Assembly: GCA_043228905.1 (NCBI GenBank)
Contig: JBHGNT010000013.1
Location: 11,098,001 to 11,162,000 of the forward strand
Length of the DNA: 64,000 bases
Direction of reading: 5' to 3'
From: Azolla caroliniana
Taxonomy: Eukaryota; Plantae; Polypodiophyta
This document shows, piece by piece, positions 1 to 64,000 of the stretch. The notes beneath the pieces were generated by a model. That model saw only the letters and a program-made list of their open reading frames with translations. It was not told the origin of the DNA and did no database searches. The position numbers were made by a program, and so were the translations under genes. Each line of letters begins with the position of its first letter. Position 1 is the stretch's first letter.

Positions 1-90
1 CCATTTAGGTACAAAATCCTATTTAAGGCTTTGAAGTCAACACACTAACTAGATTCTATGTACATGTAACTACTAAGTTACACATATGAC

Positions 91-682
91 TGACGGCAAC
101 TGGTCGTTCCTTATGCGCAAGGCTCGGCCACAACCAAGCTTAGAATGATACACAGAAAACAGGTAATAAGACGCGACACAAAGAAGAGGAAAAATTACAC
201 AAGAGGTTTACGTGGAAAAACCCCAAACTAGGGGAAAAACCACGGCAGCCCACAGGCTGCAAACTGTCACTATGTAAGAATGTACAATAGTGAGTTCACT
301 GAGGCAACGACCTTGTGCTCACAGATATTCGCCACAGGCGGCGGTTACAACAGAGGCAACGACCTCTTTCTTTCTCTCTCTCTCTCTGTACAGTTACACA
401 CTCTCTCTTCTCTTGCACCAACAAGTGAATAACAACCACACAACTAAAAGTTTTCCCTAAGTCATATTTATACTAATATGACTTTTAGGCTATTTACAAA
501 TATAGCCTCGATGGGCTCTCAGAAACATATTTACGAATATGTCTCTTCGTCCGGTTCTCACCGGGTCTGTATCATCCGGCTCTCCGTAACCGGGTACTCC
601 TCATCCGGTCTCGGCCTCGGCCGAGTTTGTTCATCGGCACTGTTCTTCTCCCTTCCCATCCGGAGGGACCTGTCTCCCAACA
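91..682 (-). mobile_element. Solo LTR of copia family A inserted in the LTR of element B
   Basis: TG...CA ends; TSD ATGAC at 86-90 and 683-687; homologous to LTRs at 12164 and 17012. Confidence 0.95.
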
Positions 683-777
683 ATGACAAATATAACTAAA
701 CTTGTTGAGCTTGATATCTGAACATGCCCCCTCAAGCTCAAGTGTTCGGCATTCGGTGTTCGGCATTGAATCCCGAC

Positions 778-3700
778 TCATGTCACTAGTTCCTCCCCCT
801 CAAGCCGTCGATGAAGGCTTGGAGTGTGAAGTGGTCGAAGGCCGAGTGCTAGTGAAAAATGGTGGAGCTTGTTTGCTCCTAAGGCATTGGTGAAGATATC
901 GGTCGTCTGTTGATTTGTGCGGATGTGGTGAAGGTTGATATCTCTGGCAATAATGCACTCCTGAGCATAGTAGTGTACCTCTATATGTTTTGTTCGGGCA
1001 TGAAACACTGGATTTCGGGCTAGTTGTAGGCTACTCTGATTGTCGCAATAGATACGTATCGGTTTGGCGACCGATTCATTGAAGTCCTTGAGTAGCCGAT
1101 TCAGCCAAATGGCTTCGTAGGTGGCTATAACCGCGTCCCTGTATTTTGCTTCGGTGTGGAATAACGCAACTGTCGGTTGCTTCTTGCTACTCCACGAGAT
1201 GGCTCCGCTTCTGAGTGAGAAGACAAAACCGGATGTTGATCGTCGATCGGATATATTGTCGGCCCAATCAACATTTATGTATCCTTTTAGACGAATAGTC
1301 GCTCATGCCTTGTAGAAGATTCCCCGATCCATGGTTCCACTAACGTATCGTAAGACTCGCTTAGCACAACGCAAATGTGTGTCGCACGGTGTTTGCATAA
1401 ACTAACTAAGGAGGCCAACCGGATAGCTCAGGTTGGGTCGAGCGATAGCTAGATAGATGAGGCTCTTGATGATTTGCCGATATTGAGTTGGTTCACATGG
1501 TGTTCTAGAGTCCATCGAGGGGAGTCGAAATTGGCTTGTGGTCAGTCATACCGAACTTGAACAAAAGGTTCATGATGTAGTGGCATCGGGAGAGCATGAT
1601 GTCATCGCCGGTTTGAATGACCTCGACTCCCAGAAAGTAATGAAGTTCGTTCATGTCTTTCACCTCGAACTTCCCGGATAGGAGCATCTTGACCTTGTTG
1701 ATGTTGGCTAGATGTTCACCACTGATCGCTAAGTCGTCGACATATATGACGATGAAGATCAGACCATTGGAGTTGCTTCAAATAAACAATGAATTGTTAG
1801 ACTTAGACATTCGAAAGCCGATTCGGTGCAGAGACTGCGTTATTTTTTAATGTCAAGCCCTTGGCACTTGCTTGAGGCCATAGAGGGGCTTCTTGAGTCT
1901 ACACACGACATTCGGATGTGAATTCGACTTGTACCTGGGTGGTTGTACCATGTACACCTCCTCCTCTAGCACACCTTGGAGGAACGCATTTTTTGCATCC
2001 ATTTGGTGGAGGTGCCATCCTTTTGCCGCCTCTCGAGTGCTAGATGTGTCCAAATTGTGGCCATCTTTGCCACCAAGGCAAAAGGTTTCTTCGTAGTCAA
2101 TGCCATGGGTTTGAGCATACCCCTTAGCGACAAGCTAAGCTTTGTATCGGTTGATGGAGCCATCAACATTGTGCTTGATCTTGTATATCCATTGGCAACT
2201 AATTGTCTTCTTGTGCGGTGAAGGTGCTACAAGATCCTAAGTCTCGTTGTCGACTACTACTTTCATTTCTTCGTCCATGGCTTTAATCCATCGAGGTTCA
2301 TGAGCCGCTTCCGAAAAACTTTCAAGATCTTGTTCGGCTGCTACCTTCATCATGAAGGCATAGTGGTGTGCCATATACTCATTGTAGCCGAATCGAGTAA
2401 CCGGATTCTTCTCTCAGGACAAGCGTCAAAGTTTTTCATTCGTAGATGCCAACGCCTTCTTTACGCCGGGGTCTGCATAATGGGCACACCGAAGTCATTG
2501 TCTAGTGAGTTAGCCGACTCATCTAAATCACTTTCGTCAGGGCGATCGACATCATATTCGAGCATCTTACCTTTACCCTTGTCTGATCTGACCCCTGGTC
2601 GAGATATGCTTTCGGTGCTGGAAGGCTCATGTGGTTCGCTCATCAAGGTTGAGCATGGACTTTCTCTTGGTACAAGCTGTGGTCGAATGTTGTCATCCGA
2701 GTTTCCAACTCTTCCTCAGTTGGTTTAGATGGAGCCAAATTGGACTCATACCATGATGCCGATTCGTCAAAGATAACATCCCGACTTACCCGAACCACAC
2801 GAGTAGAATGGTTGAAACACTTGTACCCCGTTTGTTCGGATGAATATCCCATGAGAATGCATTTTTCCGACTTCGGGTCGAGCTTCTGTTATTTTTCGTT
2901 CGGGATGTGGACATACGCAATACTTCCAAATAGTCATATATGTGACAAAGTCGGCTTCTTTCCAGTATACAGCTCGTATGGAGTTAGTTCGTATGCTCCA
3001 GTAGTTGTGCATCAATTCATAATGTAGATGGCCATGGATGTCGCTTCCACCCAATAGTATTTTGACATGTGCTTCTCATGCAACATGACATGTGCTACCT
3101 CAAGTATGTGCCGATTCTTTATTTCGGCTACACCATTTTGTTGGGGTGTGTGTCGGCATGAAAATTCTCTCTGTATGCCTTCACCTTGGAGATAGGAGAT
3201 GAATTCATTGGAAAAGTACTCATTTCCTCCATTCGATCGTAGGCATCGAATATGCCGACCCATTTCGTTCTCCACTTGTCTCTTGAGCTTTTGGAAGTGG
3301 GAGAACAATTCACACTTCTTCTTCATCAAGAAGATCCATGTGTAGTGGGAGTAGTCGTCGATGAAGGTGATGTAGTACCGACATCCTCTGATGGTTGGTA
3401 TTTGAGTTGGTCCCCATACATCCGAGTGGATCACGTCGAGGAGGCCTTTGCTTACATGGATCTCCTTTGGAAAGGGAAGTCGGTGTTGTTTGTCGAGCTG
3501 ACAAGCTTCATGTACTCAGTCGACTTGTTTTGACTCAGAGGTTAGAAGTCCAATAACGACTCCCATCGACTGCATAGCTCAGAGTCATTGGAGGTTGATG
3601 TGGCTGATTATCTTGTGCCACAACTCGAGATTTGATTCAACCTTGAGACCATTTGCATACATGGTCGATTTTACCTCGTCCAAGTCAAGAATAAACATTC

Positions 3701-3840
3701 GGCCTTCTCTTCATCCTCTGGTTACGAGTCCTCCATTTTTTTCAATGAAGCAGCCACCGTCGTTGAAGCAAACCTGCATGCCCTGCTCCACGATTTGGCC
3801 AACTGAGACCGAATTCATCGTTATTGTTGGTATGTGCAAC
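778..3840 (-). pseudogene. Degenerate copia pol (pre-integrase, INT, RT, RNase H) of element B
   Basis: Fragmented ORFs 778-1008, 1505-1687, 1853-2053, 2643-2852, 3012-3434 with copia motifs; many stops and frameshifts. Confidence 0.9.
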
Positions 3841-5930
3841 AAACCGGAGGCACATACTCGACATGCCATTCAGATACCGGAGTATCCATTTGACCGTGTT
3901 CCAATGCTCTCTTCCGGGATTGCTCATGAACCGGCTTACCACTCCGACTGCATATCCGATATCCGGCCGGGTACATACCATCGCGTACATCAAGCTTCCG
4001 ACGGCAGATGCCTATGGTATCTTCATCATATCCATCTTCTCCGCCTTTGTCCTCAGACTTTGTTTACCAGATAGCTAGTAGTTTGCCAGAAGTGTCGATC
4101 CGCCGGCTTCGCCTCCGACATGTTGAACCGTTGAAGCACCTTTGTCACGTACTTCTCCTGTGACAACCACAACAGCTTCTTCGATCGATACCGGATGATG
4201 TGCATTCCCAATATCTGTCTTTCCGGACCCAAGTCTTTCATTGAGAAGTATCTGAATCTTGCCTTCTTCAGCATCCGAATCTTGCCTTGGTCTCGTCTGA
4301 CAATAAACATATCATCCACATATAGGAGGAGTATCAGGAAATCTCCTCTGTCAAATTTCTTTACAAACATGCAGTGATCGGCTTGCGTCATGTGGTACCC
4401 TTGGTCGGTCATGACAGAGTCGAACTTCCAGTACCATTCCTGAGGAGCTTGCTTCAATCTGTACAAGCTCTTCTTCAGCCGGCACACCAGGTGCTCCTTC
4501 CCTTTCTTCTCAAAACCTTCTGGTTGATGCATGTAGATCTCTTCTTCGAGGTCGCCATGTAGGAATGCCATCTTGACGTCTAGTTGCTCTACCTCGAGGT
4601 CCATGCTTGCTCCTATGCTCAATACCGTCTAGATGGATTTTTTCTTTAGTACCGGGGCAAAGATCTCATCGAAGTCCACTCCTTTCTTAAACTAGAAGCC
4701 CTTCACCACGATTCGGGCTTTGTACCTTGGTGGATTTCTAGTGTCTCCCGGTTTCAGCTTGTACACCCACTTGTTCCGGAGTGCTCTCTTCCCTTTCAAC
4801 AACTCCGTCAGTTCGTATGTGTGGTTCTCATGCAGGGAATCCATCTTGTCCTACATGCAACTCAACCACTTGCGGTAGTGGGTGTCTCTCTTTGCTTCTT
4901 CGAAGATTTCTGGCTCCCCCTCATCGGTTAGCAACACATGCTTTGCATCCGGAAATCTCCGGGGGGGTCTTCTCTCTCGGAGAGGATATCTCCGTCCTTG
5001 GCTTTTGACTACCAGCTCCTCTGTTTGTTCCAAATCTGAATCCGATTCGAGATCTTGTCTTGTTCCAGTGTCTTCATCATCTTCTTCTTCTTCGGTCGGT
5101 TTGGTTTCTTGTCCGAATCCAGTCGGTTCGTCGAGTGTCATCCGGTTGCCGGCCACCTCCGGTTTTCAACCGAGTAGGTCCTTGTGTCCTCAAACCGGTT
5201 TTCATTGGATGATCCGGGGTTGATCATCTTCTTCTCTGACTCCTAGTTGGCAATGGTCATGTCTTCCATGAAGACTATGTCCTGACTCCAGAACACCATC
5301 TTGTCGACCACATCCCACACCCGGTAATCGAACTCGTCATCGCCGTATCCAAGGAATATGCATGGTCAGGACTTCGGATCCAGCTTTGTTCTCTTGTCCC
5401 TCGCCACATGCACGTATGCGAGACACCCGAACACCTTTAGATGCCGATAAGATACATCTTTACCGGTCCATACTTTCTGAGGTGAGTCTCCTCCCAAGGG
5501 TACTGAGGGTGATCTGTTTATCACATAGGTTGTTGTCGTCAGCGCCTCAACCCAAAACGTCTTGGGTAACTTGGCATGTGTGAGCATGCTCCGGACTCTC
5601 TCCATTATGGTCTGGTTCATCCTTTTAGCTAGCCCGTTTAGTTCTGGCATCTTCGGCACTGTAAATTCAAGCCGGATTCCCTTCAACTGGCAATACTCCT
5701 CGAACTGCCCCCGGTATTCTCCTTTGTTATCTGCTCAAACCGCATTCAGCTTTCGGCCGGTTTCTCCTTCCACTTTCGTGTGGAGCTCCTCGAAGACAAA
5801 TAAACCTTGATCCTTCGTCTTCAATGGTGAGACCCACAACTTCTGGCTGTGGTCATCTATGAACGTCACGAAGTACTACGATCCGGCATGTGACTTCGTG
5901 TCCACTTGACACACATCGGTATGCACCAGC
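3841..5930 (-). pseudogene. A1 integrase-RT fragment
   Basis: ORFs 4053-4622 (QLDVKMAFLHGDL, LLYVDDM) and 5366-5686 (PELNGLAKRMN). Confidence 0.9.
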
Positions 5931-6063
5931 TGTCAGGAACTCTATTAAGGCAGAGAAGGAATTAGTACTAAAAGAAGGATTAGTACTATTGTTGGGGAAT
6001 AGTACTAAGACAGAGAAGGATTAGTACTATGAGAGGTGTCGAACTTTGAGAGAAGGAATGAGT

Positions 6064-6103
<40 letters not shown>

Positions 6104-6393
6104 TGATGCGAAAGATATATGTATTATATGAAGGAAGATATACAACAGTAGTTAGAAGGCTTAAGACTGGCGTTGAACCGATTTGGTTCGAACTAATGCC
6201 TTGCGCCTCCTTTTATAGTGTCTTCAGGAATACTCCTGAAGTTTCTAGAATGTTCCAGAGAAATCTGGAATATACATCAATTTCCCAATAAAACCTAAAT
6301 GAAAATAATATCCTTCAAATTACAATTCATAACCTAATGGTAAAGTCTCGACCCGTGTAACAAAAGGTTATGGGTTCGAGTCTAGTTATGACA
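5931..6393 (-). repeat. G1 3' LTR
   Basis: TGTCA...TGACA; direct repeat of 11236-11694; contains a (GA)n tract. Confidence 0.96.
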
Positions 6394-8490
6394 CTATCCC
6401 CCCTTTAAAACGACGAGTTCCACGAGTCGTTTTGGATTGAGGACCCGGTTTCTCGGGGTATCGTCGATGGAAGTCTTCTAGAAGAGCACGAGCATTGGTC
6501 ACATTCTCGATCGGTTCCCAAGTACGCTCGCTGGGACTATATCCTAGCCAATCGACTAGATAGTAGAGCTTGTTGCGAACAATCTTGGAATCGAGGATGG
6601 CAGCGACCTCATACTCAGGTCCATCTTCGAGCTCGATAGGAGGTGGTGGTTGTATAGTACGTCCTGGGATAGTGCTCTTGTGATAGGGTTCGAGGAGAGA
6701 ACTATGAAACACCGGATGTATCCGAAGTTGCGGAGGTAGCTCGAGACGAAAAGCGACATCATTAATCTTCCCGATAATACGGAAAGGACCTAATCGCCGA
6801 TAATCCAACTTCTCACATGGGCGAGTAGTCTTGATGTGTCGTCGTAGCAGCCACACCCGATCTCCAATGTTAAAACTGGATGGAAGTCGATGACGATCTG
6901 CGTAGTCCTTGTGTGATTGTTGAGCTTGCTGGAGTTGAGTAGATAAATCCGCTTGTATCTTGCGTAACCGCTCCAAACGATCCTCCGCGCAAGGATTTGT
7001 GGACACTTCTGGGGTTTCAAGGACACACCACCGGGGATGATATCCTGTATAAGCGTAGAATGGCGTGACTTTAGTCGATGCGTGGATAGCGTTATTATAG
7101 GCAAATTCGGCGAACTGAAGAATATCTGCCCAGTCATTCTGATGATAGTTGAGAAAGCACCGCAGATACTGCTCCAGTGTTTGATTTGTTCGTTCGGCTT
7201 GACCGTCGGTTTGTGGGTGGTAGCCGGAGGAGAGGTTACAAGTGACCTTCAGCATTTTAAAAAGGTGCTTCCAGAATTTTGACACAAACTGGGGTCCACG
7301 ATCGCTGATGATATTATCAGGGAGTCCATGATGCCGACATACTTCCCGCATGACAATTTCGGCGGTGTCTTCACTAGATATTTCTTTAGTACATGGTAAG
7401 AAATGAGCCATCTTCGTATATCGATCCACCACTGTGAGAATCGCACTGAATCCCTTAGAGACTGGAAGATCTGTAATGAAGTCAAGAGCAATGGATTGCC
7501 ATGGCTTGCTTGGAATTGGTAATGGTTCTAATAAACCATATGGATGATGTCTTGGCATTTTCGCTCTGCAGCATGTATCGCAAGTCCGAACAAAATCTTC
7601 GACAAATTGTCGCATACGGGGCCACCAGAATGATCGTTGTACTAAATCTAATGTTTTAGTACTACCAAAATGTCCTGCTGTATATGTGTCATGGCAGTTT
7701 TGTACTACTCGAAGGCGGCAAGAACCATTAGGAACATACAAAAGTTCTTTAAAGAAGAGTAATCCATCACAGTATTTGAATTGCCGATAATCCGTACCTG
7801 GTGATTGTGATTGTGAACATGACGCTCGAGAGGGGTCAATTTGTGCTAGTATAGCTTGGGCGAAAGCGTCAGTCTTCAAGTCCTCACGTATAGTATTGGT
7901 AATGTCGGAATCCACGGGCATGTCAAAGACCTGTGCTGCTTGCAGTCGTGCTGGACCCAAGATTACTTGCTTCTGGTTATCGAAGGCTGGCTCACCGGGA
8001 CGTGGTGTTAGATACGAACGCCGTGATAATGCATCTGCCTTCCCTTGGTGCTTCCCCGGACGATATGTAATTTTGAAGTCGAAGCGTGTGAGGAAGTGGG
8101 CCCACCGAGCTTGACGTCGATTCAGTACACGAGCATCTTGAAAGTAGGCAAGGTTCTTGTGGTCACTGAATACAGTGACCTGATGAGGAGATCCCTCCAG
8201 GAAATGCCTCCATTGCATAAAAGAATCAACTATTGCTAATAGCTCTTTATCATGAATTTCGTAGTTGATTTCGGCGGCGTCAAACTTACGGGAGTGGAAA
8301 GCCACAGGATGTAGCTTCTCGTCGTTACCCTGTTGTGACAGAATGCTCCCCAATGCGAAATCCGATGCGTCAGCTTCGATAATGAATGGTTTTTCCGGAT
8401 CCACATGACCTAAAATTGGAGCTGATGTAAACGCCTTCTTAAGACTCTCGAAAGCCATGTCCGTCTCTTTAGACCAAATGAATGATTGTC
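6386..8490 (-). CDS. pol: G1 Pol C-terminal part: RNase H, integrase, chromodomain
   Basis: DASDFALG, NYEIHDKELLAIV, HHCC finger, SDRGPQF, YHPQTDGQAE, GPF motif, chromodomain EYEVAAILD...YLVDWLGY...TWEP. Confidence 0.92.
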
Positions 8491-9983
8491 CCTTTCCTGG
8501 TGAGCTGTGTGAGAGGCAGCACAATTTTTGAGTAATTTTGTATGAACTTCCGGTAAAAATTTGCAAAGCCTAGGAAGCATTGCACATCCCGCACCGAACG
8601 CGGAGTGTGCCATTCTATCACCGTTTTGACCTTGGCTGGGTCCATGGATATGCCTTCTGAGGAGATGACATAACCGAGAAATTCCACTTGGTTGCACCCG
8701 AAACTACATTTCTCTAACTTTGCATACAGACCATGTTCTCGAAGTCGTTTTAGTACTAATAGTACATGAGAATCATGTTCTTCTTGGGTCTTTGAATAAA
8801 CCAGTAGATCATCCAAATAGATGATCAAAAAATCATCCAAGAGATCTCGAAATATATCATTCGCCATGTGCTGGAAGACTGTCGGCGCATTAGTGAGTCC
8901 GAACGGCATGACCGTATACTCGAAGTGCCCATATCTGGTGCGAAACGTGGTCTTCCATTCATCTCCTGGTCGGATCTGTACGAGGTTATAGGCTCCTCGT
9001 AAGTCGATCTTCGTGAAGAACCTGGCACCGTTGATCCGTTCTAAAAGACTTGAGATAAGGGGAAGAGCATACCTATTTCTTACTGTGACCTTATTCAAGC
9101 CACGGTAATCTACAACGAGTCGAAGCGAGCCATCTTTTTTCTTGACGAAGAAAATGGGTGCGCCGGCTGGAGATTTCGAATGCCGAATGAAACCGTTCTC
9201 CAAATTCTCCTCTATATAGGCTCGAAGGACTTCTAGCTCGGTTGGTGACAAATTGTAGATCGGCCCCCATGGCGGCTCTTTTCCCGGTTGTAAGTCGATG
9301 GCGCAATCGTACGGCCGATGATGAGGAAGTGTGTTGGCTTGTACTTTATCGAACACATCAGCATACTGACGATACTTCTCGGGAAGTTGAACGGTGGACT
9401 CCTCTTTGGTGGTGCTGGAGGGTTGTACTGATATTGCGAAGAGAAACATTTCCTCCTTGCGCCCTTCCTCACGCAACTGACGTAGCGAAATGGTTGCAAC
9501 CTTCTGGGTAGATCCTTGGGTTTGTCGCAACCGGATTTCCCTTGTCCTCCAATCTATGTCTGGGTTATGTAACTCGAACCATGGTAATCCTAAAACTATG
9601 GGATGTTCTGGAATACTAATAATATTAAATGATACTACACATGTTAAGTTATCTAGGACAATATTAACGGGTTCCGACTCTTCTATGATATTACCAGAAG
9701 CAATGGGACGACCATCAATGACTATTACTGAGGCTGGACATGGGAGCTTTCTGAGAGATATCTGATGAGCTCGGGCAAAATTCCTATCCATGAAGCAAGA
9801 ATTAGCTCCGGAATCTAGAAGGGCTAAGGTATGTACTGGAGGGGTACTTTTAGTACTAACTGCTACTTGGGCTACGAACACATCACTAACTTGCTTAGAG
9901 GGAATGGAACCACTAATGGGCTGCACAGATCTAGGGCTGTCCAACCAAACGGCTCCTATTTTGGCTGGACTTAGTCGTTTAAC
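8469..9983 (-). CDS. pol: G1 Pol N-terminal part: protease and RT (-1 frame to gag; 1-bp indel near 8490 separates it from RH-INT)
   Basis: LLDSGA protease, YLDD RT; frame open upstream of 9944 through the gag overlap. Confidence 0.92.
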   Translation of the reverse strand, partial: VKRLSPAKIGAVWLDSPRSVQPISGSIPSKQVSDVFVAQVAVSTKSTPPVHTLALLDSGANSCFMDRNFARAHQISLRKLPCPASVIVIDGRPIASGNIIEESEPVNIVLDNLTCVVSFNIISIPEHPIVLGLPWFELHNPDIDWRTREIRLRQTQGSTQKVATISLRQLREEGRKEEMFLFAISVQPSSTTKEESTVQLPEKYRQYADVFDKVQANTLPHHRPYDCAIDLQPGKEPPWGPIYNLSPTELEVLRAYIEENLENGFIRHSKSPAGAPIFFVKKKDGSLRLVVDYRGLNKVTVRNRYALPLISSLLERINGARFFTKIDLRGAYNLVQIRPGDEWKTTFRTRYGHFEYTVMPFGLTNAPTVFQHMANDIFRDLLDDFLIIYLDDLLVYSKTQEEHDSHVLLVLKRLREHGLYAKLEKCSFGCNQVEFLGYVISSEGISMDPAKVKTVIEWHTPRSVRDVQCFLGFANFYRKFIQNYSKIVLPLTQLTRKGTIIHLV

Positions 9984-11134
9984 TCTTCTTCTAATTGGCT
10001 AAGGACATCAAATTTGTTTGCGAGATTCGGACTACTATTAGGACTATTATGACTATGAGGACTATCAGAGATTCCTACTGAAATAGACTCGGGTTTAGTA
10101 TAGTCAGAACTAACAACGACTTGGTTTACCTGCCTTCTTGGTCTATGGGGACAGTTTATCGCGATATGCCCTGGTCCACCGCAATAAAGGCATAATCGGT
10201 TTGTTCGGCGTCGTTGCTTTTCCTCCTCCGATAGCGGCCCACGACGACGTGTAGTGTCAATTTCCATTGGAGTTGGAGTACTTACTGGAGGCGCATTATG
10301 TGACTCCCTTTGAAAAGGTTTCGCTACCACTGAGGCATAGGTAGGCTCGGATCTTGCCCTCGGCATCTGAAATTGTCGTTCCGAACGTCGCTCGAAGAGG
10401 CGGTATTCACATCTGACCGCTCGACTGATTGCTTCTGTTAATGATTTTGGCTCTTCAGGGAAAGTCAAGAGTAAATCCTTGACATTGTTGCGTAGACCAT
10501 AGCGGAACTGCTCCATCAATGCTTGATCATCCCAGGGGATATCGGCGGCGAGTAGACGGAAATCTGCAGCATATGCGGAGGCTGGACGGTCACCTTGGCG
10601 TAATCGCCGGATTTTGTTGATTGCAGTCCTTATGCTGTCAGTATCTCCAAAACATGCTTTAAACTCACTTATGAATTCTTCAAAATTATTTAGTACTGGA
10701 GATTCCTTTTCTAGTAGCGGAGCGAACCATGCTAATGCTGAGCCATTTAACAACGTGCCTACTAAACCCACTCGTGATGCATCGGTGGGATATCGGGACG
10801 GATGCATTTGAATAACTAACCGTACCTGGTTAAGAAACCCTCTAAACTGCGATCGCGTTCCATCGAACTTCGTGGGAAGGCCAATCTTGGGTTCTTTATG
10901 AATCCCTTGTGCTCCGTGCCCTTGTTGTTGCATTGCTACGATGGTTGCTTCGAGTTGTTGCACGCGTAACGCAAGTTCCCCATGCTGTTGTTGCGTTTGC
11001 TGCTTTTCTAAGGAAATTTGCTGAAGATCCCCCAACAAGCGTTGATTTTCTTGTTCCAAAGCATGAAACTTCTCTTTCAAGCATTGAAATTCCGAGAAAA
11101 CGGATTGATACTCTTCAGCGCTAACGGTGGCCAT
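9971..11134 (-). CDS. gag: G1 Gag (PEG10/sushi-like capsid, N-terminal coiled coil, CCHC knuckle)
   Basis: Intact 387-aa ORF; PTKFDGTR, LRQG, PTPMEID, CLYCGGPGHIAINC. Confidence 0.95.
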   Translation of the reverse strand: MATVSAEEYQSVFSEFQCLKEKFHALEQENQRLLGDLQQISLEKQQTQQQHGELALRVQQLEATIVAMQQQGHGAQGIHKEPKIGLPTKFDGTRSQFRGFLNQVRLVIQMHPSRYPTDASRVGLVGTLLNGSALAWFAPLLEKESPVLNNFEEFISEFKACFGDTDSIRTAINKIRRLRQGDRPASAYAADFRLLAADIPWDDQALMEQFRYGLRNNVKDLLLTFPEEPKSLTEAISRAVRCEYRLFERRSERQFQMPRARSEPTYASVVAKPFQRESHNAPPVSTPTPMEIDTTRRRGPLSEEEKQRRRTNRLCLYCGGPGHIAINCPHRPRRQVNQVVVSSDYTKPESISVGISDSPHSHNSPNSSPNLANKFDVLSQLEEELND

Positions 11135-11221
11135 GGGATGAAGGAAAAGGGAAATAAGAGACTAGTAGGAAAGGAGGGAGACAGAAGGAAGAGGGAGAGA
11201 AAAGACCAGACAGGCACCCAA

Positions 11222-11233
11222 AAATCGGTTCAA
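11222..11233 (-). promoter_or_regulatory. G1 non-tRNA primer-binding site (self-priming type)
   Basis: TTGAACCGATTT 2 nt after the 5' LTR; no TGG; complementary to the LTR segment 11474-11485. Confidence 0.85.
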
Positions 11234-11235
11234 AC

Positions 11236-11368
11236 TGTCAGGAACTCTATTAAGGCAGAGAAGGAATTAGTACTAAAAGAAGGATTAGTACTATTGTTGG
11301 GGAATAGTACTAAGACAGAGAAGGATTAGTACTATGAGAGGTGTCGAACTTTGAGAGAAGGAATGAGT

Positions 11369-11404
<36 letters not shown>

Positions 11405-11694
11405 TGATGCGAAAGATATATGTATTATATGAAGGAAGATATACAACAGTAGTTAGAAGGCTTAAGACTGGCGTTGAACCGATTTGGTTCGAACTAATGC
11501 CTTGCGCCTCCTTTTATAGTGTCTTCAGGAATACTCCTGAAGTTTCTAGAATGTTCCAGAGAAATTTGGAATATACATCAATTTCCCAATAAAACCTAAA
11601 TGAAAATAATATCCTTCAAATTACAATTCATAACCTAATGGTAAAGTCTCGACCCGTGTAACAAAAGGTTATGGGTTCGAGTCTAGTTATGACA
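11236..11694 (-). repeat. G1 5' LTR (TATAAAA at 11518-11512)
   Basis: Direct repeat of 5931-6393; visible differences are GA-repeat length and one substitution. Confidence 0.96.
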
Positions 11695-12640
11695 CCAGCT
11701 CTAATGGCGCATTCCGTCTCATTGGTGGTCTTGACCGAAAGGAGGTTCGGTTTTGTTTGCTGACCAAGCAATTGGTGCACTTCTCATGTTGCACGTCCTT
11801 CACCAGAATAAGATTGTCTTCGGCAAGCCTCTTCATCCCCTTCTCACTCATGTGACACAGTCTTTTGTGCCACAGCTCACCGGCAGTGTCGGATGCTACG
11901 TTCACTTCTTCCCGGCATATCCATGCATGCATAAGATACAATGTGTTGACCTTCTGGGATCTAGCCACTATTAGGCTCCCTTTGCTGAATTTCATGAATC
12001 CGTTCCAGATGATACCTGTGTAGCCTTCATCATCTAGCCGACCGGCTGATATCAAGTTCAGTTGAACCTTCGAAACATGTCAGACATCCTTCAGTAGCAA
12101 CTTGCATCTGGTTGATGTCGTCAACAACACATCTCTTATGCCGATAATTCGACATGTACCTTCTGATAGGAACCGCAACGCTCCTTATACGCAACGCTCG
12201 GCCACAACCGAGCTTAGAATCATACACAGAAAACGGGAAATAATGCACGACACGAAGAAGAGAAAAGTACGCAGGATGTTTACGTGGAAAACCCAAACTA
12301 AGGGAAAAACCACGGCAGCCCACAGGCTGCAAACTATCACTATGTTAGAATGTACAACAATGAGTTCACGGAGGCAACGACCTCGTGCTCACGATCTTCG
12401 CCAGAGGCAGCGGTTACAACAGAGGCAACAACCCCTTTCTCTCTCTCTCACTCTCTGTACACAGTTACGCGCTCACTCTATATACACGCAGACAAGAATT
12501 ACAACAACAGTAGTAACTAAAAGTTTGCCCTAAGTCATATTTATACTAATATGACTTTTTGGCTATTTACAAATATAGCCGCGATGGACTCTCAAAAACA
12601 TATTTACGAATATGTCTCTTCATCCAGTGAGCATTCCTCA

Positions 12641-12856
12641 TCGGGTCTGCACCATCCGGCTCTCCGTAGCCGAGTACTCCTCATCCGGTTCTCACCGGGT
12701 CTGCACCATCCGGCTCTCCGTAACCGGGTACTCCTCATCCGGTTCTCACCGGGTCTGCACCATCCGGCTCTCCGTAACCGGGTACTCCTCATCCGATTCT
12801 CACCGGGTCTGCACCATCCGACTCTCCGTAGCCGGTTACTCCTCATCCGGTTTCGG
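12641..12856. repeat. 54-bp tandem repeat x4 in U3 of A2 3' LTR
   Basis: Unit ccgggtctgcaccatccggctctccgtaaccgggtactcctcatccggttctca. Confidence 0.9.
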
Positions 12857-12934
12857 CCTCGGCCGAGTTTGTTCATCGGCACTATTCTTCTCCCTTCCCA
12901 TCCGGAGGGACCTGTCTCCCAACAAACTCCCCCT

Positions 12935-15900
12935 TCACTCCGGCATGGGATGTCTTACTAGTCCGATCCTCTTCCGGCATGCATCCAGCTTGTCGGGTAT
13001 CAGCACTTTGGTCAGCATATCTGACCCGTTCTCGGCCGTGTGAATCTTCGTCAGCGCGAACTCCTGGTAATCTACTCTTTCCTGGATCCGGTGATACCTT
13101 CGTTGGATATGCTTCGTCCGGGAATGGTAGGCCGCATTCTTAGCAAGGTGGATGGCACTTTGACTATCGCAATAGAGCCGGTATTCATCTTGCCGGATAC
13201 CGAGCTCTCTGATGAAGTCCTTCATCCATAATATTTCCTTGCCGGCTTCCACAGCCGCCATGTACTCCGCCTCCGTGGTTGACAATGCAACCGTCTTCTG
13301 CAGCCTCAACTGCCAAGAAACAACTCCCCCTGCATATGTCATTACATACCCGGATGTAGACCGGCTGGTATCCACATCAGCCGACATGTCTGAATCGGTG
13401 AAACCGTCAAGTTGAGGTTTTCCGGAGCCGAATCGGAGACACATATTTGAAGTGCCCTTCAAATACCGGAGTATCCATTTGACCGCGTTCCAGTGCTCCT
13501 TGCCGGGATTGCTCATAAACCAGCTCACCACTCCGACTGCGTATCCTATATCCGGTCGGGTACAAACCATTGCGTACATTAAGCTCCCGACGGTAGAGGC
13601 ATATGGAATCTTCATCATATCCGCCTTCTCTACTTTCGTCTTCGGGCTTTGCTTACCGGATAGCCTGTAGTTTGCCGGAAGTGTCGATTTGACCGGTTTC
13701 GCATCTAACATGTTGAACCGGTGAAGCACCTTTGTCACGTACTTCTCCTGTGACAGCCATAATTGCTTCACTGACCGGTTCCGGATAATATGCATCCCCA
13801 GCATCTGTCTTGCCGGACCCAAGTCTTTCATTGAGAAGGTCCGGTTGAGAGCCTTCTTCAGCATCCGTATTTTGACTTGGTCCCGTCCGACGATCAACAT
13901 GTCGTCCACGTACAGAAGGAGTATCAGGAAGTCGCCTCCTTCGAACTTCTTCACAAATACGTAGTGATCGGCCTGCGTCTTGTGGTACCCTTGATCGGTC
14001 ATGAAGGAGTCGAACTTCCGGTACCATTGCCGGGGGGCCTGCTTCAACCCGTACATGCTCTTCTTCAGCCAGCATACCAGGTGCACCTTCCCTTTCTCCA
14101 CGAATCCTTCCGGTTGCTGCATGTAGATCTCCTCTTCGAGGTCGCCGTGAAGGAATGTCGTCTTCACGTCCAGCTGCTCTACCTCAAGGTCCATGCTCGC
14201 CGCTATACTCAACACCGTCCGGATGGAGGTCATCTTTACTACCGGGGCAAATATCTCGTCGAAGTCCACGCCCTTCTTCTGCTAGAACCCCTTCACCACG
14301 ATCTTGGCTTTGTATCTCGGGGGGTTGCCGGCATCTCTCGGTTTCAGCTTGTACACCCACTTGTTTCGGAGTGCCCGCTTTCCTTTCGGCAACTCCATCA
14401 ATTCGTACGTCTGGTTCTCATGCAGGGAATCCATCTCATCCTGCATGGCACTTAACCATTTTCGGCTGTGGGTGTCATCCTTCGCTTCTTCGAAGCTTTC
14501 TGGCTCCCCCTCATCGGTCAACAGAACATGCTCTGCATCCGGAAATCTCTGGGGCGCCCTTCTCTCTCTGAGAGGATATCTCCGTCTTCGGGCTTCGGTA
14601 ACCGGCTCCTCCATTTGTTCTTCATCCGAATCCGATTCGGGGTCTTGGCCGGTTCCGGTTTCAGCTTCCTCTACTTCTTCTTCAGCCTGTTCGGTATCCT
14701 CACCGTAACTGGCTGGCTCCTCGAGTGCTAACCGGTCTCTTGCCGGTTGGGTCTGTTCATTGTAGAGTCTATCCTTACCGGTCGACTCAGAGTTCATTAT
14801 CTTCCTCTCCGACTCCTAGTCGGCGAGCGTCTTGTCCTCCATAAAGATAATATCTCGACTCCAGAATACCTTCTTGTCGATCGGGTCCCACACTCGGTAG
14901 CCGAACTCATTGTCACCGTAACCGAGGAATATGCATGGACGGGTCTTTGGATCTAACTTTCCTCTCCGGTCCTTAGCTACATGTACATACGCGAGCCACC
15001 CGAACACCTTCAAATGCCGGTAGGATACTTCCTTACCGGTCCACACTCTCTGTGGCGTGTCTCCGTCCAAGGGTACTGAGGGTGATCTATTTATCACATA
15101 TATCGCCGTCGACAATGCCTCAGCCCAAAACTTCTTGGGTAGTTTTTGCATGCGCCAGCATACCCCGGACCCTCTCCATTATGGTCCGGTTCATCCTCTC
15201 GGCCAACCCGTTTAGTTCCGGCGTCTTCGGCACGGTAAATTCGAGCTGGATTCCCTTCGAGCAGCAGTACTCCTCGAACTGCCCCCGGTATTCTCCTCCG
15301 TTATCTGCTTGAACCGCCTTCAGCTTCTGGCCGGTTTCTCTTTCCACTCTCGCGTGGAGCTCTTTGAAGATGGATAGCACCTGATCCTTCGTCTTCAACG
15401 GTGTGGCCCACAGCTTCCGGCTGTGGTCATCTATGAATGTCACGAAGTACTGCGCTCTGGCATGTGATTTCGTGTCTACTTGACACACATCTGTATGCAC
15501 GAACTCTAGTGGTGCATTACGTCTCATCGGTGGCCTTGGTCGGAAAGAGGTCCGGTTTTGCTTACCGGCCAGACAATCAGTGCACTTCTCCAAGTGCACG
15601 TTCTTCACTAGAATGAGGTTGTCGTCTGCAAGCCTCTTCATCCCCTTCTCGCTCATATGACACAACCTCTTGTGCCACAGCTCACCGGCAGTGTCGGATG
15701 CCACGTTCACTTCTTCCGGACATAACCGGGCATTCATCAGGTACAGTGTGTTGACCTTCCGGGCCCGAGCCACAATTAGGCTCCCTTTGCTAAACTTCAT
15801 GACACCGTTCTGGATGCTACCCATGTAGCCTTCATCATCTACCCAACCGGCTGATATCAGGTTCAGACGAACCTCCGGAACGTGTCGGACATCCTTCAGC

Positions 15901-16982
15901 AGCAACTTGCATCCGGTTGGTGTTGTCAGCCACACGTCTCCTATGCCGACAATTCGGCATGTACCTTCATTCCCCATCCGGACACAACCGTGATCACCGG
16001 CTGCGTAGAATGAGAAGCATTTCCAGTCCGGAGTAAGGTGGAACGATGCTCCAGAGTCTACCACCCAGGTCATCTCGTCGCCGGCAAGGTTTATCTCACT
16101 CTCCTCGGTGATGAGCATCAACTCTTCTTCACTTGCCGCGATTGCCGTCGTTCCCTTCCGGTCCGGCCCCCTCCAGTCTTTACCGTTCCGGTCTGGGGTC
16201 CGCTTCGAATCGGTATCGTCGGTTTCCTTGTCTTTTCGGAAATGCCGACAGTTCTTTTGGAAGTGTCCTGGCTTGCCACAATAGAAGCAAGTAGGCCTTC
16301 CCCTTGACTTTGACCATGTCCCCGACTTCTCCCAGTTCTGGGGACTACGGTTTCTATGTCTTCCATGTTCCGATTCGGTAAGGAGCGCTTTGGAGTCGGA
16401 GCTCGTATCTTTGTCTTTCCGACGCGCCTCCTCATCTAGCAAGTTCGACTTTACTCTTGCTAGGGATAACCGCTTTCCTTCCGGCCCGGCGTTGTCCAAA
16501 GTGACAACCAACGTCTCTTAGCTATCCAGGAGGGAACCGAGTAGGAGTAGCGCAAGTACCTCATCGGTGAGAGGTACTTCCAATGAAGTTGCCTGGTGGA
16601 TCAGCCCCTGGAAGGCATTCATGTGCTCCGCCATGCTGGAGCCATCTTGGTACCGGAGTCTTACTAGCTTCCGGAACACCGAAACTTGATTAACAACATT
16701 TTTGTTTTGAAACATAATGCCGATCTTCTCCCAGAGCTCATGAGCCTTGCTCTCTTCATTGAAGTTGTTGTATAGGCTCATGTCGATGAAGCACCGTATG
16801 TAAGCCGTTGTCTTCATGTGCATCACCTCCCATACCGTGGCATCGATTTTTTCCGATCTCTTGTCCCCAAACTGAACCGACAACCAAAGATCTTTAACCA
16901 CGAGCATGTCCCTCATCTTCGACTTCCATACCGAATAGTTGGAGCCGGTGAGCTTGAACATGCCGCCAAACGATTCGTCCAT
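12935..16982 (-). pseudogene. A2 gag-pol with several stops and a frameshift
   Basis: ORFs 16518-16982, 15120-16511 (CFYCGKPGHFQKNC, WVVDSGAS), 14816-15151, 14282-14797, 12935-14269 (YVDD, SRTKHI). Confidence 0.93.
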
Positions 16983-16997
16983 TTTCTGTGTTGTTTC

Positions 16998-17009
16998 GCT
17001 CTGATACCA
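16998..17009 (-). promoter_or_regulatory. tRNA-iMet PBS of A2
   Basis: TGGTATCAGAGC 2 nt from the 5' LTR. Confidence 0.95.
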
Positions 17010-17488
17010 ATTGACAGGAACCACAACACTCCTTATACACAACGCTCGGCCACAACCGAGCTTAGAATCATACATAGAAAACGGGAAATAATGCACGACA
17101 CGAAGAAGAGAAAAGTACGCAGGATGTTTACGTGGAAAACCCAAACTAAGGGAAAAACTATGGCAGCCCACAGGCTACAAACTATCACTATGTTAGAATG
17201 TACAACAGTGAGTTCACGGAGGCAACGACCTCGTGCTCACGATCTTCGCCAGAGGCGGCGGTTACAACAAAGGCAACAACCTCTTTCTCTCTCTCTCACT
17301 CTCTGTACACAGTTACCCGCTCACTCTATATACACGCAGACAAGAATTATAACAACAGTAGTAACTAAAAGTTTGCCCTAAGTCATATTTATACTAATAT
17401 GACTTTTTGGCTATTTATGAATATAGCCGCGATGGACTCTCAGAAACATATTTACAAATATGTCTCTTCATCCGGTGAGCATTCCTCA

Positions 17489-17758
17489 CCGGGTTTGCAC
17501 CATCCGGCTCTCCGTAGCCGGGTACTCCTAATCCGGTTCTCACCGGGTCTGCACCATCCGGTTCTCCGTAGCCGGGTACTCCTCATCCGGTTCTCACCGG
17601 GTCTGCACCATCCGACTCTCCGTAACCGGGTGCTCCTCATCCGGTTCTCACCGGGTCTGCACCATCCGGCTCTCCGTAACCAGGTACTCCTCATCCGGTT
17701 CTCACCGGGTCTGCACCATCCGGCTCTCCGTAGCCGGGTACTCCTCATCCGGTTTCGG
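17489..17758. repeat. 54-bp tandem repeat x5 in U3 of A2 5' LTR
   Basis: Same unit; explains the 815 vs 761 bp LTR lengths. Confidence 0.9.
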
Positions 17759-17826
17759 CCTTGGCCGAGTTTGTTCATCGGCATTGTTCTTCTCCCTTCC
17801 CATCCAGAGGGACCTGTCTCCCAACA

Positions 17827-18836
17827 CCTTCATTCCCCATCCGGACACAACCATGATCACCGGCTGTGTAGGATGAGAAACATTTCCGATCCGGTGTCAG
17901 GTGGAACGACGCTCCGGAATTGACAACCCACGGTGTCTCGTCGCCAACAAGGTTTAACTCATTCTCCTCGGTAATGAGCATCAGTTCCTCTTCGCTTGTC
18001 ACGATTGTCGACGTTCCTTTTCGATCTGGGCCTCTCTGGTCCGAACCATTTTGGTCCGAACTCTTCTTTGAATCGGTGGTGCCGGTTTCTTTTTCTTTCC
18101 GGAAATGTTGAGAGTTCTTCTGGAAGTGCCCTGGGTTCCCACAGTAGAAGCATGTGGGCCTCTCCCTTGACTTCGACCTCGTCCCCGATTTGTCCCGGTT
18201 TTGGGGACTCCGATACCGGCCTCTTCCCCGGTTGTGGTCATCTTCTGTAACCAAGGTCTTCGGATCGGTTCCAGACTCCCGGTCCTTTCGGCGAGCTTCT
18301 TCATCTAGCAAGCTTGATTTTACCCTTGCTAGGGACAATTGCTTTCCTTCCGGCCCGACGTTGCCCAACGTGACAACTAACGTTTCCCAACTGTCCAGGA
18401 GGGAACCGAGCAGGAGTAATGCGAGTACCTCATTGGCGAGAGGTACTTCCAGCAAGGTTGCCTAGAAGGCATTCATATGCTCCGCCATACTAGAGCCGTC
18501 CTTGTATCGGAGCCTCACGAGCTTCCAGAATACCGAAACCCAATTAATAGCATTCTTGTTCTGGAACATGATGTCGATCTTCTCCCAGAGTTCATGAGCC
18601 TTGCTCTCTTCATTGAAGTTGTTGTACAGGCTCATGTCGATGAAGCACCGGATGTATGCCGTCGTCTTCATGTGCATCACCTCCCACACTGTGGCGTCGA
18701 ACTTATCCAGTCTCTTGTCCCCGAACTGAATCGGCAACCAAAGATCTTTAACCACTAGCATATCCCTCATCTTCGACTTCCACACTGAGTAGTTGGAGCC
18801 GGTGAGCTTGAACATGCCATCAAACGATTCTTGCAT
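17827..18836 (-). pseudogene. A1 gag-protease fragment
   Basis: ORFs 18462-18836 and 17775-18455, close to A2 Gag. Confidence 0.9.
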
Positions 18837-18865
18837 TTCCTATGTGGTTCACTCTAATACCATAT

Positions 18866-19152
18866 TGAAGAGAATAGCGCGGACTACTGCTCGGCCACAA
18901 CCGAGTAATGAATCACTTCAATGAGAATGAAACACAGAAATGGGAAATAGAGAGGGAACACAGATACACACACAAACTACGATAGAGGATACACAAGATG
19001 TTTACATGGAAAACCCTAATAGGGAAAAATCACGGGAGCCCACAGACTCCAAACTATCACTATATAAGAAAGGTACAAAATAGACACTCGGAGGCAATGA
19101 CCTCGAGCTCTGTATCTTCGCTAGTCGACGGTTACAACAAAGTATCGCCCTG

Positions 19153-19206
<54 letters not shown>

Positions 19207-19463
19207 CAGCCGTTATACACATACAACAATATGACAACAACACATCTCTAAGTGATTGCCCTAAGTCATATTTATACTTATATGAACTTAGGGCTATTTA
19301 CAAATATAGCCTCAATAGGCTTACTCAAAATATATTTACAAATATGTCTTCTCTTCCGGTTCTCACCAGGTCCATCCGATCCGGTTTCCGGATATCTTCC
19401 GGTTCTCACTGAGTCCTCTTCATTCATAACCGGATCCCATCCGGAGGGATCGATTCCCCAACA
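18866..19463 (-). repeat. A1 5' LTR with (CT)n tract
   Basis: TG...CA; homologous to other family-A LTRs; adjacent degenerate PBS. Confidence 0.88.
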
Positions 19464-21115
19464 GTTCTTCTAGCGGGAGGACCGACGTAATTTGTCATCA
19501 CTCGGTTTGGGGCCCTTCTTGGCCAATTCGGACTTCCTTTCGAAAGATCCGCCTTCTCCCTTTTCGGGGTTAGATTCGCTCTGATCCGACCCTTCACTAC
19601 CGGTGTCGTATTCCGACATCTTCTTCTTCCCCTTCTCTTTGTGCGTGAACCGTCTCCTTGGTTCCTTGCGCGGAGAGAGCACGACAAAGTCTCCATTACT
19701 CACCAGTTCTTCATCCGACTAGTCATCCCGACTCAACCACTCATTCGGCCCACTTATCTAGAATGAGATCAGACTCTCTTCTAGAATGCTGAAGTCTTCA
19801 TCTTCTACCTGGACCTCCTCGGGCTCACTAGCTTACTCGGACCTGCTTAGTCTGGGGGTTATATCACTTATACCCATTTTGCTCATGCGAGTAACCGACT
19901 AGGATGCACTTCTCCAACTTCGAATCTAGCTTCTTCCCCTTCTCATCCGGTACATGCACATGTGCTATGCTATCGAATATTCGAAGGTGCCTCAAATTCG
20001 GCTTCCGCCCGAAATACAGCTCATGTGTTTACACCTTATCTCCGATCTAGTTTTGGATGTAGACGACCGTCCGGACTGCCTCAACCCAATAGAATTGGGG
20101 CATGCCTTTCTCCTGCAGCATTGCCCTTGCCGCGTCGACAATCAACCGGATCTTCCTTTCGGCCACACCGTTTTGCTCCGGTTTGTATCTGTAGCTGAAT
20201 TCTCTACGAATTCCGTTCTACTGCAGATAACTGTTGGATTGCCGGGAAAAGTATTATTTTCCGCCATCTGATCGCAGGCACTTGATCTTCCTCTTCGTTT
20301 CCTATTCAACTAAGCTTTGAAAGTTTCGGAAACAATCAAAGTCTTTGCGCTTCCTCTCAATGAGGTAGATCCATGTGTGTTGGCTGTAGTCGTCGATGAA
20401 GGAGAAGAAGTATCGACTCCCATCAAGACTAACGTTCTGTGCCGGTCCCCATACATTCGAATGTATTAGATCAAGCTTGTTACAGCTCTAGTTTCATTCG
20501 GTGGGGAATGGAAGCGGTGTTGCTTCCCGAGTTGGCAGGCTTCACAAACTTGGGCCTTCCGGCCACTAAATTTCGGCAAACCAAACACAACTTGTTTCGA
20601 TTGCAGGTCTTAAAGCCTCCGGTAATTGACGTGGCCGATCTATTAGGGATTGACGCTTTCCAACCGTCACCTCTCGGCCACAACCGAGGAAACACGAATC
20701 AATGCAGCAGAAAATCGAAAACACAGAGAGAGACTCGAATGCACAGGATTTATCGTGGAAAACCCTAGACGGGAAAAACCACGGGAGTGTAAGACTCCAA
20801 CTATCACTATACGCAGGGAATGTACAATGGCGAGCTGTAAGGCGACGACCTTGAGCTCGCTGTCCTCGCCACAGGCGGCGGTATTACACAGAGGCGTCGA
20901 CCTCTTCCTTTCTCTCTCTCTCTCGGCTGCTCTCACTTCGCTCCCTCTAAGTGGAAAACAGAAACATGAGCAACAACCCCAACAAACTGTTTGCCCTAAG
21001 TCATATTTATACACATATGACTTTCGGGCTATTTACAAATATAGCCTCTAGGACCCTTGGCAAACATATTCACAGATATGTCCCCGCATCCGGATCTCTC
21101 TCCGGGTACATTCAT

Positions 21116-21199
21116 CATCCGACTCCGTAGCCGGGGTCTTCATCATCCGGCTCCGTAGCCGGGGTCTTCTTCATCCGGCTCCGTAGCCGGGGTCTTCTT
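21116..21199. repeat. 28-bp tandem repeat x3 in A3 U3 (also 25861-25944)
   Basis: Unit catccggctccgtagccggggtcttc(a/t)t. Confidence 0.85.
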
Positions 21200-21291
21200 C
21201 ATCCTCCGGTTCCGTAACCGCAACCGGGCTTGCCGTCATTCATCTCCGGACATCCCATCCGGAGGGACCGAAATCCCAACAAACTCCCCCT

Positions 21292-24200
21292 TCACTTCGG
21301 CATGGGATGTCTCTCCAATCCGATCCTCTTCCGGCATGCTTCCAGCTTGTCGGGTGTGAGTACCTTGGTCAGCATATCCGACCCGTTCTCGTCCGTGTGG
21401 AACTTCGTCAGCACGAACTCCTGGTCTTCTATCCTTTCCCGGATCCAGTGATATCTTCGCTGGATGTGCTTCGTCCGGGAATGGTAGGCCGCGTTCTTCG
21501 CAAGGTGGATGGCACTCTGACTATCGCAGTAGAGTCGGTACTCCTCCTGCCGGATACCGAGCTCTCTAATGAAGTCCTTCATCCATATTATTTCCTTGCC
21601 GGCTTCAACAGCCGCCATGTACTCCGCCTCCGTGGTTGACAACGCAACCGTCTTCTGCAGCCTCGACTGCCACGAAACAGCTCCTCCTGCATACGTCATC
21701 ACATACCCTGATGTGGACCGGCTGGTATCTGCATCAGCCGACATATCCGAATCGGTAAAGCCGTCGAGATCGGGCTTACCGGAGCCGAATCGGAGGCACA
21801 CGTTTGCCGTGCCCTTCAGGTATCGGAGTATCTACTTGACCGCGTTCCAGTGCTCTTTGCCGGGATTGCTCATGTACCGGCTCACCACTCCGACGGCATA
21901 TCCTATGTCCGGTCTTGTACACACCATTGCGTACATCAAGCTTCCGACGGCAGAGGCATATGGTACTTTCATCATGTCCTTCTCAGCCTTTGTCTTGGGG
22001 CTTTGCTTGCTGGACAACTTGCAGTTTGCCGGGAGGGTTGACCCGACCGGTCTTGCTTCCGACATGTTGAACCGGTGAAGCACCTTCGTCACGTACTTCT
22101 CCTGTGACAGCCACAACTGCTTCTTCTTCCGGTCCCGGATGATGTGCATCCCTAGTATTTGCCTCGCCGGACCCAGGTCCTTCATTGAGAAGGTTCGGTG
22201 AAGCGCTTTCTTCAGCATCTGTATCTTGACCTGGTCCCGTCCGACGATCAACATGTCGTCCACGTACAGGAGGAGTATTAGAAAGTCTCCTCCTTCGAGC
22301 TTCTTCACAAACACGCAGTGATCGGACTGCGTTTTGTGGTACCCTTCGTCGGTCATGAAAGAGTCGAACTTCCGGTACCATTGCCGGGGAGCCTGCTTCA
22401 GTCCGTAAAGGCTCTTCTTCAACCGGCATACCAGGTGCTCCTTCCCTTTCTTCTCGAATCCTTCCGGTTGCTGCATGTAGATCTCTTCTTCGAGGTCACC
22501 GTGAAGGAATGCCGTCTTCACGTCCATCTGTTCTACCTCGAGGTCCATGCTTGCCGCTATGCTCAGCACCGTCCGGATGGAGGTCATCTTCACTACCGGG
22601 GCAAATATCTCGTCGAAGTCGACGCCCTTCTTCTGCTGAAACCCCTTCACCATGATCCTGGCTTTGTATCTCGGGGGGTTTCCGGCATCTCCCGGTTTCA
22701 GCTTGAACACCCACTTGTTTCGAAGTGCCCTCTTTCCTTTCGGCAACTCCACAAGTTCATATGTGTGGTTCTCATGCAGGGAATCCATCTTCTCCTGCAT
22801 GGCACTTAACCACCTGCGACTATGGGTGTCAAGCTTTGCTTCTTCAAAACTCTCCGGTTCCCCCTCGTCGGTTAGCAGCACGTGCTCTGGTTCCGGAAAT
22901 CTCCGGGGGACCCTTCTCTCTCTTAGAGGATATCTCTGTTCCGGAGCTTCGGTAACCGGCTCATCCGTTTCCTCTTCATCCGAATCCATTTCGGGGCCGG
23001 TTCCGGTATCAGTTTCATCTTCCTCGGCCGGTTCTGTTTCTTCACCGTCTTCGGCCGGATCCTCGAGTGCTAACCGGTCCCTTGCCGGTTGGGACTGCTC
23101 TTCGTAGAGTTGATCCTCACCGGTCGACTTGGAGCTCTTCATCTTCTTCTCCGACTCCCAGTCGGCGACTGTCTTGTCCTCCATGAAGATGATATCGCGA
23201 CTCCGGAATATCTTTTTGTCGACCGGGTCCCATACTCGGTAGCCGAACTCGTCATCGCCGTAACCGAGGAATATGCATGGCCGGGTCTTTGGATCTAGCT
23301 TTCCTCTCCGGTCCTTTGCCACATGCACATATACGAGACACCCGAACACCTTCAGATGCCGGTAGGATGCTTCCCTACCGGTCCACACTTTCTGCGGCGT
23401 GTCTCCGTCCAAAGGTACTGAGGGTGATCTGTTTATCACGTATGTCGCCGTCGACATTGCCTCAACCCAAAACCCCTTGGGTAATTTCGCATGCGCCAGC
23501 ATACTTTGGACCCTCTCCATTATGGTCCGGTTCATCCTCTCGGCCAGCCCGTTCAGTTCCGGCGTCTTCGGCACAGTAAACTCGAGCCGGATTCCCTTCA
23601 AGCGACAGTACTCCGCGAACTGCCTCCGGTATTCCCCTCCGTTATCCGCTCGTATCGCTTTCAGCTTCTTGCCGGATTCCCTTTCCACTCTCGCGTGGAG
23701 TTCTTTGAAGACGCACAACACTTGGTCCTTTGTCTTCAACGGTGCCATCCACAGCTTCCGGCTGTGGTAATCAATGAATGTCACGAAGTACTGGGCTCCG
23801 CCATGTGACTTCGTTTCTACTTGACACACGTCAGTGTGCACCAACTCCAATGGTGCGCTACGTCTCGTCGGTGGCCTTGAGTGGAAGGAGGTTCGGTTCT
23901 GCTTACCGGCCAGGCAATCGGTGCACTTCTCTAGGTGCACATGCTTCACTGGAATAAGGTTGTCTTCTGCAAGCCTCTTCATCCCCTTCTCACTCATGTG
24001 GCACAGTCTCTTGTGCCACAGCTCACCGGCAGTGTCGGCTGCCACGTTCAACTCCTCCGGACACAACCAGGCATTCATAAGGTACAGTGTGTTGACTTTC
24101 CGGGCCCGAGCCACTATCAGGCTCCCCTTGCTGAACTTCATTACGCAGTTCCGGATGCTACCTGTGTAGCCTTCATCATCTAGCCTCCCGGCCGAAATCA

Positions 24201-25365
24201 GGTTCAATCGAACCTCCGGAACGTGTCGGACATCCTTCAGCAACATTTTGCATCCGGTCGAGGTTGTCAACCACACGTCTCCTATGCCGACAATCTGGCA
24301 CGTACCTTCATTTCCCATCCGAACACAGCCATGCTCACCGGCTGTGTAGGATGAGAAGTATCTTCTTTCCGGTGTCAGGTGGAACAACGCTCCGGAATCG
24401 ACCACCCAGGTAGTCTCATCGACGGCAATGTTTAGTTCACCTTCTTCGGTGATGAGCATGATCTCCTCTTCACTTGCCGCGAGTGCCGTCGTTCCTTTCT
24501 GGTCCTGCCCTCGCCGATCCGAACCATTCCGGTCTGTGGCTCCCCGGTAAGCACCGTTCCGTTCCGAAGACTTCTTCGAATCGGTGTCGTCGGCTCCGTT
24601 GTCTTTTCGGTAATGCCGACAATTCTTTCGGAAGTGCCCTGGCTTCCCACAGTGGAAGCATGTGGGCCTTCCTCTTGACCGCGACCGGGTCCCCGACTTC
24701 TCCCGTCTTTGCGGACTCCGGTTCCGTTGTCTTCCCCGATCCGATTCGGTAAGCAGCATCTTCGGATCGGAGGCCGGATCTTTATCTCTCCGACGCGCTT
24801 CTTCGTTCAAAATGCTTGTCTTTACCGTTTGTAGGGACAAGTTATCTTCGGTGCAGGAGGTGCTGAGAGTCACCACCAAGTTCTCCCAGCTTTCCGGCAA
24901 TGTACACATCAGCATGATGGCTTGCATTGCATCCTCCAACGGGAACTTGATCGCCGCAAGCTGGTTCACGAATCCCATGAACGTGCTTACGTGTTCCACC
25001 ATACTCTCGCCGTCCCGGTACTTGAGGTTCACTATCTTCCTCATCAGGGAGGTCCGATTCAACGCATTTTTCCTCTCGTAGAGGCCCGACAGCTTCTGCC
25101 ACATCTCATATGCGTTGGTGTCGTTCGCCACATGTTGTAGAACGCTCACGTCGACGTATTGCCGAATGGTTGCAACGGCTTTCCGGTTCAGAAGCCTCCA
25201 TTCCGTCTCAAGTACCCCCTTGGGTATTTCCGACCTGTCGATCGGTTCATACAGGTCCCGAACAATGAGCAGATCCTCCATCTTTATCTTCCAGTCGGCG
25301 TAGTTCTGCGCATTCAGCACCATCATCCCCGGCTGCCCGCTGCTGCCGCCTTCCATTTTCTGCAC
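21292..25365 (-). pseudogene. A3 Gag-Pol, intact apart from one TGG>TAG stop at 21832-21834
   Basis: 1177-aa ORF plus in-frame RNase H ORF 21292-21801; CCHC, DSG, HHCC, DDE, YVDD. Confidence 0.95.
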
Positions 25366-27273
25366 TGCAGTCGCTCTGATACCAGATTGTTAGGGATTGA
25401 CGCTTTCCAACCGTCACCTCTCGGCCACAACCGAGGAAACACGAATCAATGCAGCAGAAAATCGAAAACACAGAGAGAGACTCGAATGCACAGGATTTAT
25501 CGTGGAAAACCCTAGACGGGAAAAACCACGGGAGTGTAAGACTCCAACTATCACTATACGCAGGGAATGTACAATGGCGAGCTGTAAGGCGACGACCTTG
25601 AGCTCGCTGTCCTCGCCACAGGCGGCGGTATTACACAGAGGCGTCGACCTCTTCCTTTCTCTCTCTCTCGGCTGCTCTCACTTCGCTCCCTCTAAGTGGA
25701 AAACAGAAACATGAGCAACAACCCCAACAAACTGTTTGCCCTAAGTCATATTTATACACATATGACTTTCGGGCTATTTACAAATATAGCCTCAAGGACC
25801 CTTGGCAAACATATTCACAGATATGTCCCCGCATCCGGATCTCTCTCCGGGTACATTCATCATCTGGCTCCGTAGCCGGGGTCTTCATCATCCGGCTCCG
25901 TAGCCGGGGTCTTCTTCATCCGGCTCCGTAGCCGGGGTCTTCTTCATCCTCCGGTTCCGTAACCGCAACCGGGCTTGCCGTCATTCATCTCCGGACATCC
26001 CATCCGGAGGGACTGAAATCCCAACACGATCCACTTGTGCCAGAGATCGATGTCTGATTCAATCTTCTGTCATGTAGCAAACATGGCGGTGCCGACGTCA
26101 TTAGTGTTGAGGAGCAACAATCTCCCTTCTCTGCGCCCTTGCGCAATTATCCGGCCTTCTTCCTCGATGAAGCACCCGAGGTGCGTAAACCTTACCGGCA
26201 TTCCCTAGCCGACGATTTGTCCGACCGACACCAGGTTCTTTGTCATAGTTGGAATGTGTAATACGTTCATCAACTTCCCCTTTTGTCCGACATGGCTTAA
26301 AGGGACTTCTCCGACATGCACAATCGGGTGAGGGGTGACGTCTCCAGTTTCGACAATCCCCGGTCGTTCCAGTTTTTCCAAAAAGGAGAACCACTATTCA
26401 TGGCTCGTCATGTGGTTGGATGCTCCGGAATCAACATACCATACTTCCTCCGATTTGGAAGTTGTCTTCTTCATCAAGTTAGCCTTGTGCTTCATCACGA
26501 AGGTTGGCCCTTTATCGGTCTTCCTAGTTCTGGATCCTTCCAATCCTTTTGCGTAGTGCGAGCTTTGTCGGTTTTCCCGACCGGCCTTGCCAGATCCAGA
26601 TTTGTCCGAATCGGCACGCTTCTTCCAGCACTCCCTTTCCCTATGGCCCTTTTAACCACAATACCAGCATTTTGTGTCAGCCTTTCCTTGCCGGTTCCCA
26701 GCGCCGCTTCGACTCCCCCTGCTTGTGGAGGGTCCGGAACTGTTGCCAGCACTGTCTTTGTGCCTTCGGTCCTGCTCTTGCCGGCCGCCTCCATTGCGTG
26801 CCGATCCACCTCGTCCTGCACGTCCACGGGGCCGATCCGACTACGTGTACAATGTTATTCTCTGACCGGACAAGGCCTAACACAAGGTGTCACGGAGACA
26901 CTTCACCAAAGGGTGATTACGGCATAGGATTATGACTCAACGATTACACTGACCTAAGTAGGTTACACGATTAGAGCGCTTTTGTTAATTACACGCGTAA
27001 GATATAACAGTAAGTACAGAACGGAAATCAACACAGAAGTATAAACACCATACGCTCTATTAATTATCCGCTGCGATTACAATGGGGTCCGGGCCTTTAA
27101 ATAGGTTTCCGGCCCGTAGTACAAAACGGTGCCTATCGCACCTATTCGGGATCCGTCCGGATCTGGAACGGCATACCGTTTCCAGTCCGTCCGTCCACAC
27201 TATGCTTATTTACAACCATACTTAATTAATTCCTTCACTCCGTATTTTGGACTCCTTGCCGGCCGGTAACACA

Positions 27274-27290
27274 TGGCACGCCCGTGGGAC
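27274..27290 (+). promoter_or_regulatory. Inverted tRNA-type primer-binding motif at the PPT position of G2
   Basis: TGGCACGCCCGTGGGAC 2 nt from the 3' LTR on the antisense strand; conserved in G3. Confidence 0.7.
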
Positions 27291-27323
27291 AGTACCTTGT
27301 ACGTCGAACCCTTCTCGGCCCCT

Positions 27324-29968
27324 TCATTGTTCACCCAAATTGTCCAAAATACTTTGTTCCAGAGTTTCCAATTGTTCTTCCGGTTGTGGTTGTTGCGGCT
27401 GTGCTTGCTGCTGCTGCTGTGGTTGCGGTTGGGACTGAGACTGCTCCGTTTGTTTCTCTGACTCCGGCATCCCCGTTTGACTGCTTCCGGTCCGGTCTCC
27501 TTCCAGTAACGGGTCCTCATCACTGAGATTGACCGTTACTGGTTCTCGTGCTTTCTCTTCCCGGATCCGGGACCTCTCGTAGCTTTCAAATTGGATCTGC
27601 GCCTCCAGCCTGTCGTCGTCCAGCTGAGCTACAAGTTGCCGGACTTGCCCTAGTTGGTCCTCTGCCAAGGCTTGAAAGTCTTCGGCCAGCTCATCTCTTA
27701 TGCTGGTGAAGTCTTCGGAAGTCAGCATATAGCAATCATCTCCCTCCTTCCGCCGGTTCTCTACGTCGGCCTGGAGCAATTGGAGTTCCGCCGCGTTCGG
27801 GGCCCACTTGGTCCACCATTTGACGGAACCGTTGTCAATCAAGCTCTTGGTCTGGTTCAACCAGGCCCGCATGATATCCTGGATGCGACTTGCTCCCATT
27901 TGCGCTCTACTTTCCACAACTTGTCGTTCCTCCTTCAACTGCTTGATGAGATTAGCCGTATCCTCCGCCTGCTCTCTGTAGCGCGTCAGCTGCCCTTGAT
28001 ATGTTGTTTGCAGCCTCTGCAGTACCTCCACCGCTCTTTCTTTTTCCGCCTGCTGTTGCCTGAGGAGCTCTGTCCGAACCTTCTCCGCCTCTTCCAACTG
28101 TCTTCTGGTTTCCGCTTGTTCCTTAGCGTATGCCGTTGCGGTCCGATCAACTTCTTGCCGGAGCTCATCCGTCCGTTCCTTGTGCTCCGTTTGCAACCGT
28201 TTATACTCCCGGTGCAAGTGCTCAAATTCCTCCGTTTTTTGTTTGAGCTTGCCGTTGATCTGGCGATGGTTCCGGTCCTCCCGGTCCTTTAGCTGCCGGA
28301 GTTCCTCTTTCAAGCGCTCTACTTCTGTTTCGGCGTTTCTCCGGAGCCTGTCCTTCTCTTGTAGCATTTTCTCCTTCTCCTCCTTGAGCCACTCGTACGC
28401 TTGGTGGCCTTTTCGTAAGCTCTCCTCGGCCCGGCGTAGATTCTCAGCAGTCTTTTTGAGTTCTGCCTCCGCTGCCGTCTTCAACTCTCTTTCGCGGCTC
28501 CTCAGCGCTTCTTGGGCAGCTAGCTCATCCTTTAAGTCCGCAAGCTCTTGGGCTTGTGCCGCATTTCTCTCCGGAACGGTTTCCGTTGCCGGGGTCTGAT
28601 TGCTATGTACAGGTTGATCTGACGCTTTATTCTGTACATTGCCCGGAGTCACCGGTGCTTGGACTTGTGTTGTCAAAGCCAATTGAGCCATTTCCCTTGT
28701 GACCCTGTCCAAGTCTTGTTCAAGGCTCCGGATTCTGGACCGGGCCGTCTCTAGATCTACGGTTGTGACGAGCAACCGTTCGTGGTGCGCTCTCTCCTCC
28801 GCCTCTATGTACTCGACCGCTCCAGCGATCTGCTCGCCTACCCACTGTAGCCACATGCTACTGGTGCCTTGCTGCTGTACTGGTTGGGTCGGCTCGTTCA
28901 CTGTGGAATTGTCTGGCCTGAGTGCCTGTATCTGCCGTTCTGGTTCTACTCCTTGGCCGCTGTGTGTGCTGGCTAGGATCGCCAGCTGTTGAGTTCCGGT
29001 TCTCGCCGTCTCCGGAGCCGTTGGAATGACTTCTTGTATAGAAGTCGACAAGGCCGGTTCTATACGCACCGGTTCCGGTTCCTCCCTTGTGGTTTGCTCA
29101 GGTTGAGTTGGGGGCGTTTCTTCCTTTTGCGGGTCCGAACGCTCCCCCGCTGTCCCGACGGTCCTACTTCTTGACCGTCGTTGGAGGTGCTCTACTGGCT
29201 CCTCCGTTTCCTCTTCCTGGGTAACGGCATGTATCTGTGCCGTCAAGGGTTCTGGTTCCTTCTGTCCCGGTCGCCGTATGGTTATCTTAACGGGTCGAAC
29301 CGGTGACACCTCCTCCGGTTCTGGGAGCCGTTTCTTCCCTTTCGTCGCCTTCGACGCCAGCAACTGCTGTCGTTTGGACGCGGGTTTCGAGGTGCTTCCT
29401 TCCGATAATCTTGGCCGCTTCTTTGGCTGGACGGTCTCGACCGGCGGCGCGAGCAATGTTATCCACTGAGCTACGACATGCCATAGCTTCCGGCCCTCCT
29501 TGCCGTCCTTTCCTCGTACCGTGTCGATTGCCGCGCACAAACCGTCTGCAATCAACACCGGCCAATCCACCTTGATCCCTTCATAGGTGGCTATGATCAT
29601 CCCTGCCCGTTTTTTGGCATGACAGGGGGTCGGGGGTACACGTGGCCGTACTCATGGAGCACTCGAGCTATCTCCCTCAATAGCGGATCTTCGCCGCCCT
29701 GCGTTCGATAGCCTTTGCCGGCTAGAGAGTACTCTCCGAAATATCGGATGAGTTGCTCCGAGGTTGGGTTATCGATCTGAAAAATACCTCCCTCCGGAAG
29801 TCCTGTTAGCGCACGGATCGCTTCCTCGGTGATGACTTCTGTGTCGAGCTCCTTGATGACCCGGTCGGCTTCTTTGTGCGGTGGTGCCTCCATGATGGTC
29901 AAGAACCCATCCAGTCCGTGTTGCCTGAGCCATTTCCTGGCCGCTTCCGACAGCGTTTGTGGTTCCAT
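27324..29968 (-). CDS. G2 ORF3: PMD-like N-terminus, basic segment, long coiled coil (about 880 aa; 1-bp frameshift near 29610)
   Basis: ORFs 29597-29968 and 27324-29600 align to the continuous N-terminal ORF of G3; ITEEAIRALTGLPEGG motif; E/K/R/Q heptads. Confidence 0.8.
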
Positions 29969-30243
29969 GTCTGCTTCGAGGTCGAGGAAAGATGGCGCGG
30001 TAGAGTGGTGATGAGAGTGAGAGCGAGAGAGAGAGAGTTCCGAACGTGGGGGTTCTCTGAGTGCAGGTTCGCGTTTGCTAGGCTTCCACTGCCTTGGTGC
30101 TTCTGTGCGTCTTGGCGCCTTTTCCGAGCATGCGCACGTCGTGTACCAATTTAGTATTAAGTAATGTGGCGGCTCTTAAATGCCCACTACGTACCTTTTC
30201 GCTCCTTGCTTTCACGTCCGTTCATACCTCGATTTTTAATGAT

Positions 30244-30244
30244 T

Positions 30245-30279
<35 letters not shown>

Positions 30280-30288
30280 TTATTAATA
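30244..30288. repeat. (ATTT)n tract just after G2 pol
   Basis: Read directly; equivalent tract in G3 at 50176-50269. Confidence 0.9.
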
Positions 30289-30305
30289 AATGACGGTATG
30301 TGATC

Positions 30306-33300
30306 TTACACATCCGTAGGTCCCTTCGGACCCTTACCGTTTTCCTTACGGGTTGCCGTGTCTTCCTTCGCCTCTGCTACGGGTTCCCCGTCGTCTTTTT
30401 CTTCCATCCGTACCGTTCCCGGTATAGTGCCGGTGGGCTGCATAAACGGGTTATTTGGCATCGGTCCTTTATAGGGCTTTAGTCTAAATCCGTTGACCCA
30501 CTTGCCTAGCACTTCACCGGCAAGTGTCCCTAACTGATAGGACCCGTTGTATTCCCGTGTCAGCCAATACGGGCCTGTCCATCTAAACCGGAGTTTACCC
30601 GGCATCTTGCCCATCCTCGTTTGGAATACTAGCACCGGCTTTCCGATTTCGAACATCTTTTCATTACCTTTCCGGTGACGGTCAACGAACGCTTTCCGTC
30701 GTCGTTGCTCCAGTTCCATGTGTAGGATGCTGGCCAGCCGTTGCTCCTCTAGTTCGCATAGTGCTGCTAGCCGCATTTCCTCCGACTCCTTTTCATTCAG
30801 CCGTTCCCGTAGTTGGATCCGTAAGCTTGGTACCTGAAATTCCATCGGCATGACCGCCTCTAAGCCGAACGCTAACCGGAACGGCGTTGTCCGGATACTT
30901 GTTTTGTATGCCATTCGGTATGCCCATAGCGCGCTATGGAGCTTTGTATCCCAGTCCGTCCGGTTTTCATTGACGATTTTGCGGAGAATGTTCTGGAGCG
31001 TTTTGTTGGTTGACTCTGCTAACCCGTTTGCTTGTGGGTAGTACGGTGTGCTCCGTTTATGGACCACGGCATAGAACGTTGTTAAGCTTTCAACTACCTG
31101 GCCGAGGAAGTGCCCTCCTTGGTCGCTGATTAATTCAATCGGACATCCATATCGGCACCAAATGTTTTCGTACAGGAATTTTGCTGTGGATGACGCGGTG
31201 TTGTCTCTCAAGGCCTTAGCCTCCACCCATTTAGTGCAATAATCTGTTGCCACGATGACATAACGATTACCCGTTCTCATTGCCGGTGGCTTGAACGGTC
31301 CGACAAAATCTAACCCCCACTTCTGGAATGGCTCTAGTGGAAGTACCGGTTGGTGTGGCATCCGTGCTTGCTCCGTAGGCTGGCCCATTCGTTGGCATAG
31401 GTCACATTCCTTAGCATACTTGACGGCGTCTTTTAACGTCGTGGGCCACCATAAGCCGCTCTGCCATACTTTCCTTGTCGTCGCTTCCCCGGCATAGTGT
31501 CCTCCGGCAACCCCACAGTGTGCTTCCCGTAAGATTACTTGTTTCTCGTCACTACGGACTGCCCGTCTCCATATTCCATCTGCTCCCTTGTGGTAGAGAG
31601 TGTCCCGTAACAGACAGAAATTGCAGCTCTGCACCGCCAGTCGTTTCCTCTCGTCCCGGTTCATTTCCTCCGGTGGCAGGCCCGTGCTTAGGAACTGGTG
31701 CATGTTTGTCAGCCACCTATCTTCTGATGCCACCGTGTCGTCCGCTGCCGTTTCCGGGGTGATACGGAATAACTCTGCGTCCGGGAATTCATTCGATACT
31801 CCGTCGCCTGATTCTCCGGACTCTAACCGGCTCAGGTAGTCTGCTATGGCATGCTGGATACCGGGCCGGTGGAAGATCTCGAATTCGAACTCCTGCAACA
31901 GCAAGGTCCAACGGGCCAACTTACCGGTCAGGGACGCCTTGGACACCAAGTACAGGAGCGCCGAGTGATCCACATGAAAGGAGAACTTCCTTCCCAATAG
32001 GTAATGACGAAACTTTGTGACACTGTAGATCATGCCCAGGGCCTCCCGTTCCATCGTCGAAAAGTTCTACTCCGCTTGGGACAGCTTCCGGCTGGCGTAA
32101 TATACCGGCCGGTACCATTTAGGCTCCGTAAGTTGCATTAAGGCGCTGCCGATAGCGATGTCGGAAGCGTTAACGAACACATGAAATTCCTTGCTCCAAT
32201 CCGGAGGCTGCACGACGGGTGCTTGCGACAAAAGTACCTTTAGGGCATTGTATGCCTTATCCTCCGTATCCGTCCATTGGAACGGTTTCCGATGTACCGC
32301 GGTGTGTAATGGTGTAGCCAAGTCAGCCAAGTGACGGAGCATCCGGCTGTGCCACCGGATCTGTCCTAAGAATCGGCTTAGTGCTTTGGCCGTTTTCGGC
32401 GCCGGTGCCCCTAGTATCGCGTTTACTTTGTCCGGGTCGACCGCAATGCCCTCCTTACTTACAATGTGTCCCAGTAATATTCCACTTGAAACCCCAAAGA
32501 TGCATTTTGCTGGGTTTAAGCTTAGCCGGTATAACCTACACTTTTCAAGGCATAACCGTAGGTGCTGCAAATGGTCTTTTTCCCGGCTATAGACTGCAAA
32601 GTCATCCAGGAAAACCTGCATGAAGGCTAGAATGTATTCACCGAAGATCTCCATGATGATTCGCTGGAAAGTTGCTGGTGCCGTTTTTAGTCCGAACATC
32701 ATTACTACGGCCACAAACACCCCCCATTCGGTGACGAACGCTGTCTTCTCCTGGTCGTCAGGGTGCATCCGGATTTGATTGTATCCGCTGAACCCGTCTA
32801 AAAAGCTATAAACTTCATGGCCGGCGACGGCATCCAGTACTCCATCCATGAACGGAAGAGGGAATGCATCCGTAATTGTGGCTGCATTTAGTTTCCTGTA
32901 ATCTACACACACGCGGATTTTACCGTTCTTCTTTGGGACGACGACGATGGGGCTCAGCCACGTCGCTTTCTTTACCGGCCGGATGAAGCCCACTCTTAGG
33001 AGTTTGTCGATTTCCTCCTTCACTTTGGCGGCGTAGTTGGGGTTCATTCGGTAACGTCTTTGCGCCACTGGTTTCGCGTCCTTGCCTAAGTGGATCTGAT
33101 GCTGATATAATTGAGGGTCCAGCCCTCGCATGTCTTCGTATGACCAGGCGAATACGTCGCGAAACTCCGTGAGAAGTTTGATCATCGCCGCTTTATCTTC
33201 CGGCTTCATTTCTTTGCCGATGTGTACCGGCTTTGATTCGTCCTTGCTTCCTAGGTTCACTTCGTCGAGCTGGGATGTTTTTACCCGTTGGGAAACGGCC

Positions 33301-35861
33301 ATTTCCCGTTCCAACGCTTCCTGTGCTTGCTGTAATTCCCGGATCGAATCTTTGTCTGGTTCGGCTTCGGTTTCGTCCCGCTGCGGCAAGTATGGCGCTA
33401 CGGCTTCAGCTACGTCAATCTCGAAGAGTGGTACGATCTTCGGGTGTTCCTCCAAGTACTGGGCTTCTTCGTCGTCTGCCAACCCTTCAAGCATGTTCAC
33501 GCATTCCGCATACAGCGGTGTGCATTCCTTACCGTTGCTCGTCCGTGGTTGTGTTGGTACCCGGACCTTGGCTTTTCCGCGCCGGAAGGTAATCATATTT
33601 TTCCGCCAATTTTGCTTGATGTGTGCTGTTTTCAACCATGGTCTGCCCAGCAACAGTGGGTACGCGCCTTGCGCCTGTAGCTGCAGCACGACAGCCGAGA
33701 TGTGAAATGTGTGACCTCCTATGGTGACTTCCAATAACGGACATGGCTCCCATTCATGTATACCCAAGGCATCACACGTGCGGAGGCTTATTACGTTCAC
33801 CCCGGAACCTCCATCGATTACTGTGCCGGGAAGTTCGTGCCCTTTGACAATAGCTGTAATCACCGGACTACTAGTGTCCACCACCGTCGGTCCCTCCTCC
33901 GGATTCGAGAAGAGGACTGGTGCCGGTGGGGCTATACCGTCTGTCATGACTGTTTTTAGTCCTTCCGTAAATCGCGGCACGAGCTGCAAGAGTCTTCCTA
34001 ATGGCAACGTGATCTGACATTCTTGCAGTGCTTGCCATGTCTCGTTTTCTGCATGGCTACCGCCGGCATTCCCTATGGTATTCGCCTTTTGCCGTTCCGC
34101 GTCCGCGACGTTCCTTTCATTGGCTTCCTTCACCCATTCCGTCGCCTGTTTTCGTATGGCCTCTTGTGTTTCCCACTCTTTGGCCATGCCTTTCGACTGT
34201 GTGGTTACTTGCTGTACATCCGCCACTTCCGGAACCACCATATTAACTGCTGGTCGTTTATCGTAGCTCTTTGCTGGGCACTGGTTACTGTAGTGGCCTT
34301 CCTGCCTGCAGTAATAGCAGTACTCTTTACGGATATTGCTGGATTCAGCATTGCTGGTAGCCGGAGTCGGTCCCGTAGTGAGTGGTGCGTTCTGTGCCGG
34401 TTGGCTCCTTGGGGTTCCATGTTCCGGGTCCCTAGGGTGACTACCTTTCTTGAAATTACGTTTCTTATTATTCTTATTTTTATTTCGGTAGTCCTGTCGC
34501 GGTGGATCGTAACATCGGCCGTAGTCCTCCTGGTGCCTTCGGTAACCAGGGGAATGGTCTCTGTCGTATTGCTCGTGTCGTCTGTTGGACTCCCGATAAC
34601 GGTCTGATCGCTCATACCGGTCGTAGTTATCATGCCGATCCCCGTACCGGCCACCATTCTCTTATCTGTCTCCGTACCAGACATCCTGTGCCGGTCGGTA
34701 CCGGTTCATTCTTTGCCAACGATCGTCATCTTCGTCTCGGCTGCTTCTTGGCTCGATCCGTCGGACGGGTGGTGCTTGTCGGTTTAACAGGTTATACTCG
34801 CACCGGTCCATTGTATGACTCTTGGATTGACAAATCACACACTGGGTTCGCATGGTGCACTCCACTGCCGAGTGTCCAGCATTCAAGCAGATTGTGCATT
34901 GAATTGCTTGCCGGAACCGGAGATCTTCATCGGTGGGTAACGCCCGTTGCAGTGTTCCCAGTGTAAGCCATGAGCTTGACTTTTCCATTTCTCTGACCCG
35001 GTCAATGACCTGGTCAATGGTGCTTCCTCGAAAGTCGATTACCGTACATACCGTGCGTAACGGTTCCCGGAGTGCGTTTAAAAATATCGTCCGTAATTCC
35101 TCCTCCGGGGGTGCACGGGCAAGCTGGCTATGCATTCGTTGGAAACGGATGACGAATTGGGGAATGCTTTTCCCTGCCTCCTGTCGGATCGTATAAAACA
35201 TGCCCACCATTGTCGTCTGGTCAACCTCCTTGTGGAAAAAATGCAAGAATTTTGCTTTTAATTCTGCAAAGGTTGTGATGGTCGCCGGGTCCTGCGTCCG
35301 CCGCCATCGTGCCGCTGGTCCTTCCAACGTGACCCCGAATTCCGCTATCTTCGAGCGTTCTTCTTCCTCCGGTGTCATTCGCTGGGACGCGTGATTTGCT
35401 TCCCATGTCTGCTCGAAGGCATGAACATGCGCTTCCGCATCCGGATCATCGCGATACTTTGAGTATTGGAACGGCAGGTCGTCGTCCAGTATTAGGCCGC
35501 GGTTTAGTGGCGTTTGTTGATATCTTTCCGGTTTTCTCTCCGGTTCCACTTCCGGTTCTTTTGCCGGTGCTTTTTCCGGTTCCTCTTCCGGTTCTTTTTC
35601 CGGTTCCTTCACCGGCTCTTCTTCCGGTACCTTCGCCGGCTCTTTCGTTGGTGTCGGTGGCTTTGCTTCTTCCACTTCCGGTGTTGGTGGGTTGACGGCT
35701 TCCGTTTGCGGTTCCGGATAGCCCTGGTCGAACGGTTCCGGTTCTGGAGTCGGCACGGTATCCGACCCGTCGTCCTCCGGGCTGCCGGGGGTATCGTTGC
35801 TGCTCCGTTCGGCGAGGCGTCGAGCTCGGTCTGTAACCAAGTCGTGCGTTGGTCTCGTCAT
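30306..35861 (-). pseudogene. G2 gag-pol with few lesions
   Basis: ORFs 34662-35861 (gag), 32067-34241 (IDGGS protease, FLDD RT), 30306-32054 (RH-INT; SDQGGHF, YYPQANGLAE, GPY). Confidence 0.93.
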
Positions 35862-35896
35862 CCATTACCGTCGTTCGCTGCGAGAAAGCAGGAATC

Positions 35897-35906
35897 GTGG
35901 TCGCCA
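35897..35906 (-). promoter_or_regulatory. G2 PBS, tRNA-Arg-like
   Basis: TGGCGACCAC 6 nt after the 5' LTR; identical in G3 (56243-56252); tRNA identity from recall. Confidence 0.75.
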
Positions 35907-37210
35907 AAACTGTGTTATTCTCTGACCGGACAAGGCCTAACACAAGGTGTCACGGAGACACTTCACCAAAGGGTGATTACGGCATAGGATTATGACTTAA
36001 CGATTACACCGACCTAAGTAGGTTACACGATTAGAGCGCTTTTGTTAATTACACGCGTAAGATATAACAGTAAGTACAGAACGGAAATCAACACAGAAGT
36101 ATAAACACCATACGCTCTATTAATTATCCGCTGCGATTACAATGGGGTCCGGGCCTTTAAATAGGTTTCCGGCCCGTAGTACAAAACGGTGCCTATCGCA
36201 CCTATTCGGGATCCGTCCGGATCTGGAACGGCATACCGTTTCCAGTCCGTCCGTCCACACTATGCTTATTTACAACCATACTTAATTAATTCCTTCACTC
36301 CGTATTTTGGACTCCTTGCCGGCCGGTAACATACAACATGCGGCTGTCCGATTGAGTGGTCCTCAAGCCGCTCGCATGGTTTTCTTCGATCATTAGGATT
36401 GATTGCAAGTCGAAGAAGGACGATGGCTTCTCCAGGGTGTAGATCGCTGTCCGGATTGGCCCATACGATTGTGCTAGACCATTGAAGCAGATTTGGACAA
36501 TCTTGTCTTCGTCCACCATCACGTTGATGGACCCGAGCATTGTCGTGAAGAAAACCGGCCATAGGCGGAATCGAAGAAAAAGGCGCATGAACCGGCTCTT
36601 ACACGGGTGGACGCGAGGATTGATATATTGTACATAATTCGTAGTTAGGGCGACTGGTGTAAATACTAGGTAGTGCATATTTATTAGGGGATTTTGTGCG
36701 TATCTCTGTCGACGGGACAGGGAATAAAGTAGTTTGGCTGAGGAAAAGGGGCACCCCTTTTTGGGGGAACTATTTAAGGAGAGAGAGGAGGAGGGAACAG
36801 GTATCGCGCACTAGGTAGGATGAAGTGCTGCTGCAGATCTGAGTGCCGAGCTCTCTCTTCTCCTCCGGCCGTCGGTCTCTGTGGGTCGGGAGCTCGCTGC
36901 CTCTGCTTCGTGGACAGCCCGTGCGCTTCCAGTAGAGGCTCTCCCCCCCCCTTTTTTTTTGTTTGTTTCTGGGAGTCGAGCGAGTGCTATATGTGTGTGT
37001 GAGTAGGATCCCCGTGTCAGGTCCATCACCGCCTTGTCGGTTGTAACCGTCAAAGTTGTATTCTCTTGTTATTGAAATCAAGTGTTACATTCTATATCTC
37101 TCCTTCTCGCTTCGCGTATCTACAAATCTCTCTCTCTCTCTCTCTCCTCGGTTCAAGACCCCCGTGGTCCCGCCCCTTCTACATGCATGCGCATAACAAC
37201 GCGACATATT

Positions 37211-37227
37211 TGGTGAACCCGACGTGA
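37211..37227 (+). promoter_or_regulatory. G4 PBS complementary to the tRNA-Trp 3' end
   Basis: TGGTGAACCCGACGTGA 4 nt after the 5' LTR; matches recalled plant tRNA-Trp ...TCACGTCGGGTTCA-CCA. Confidence 0.8.
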
Positions 37228-37251
37228 ACGGGGCGGCAAAGGAGTCGAAAG

Positions 37252-39353
37252 ATGAGGGGATCGGAGCTAGCAGAGGCAATGGCGGTGGCCGTCGACCAGT
37301 TGGTGAGCGCTCGTGAGGGGACGGGTACCCTCGACAAAGCCATTGAATCAATCGTCGGCTGTATAGGCCGTTTCGGAGGGAAAGACGCCACAAGTTATTT
37401 GGAGGCTTACCGGGCCGAAATGATCATGAGGGATATCCCGGTGGACAGGCGGTTGTCCGGATTCCCTCGGGTGGTGACGCCAGGCTTGGGAGGAGTTCGA
37501 GCTGTAGCTCCTCAAGAAGTATGGGTTTGACGACTCACTTCGGCTGTTGAGGCGGGACTTCATGGTGTGGGTGGAAAGCCCCGGAAAGGGGAGGAACACG
37601 TCGATGCTCCTCCAGGAGTTCGAAAAACGGTTCGCGCGGCTGTCGACACTGGACCATACGGTGCTCGAAACAAGTTGAGTACTACTGTTTGTCAAGTCGG
37701 TGGACGCGCTCGACAGGGAAAAGGTGGGTCCCCTATTGGAAACGGACGAAGGGCTCATGGCAGACTGGGCCGTAGTAAAATGGGTCTGCAGCCGTTTCGA
37801 CAAACGGCGCGATTAGAGTGACGGAAGCTCGTCGGGGTCGGGGCCGGTCCCGGGGAGGAGGCTCGAGGAGCCGGTATCGGTGCCAGCCGACAAGAAGGAA
37901 GAGACCTGAATCTAGCCAGAGTCGGGGTCGGCATTGAACGACGTGGTCAGAGGCCCATCCGAAGGAGCGACTCTGGAGGAGCTGACACAGATGGTGCGCG
38001 ACCTGCAGATCGCACAGGCCCGAAGAGACAGCGGCGAACAACCTCGCAACTGGAGGCCGCCGGCTGGGCAGCCGTGCATGTGGTGTGACGCGATCGGTCA
38101 CATTGGGAAGGATTGCGCGGATTTCGCCGACGCGCTCAGGACCAACGTGGTGTACCTCTGGAACGGGCGGGTGCACGCAACACGCGAGCGAGACCTGGAG
38201 AGCCCTAGAACTGAATACGGGGCGTGGCGGAATGAAGAGGTTGATGGAAGAGGCCGCAACACGACACGTCGAAGCCGTTAACTACTCAGTGTCGGCGGGA
38301 ATTCGGGTCGGGGGTGATGAGACCCGGAAGGCGAAGGACTCTGGATTCTGGCCGCTAGTGCTAGAAGGCCTCTCCGGAGTTCGGCTGAAGAAGGGAGAGG
38401 CGGATCGCGCGCAACAGCGGGTCCAAGAGGTCACCAGGTGGGACGATCCGATCGAAGAGAAAACGGGCTTCGTAGAAGCCGCTTGCCAGAACTACGAGGT
38501 TCTGGTGGAGGACAAACAGGCAGGAAAGGACGGAGGGGTTGGCCCCCTGCAGAGGTATGAAACCCGGTTCGGACCGAAACCGACCGGTGCCGACAACCCA
38601 GGCGCACCGGACGGAAAGAAGCAGGCGGGGTTTCGGTTGAGCACCGAGATCGAAAGGACCACAAACCTGCAAAAGGTGCTGGAGGAACGTATCCTCAACA
38701 ACAAAGTGGAGCTGTCATTGCGGGAGGTGCTGGGAATTGCCAAGAGGGAGTTCCACGACTCTATCGTAGACTTGGTGAAGCGGAAGAGGCTCTCGACGGA
38801 GCCGGAACCGGAGAAGCCGGTGGAGTTGCGGACCACGCACCTGGAAGACGAAGCCCTAGAAGACGAGCTAGCGGGAAGCCACTATACGAAGCCTCATTGG
38901 GTTAGGGCAACTAAGGAAACCCCTGTACGGATCGACAACGTTCCGGAACCGGTAGTGGCGTTGGTAGACCATGGGTCCGAAATCAACCTGATGTCCATGG
39001 ATTTCTACAAGAAGGGTAAATGGCCGATCAACACCAAGCACGACTGGAAGATACGGGCAGCGACGCGCGCCACGAAAGAACTACATGGGGCCTGTCCGAA
39101 TGTACGGGTGAAGATCGATGATGTCGAAATCGACCAGCACTTCTTCGTGCAGGAGACGTCCTCGCATCCGGTTATACTAGGAGAGCCGTATATCACGGTG
39201 GCACGGATGGAGACCAAGGTGCTGGACAACGGTTCAGCCTATGCAAGAGTCAAGAGCCAGGACGGGCGTCACTTGGTCCAGTTCCTAACGGTGCGACCAA
39301 ACCACAAGCGTAACTGCGAGGCCCTCGGCGGCAAAACCCGAGGGGATTTTTAG
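37252..39353 (+). pseudogene. G4 gag-protease ORF (broken)
   Basis: RFGGKDATSYL capsid start; CMWCDAIGHIGKDC knuckle; protease ALVDHGSEINLM...ILGEPY. Confidence 0.8.
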
Positions 39354-42300
39354 AGAGGGCTATCAAGGCGTGGGGCCGCAATAGTCCGGGCACCCGGAAA
39401 GAACCCCACAAATGTACAGTACGGAAGAAGACCTGTACCATAGGTAGGGAATTTTGGTTCTCTGACAATGGAGGTTGTACTATAACCGGCATTAGCAGCC
39501 GAGAGAGGAAGCGAGTGGAGGAGCGGCTCAGGGGATGCAGAGTCCTCTTCCCCGACGAAGACATCAGCGGCGCCGTTGAGGCGGTCTCTTTTGACGATAC
39601 CTTGGGCGAACTACGAAAGGTGATCGGTGAAGACCTTAGAGACGACCGGATCATTCCGGTAGGATCGATGGGAATGTACGAAGTCATCACGGGTTTCGGG
39701 GAAAGGATCGGGTCGGATCGGACGGCCCGTGTGGATACAAAGTACAAGACTGTGGACCGGAAGGTGAGGCTAGTCGCGGCACCCTTGCCAGAGGGCAGCG
39801 AGGAGCGGATAAAAGGGGTCGTGTCGGACCCAAGTTTACGGAATCCAACTGGCATAGGGCACCGGTTCACCGACATAATGCTACGGGAGCTCAAGGTCGG
39901 TGGGGGCTGCTTTCTACTACAGGCGGAGGAGGACTGGTTTTGGAGAATGCTCGGGAGGCACGGGAAGCCTTTCGCATTCTCACCGGAGGAGATCGGGTGC
40001 ATAGACCCGAGAGTTGTCGAACCGATGGTGATCTTCACAGTATCGCATGTACCGTGGAATCTCAAGCCGATTCTGGTGCTGAGAGCTCACATCCCGAAGT
40101 TGATGGAGCTCCTGAAGCAAAAGGTGGAGATGGGCATCCTCGAACCGTTGAGTGCCCCGTATTCGAATCGGTGGTTACTGTGCCAAAGAAGAACGACACG
40201 CTGCGCTTCATTCAGGAACTGCAACCGGTAAACAAGGTGACCATCCGTAATGCAGGAATCGGACCGACCATAGACGAGTTCGCAGAGGCCTTCGCTGGAA
40301 GGTCGATCTATTCTGTCGATGATCTGTACTTGTGGTATGATCAATTCCAACTAGCCGTGGAGAGCAGAGACATTATGACGATGCGGACTCCTCTCGGCCT
40401 AGTGCGGATGTGTACCCTGCCACAAGGAGGGACGAACTCAATGGCTCACATGGTGAACGCGATGAACAAAGTGCTCATGGATTGTATCCCGGACATCACC
40501 ATGCCATTCTTAGAAGACATCCCGATCAGGGGATGCCCGGTGGAGGAAAAGGACGAGGCAATCGGGCCGGACGGATGTCCGAATTTCGTGGCGTCCCACA
40601 TCGGTGACTGCGAGAAGGTGCTGCAGAGACTAGAAGGCGCGAGGCTCACCTTCTCCGGGGAAAAGTCGGCCTTCGGGCAATCAGAGATCATGGTCATCAG
40701 GCACCTATGCGGACCATACAGTCGGAAACCGTCTCCTGCCAAGATGGAAGCCATCTCCATGATGAAGCATTACTGCAATTTGGTCATGGAGGTCTGCAGA
40801 TTCTTGGGAGCATGCGCGTTCTACCACATCTGGATCCCGCACTACGCACATGTCGCGGAACCCCTCTATGGACTATTGAAAAAGGGGCGTAGCTTTGAAT
40901 GGAAGATAGAGCACACGGAGTCGGTACGAAGACTACAGGAGGCGCTTACGGTAGCGCCGGCTCTCCGTAAAGCGGTTTATGGCAAGGATGTTCCCATCTG
41001 CGTGACGGTGGACACCAGCCCGACCGAGATCAGGTGGGTAATCAGTCAGGAGGACAAGGATGACGTGCGATTCCCGATCTGGTTCGGGGCGAAGGTATTG
41101 AGTGAGCGGCAACGAGGATACGCCCAAGTTAAGCGCGAGCTTTGGGGTGTCGTTTCGGCAGTCAAGGCCGACAAGGATTATCTGATCGGGACGGATGTGA
41201 TCATCGAGACGGACTGCTTGCTGATACTCGGCATGGTTTCCAGATGTGCGACGCCAAACCTAGCAATGCTCCGGTGGATAGCGTACATTAAGTCCCTGAA
41301 CCCGGAGATATGGCACATCTCCGGAAAGGACAACGCCATGGCCGACATGCTTTCGAGAGCAAGGTTCAACGACGAAGACGACATGGTTTCGGACGACAAA
41401 GAAGTTGGCGAGGACTTCTTCGGGTCGGCTAACGTAACGACGAACACTCCGGCGCTTAACGAATTTGACGAAAGTAGGTACGACGGGGAGTGGCTCCAAA
41501 TCGGGAGGTTCCTACAGACTATGACGGCGGACGCAGTATTGGCGAGAGAGGAGGCGAGCCGGGTACGGAAGAAGGCATACCGATTCCTCCTGCAGGACGG
41601 GTGCATATGGAGGCACCCAAAGAAGAGAAGCGACATCCCACTCCAAGTAGTGGCAAAGAAAGAAGAACAAGGGAAACTACTGGTGGCATTTCACGAGAGC
41701 CCCTGGGCCAGACACCGGGGGACATGGACCACGTTCGAGAAGCTGAAAGAGAAGTACTGGTGGCCGGGGTTGTACCAGGACGTGCATCAGTTCGTAACGA
41801 CTTGCGAAAGCTGTCAGATGCACTCCATAGTCTGACACCAGGACGAGCTACACCCGACCTACCCGCCTACTGTCCATTTCAAGTGGATGGTGGACTTGGT
41901 GACGATGCCGATGGGGGTAGGACAGATGTGATACTTGGTGCTTGCACGGGAAGACTTAATGAACCAGGTGGAAGGCCGTGCACTGCAAAGCAAGACAACC
42001 GCGGTGGTATGCCGGTTCCTGATCGAAGAAGTAGTGTGTCAGTACGGGTGCGTCGGGAAGATCGTGGCGGACTGGGGAGAGCTGGATGGGTGGGAGGCTG
42101 AGGAGTTGTTCGACCGGCTAGGCGTCAAACTCTCCCTCACTACGATGTATAATCCGGAGGCAAACGAAAAGGTGGAACGTGGGCATGGGCCGATCGTAAA
42201 GGCATTGGTGCGTGCATGCGGAGGGCAAGTTGAGAATTGACCGCGGCTCCTTCCTTACGCACTATGGGCAGACCGAACTACGCATAGTTCAGTGACAGGG

Positions 42301-42825
42301 TTTATGAAGGCAGAGCTGATGTACGAACAGAAGCCGATCATGCCGGTGGAACGGAAGTTTCTTCATGGGCGGCGGTAGATTGGAAGGACGAAATGAGCTG
42401 GGAGTAGTTGCTGGCGGCGCGGATTCGGCATCTCGAGCGGAGGCCGGAGGACATGATACAGGCGAAGGAAAAGCTGCGAGCGGCAAGGGAGAGGAACAAG
42501 ACCCGGTTCAACCGGGCGCACCGGTTGCGACCAAAGAAGATCGAGGAAGGCGACTGGGTCTTGGTATACGACAGCAGCCTCGACAATCAGCACAAAGCGG
42601 TGCGAAAGTTTGCTAGGAGATGGTTCGGGCCCTACACGGTGACGAGTGCGAACGACAACGGCACGTACCACCTCGCAAAATTCGACGGTACACGGTTAGC
42701 GGTGCCGGTGGCCGGGTAGCGGATCAAAGAGTTCAAGAAGCGGTTCGAAGACGAGCCTGAGTTGGCGAGCAAGAGTAACGAAGACGATAAGTTCGGGTTC
42801 GGCGGAGAATCAAAGAACGACGAGT
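39344..42825 (+). pseudogene. G4 RT-RNase H-integrase (broken)
   Basis: ORFs 39515-40231, 39940-41835 (LPQGGTNS, PFLEDI, YAQVKRELWGV, TCESCQ), 41935-42240 (YNPEANEKVE), 42408-42719 (WFGPY). Confidence 0.88.
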
Positions 42826-43499
42826 GAAGCTGGTTTTCTTCAGTGTCTACCCGTCTCTGGCGCATGCCGGTGGATGCGCGGTTTGGTGGGGGTGGATGTC
42901 GTGAAGAAAACCGGCCATAGGCGGAATCGAAGAAAAAGGTGCATGAACCGGCTCTTACACGGGTGGACGCGAGGATTGATATATTGTACATAATTCGTAG
43001 TTAGGGCGACTGGTGTAAATACTAGGTAGTGCACATTTATTAGGGGATTTTGTGCGTATCTCTGTCGACGGGACAGGGAATAAAGTAGTTTGGCTGAGGA
43101 AAAGGGGCACCCCTTTTTGGGGGAACTATTTAAGGAGAGAGGAGGACGAGGGAACAGGTATCGCGCACTAGGCAGGATGAAGTGCTGCTGCAGATTTGAG
43201 TGCCGAGCTCTCTCTTCTCCTCCGGCCGTCGGTCTCTGTGGGTCGGGAGCTCGCTGCCTCTGCTTCGTGGACAACCCGTGCGCTTCCAGTAGAGGCTCTC
43301 CCCCCCCCTTTTTTTTGTTTGTTTCTGGGAGTTGAGCGAGTGCTATCTGTGTGTGTGAGTAGGATCCCCGTGTCAGGTCCATCACTGCCTTGTCGGTTGT
43401 AACCGTCAAAGTTGTATTCTCTTGTCGTTGTAATCTCTTGTTATTGAAATCAAGTGTTACATTCTATATCTCTCTTCTCGCTTCGCGTACATCTACAAA

Positions 43500-43563
<64 letters not shown>

Positions 43564-44118
43564 TCTCTCTCGCTCCTCGGTTCAAGACCCCCGTGGTCCC
43601 GCCCCTTCTACACGCACGCGCATAACAACGCAACAACGTGTCACAAATTTCCTTTGCCGGACCGACATGTCTCTTTACCGGATGTTGTTCAGCTCTTGCT
43701 GGTGCTGCAACTTACGGGTTGTGGTACTTGCGGCGATAATCTTCCTCAGATTTCCCCAAGCCTCCTTCAGTGTTTTTGCATCCTTTATGTAGCCGAGCAT
43801 CTGGTCGTGCACACAGGATGCGAGGCAGTACAATACCTAGCTCGCTCCTTGCTCCCATACCGGGAAGTCCTCATGTGCCAGCTCTGACGCTACCTCGTTC
43901 ATTCGTTCCACGAAGCTCCAATATCCATGCCTTAGTAGGTACTGGTGCATCTTGTATGACCAGGACGTGTAGTTGCTCCAGTCGAGCTTCTCTGTTGGAA
44001 GTGAACTTGCCATTCCTCTATCCATATCTTCTGTCTGTCTCTTTTACCGGGTTCTAGGGTTCGTCTACAAAAGCAAGTGTCGGCTACAGAGGTTCTCAAC
44101 TCTCGCGCTCTGATACCA

Positions 44119-44509
44119 TGTGAAAGTTAACGTGCGGAAACGCTAGACAGAACCGGCTCAACTGAATAGCAACAGAGAATAAGATGAAGGTTTAATGGAG
44201 AAGCTTAATACACAGAGAGTATACATGGGAGAGACATAGAGAGTAGAACATAAACGTAGATTCAAAAATAATGAAACCACTCTGTGAACTCTGTGCATAC
44301 AACGTGCTAAACATCACTATTTGTACAAGTCCTCAAAAGGACTGACGGAAGTACTATGTACTTCAATGCTCATACGAGAGACTGACACTAACTAAGAGAC
44401 AATGATTGCCTAGTAGTCTAGGCTACTACTAGGCTTCCGGTTCACACTCGAATCCAGCACTTCGATCCGTCCCCCCGATCCGGATCCGGTTGAGCTTGCT
44501 CGCTCAACA
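44119..44509 (-). repeat. C1 5' LTR
   Basis: TG...CA; adjacent iMet PBS; similar to 57303-57688 and, inverted, to 56987-57302. Confidence 0.85.
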
Positions 44510-46808
44510 ATGGTTGCTTGACTGGAGATCTATTTGGATTAGGCAAGTAGGGTTGGACATCAGCCACTTTCCCAAGATCTCAAAGTGCATAGGCATCTTG
44601 TATCATCAAAGACCAATCAACTCCTTTCCAAAAGTGTGTGTGGTACTTAGTTTAAACATTCGAAGAATATCATCTAACTTAAAATATTCTAGGGGCCGAG
44701 TCATGTTATATTTGAGGACACTCATTCCCCCCATGTCGTTTGGCATTGCCTTTGACATCGTCTGGCAACCATAGTGGTCAACATGTGTTTTTACGTATGC
44801 ACTAGCGATGCCATGATCACGAAGATCACTTGCCCAATGTTTCTTTAACTCTTTAATAGTCGACGATAAAGGGTGATTGGTTGCCCCACTATATGCCGCC
44901 AATACTACCTCCCTCCACTGTATGATGTAAACAACTATCGAACCATCATGGTTGGCTCATTAATCGCAAAACTATTTGGATGTATAATGGAATCAAAGAT
45001 AAGTGTATGGGCTGAAAAAAGTGGTAAGAGAGCTTATGGACAAGCTGGCTTTCGGAAACACCATAGCACCATTGATCACCTTATTGCCCTTCCAGTATTA
45101 ATGGAGGAAAGTCGCCTTAGAGGTGAAGGTTTATATTGTTGCTTTGTAGACTTCAAGAAAGCTTTTGATATGGTACCTCGTGAGCATCTTTGGAGGCGAA
45201 TGGAAGAACTTGAGGTGCCAAGTGAATATATGCTTGCAATTTCTCGAATTTATGAGGTGCGCATGAGAGATAAACTTTCAGATTTTTTTCAAAAGCACTA
45301 TTGGTGTTAAGCAAGGATGCCCACTCTCACCAACACTATTTGGTCTATGCATTGATGAATTGGAAGAAATGGTTACCAAGTTTGCAAAAGAAGAATGTGT
45401 TGAAGAAGTTGCCATTGGGAATGTTGTGATTATGCTTTTGCTATATGCAGATGATGTAGTGCTTTTTGCAAATACTTTAGGAGATGCACAAAAGCTTATG
45501 AAGGCATTGGAAAAAATTTGCATGCATACTAAATTAAGTGTCAATAGCTCTAAAACAAAGATTATGCTTGTGAAGAGCCAAAAAAGAGATAAACCATGCA
45601 TTATGTACAACAATGAGCCTCTTGAATGTGTGGAAAGCTTCAAATATCTTGGCCTTGAAGTTCCTTCAAATCATAGATGGAATGAATGTGCTACACGCCG
45701 CTTAGAGGCGGGCAAGCGAGCATACTATGCATTTGAGAACACATGCAATCTTGGAGATATTAAGTGTTGGGTCCTCAAGAAATATCTTTTCGACACTTTG
45801 GTGACACCGATTCTTCTCTATGGGGTGGAAGTATGGGGCGGTAGCATCCCTAAATCTATATGGAAAGAGTTTGAAAATGTCCAAAAGCATTTTCTTACCA
45901 AGTTTCTACAAGTTAAGAAACAAACGCCCTACACCCTCATCCTCCTTGAGACGGGATTGCTTCCCATTGAGATCATGGCCATGGAAAGGGTTGTTGAATA
46001 CATCCTTAAGGTTCAAAAAAGTCCCTCACATCGACTTCCTAGAATTGCGTGGGAAGCAAGCAAAAATATCCAAAAGATGCATAAAAGCAAAATTTTGTGT
46101 TCCGGTTGGATGCAAGATATAGAAAAATGGTTTGGTAGATGGGATGCTACACACTTGCTTCATGATGCATCATTAGATTCCTCTGTAAATGAGGCATTTT
46201 TGCAACGCCAATGTATCATGACATGGGAGAAATGTGGAGGCTCACGCTTCACACATTATACTACACATGTTGCACCTAACTACAAAACCATATTCTTTGC
46301 GGAATGGGGAAATCGTACACATCCATACATGTTAGAGCCCATACCGTTATCTGCCATTCGAACCATTGCTTCCATGCGACTTAGCTCACATGCATTACGA
46401 TGTGAAACAGGGCGTTGGGGTACAAGTGATGAGAGTGGTCGGTGTTGTCTGTCTGGCCGGACTAGCTTCAACACAGGTGTCTATCCGACACTTCTCCAAA
46501 GGGGTGGTAAGGATTGGATGCTAGGTTACACGCATCAGATAATTACAATAAGCACGGACGGCAAACAATACGAGATACAGATAAATACACGACAATTACT
46601 ATTGTATTACTTCCGTCGAAACACTTTACAAATCATCGGATCCTTTTATAGGCATCCGGCAAGGTTACAATTGGTGCGCTTAGGCAACCGACATCCGAAT
46701 CGGTTCCAACTGTACCGAATCCGTCCCTCCGAATAATAATTCTACTATTACTTCCTATTATCCGATCCGCCTTCCCACTTGTCCTTGCTCTTCTGACCGG
46801 CCAACACA

Positions 46809-46824
46809 TGGCACGCCCGTGGGA
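46809..46824 (+). promoter_or_regulatory. Inverted tRNA-type primer-binding motif at the PPT position of G3
   Basis: TGGCACGCCCGTGGGA 2 nt from the 3' LTR; identical to G2. Confidence 0.7.
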
Positions 46825-46856
46825 AAGTGCCTTGCACTTCGAATCCACACCCGACC

Positions 46857-49799
46857 TCAGTCTTCCTCCAAAATATCGAGCACACTTTGCTCGATAGTGT
46901 CAAGTGGTGCTTCTTCCTCCTGTTCCTGTTCCTTGCCTACCTGGTCTCCGACCTCCTGTTGGGTAGGCTGTTCCGTAAAAATTTTCTGCTCCGGCTCTGC
47001 TTGATTCCGTGGTGCCGGTGCTTCCTCACCGTTTCGTCCGGGTTCTTCCTGTTCTCCCTCCGTTCCTGGCTCTGTTCTGTTACCGGTGTCGTTTTCTCCG
47101 GTCTCGACTGGTCGACTTGATATGCCTCCTTCCTCTGCTCTGGTGTCTTCCGGTCTCAGCTCTTCTTCTTCTCCGGCATCGGTCCGCTCCTGCTCTTCTT
47201 CTTCTCCGGCATCGGTCCACTCCTGCTCTTCTTCGAGTTCGTCTTCAGGTATTCCTTGTCGGGGTTGTTCGGTGTCGGTTGGTTCATCTTCATCCGGTCG
47301 TGTTCCCTCACCAATAGTGGTTGGCGTCGTTCTTCCCTTAGCTTCCTGTCGTACCCGGTCCTGCTCGTATCTCTCCAACTCCAACTGAGTTGCGAGCTGC
47401 CCGTCATCCAACCTCTCTACCAACCCTCGGATTTCTTTGAGGTGTTCTTCTGCTAAAGTGTAGAAATCCTCCGACAATTCCTCCCGAATGGCGACGATAC
47501 TTTCTTCATCCATCTTGTAGAACCTGTCGCCGGTCTTCTTCCGATTCTCGGCATCCGCTCGGAGTGTCTGCAGCTCGGCTGCCTGTTGTGACCACTCCTT
47601 CCATAGCTTTTCCGTACTTTCGTTGATACTTGCCTGAGCTCGGGTACTCCATCCTGACATGATGAGCTTGATCCGGTCAACTCCTGCCTTAGCATGCGCA
47701 TAAGCTTCCTGCTTTTCCTTCCTTGCCCGTTTTATAATGTCGGCCATTATCTGAGCCTGGGCCTCGTAATCTGCTTTCTGCTTTTCATAGGTACTCTGCA
47801 GTTTGCTGATCGTGAAGGTCGATTTTTCCTTTTCTTCATTCCTGATCTTGGTCAGGTCTAGCTTTTCCCGCCTTAGCGCCTCTAATTCCTTCCTTCTCTC
47901 CGTTGCTTGGGCTATTTCTGCCGACAATGCTTCCTTGTTGGCACTGACCTCATCCATCGCCTTAGCCAGGTCTAATCAGGTCTCTTTGAGCTGCTCTTTC
48001 AGCTTCTCTATTTGCCGGTCGTAGTCTGCTGCTCGTTTTTTGTTGTCCGACTTGGCCTGCTTGTGATCTCTGTAGAGACGGTCGAAGTCCTCCGTCTTCT
48101 GCTTCAGGCGTCGGGTTGCCTGAGCTCTTAACCGATCGTCCCGGTCCTTCTGTTGTCGGAGTTCTTCCTGTAGTCGTTCTATCTCTTGTTCGGCATGTCG
48201 ACGTAGTCGGTCCTTCTCCTTCTACAGCTTCTCTTTTTCTTCTTGCAGTCGGTCATTAGCGGCTCGACCTTTCCGGAGGCCTTCTTCCATTTTTCGTCTG
48301 TCATCCTCCACCGCTTTCCGCTGCTCCCTTTCTCTTTCCCTTAATGCCTCCTGAGCTTGTAACTCCTCTCGTAAGGTTTCTATTATTTTTTCGGTCTCAG
48401 GGCCGGTTTGCAAGGCTACCGGTTCCGGTTCCGGTTCTGGTTCTGGTTGCTTCCTTGTTGTCCCGACCGGCTCGGTGACAGCTTGTGCTTGTTGGATTCC
48501 TTCCCTTGCCTACAACAGCTCCCCTTGCATTTCCTCGATCTGTGTTCGGAGCGCGACCAACTCCTGCGTTGTTGTATGCGTCAGCTGTTGCCGACACGTT
48601 TCTTCTTTCTCTAACTGGTCCGCTACTCCCGATAACTGCTCCGAAAGCCATCTCAGCCATTGTGGCTTTGTTCTTCCGATTTCGGGGTGGCCTTGCTCAC
48701 TTAAACCAGGCTGATTTTCCGGCCTCTTCTCTGGCTCTGGCTCCGGCGCTCGTTCCTTCTTCTTCTCTGGGATGACCGGTTTTCTGAAGTCCGGCCCAAC
48801 CGGTGTCGGTGCTGCTTCCCTGGGTACAGGTTCCGGTGCTATTTCCGCCTCGGCTACTGGAGATGGTCCTTGCGCCCTCTGCTGAGTTCTGTCCACTGGT
48901 GGAGCCGGTCCTTTCGCCCGTTTCTCCCGACCTTGTCTTGCTGGGAGTCTTACCAGGGGTTCGGATGAGTCTTCTGTTTCAGTTTCCTCCTCCGGTGCGG
49001 GTACCAGACGGACCTTTTGTCTAGAGACCTCTGGTTCCGGTTCCGGCCGTCGCAGCGTTATATGGATTGGTTTGCGCGCTACCGGTTCCTCCTCAGCCGC
49101 TTTCCCTTTGCCTTTACCTGCCGGTTTTGCCTTTGTGGCCGGTTCCTGTTGCTGTCGGGATGGTCATTCCCCCTGCTGTTCTGCTTCTTGCGGGGTCCAT
49201 CCGGGGGTGTGTTTCTCCAAGATCTGTCGGCGCTTTGTGACCTGTTTTGGCGTCGTCTCCTGCCGACCTCTTTTCTTTTGTGTGATGGGGAGTACCGGTG
49301 GGACTAACACCGTTAGCCATTGTGCTATCCCGGCCCATGGCGTTTTTCCTTCCACCAGATTTTTGATGGCCTCCTTCAATCCTTCGGTTATGAAATGGAG
49401 CCAGTCTATTTGTAAGCCCTCGTACGCTGCTATCAAGAATGTTGCCCGATACTTGGCTGTGGCTGGGGGACGGGGATTCACGAATCCGTATTCCATCATA
49501 GCGCGGGCCACTTCTCCGAACAGCAGGTTCTCTCCGCCCTGCGTTCGGTACGCCTTGCTACTGATAGAGTATTCCCCGAAATATTCGAACAGGATTTCAC
49601 TGGAAGGGTTTTCGATTGTTTGCAGTCCTCCCGCTTTGATCCCCGTGAGTGCCTGCACCGCTCCTTCCGTGACTTCTGATATATCGATCGATGCTGCCGC
49701 CTGCTCTGGTTCTGCGTGTGGTGGAGCGTCGGCGATCCGCAACAAGCCTTTTAACCCGTTTTCCCTCATCCATTGGCGTGCCTCTTCTGACAGTACCAT
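46857..49799 (-). pseudogene. G3 ORF3 (PMD-like plus coiled coil) with several stops
   Basis: ORFs 49164-50063, 48510-48896, 48222-48413, 46857-47957 homologous to G2 ORF3. Confidence 0.8.
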
Positions 49800-50281
49800 T
49801 GCTTCGAATTCTTTGTCTGCTGCCTGGTGTTCGGGATCGCGCTGTGTGTGCTCTGTGCGTCGGGTCGCTCTTCTGTGCTTCTTCGCCTGTATGTAGGAAA
49901 ATTCGTAAAACGTGAGCCCTTCGCAAGCCTGTGTCTTATATAGTGGGTTGTGCCTCGAGCCGTCCTTTTTCGTTTCCCGCGCATGTTCCTCTCCCGCCAT
50001 AATTAGTATGTCCTTTCTTGTTTGCCGCGTGTGAGTGCCCACGTTCTCTGCTTTAAATAGCAAGTGCGCACACGTTCTTCTTTAATGCATGGCGCCTCTT
50101 CGTTGCATGGTGGCGTTCCCACCTCTTGTGATCTCCCCATCATTACGATGATTCACGTCGATTCTGCCCACATCATTTTTTATTTTATTTTATTTTATTT
50201 TTTATTTTTATCTTTTATTTTTATTTTTATTTTCATTTTTATTTATTTTTTTATTTTTTTATTTTTTTTGCTTGGACCACG

Positions 50282-53200
50282 TCATTTGCTGGTCCCCCCC
50301 CCTTTGTTCGGGTCGGTTCGGGTCGGTTCGTGTCGGTTTTCCGGGATGGTCCTCGTCAGTATCAGTGTCGGTTCTTCCTCGGTCCGAATGTCTTCAGCAG
50401 CGTCTGTCAGTGTCGGTTCTTCCTCTTGCCGGATTTCCGGGTTTCGCTTGAACGGGTTGGCTGGCATATTTCCTTTATACGGCTTTAGCCGAAATCCATT
50501 TGCCCACTTGCCGATGACATCTCCAGACAACGTGCCGAGCTGATACGACCCATTGTACTCCTTGGTGATCCAGAACGGTCCGGTCCATCGAAACCGCAAC
50601 TTTCCCGGCATGTTCCCCATCCTTGTCTGGAATAGTAGCACCGGTTTCCCGACTTCGAACTCCTTTTCATTGCCACGTCGGTGTCGGTCCACGAAGGCTT
50701 TTCTCCTCCTTTGCTCCAGTTCGAGTTGTAGTAAGCTGGCTATTCGGTTTTCCTCTAATTCCAACAGCGTTGCCAGTCGGATTCGTTCGGACTCGTTCTC
50801 ACTTAAGCGCTCCTTTACCTGAATCCGTAAGCTGGGGATCTGGAACTCTACCGGCATGACCGCTTCTAACCCGAATGCTAGTCGGAACGGGGTTGTCCGG
50901 ATGCTGGTTTTGTACGTTGTTCGGTACGCCCATAGCGCGCTTTGCAATTTCGTATCCCAGTCGGTCCGGTTCTCGTTGACGATTTTTCGTAGGATGTTCT
51001 GCAGAGTTTTGTTCGTTGATTCCGCCAGTCCATTGGCTTGAGGGTAGTAGGGTGTACTCTTTTTATGTACCACCGCGTAAAATGACGTCAGGCTTTCTAC
51101 TACCTGCCCGAGAAAATGTCCTCCTTGGTCACTTATAAGCTCGATCGGGCATCCATACCGGCACCATATGCATTCGTACAGAAACTTTGCCGTGGAAGCG
51201 GCCGTGTTGTCCCGTAAGGCCTTTGCTTCTACCCATTTGGTGCAATAGTCGGTCGCCACTATGACATACCGATTTCCGGTTCGCATTGCCGGTGGTTTGA
51301 AGGGACCGACAAAGTCCAACCCCCACTTTTAAAATGGTTCTAAGGGCAAGACCGGGTGGTGTGGCATCCGAGCCTGCTCTGTGAGTTGGCCCAGTCATTG
51401 ACACAAATCGCATTCTCTGCTATACTTCACGGCATCTTTTAGGGTGGTCGGCCACCACAGTCCGCTCTGCCATATTTTCCGAGCGGTGGCGTCGCCGGCA
51501 TAATGCCCGCCGGCAATTCCACAGTGGGCTTCCCTAAGGATTAGATCCTTCTCATCACTCCGCACTGCTCGTCTCCAGATGCCGTCTGCCCCCTTGTGAT
51601 AGAGGGTGTCTCCAACCAAGCAGAAATGTCTACTTCTTACTGCTACCCTTTTCCTTTCATCGCGGTCCATGTTGTCCGGGGGAACTCCGGTGCTCAGGAA
51701 CTGGTGCATCTCAGTTAGCCATGTGTCTTCGTCGGCTACCGTTGTATCCGTTGCCGGTTTTGTCGTGATCCGGAACAATTCGGCGTCGGGAAACTCATCC
51801 TGGACGCCGTCCCTTGCTTCTCCGGATTCAAGTCTGCTTAGATAGTCCGCAACCGCATGCTGCGCCCCGGGTCGGTGGAAAATGTCGAATTCAAATTCCT
51901 GTAGTAGCAGTGTCCACCGTGCAATTTTTCCCGTCAGGGATGCCTTCGAGACCAGGTAGAGTAGTGCCGAATGGTCGACATGGAAGGAAAACTTCCTTCC
52001 GAGCAGATAGTGCCTGTACTTTGTGACACTATACACCATTCCCAATGCCTCGCATTCCGTCGTAGAGTAATTCCGTTCGGCTTTTGAGAGTTTCCGGCTT
52101 GCGTAGTACACCGGTCGGTACCATTTCGGCTCTGTGAGTTGCATCAGAACGCTGCCGATTGCTACGTCCGACGCGTCGACGAAGACGTGAAAGCTTTTAC
52201 TCCAATCCGGCGGTTGCACCACCGGAGCTTGCGACAGCATGACCTTCAACACTTTGTAGGCTTCCTCCTCCGTCTCTGCCCATAGGAAGGGTACCCTATG
52301 TACGGCGGTATGTAACGGTGTAGCGAAGTCCGCGAGGTGCCGTATCATCCGGCTATGCCACCTTATTTGGCCCAGGAACCGGCTTAAAGCATTTGCGTTA
52401 CTCGGTGCTGGTGCATCGAGAATCGCCTTGACTTTATCCGGATCTACCGCGATTCCTTCCTTACTCACCACGTGCCCTAGCAAGTTGCCGCTTGCCACTC
52501 CAAAGACGCACTTGGCCGGATTCAGGCTCAATCGGTACTCGCGGCACTTCTCCAAGCACAGCCGGAGGTGATCGAGATGCTCTCCGTACCGGCTGTAGAC
52601 CGCGAAATCGTCAAGGAAGACCTGCATAAAACCGGGGATATATTCCCCGAAAATTTCCATTATTATCCTTTGAAAGGTCGCTGGAGCCGTCTTTAGTCCG
52701 AACATCATCACGACCGCGACGAACACTCCCCATTCCGTCACGAACGCTGTCTTCTCTTGGTCGGCCGGGTTCATTCGTATTTGGTTGTAGCCGCTAAATC
52801 CATCCAGGAAGCTGTAAACTTCGTGCCCGGCTACCGCATCTAACACCCCGTCCGTAAATGGTAGTGGAAACGCATCGGTCACTGTTGCGGCATTTAGTTT
52901 TCGGTAGTCCACGCATACCCGGATTTTTCCGTTCTTTTTCGGGACCACCACTATCGGACTCAGCCAGGTTGCCTGCTTGACCGGTCGGATAAATCCGACC
53001 CGGAGGAGCTTATCAATTTCCTCCTTCACCTTTGCCGCATAATTCGGATTCATCCGGTACCTGCGTTGAGCAATCGGTTTCGCGTCCATACTTAGGTGAA
53101 TTTGGTGCTGATAGAGCTGGGGGTCCAACCCTCGCATGTCTTCGTATGACCACGCGAACACATCCTTGAAGTCTGTTAACAATGCTACCATTGCCTTCTT

Positions 53201-56200
53201 TTCTTCCTTCGGCAATTCCTTTGCAACATTTACCGGTCGGGGCTTGTCTGCTGTGCCGAGGTCCACCTCCTCGAGTTGGGATGCTTTTACCCTCTGGGAT
53301 ATCGTCATTTCCCTCTCTAGGGATTCCTACGCTTGTCGTAGTTCCCGGATCGCCGCTTGGTCCGGTTCTTCCGGCGTCGTAATGTACGGTTCTACTGCCG
53401 CCGTGATATCCACCTCAAATAGTGGGACGATTCGTGGGTGTTCCTCGAGGTACCGCTCGACTTCCTCGTCCGGTAATCCCTCCAACATGTTAATGCTTTC
53501 CGCATACAATGGAGTTGCTTCCTTACTGGTGATCACCCGTGGTTGCGTCGTTACTCGTACCTTTGTTTTCCCTCGCCGGAATGTGATCATGTTCTTTTGC
53601 CAGTTCTGCTTGATATGCGCCGTCCGCAGCCATGGTCGTCCTAGCAGTAGGGGGTACGCGCCTTGTACATTCAGCTGCAGCACCACGGCCGATATCCGGA
53701 ATACGTGGCCTCCGATCGTGATTTCCAAATCCCGGATAAGCCCGGTCGGTCGGACTGAGCTAGTATCCGCCATGCGTAACCAGAAGGGGCATGGTTCCCA
53801 TTCCCGGATGCCCAGGTCGTTGCATGTCTGTTGGCTGATGACATTTACCCCAGAGCCTCCGTTAATAATCGTTCCAGCAATTTCCTTTCCTTTTACGATT
53901 GTCGTGATCGCCGGGCTACTTGTATCGACCACCGCTGGTCCTTCCTCCGGGTTGGAGAAGAATGCCGGTGCTGGCGTCGGCTTCGGTTTGCTGACGGATG
54001 CCTGTAAGTCTGCCGTAAATCGTGGCACTAACTGTAGTAGTCGTGCTAATGGCAGCACGATTTGACAGTCCTGTAGCGCTTGCCACGTCGGGTTTTCTCC
54101 TTGCTGTATAATTTCTTCGTCTTTTGGCATATTTCGGTCTCTTACTTCTGCCGCATTCTGTTCATTGGCCTTCTTGATCCATTGTGTCGCTTGTTTTCTG
54201 ATTGCCTCCTGGGCTTCCCACTCGGCGGTCTTTCCCTTTGATCGGGTTGTGACCTGCTGTACTTCTGTTATTTCAGCTGTAACCATGTTGACTTCCGGCT
54301 GCTTGTCATAGCTTTTGCTTGGGCATTGGTTACTATAGTGGCCTTCCTTGCGGCAGTAATAACAGTACACCTTGTGACTGTTGCTCGTTTCTCCTTTGTC
54401 CCCGGTTTGGAGGGTGGGTATGCTCCGGCGGTCGTCTTCGGTTTTTCGGTTATCCGGTACGGATATCGGGTTGTCATTCCTTGCTGCCTCCCGACGTTCC
54501 TCTCTTCGGAAAAATCCACGCTTCTGATTCCGTCGGAAATTTCGGTTCCCTTGTCTCCTCTCTTCTCTGCGTCGGTCGTATTCCGGGGCTCCGTCTCGGT
54601 CGTACCGGTCCCGGGGGTAGCTATCTTTACGTCTCTTCTCTCGGTCATAGTTGTCGCGTCTTCTATCAGCGTATCCTTGTCGCCTCTCTTCTCCGCATCT
54701 GTCGTCTTCCGGGGATTCGTCTCTGTCGTACTGGTCCCGGGGGTAGCTATCTCTGCGTCTCTCCTCTCGGTCATAGTTGTCGCGTCTTCTATCAGCATAT
54801 CTGTTACCGCGTTCGCGTTGGTAGCGGTCGTCTCTCCGGAATCGATCCTCTTCCGGGTTCTGATTGCGCGGTTCTATGTGTCGAACCGGTGCTGCCTGCC
54901 GATTTAACAGGTTGTATTCGCATCGGTCCGTTGTATGAGCTCGAGAGTTGCAGATCACACATTGTGTCCGCAGGGTGCAGTCTACTGTTGAGTGCCCCGA
55001 ATTCAGGCATGTTGTACATTGTAAGGCCTGTCGGAACCTCAGGTCTTCCTCTTTTGGGAGTGCCCGGTGTAACATCCCCATCGACAAGAAGGGGCTAGTC
55101 TTGTCCATTTCTAAAACCCGATCAATAACTTGGTCCATTGTGCTGGTTTGGAAATCAAGGACTCCGCACATTGTTCGAAGTGGCTCTTTCAGTGCGGCCA
55201 GAAAGACTGCTTTGGCTTCGTCTTCGGGGGGTGTTCTTGTCAGTTGGCTGTGCAGGGTCTGGAACCGAATGATGAATTGTGGCATAGTCTCGTTCTCTTC
55301 CTGCCGGGTGGTGTAGAATTGCCCGACCAATTCCCTTTGCTCAAATTGTCGGTGAAAAAACCTGAGGAATCTGGCCTTCAAGGCATCGAATGTGGCAAAG
55401 GTGCCTGGTAAGTGCTTTGCGTGCCATTGGGCCGCCGGTCCTTCTAAGGTTATGCCGAATTCGGCGATTTTGGATCGTTCGGCTTCGGGCTCCGTCAGTC
55501 TTTGGGAGATATGGTTGGCTTCCCATGTTTGGAGGAATGCGTACACGTGTGCCTCCGCGTCGGCCTCATCCCGGTACTTTGGGTATGGGTACGACATCGT
55601 GTCGTCCAAATGACTCTCCTGTTCCCTCCGTTCTCTGTCCGCTGTTGGCGTTGGTGTGAGAACCTTTGGTTCCTCCGCGGGTGTTGCCGGTGTCCGGTCC
55701 GTTGGTTCCTCCGCGGGTGTTGTCGGAATCCGCTCCTTCGGTTCCCTCGCGGTTGTTGTCGGTATCCGGTCAGCCTTCCTCGACGGTTGCCGGTCACCGA
55801 ATTCCAGGGTTATTTCTTCCTCTGGCGCCGGTGTTACTGAGTCTTCCGATCCCTCGTCCTCCCGGTCGTTTGGTGTGTCGTGGCTGCTTTTATACCGGGA
55901 TGCAACGCTTCCGTCGCTTTCCGACTCCGCCTCAAGTGTTGCGAATGCTTCCGAGTCCCCGTCGCCCGCGGCGAGCGTCTGCAGTATCGTTTCCGCCTCT
56001 TGCAGGCTTGTTATGCTACTGCCTTCGTCGGGGATTTGCAGAACCCGGAACTACAGTGCTTCTTCTGCGACTCTCCGAAGAGTTTTGGAGAATGACCGAT
56101 CCCGCCGGATCTCGTCGACGGCTTGCTGCAGGGCTTCCCGTCGTTGCTCGCGTTCGGTGTATCGTCTCCCTCGTTCGGTGATGTGGTCGTCGTTTGGTCT

Positions 56201-56206
56201 AGACAT
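50282..56206 (-). pseudogene. G3 gag-pol with stops
   Basis: ORFs 53327-55609, 51395-53308 (FLDD), 50282-51319; N-terminus MSRPNDDH at 56206 resembles G2 MTRPTHD. Confidence 0.92.
54549..54800. repeat. 126-bp (42-aa) tandem duplication in the R/D-rich part of G3 Gag
   Basis: YADRRRDNYDRE...EERRQG occurs twice. Confidence 0.85.
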
Positions 56207-56926
56207 CCATCCCCCGGTTGTCCTCTGCACTTTGCAGGAATCGTGGTCGCCAAAATAGTGTTGTCTGTCTGGCCGGACTAGCCTCAACACAGGTGTCTAT
56301 CCGACACTTCTCCAAAGGGGTGGTAAGGATTGGATGCTAGGTTACACGCATCAGATAATTACAATAAGCACGGACGGCAAACAATACGAGATACAGATAA
56401 ATACACGACAATTACTATTGTATTACTTCCGTCGAAACACTTTACAAATCATCGGATCCTTTTATAGGCATCCGGCAAGGTTACAATCGGTGCGCTTAGG
56501 CAACCGACATCCGAATCGGTTCGGATCCGGATCGGTACAACTGTACCGAATCCGTCCCTCAGAATAATAATTCTACTATTACTTCCTATTATCCGATCCG
56601 CCTTCCCACTTGTCCTTGCTCTTCTGACCGGCCAACAGTCGGCTATGCACACTTTGCCTTAAACAAGTTCGCGAGTCTGAGCATCACACTTTGATACAAT
56701 GCTCTGCCTTTGATCATATTCGACCATGCTTTCCACATCTCTTCGATCGAGCCCAATCTTTGCATGAATTCCTCTCACAACCACAATGTGCACTCTCGAT
56801 TGCAACATTCATTGGTAAAGTTCTTGAACATCGAGACTCACTACTCACTTTCACACATATCACGTGAAATGTAATATTTTTGGTCTCATAGGTCATATTT
56901 AACCTCCGAAGACGATAATATAATCT

Positions 56927-56927
56927 T

Positions 56928-56959
<32 letters not shown>
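56927..56959 (+). repeat. (TATC)n microsatellite, probable LINE 3' tail
   Basis: About 60 nt after the LINE ORF stop. Confidence 0.85.
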
Positions 56960-56986
56960 CATAAGTTACTTGAAGATTAGGGCCTT

Positions 56987-57302
56987 TGTTGAGCTGCAAG
57001 ATCAACCGGATCCGGATCGGCTGAATAAGCCTGAGCTGGATCGGCATTTGGAAGGATGAGCCGGATCAGTGAGCCAGTGAGCTAGGGAGCCGGTTAGCCG
57101 GATCCATCAGTAACCAGAAGCCTAGTAGCAACCTAGACTACTAGGTAGTTAATGTCTCATAGTTAGTGTCAGACGCTCGTGTGAGCATTGAAGTACACCG
57201 TACTTCTATCAGTCTGTATGGACTTGTATAAAAGGGTTCACTGAACACATACGATGTATAGATTGAGTATTATTTTGAATTGAGTTTTTTCTGTGTGCTC
57301 TC
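56987..57302 (+). mobile_element. Partial family-C copia LTR, plus orientation, interrupted by C2
   Basis: Starts TGTTGAGC; matches the reverse complement of 44119-44509. Confidence 0.8.
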
Positions 57303-60300
57303 TGTAGAAAGTAACGTGCGGAAGCAAGTATGAAGACCGAACAGAAGGAAGGAAACTCAGGTTCAATGGAGAGCTTGGGCTTACACGGTATACGTAGGAG
57401 AGACAGAGAGAGAAACACAAAAAACTATATTCAACAATAATACTCAGTCTGTACATAAGACTTGCTCAGAGAGCACTTTTATACAAGTCCTAGAAGGACT
57501 GACCGAAGTACTGACAGTACTTCAATGCTCATCAAGAGCTCTTACAATAACTCCCAAATATATTCCTCACGGAATATCTTTCCTAACGACCTCCCGGTTT
57601 ATGTACTCGACCTAACCGATCGGTCCCAACCGATCCGGTCCTCGGCTTCTTCAGCCGATCCGGTCGATGTTGAGCTTGTCTCTCAACACTCCCCCTCAAG
57701 CTCAACTTGAGGCTCTTCGGGATCTTCACAGCACCGATTCCTCCTGGCTTCTCGCCTCGCTCGCGCTCCTCGACCTGTTCGACTCCGCGCGCTTCGACCC
57801 TTCCGGTCGGCTTGTCTGCTCATGTGGCCCTCATCAGCTCTTCTGTTGTTGCGGTGTTGACGCTTCTTCTGCTGCCTTTTCTTCCGCTTGGGCCTCGGTT
57901 GATTCAGCGTGTCTGAATCAAACATCCGAACCGACTCGGCTACCTCCGATCGGTCTTCGCTCTCGTCCGAGTTGGCTGTCTCAACCTCGTCTTCGGTCTT
58001 CTCGCCGTCGATGGCGTCATCCTCCTCATGCGTGGTTGGCTTCGGCTCTCTCCTTCGGTTGCTCCCCTTCTGTCCGCTTTCGAACTTTTCCGCAGGTCCG
58101 CCCTCGGCTTCTTCAGCCGATCCGGAGTCGAACTCGACAACCGAGTCAACCGACTCGGTGGTGTCGCGGTCTCCGCTCCTTTCCTACTGCCTTGCTTGGT
58201 CATTCGGGACTATTCTCCCCCTCAAGTTCGGCACATCGAGGTGACGCAACCCGAGCGCACCTGAGAATTGCCGCAACTTGTCCAGACCAAGAGGCTTTGT
58301 GAAGATGTCGGCAGTTTGCCGATCCGTCGGCACGTACTGAAGTTCGACTTCACCGGAAAGGACACGCACACGGACGAAATGGTAGTGCACCTCAATGTGC
58401 TTGGTCCATGCATGGAAAACGGGGTTCTTCGCGAGCTGGATGCTGCTGAGGTTGTCGCAGTAGATCTTCGTCGGATCTGACACCTCCACTTACAGGTCCT
58501 TAAGTAGCCGCTTCAACCATATGGCTTCGCATGTCGCGACAGCCGCTCCTCGGTACTCGGCTTCGGTGCTCGACAGGGCAACTGTCGGCTGCTTCTTACT
58601 GCTCCACGCGATCGCGGCAATCCCGAGGGAGAACGCGTATCCAGACGTGGATCGGCGATCGGCGGCGTTGCCAGCCCAATCTGCACCGGTCCAATATAGC
58701 AGTCCCCGGTCCTTAGTGCCGTTGACATATCGAAGTATGCGTTGCGCACACTGAAGGTGCTCCTCGGTAGGCCGCGCCAGGAACTGACTGATCACCCCGA
58801 CCGGATAACTGAGGTCGGGTCGGGTGATGGTCAAGTATATGAGGCTTCCGACAATTTGTCGGAACCTCGTCGGGTCGCATACCTTTCCCATATCGGGATG
58901 AGGCTTGACGGTTCTGTCCAGAGGAGTCGAGATGGACTTACAGTCGGCCATCCCGAATTTGAAGAGCATACTCAACACGTAATGACGTTGGATAATCAAT
59001 ATGCCTTCGGGGGTACGGATCACTTCGATCCCGAGGAAGTAATGAAGGTCCCCCAGATCCTTCATGTCGAACGATGCCGCAAGCTGGAGCTTCACGCGGT
59101 CTATTTCACCTAGGTCGGTGCCGGTGATGACCAAGTCATCAACATATAGTAAAATACTAACTGGTCCGAGTCGACCTTTTCGGATGAACAGGGAAGAGTT
59201 CGATTTTGATGTGACGAAGCCCAACCGACGCAGTTGTTGCGTGATCTTCGCGTTCCAGGCACGCGGGGCTTGATTCAGTCCGTAAAGGGACTTCTTTAGT
59301 CGGCATACTGCCGAGGAGTTCGTTCCAGAGTGAAATCCGGGGGGCTGCACCATGTACACCTGTTCCTCAAGGTCACCTTACAGGAACGCATTCTTTACAT
59401 CCATCTGGTGTAAGTGCCACCCCTTGGCCGCGGCTACTGCAAACAAAACACGGACAGTCGTCATTTTCGCGACCGGCGCAAACGTCTCATCGTAGTCGAT
59501 GTCGTGTTTCTGCGCGTAGCCCTTTGCCACTAGCCGAGCCTTGTACCGGTTGACCGAGCCATCGATGTTGTACTTGACCTTGTACACCCACCTACACCCG
59601 ATCGGTTTTACCCCCTTCGGTGCGTCAACCAGGTCCCAGGTCTCGTTCTCCGCCAATGCGTGCATCTCTTCCACCATCGCGGCACGCCAATTCGCGTCTT
59701 TAGCCGCTTCTGCGTAGCTCTCCGGCTCACGCACTTCCGCTACACGGGTCATGTACGCATAATGATGCGCCATGTACTCGTTGTATCCGAACCGCACAAC
59801 TGGGTTCTTCTGGCGGGTAGATCGGCGTAATCTCACATTAGCCGATGTCGAGGCCTTCTCAGTCGACGCGGCCTTCACCTTTAAAGACCCGTCACCGGTT
59901 CCCTCGGAGTCGGACTCGCGTCGGTCTGACTCGTTCTTATCCGTGCCGGAATCCGACACCTTCTTCTTCCCTTTCTCTTTGCGCGTAAGCCGTCTCCTCG
60001 GCTTCCTGTGCGGGGAATGCACGGCCGAGTCTCCACAACTCGCCGCCTCTTCATCGGACTGGTCGTACCGACTCAGTCGTCCAATCGGTCCACTTAACCG
60101 GAGTGAAATCGGACACTCTTCACGGGTCTCGATTTCGGGCTCATCCGGAGGCATCTCAGCCTCGCTGACCTCATCGTCAGAGCTCGTATTGGAGTCGGGG
60201 TTCCGAGTCGGGGGCAGGTACCAGGACGCGGACTCGTCAAACACAACGTCGCGGCTGACATGCGCTTGTTTGGTGCGAGGGTTATAGCACTTATAACCCT

Positions 60301-62053
60301 TCTGCTCGTCCGAGTAACTGACCAAGATGCACTTCTCGGCCTTTGCGTCCAGCTTCCTCCTCTTCGCCTTCGGTACATGCACATACGCAATGCTACCGAA
60401 CACCCTCAAGTGTCGCAAGTTCGGCTTCGTTCCGAAATATAGCTCGTGCGCTGACACTTTGTCTCCGATCCGGTTCTGGATGTATACCGCAGTCCTTACC
60501 GCTTCGGCCCAGTAGAACTTGGGCAAGCTCTTCTCCTCTAGCATTGCCCATGCCGCTTCCACAACTGACCGATTCTTCCTCTCGGCCACGCCGTTCTGTT
60601 CCGGCGTGTATCTGCAACTGAATTCACGGCGAATTCCCATTTGTTGTAGGTAACCGTTGAATTGACCGGAAAAGTACTCTTTTCCACCATCCGACCGCAG
60701 ACACTTGATCTTTCGCCCCATTTCGGCTTCCACGAACCCTTTGAGGTCCCGGAAATAGTCGAAGACTTCGCTCTTCCTCTCAATGAGGTAGATCCACGTG
60801 TGCCGCGTGTGGTCGTCGATGAAGGAGACGAAATATCGGCTCCCGCCAAGACTAACGTTTTGTGCCGGCCCCCATACATCGGAGTGTATAAAGTCGAGCC
60901 TGTTCCGGCTCCGGTTTCGCTCGTTTGGGAAAGGAAGTCGGTGTTGCTTCCCGAGCTGGCAGGCTTCACAAATTTGTGCCTTTCGGCCACTAAATTTGGG
61001 CAATCTGAACACTACCTGTTTCAATTGCAAATCTTGAAGCCGTTGGTGGTTGACGTGGCCTATCCTCTTGTGCCACAAGTCTATGTCTGACTCGGTCTTT
61101 TGTCCCTTCGCGAACATTGCGGTGCCGCCGTCAGTGGAGTCGAGGATGAACATCCTCCCGTCTCTGCGCCCTTGCGCAATCACACGGCCTTCTTCCTCAA
61201 TGAAGCACCCGAGCTGTGTAAACCGAACCTCCATCCCTTGGTCGACGATTTGTCCGACCGAGACCAAGTTTTTCGTGATTGTCGGAACGTGCAGCACGTT
61301 CATGAGTTTCCCTTTCTGCCCGACATGGCTAAGGGGAACTTCTCCGACATTCGCGATCAAATGCGGAGTGTCATCTCCTGTTGCGACTACTCCAAGTTGT
61401 ATCGGTTTTTCAAGGTACGAGAAACACTCCTTATGGCTCGTCATGTGGTTTGACGCGCCGGAGTCTACGTACCACACCTCGTCCGATCTCGGGGTGCTCT
61501 GTTTCATTGAGTTTGCTTCGTGTCTCGTCACAAAGGCAGTCCCTTCTCCGGCTCTCCCAGAGTCTTGGGCGTAGTGTGATCGCTGCCGATTTCCTTTATC
61601 GGTATGTCTGGAGCCGTTCCCGAAACCAGTTCTCTCCGAATCGGCGCGCTTCTTCCAGCACTCACTTTCCTTGTGGCCTTTCTTGCCACAGTACCAGCAC
61701 TCCACGATGGCCTTCCCTTGCCGGTTCTCATCGCTTCGACTCCCCCTGTTTCCGAAGGGTCCGGAGTTGCTGTCGGCATCACTTCGGTGTCTTCTTCCTT
61801 GATCTCGTCGGCCGCCTCCATTGCGTGCCGACTCGCCTCGTCCTCCACGTCCACGGGGCCTATCTCCCTCCGTGTACAGCATTCTGTTGTCGGTGTGCGT
61901 GCTTCTAGATGCACCCGCGTGGTTCTCCTCTACCAGGAGCATCGACTGTAAGTTGAAAAAGGACGACGTATTCTCCCGGGTACACACAGCCGTTCGGAAC
62001 GCTCCGAACTTCGACGCCAAACCTCCGAGACAGATCTGGACCATCTCGCTCTC
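57303..62053 (-). mobile_element. Copia C2 (3' LTR 57303-57688, PPT 57689-57700), cut in gag
   Basis: LTR TG...CA; PPT CTTGAGGGGGAG; largely intact pol. Confidence 0.92.
58184..62044 (-). pseudogene. C2 partial gag-pol with two in-frame stops
   Basis: ORFs 59378-62044 (CWYCGKKGHKESEC, WYVDSGAS, HSDVWGP), 58490-59359 (YVDD), 58184-58489 (TKHIEVHYH). Confidence 0.93.
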
Positions 62054-62471
62054 TGTTACCGGCCGGCAAGGAGTCCAAAATACGGAGTGAAGGAATTAAT
62101 TAAGTATGGTTGTAAATAAGCATAGTGTGGACGGACGGACTGGAAACGGTATGCCGTTCCAGATCCGGACGGATCCCGAATAGGTGCGATAGGCACCGTT
62201 TTGTACTACGGGCCGGAAACCTATTTAAAGGCCCGGACTCCATTGTAATCGCAGCGGATAATTAATAGAGCGTATGGTGTTTATACTTCTGTGTTGATTT
62301 CTGTTCTGTACTTACTGTTATATCTTACGTGTGTAATTAACAAAAGCGCTCTATCGTGTAACCTACTTAAGTCGGTGTAATCGTTGAGTCATAATCCTAT
62401 GCCGTAATCACCCTTTGGTGAAGTGTCTCCGTGACATCTTGCGTTAGGCCTTGTCCGGTCAGAGAATAACA
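62054..62471 (+). repeat. G2-family LTR in plus orientation
   Basis: Reverse complement of 26853-27271 with few differences; flanks are not a TSD. Confidence 0.93.
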
Positions 62472-64000
62472 CAGTTTTTCTCCGCTTGGGACAGCTTCCG
62501 GCTGGCGTAATATACCGGCCGGTACCATTTTGGCTCCGTAAGTTGCATTAAGGCGCTGCCGATAGCGATGTCGGAAGCGTCAACGAACACATGAAATTCC
62601 TTGCTCCAATCCGGAGGCTGCACGACGGGTGCTTGCGACAAAAGTACCTTCAGGGCATTATATGCCTTATCCTCCGTATCCGTCCATTGGAACGGTGTCC
62701 GATGTACCGCGGTGTGTAATGGTGTAGCCAAGTCAGCCAAGTGACGGAGCATCCGGCTGTGCCACCGGATCTGTCCTAAGAATCGGCTTAGTACTTTGGC
62801 CGTTTTCGGCGCCGGTGCCCCTAGTATCGCGTTTACTTTGTCCGGGTCGACCGCAATGCCCTCCTTACTTACAATGTGTCCCAGTAAGATTCCACTTGAA
62901 ACCCCAAAGATGCATTTTGCTGGGTTTAAGCTTAGTCGGTATAACCTACACTTTTCAAGGCATAACTGTAGGTGCTGCAAATGGTCTTTTCCCCGGCTAT
63001 AGACTGCAAAATCATCTAGGAAAACCTGCATGAAGGCAGGAATGTATTCGCCGAAGATCTCCATGATGATTCGTTGGAACGTTGCTGGTGCCGTTTTTAG
63101 GCCGAACATCATTACCTCGGCCACAAACACCCCCCATTCGGTGACGAACGTTGTCTTCTCCTGGTCGTCAGGGTGCATCCGGATTTGATTGTATCCACTG
63201 AACCCGTCTAAAAAACTATAAACTTCATGGCCGGCGACGGCATCCAGTACTCCATCCGTGAACGGAAGAGGGAATGCATCCGTAATTGTGGCTGCATTTA
63301 GTTTCCTGTAATCTACACACACGCGGATTTTACCGTTCTTCTTTGGGACGACGACGATGGGGCTCAGCCACGTCGCTTTCTTTACCGGCCGGATGAAGCC
63401 CACTCTTAGGAGTTTGTCGATTTCCTCCTTCACTTTGGCGGCGTAGTTGGGGTTCATTCGGTAACGTCTTTGCGCCACTGGTTTCGCGTCCTTGCCTAAG
63501 TGGATCTGATGCTGATATAATTGAGGGTCCAGCCCTCGCATGTCTTCGTATGACCAGGCGAATACGTCGCGAAACTCCGTGAGAAGTTTGATCATCGCCG
63601 CTTTATCTTCCGGCTTCATTTCTTTGGCGATGTGTACCGGCTTTGATTCGTCCTTGCTTCCTAGGTTCACTTCGTCGAGCTGGGATGTTTTTACCCGTTG
63701 GGAAACGGCCATTTCCCGTTCCAACGCTTCCTGTGCTTGCCGTAATTCCCGGATCGAATCTTTGTCTAGTTCGGCTTCGGTTTCGTCCCGCTGCGGCAAG
63801 TATGGCGCTACGGCTTCAGCTACGTCAATCTCGAAGAGTGGTACGATCTTCGGGTGTTCCTCCAAGTACTGGGCTTCTTCGTCGTCTGCCAACCCTTCAA
63901 GCATGTTCACGCATTCCGCATACAGCGGTGTGCATTCCTTACCGTTGCTCGTCCGTGGTTGTGTTGGTACCCGGACCTTGGCTTTTCCGCGCCGGAAGGT
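62472..64000 (-). pseudogene. G2-family RT-RNase H fragment, inverted relative to the adjacent LTR, running off the window
   Basis: ORF 62459-63910 nearly identical to the matching part of G2 pol. Confidence 0.93.

Follow-up and report, generated by a model that had tools for sequence, protein, structure and literature searches.

How does an LTR retrotransposon that has no polypurine tract (PPT) prime its plus strand? Plus-strand priming from a PPT is treated as universal in retroviruses and LTR retrotransposons (e.g. PMC5371799, PMC6317226), and annotation tools look for a PPT. A preliminary description of the window, a stretch of 64,000 nucleotides of the Azolla caroliniana genome (contig JBHGNT010000013.1, positions 11,098,001 to 11,162,000), raised the question for an element called G2, in which no purine tract was seen before the 3′ LTR and a motif shaped like a tRNA 3′ end stood in its place.

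LTR retrotransposons fill nearly the whole window. G2 (26853..36331, minus strand) is a complete Ty3/gypsy element, as shown by its LTR repeats, target site duplication (TSD) and ORFs. Its 3′ LTR (26853..27271, minus strand; sense start TGTTACCGGCC at 27271, TGTTACC) and 5′ LTR (35913..36331, minus strand) are both 419 bp long, share 99.5% identity, have the ends TGTTA...TAACA and are flanked on both sides by the TSD TACAA (26848-26852 and 36332-36336). Between them lie the ORFs for gag (34662-35861), PR/RT (32067-34241) and RH-IN (30306-32054), and ORF3 (27324-29600, 758 aa). G3 (46442..56637, minus strand, TSD GTCGG) is a second complete and divergent element whose pol is about 72% identical to that of G2 and whose LTRs (46442-46806 for the 3′ and 56258-56637 for the 5′ LTR) end in TGTTG...CAACA. 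In both elements the LTR limits are set by the repeats and the 5-bp target duplications. The gag, RT, RNase H-integrase and ORF3 frames of G2 and G3 are all on the minus strand, and the low-coordinate LTR is therefore the 3′ LTR. An in-frame TAG (32067-32069, minus strand) splits the RNase H domain of G2 over two ORFs, G3 being uninterrupted there. Tandem duplications are found within the gag region of G3 (126 nt, 54549-54800) and, as 54-nt repeats, in two related elements (12583-12978 and 17431-17880).

The Pfam order on the minus strand, Retrotrans_gag, RVT_1, RT_RNaseH, Integrase_H2C2 and rve, is that of Ty3/gypsy elements (Metaviridae), and G2 and G3 share with this family the TG...CA LTRs with a 5-bp TSD, the gene order and the 5′ primer binding site (PBS), the PPT being absent. 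Compared with the criteria for the plant non-chromovirus OTA group (Athila/Tat; Neumann 2019, PMC6317226), the two elements resemble OTA types in that a further sense ORF follows pol ahead of the 3′ LTR and a chromodomain is lacking: Pfam gave no Chromo match downstream of the integrase. The archaeal-type RNase H (RVT_3) that marks Tat elements was found by Pfam in neither G2 nor G3 nor related ORFs; the more distant Vitis matches do have PF13456. We had considered an archaeal RNase H or another domain in ORF3 and its relatives and rejected it, since the 758-aa protein and its relatives have no Pfam match. By similarity, the nearest named proteins are 34-48% identical and belong to Riccia, Adiantum, Pinus taeda and Vitis. 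ORF3 (27324-29600, minus strand) has homologues in only a few metagenome contigs and is lineage-specific.

The PPT position of G2 is occupied by a non-coding block that lies beyond the ORF3 stop at 27324. In sense direction it opens with a T-loop-like segment, GGGTTCGA (27304..27311, minus strand), which equals tRNA nt 51-58 (5′ strand of the T-stem and T-loop) and forms the upstream limit of the conserved block. A 13-nt hairpin with a 4-bp stem and an AAG loop follows (27291..27303, minus strand), and then a 17-mer, GTCCCACGGGCGTGCCA, read from 27290 to 27274 and ending in GCCA. Between its CCA and the first LTR base at 27271 stand two nucleotides, sense TG (27273-27272), the pair that linear cDNA should carry beyond each LTR end until integrase trims it; this spacer is NG across all families compared. 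The arrangement of motif, TG and LTR is thus as first described. G3 carries the same series on the minus strand, with the 17-mer at 46809-46825, the hairpin at 46826-46838, the T-loop-like segment GGATTCGA at 46839-46846 and the TG spacer at 46807-46808. The two 17-mers differ only at their first base (T in G3 for G in G2), so that the 18 nt beside the LTR are identical as claimed, and the LTRs themselves are otherwise dissimilar, BLAST aligning only ~60 nt next to the leader. With up to 2 mismatches allowed, the window contains two occurrences of the 17-mer, where chance would give 0.02.

This block is not purine-rich (8/15 purines). Over the 20 nt that precede the 3′ LTR of G2 and G3, no purine run exceeds 3 nt, compared with 5-11 nt in four control elements (a liverwort relative and one element from each of three further LTR families in the window), which bears out the reported lack of a purine tract. 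The three window families, represented by the elements at 36541-43635, 5930-11695 and 20643-26026, have a clear PPT abutting the LTR. A hidden PPT was considered and rejected: the purine-rich stretches 40-55 nt upstream, as in G2 and G3, are unconserved, one related element (L042) having none, and are too far from the U3 edge. The element at 36541-43635 also has a (CT)n microsatellite in its LTR, which is ~50 bp longer in the 3′ than in the 5′ copy (43500-43575 vs 37128-37150).

The 17-mer equals nt 59-76 of eukaryotic tRNA-Arg(UCU), CCA included, with nt 66 missing. This identity comes from a pattern scan of metagenome contigs that returned 120 loci, ~96 of which are 73-nt eukaryotic-type tRNA-Arg(UCU) genes ending in ...GTGGGTTCGAGTCCCAC(C/T)GGGCGTG followed by T runs. 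The tRNA-Arg assignment of the preliminary description, with a motif 1 nt shorter, was therefore right. The hairpin is inserted exactly at tRNA position 58/59, a boundary that is the usual stop of reverse transcriptase on a tRNA. The block does not qualify as a tRNA gene or pseudogene: ARAGORN found no tRNA and no cloverleaf in the window, and the only Rfam match of the block was to tmRNA, at 10.7 bits against a gathering score of 47. Only nt 51-76 of the tRNA are represented in it. On minus-strand cDNA the 17-mer reads as a PBS placed 2 nt from the LTR, and the mirror image of normal PBS geometry can be read directly from the sequence.

Related metagenome contigs carry longer traces of the same tRNA. 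In L042, the end of ORF3, the block and an LTR are followed by a 32-nt PBS for tRNA-Arg(UCU) in ORF sense, and L097 and L078 hold complements of the mature tRNA-Arg(UCU), CCA included, of 45 and 76 nt. These copies show the mature tRNA reverse-transcribed beside related LTRs, and hence that this group of LTR elements really uses tRNA-Arg(UCU). Metagenome genes and retro-copies together are the basis on which we infer the 3′ end of the host tRNA-Arg(UCU). As an observation in its own right, the complementarity of 32 and ~45 nt in the 5′ PBSs of L042 (205-240) and L097 (1160-1215) implies that reverse transcriptase read through past tRNA position 58. L078 (1-2055), like L007 and L075, consists of tandem arrays of LTR, 76-nt mature tRNA-Arg(UCU) complement with CCA and LTR, which look like circle-junction or read-through products; ARAGORN calls their units tRNA-Arg genes, which would inflate tRNA gene counts.

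We mapped the contigs of four runs from four species on 27160-27420, where depth is the sum of contigs and not a copy number. In all four species the summed depth peaks at 27268-27311, 6- to 75-fold above the flanks, and there are no variants at 10% or more within 27231-27311, an interval that covers the ~42-nt block. The boundaries are sharp, hundreds of contigs diverging just before 27265-68 and just after 27308-11. Nucleotide 66 is missing in >90% of the G2-clade copies in the four species. A second sharply conserved block with a depth peak in the four species lies inside the LTR (27169-27204 and 36229-36264); in sense direction it forms the hairpin GGAAACGG-TATG-CCGTTCC, of which L003 has the compensated version GGAATCGG-TATG-CCGATCC.

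Contigs with the block were collected through homologues of ORF3, and more distant relatives through homologues of RT. In L003, ORF3 is only 55% identical and the LTR is different; the block is identical from TTCGA to TGTT. The distant relatives L127 and L128 (complete elements, the latter with TSD TGTAG) and L129 (partial), with RT ORFs of 49-63% identity, have a tRNA-Arg(UCU)-like ...GTGCCA, then GG or AG, then TGTTG, and have neither the hairpin nor the T-loop part. L129 retains nt 66, and 12 nt of it agree with the tRNA end without a mismatch; where L127 and L128 depart from that end, the changes are CpG transitions in old copies. The ends of L127 and L128 are mirror images (GCCA-GG/AG-LTR-CT-TGGCGA), their 5′ PBSs standing 2 nt after the LTR and being for other tRNAs. 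Contigs that end before the LTR (L002, L005, L006) or have no usable LTR junction (L131, L132) are not part of this junction comparison. The last 10-12 nt are thus constant across G2, G3, L003, L042, L127, L128 and L129 despite differing RTs, LTRs and 5′ PBSs, while PPTs in the same window differ between families. The motif, which stands in place of the PPT, is under strong constraint in many families and four species. A relative in the liverwort Riccia sorocarpa (38% identity) has an ordinary PPT, and these few points suggest that the tRNA-type site is a derived trait of one subclade among the non-chromovirus gypsy elements of plants. Otherwise unrelated LTRs (G2, G3, L003, L127) also have the first 15 nt of U3 in common, TGTT(A/G)NCCGGCCGG, and the first extra nucleotide on both cDNA ends lengthens the terminal inverted repeat (G-TGTT...AACA-C); this may be an integrase recognition site.

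The 5′ PBS of G2, TGGCGACCACGA (35895..35906, minus strand), follows the 5′ LTR after a 6-nt spacer, CAGTTT (35907-35912), and G3 has the same 12-mer (56241..56252, minus strand) after the spacer CTATTT. An ordinary 5′ PBS had been described in both elements, and it is present, although 6 nt from the LTR and not directly adjoining it. The 12 nt correspond to the 3′ end of a tRNA of the Arg(UCG/CCG) type, by comparison with a human tRNA as printed in a paper; no eukaryotic tRNA ending in CGTGGTCG was among the fetched metagenome loci. One could suspect that the elements had been read in the wrong direction, the 17-mer being the ordinary minus-strand PBS and replication starting from the strand opposite to gag-pol. 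Read on the plus strand of the window, the site is indeed a textbook PBS, with 17 nt and a 2-nt spacer, and looks better than the 12-nt site with its 6-nt spacer at the other end. We regard this reading as very improbable, because all ORFs are on the minus strand and because the other end would lack a PPT too, so that the anomaly would remain. Two junctions also speak against it. At 62054..62478 (plus strand) a G2-type LTR with CAGTTTT, in the orientation opposite to that of G2, is fused to an antisense RT region in an aberrant copy whose junction coincides with the edge of the 5′ PBS as read in ORF sense; in L042, the LTR beside the ORF3 end is followed by its 32-nt PBS in ORF sense. An unprocessed end of minus-strand cDNA with one nucleotide of its primer still attached would give a joint like that at 62478. 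The antisense RT part of the rearranged copy (62054-64000) matches G2 32063-33590 at 98%, the joint shows AGTT.T microhomology, and the copy looks like the product of aberrant end-joining of a cDNA end. The joint at the PBS boundary and the ORF-sense PBS of L042 thus support ordinary replication in ORF sense. The orientation of the TATA-like box, which had been offered as further evidence, does not help, since the box reads TATTTAAA in sense and TTTAAATA in antisense, a TATA box both ways.

Because the TSDs fix the U3 edge, the end of a plus-strand primer has to lie 0-2 nt from 27272, at ...CCA(NG), where there is no purine tract. This argues that the plus strand is primed at the block, which would itself supply the primer or bind one, and that a tRNA-type site has replaced the PPT. 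The site is probably an inverted copy of a U5-PBS junction, the reverse complement of that site being exactly ...GCCA-NG-TGTT, and end-joining events of the kind seen at 62478 could be a source of such inverted junctions.

Our favoured reading, which we advance tentatively and to which we give slightly less than an even chance, is that host tRNA-Arg(UCU) would anneal to the minus-strand DNA and prime the plus strand. Minus-strand cDNA would be started at the ordinary 5′ PBS, as one junction suggests. Once copied past the pre-U3 region, the minus strand carries TGGCACGCCC-GTGGGAC 2 nt from the U3 edge, as can be seen directly in the sequence. The 3′ end of tRNA-Arg(UCU) would anneal there by 10 bp from its CCA end and, beyond a bulged nt 66, by 7 more pairs, to which TCGAACCC beyond the hairpin may add further pairing. 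Reverse transcriptase would then extend the tRNA through NG and U3-R-U5, RNase H would strip the tRNA as on the other strand, and integrase would trim 2 nt to give the TGTT...AACA ends. With tRNA-Arg (of UCG type or UCU) on the genomic RNA and tRNA-Arg(UCU) on the minus-strand DNA, both strands may be primed by host tRNAs and the PPT dispensed with; we hold this wider claim just as tentatively, a little short of evenly balanced. Host-tRNA priming would require no new enzyme specificity. The invariance of the last 10-12 nt is PBS-like behaviour, as of a sequence held by an invariant host partner and unlike that of PPTs, and favours tRNA priming. We know of no precedent for tRNA priming of the plus strand in such elements.

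Several properties of the block sit poorly with simple annealing of a tRNA. Because nt 66 is missing in >90% of copies, perfect complementarity to the tRNA has not been selected, and the conserved hairpin and T-loop-like part would be unnecessary. The hairpin has the stems GTAC/GTAC in G2, GTGC/GCAC in G3 and GGGC/GCCT in L042, with the AAG loop in all; 100% of the cells are paired, 2/4 pairs show compensatory changes, and the single G-U pair, in L042, fits a fold of the sense strand. The longer hairpin chosen by RNAfold, GGUAC/GUGCC, was rejected because it is broken in L042 and the 4-bp AAG hairpin explains the changes better. These features are better explained if the element encodes its own primer: the 17-mer of the genomic RNA would survive RNase H, be cut after CCA and prime the plus strand as a non-purine equivalent of the PPT, its mimicry exploiting the precise cutting by RNase H at the 3′ end of a DNA-paired tRNA. 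The positional requirement would be satisfied equally, and the fragment would already be in place and perfectly paired with the template, where it would compete with any tRNA. The lasting loss of nt 66 and the covariation of the hairpin would fit such a primer, and the TCA variant of L042 would be harmless to it. The T-loop pentamer UUCGA, which is intact and enclosed by GGG/CCC, suggests a fold at the RNA level. In addition, tRNA priming would require two different tRNA-Arg species for the two strands of G2 and G3. An arbitrary cis primer, however, should co-evolve with RT and drift as PPTs do, yet the last 10-12 nt remain identical to the tRNA at ~50% RT identity and with different minus-strand primers. 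The primer would also be a mixed, GC-rich RNA, for which RNase H resistance is not known, and shuffled sequences fold just as well, with z from -1.1 to +0.9 for the minimum free energies, on which ground a whole-block RNA fold was rejected. We judge an element-encoded primer, the main rival reading, possible but rather unlikely.

The missing nt 66 has one more consequence, which would fit a role for the block other than priming. Because of it, the 17-mer contains, by inspection, a 10-bp complement of the tRNA 5′ end, GCGCCCGUGG, and the block could bring the genome ends together at the RNA level, its partner being either the first 10 nt of tRNA-Arg(UCU) or a 5′ PBS of UCU type, the plus-strand primer then being something not yet recognised. 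Such tRNA bridges exist in Ty3 and Gypsy, and L042 has a 5′ PBS for the same tRNA that is complementary to the block. Only in L042 does this work, so that cyclisation by pairing of PBS and anti-PBS was rejected as a general rule: the 5′ PBSs of G2, G3, L127 and L128 are for other tRNAs, and in L129, which has nt 66, only 7 bp would pair. The bridge would leave the invariant GCCA, the fixed 2-nt distance and the plus-strand primer unexplained, and we consider it improbable. Priming by host tRNA-Arg(UCU) remains the leading hypothesis and not a result. For the dual tRNA priming first proposed, the motif, its geometry and constraint, the replacement of the PPT, the separate 5′ PBS and the ORF-sense cDNA end at 62054-62478 speak in favour, while the 1-nt deletion, the hairpin and the T-loop-like extension are left unexplained by simple annealing.

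The two models of the primer can be separated in cDNA ends, where the missing nt 66 is a built-in marker: CAC(C/T)GGG with contiguous TTCGAGTCCCAC would indicate the host tRNA, and CACGGG followed by the hairpin an element-derived primer. In either case, a whole abundant clade of plant elements is without a PPT and has in its place the end of a host tRNA, arranged as the exact mirror image of a PBS. Plus-strand priming by a tRNA, if true, would be a new replication mechanism and the first reverse-transcribing element known with a cellular tRNA as plus-strand primer, and both priming steps would be tied to tRNA-Arg supply, tRNA modification and silencing based on tRNA fragments. If the RNA of the element itself is the primer, the selection of primers by RNase H would be retargetable from purine tracts to a tRNA-like hybrid.

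One known system to compare is the ordinary tRNA PBS. Like it, the block on minus-strand DNA is complementary to a tRNA 3′ end, starts with TGG, is separated from an LTR end by 2 nt and has its strongest conservation in the first 10-12 nt. Unlike it, the block belongs to the opposite strand and the opposite LTR, and the template on which it would start the plus strand is DNA. The block is also never refreshed from the primer, as an ordinary PBS is, so that a 1-nt deletion can persist. Hepadnaviruses likewise prime their plus strand from something other than a purine tract, a capped RNA oligomer moved to DR2, which has no likeness to a tRNA, in genomes without LTRs. Our literature searches, run outside most subscription journals on the motif and on unusual priming sites of LTR elements, found no description of such a site.

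In retroviruses and LTR retrotransposons, including Ty3 and HIV-1, the plus strand is primed from a PPT (PMC5371799). The block shares with the PPT its position directly upstream of U3, the ~2 nt trimmed by integrase and the definition of the left cDNA end. In contrast to PPTs, which vary, it is the 3′ end of a tRNA with CCA, not purine-rich, and invariant between families. Second, 3′ tRNA-binding sites have been described in the bipartite PBS of Ty3 (PMC5371799) and the 3′ PBS of Drosophila Gypsy (PMC1635307), and these are the closest known cases: like our elements, they have a 5′ PBS and, towards the 3′ end of their genome, a further sequence related to a tRNA. There, however, the genomic RNA is complementary to the tRNA and binds internal tRNA arms, whereas the RNA of the block has the sense of a tRNA 3′ end. 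The Ty3 and Gypsy sites function in starting the minus strand or in circularising the RNA, and both elements keep a normal PPT, which is gone in G2 and G3. The block is thus not a 3′ PBS of the Ty3/Gypsy type, being tRNA-sense, and the 5′ PBSs of G2, G3, L127 and L128 differ, the two tRNAs matching only in L042. Helenus and TRIMp3 (Kojima 2024, PMC10886601) are likewise LTR elements with tRNA-derived sequence. The tRNA-like part of Helenus, interpreted as a pol III promoter, is contained in the LTR, and the element has a PBS and a PPT besides, whereas the block of G2 and G3 stands outside the TSD-defined LTR, at the PPT position of autonomous elements.
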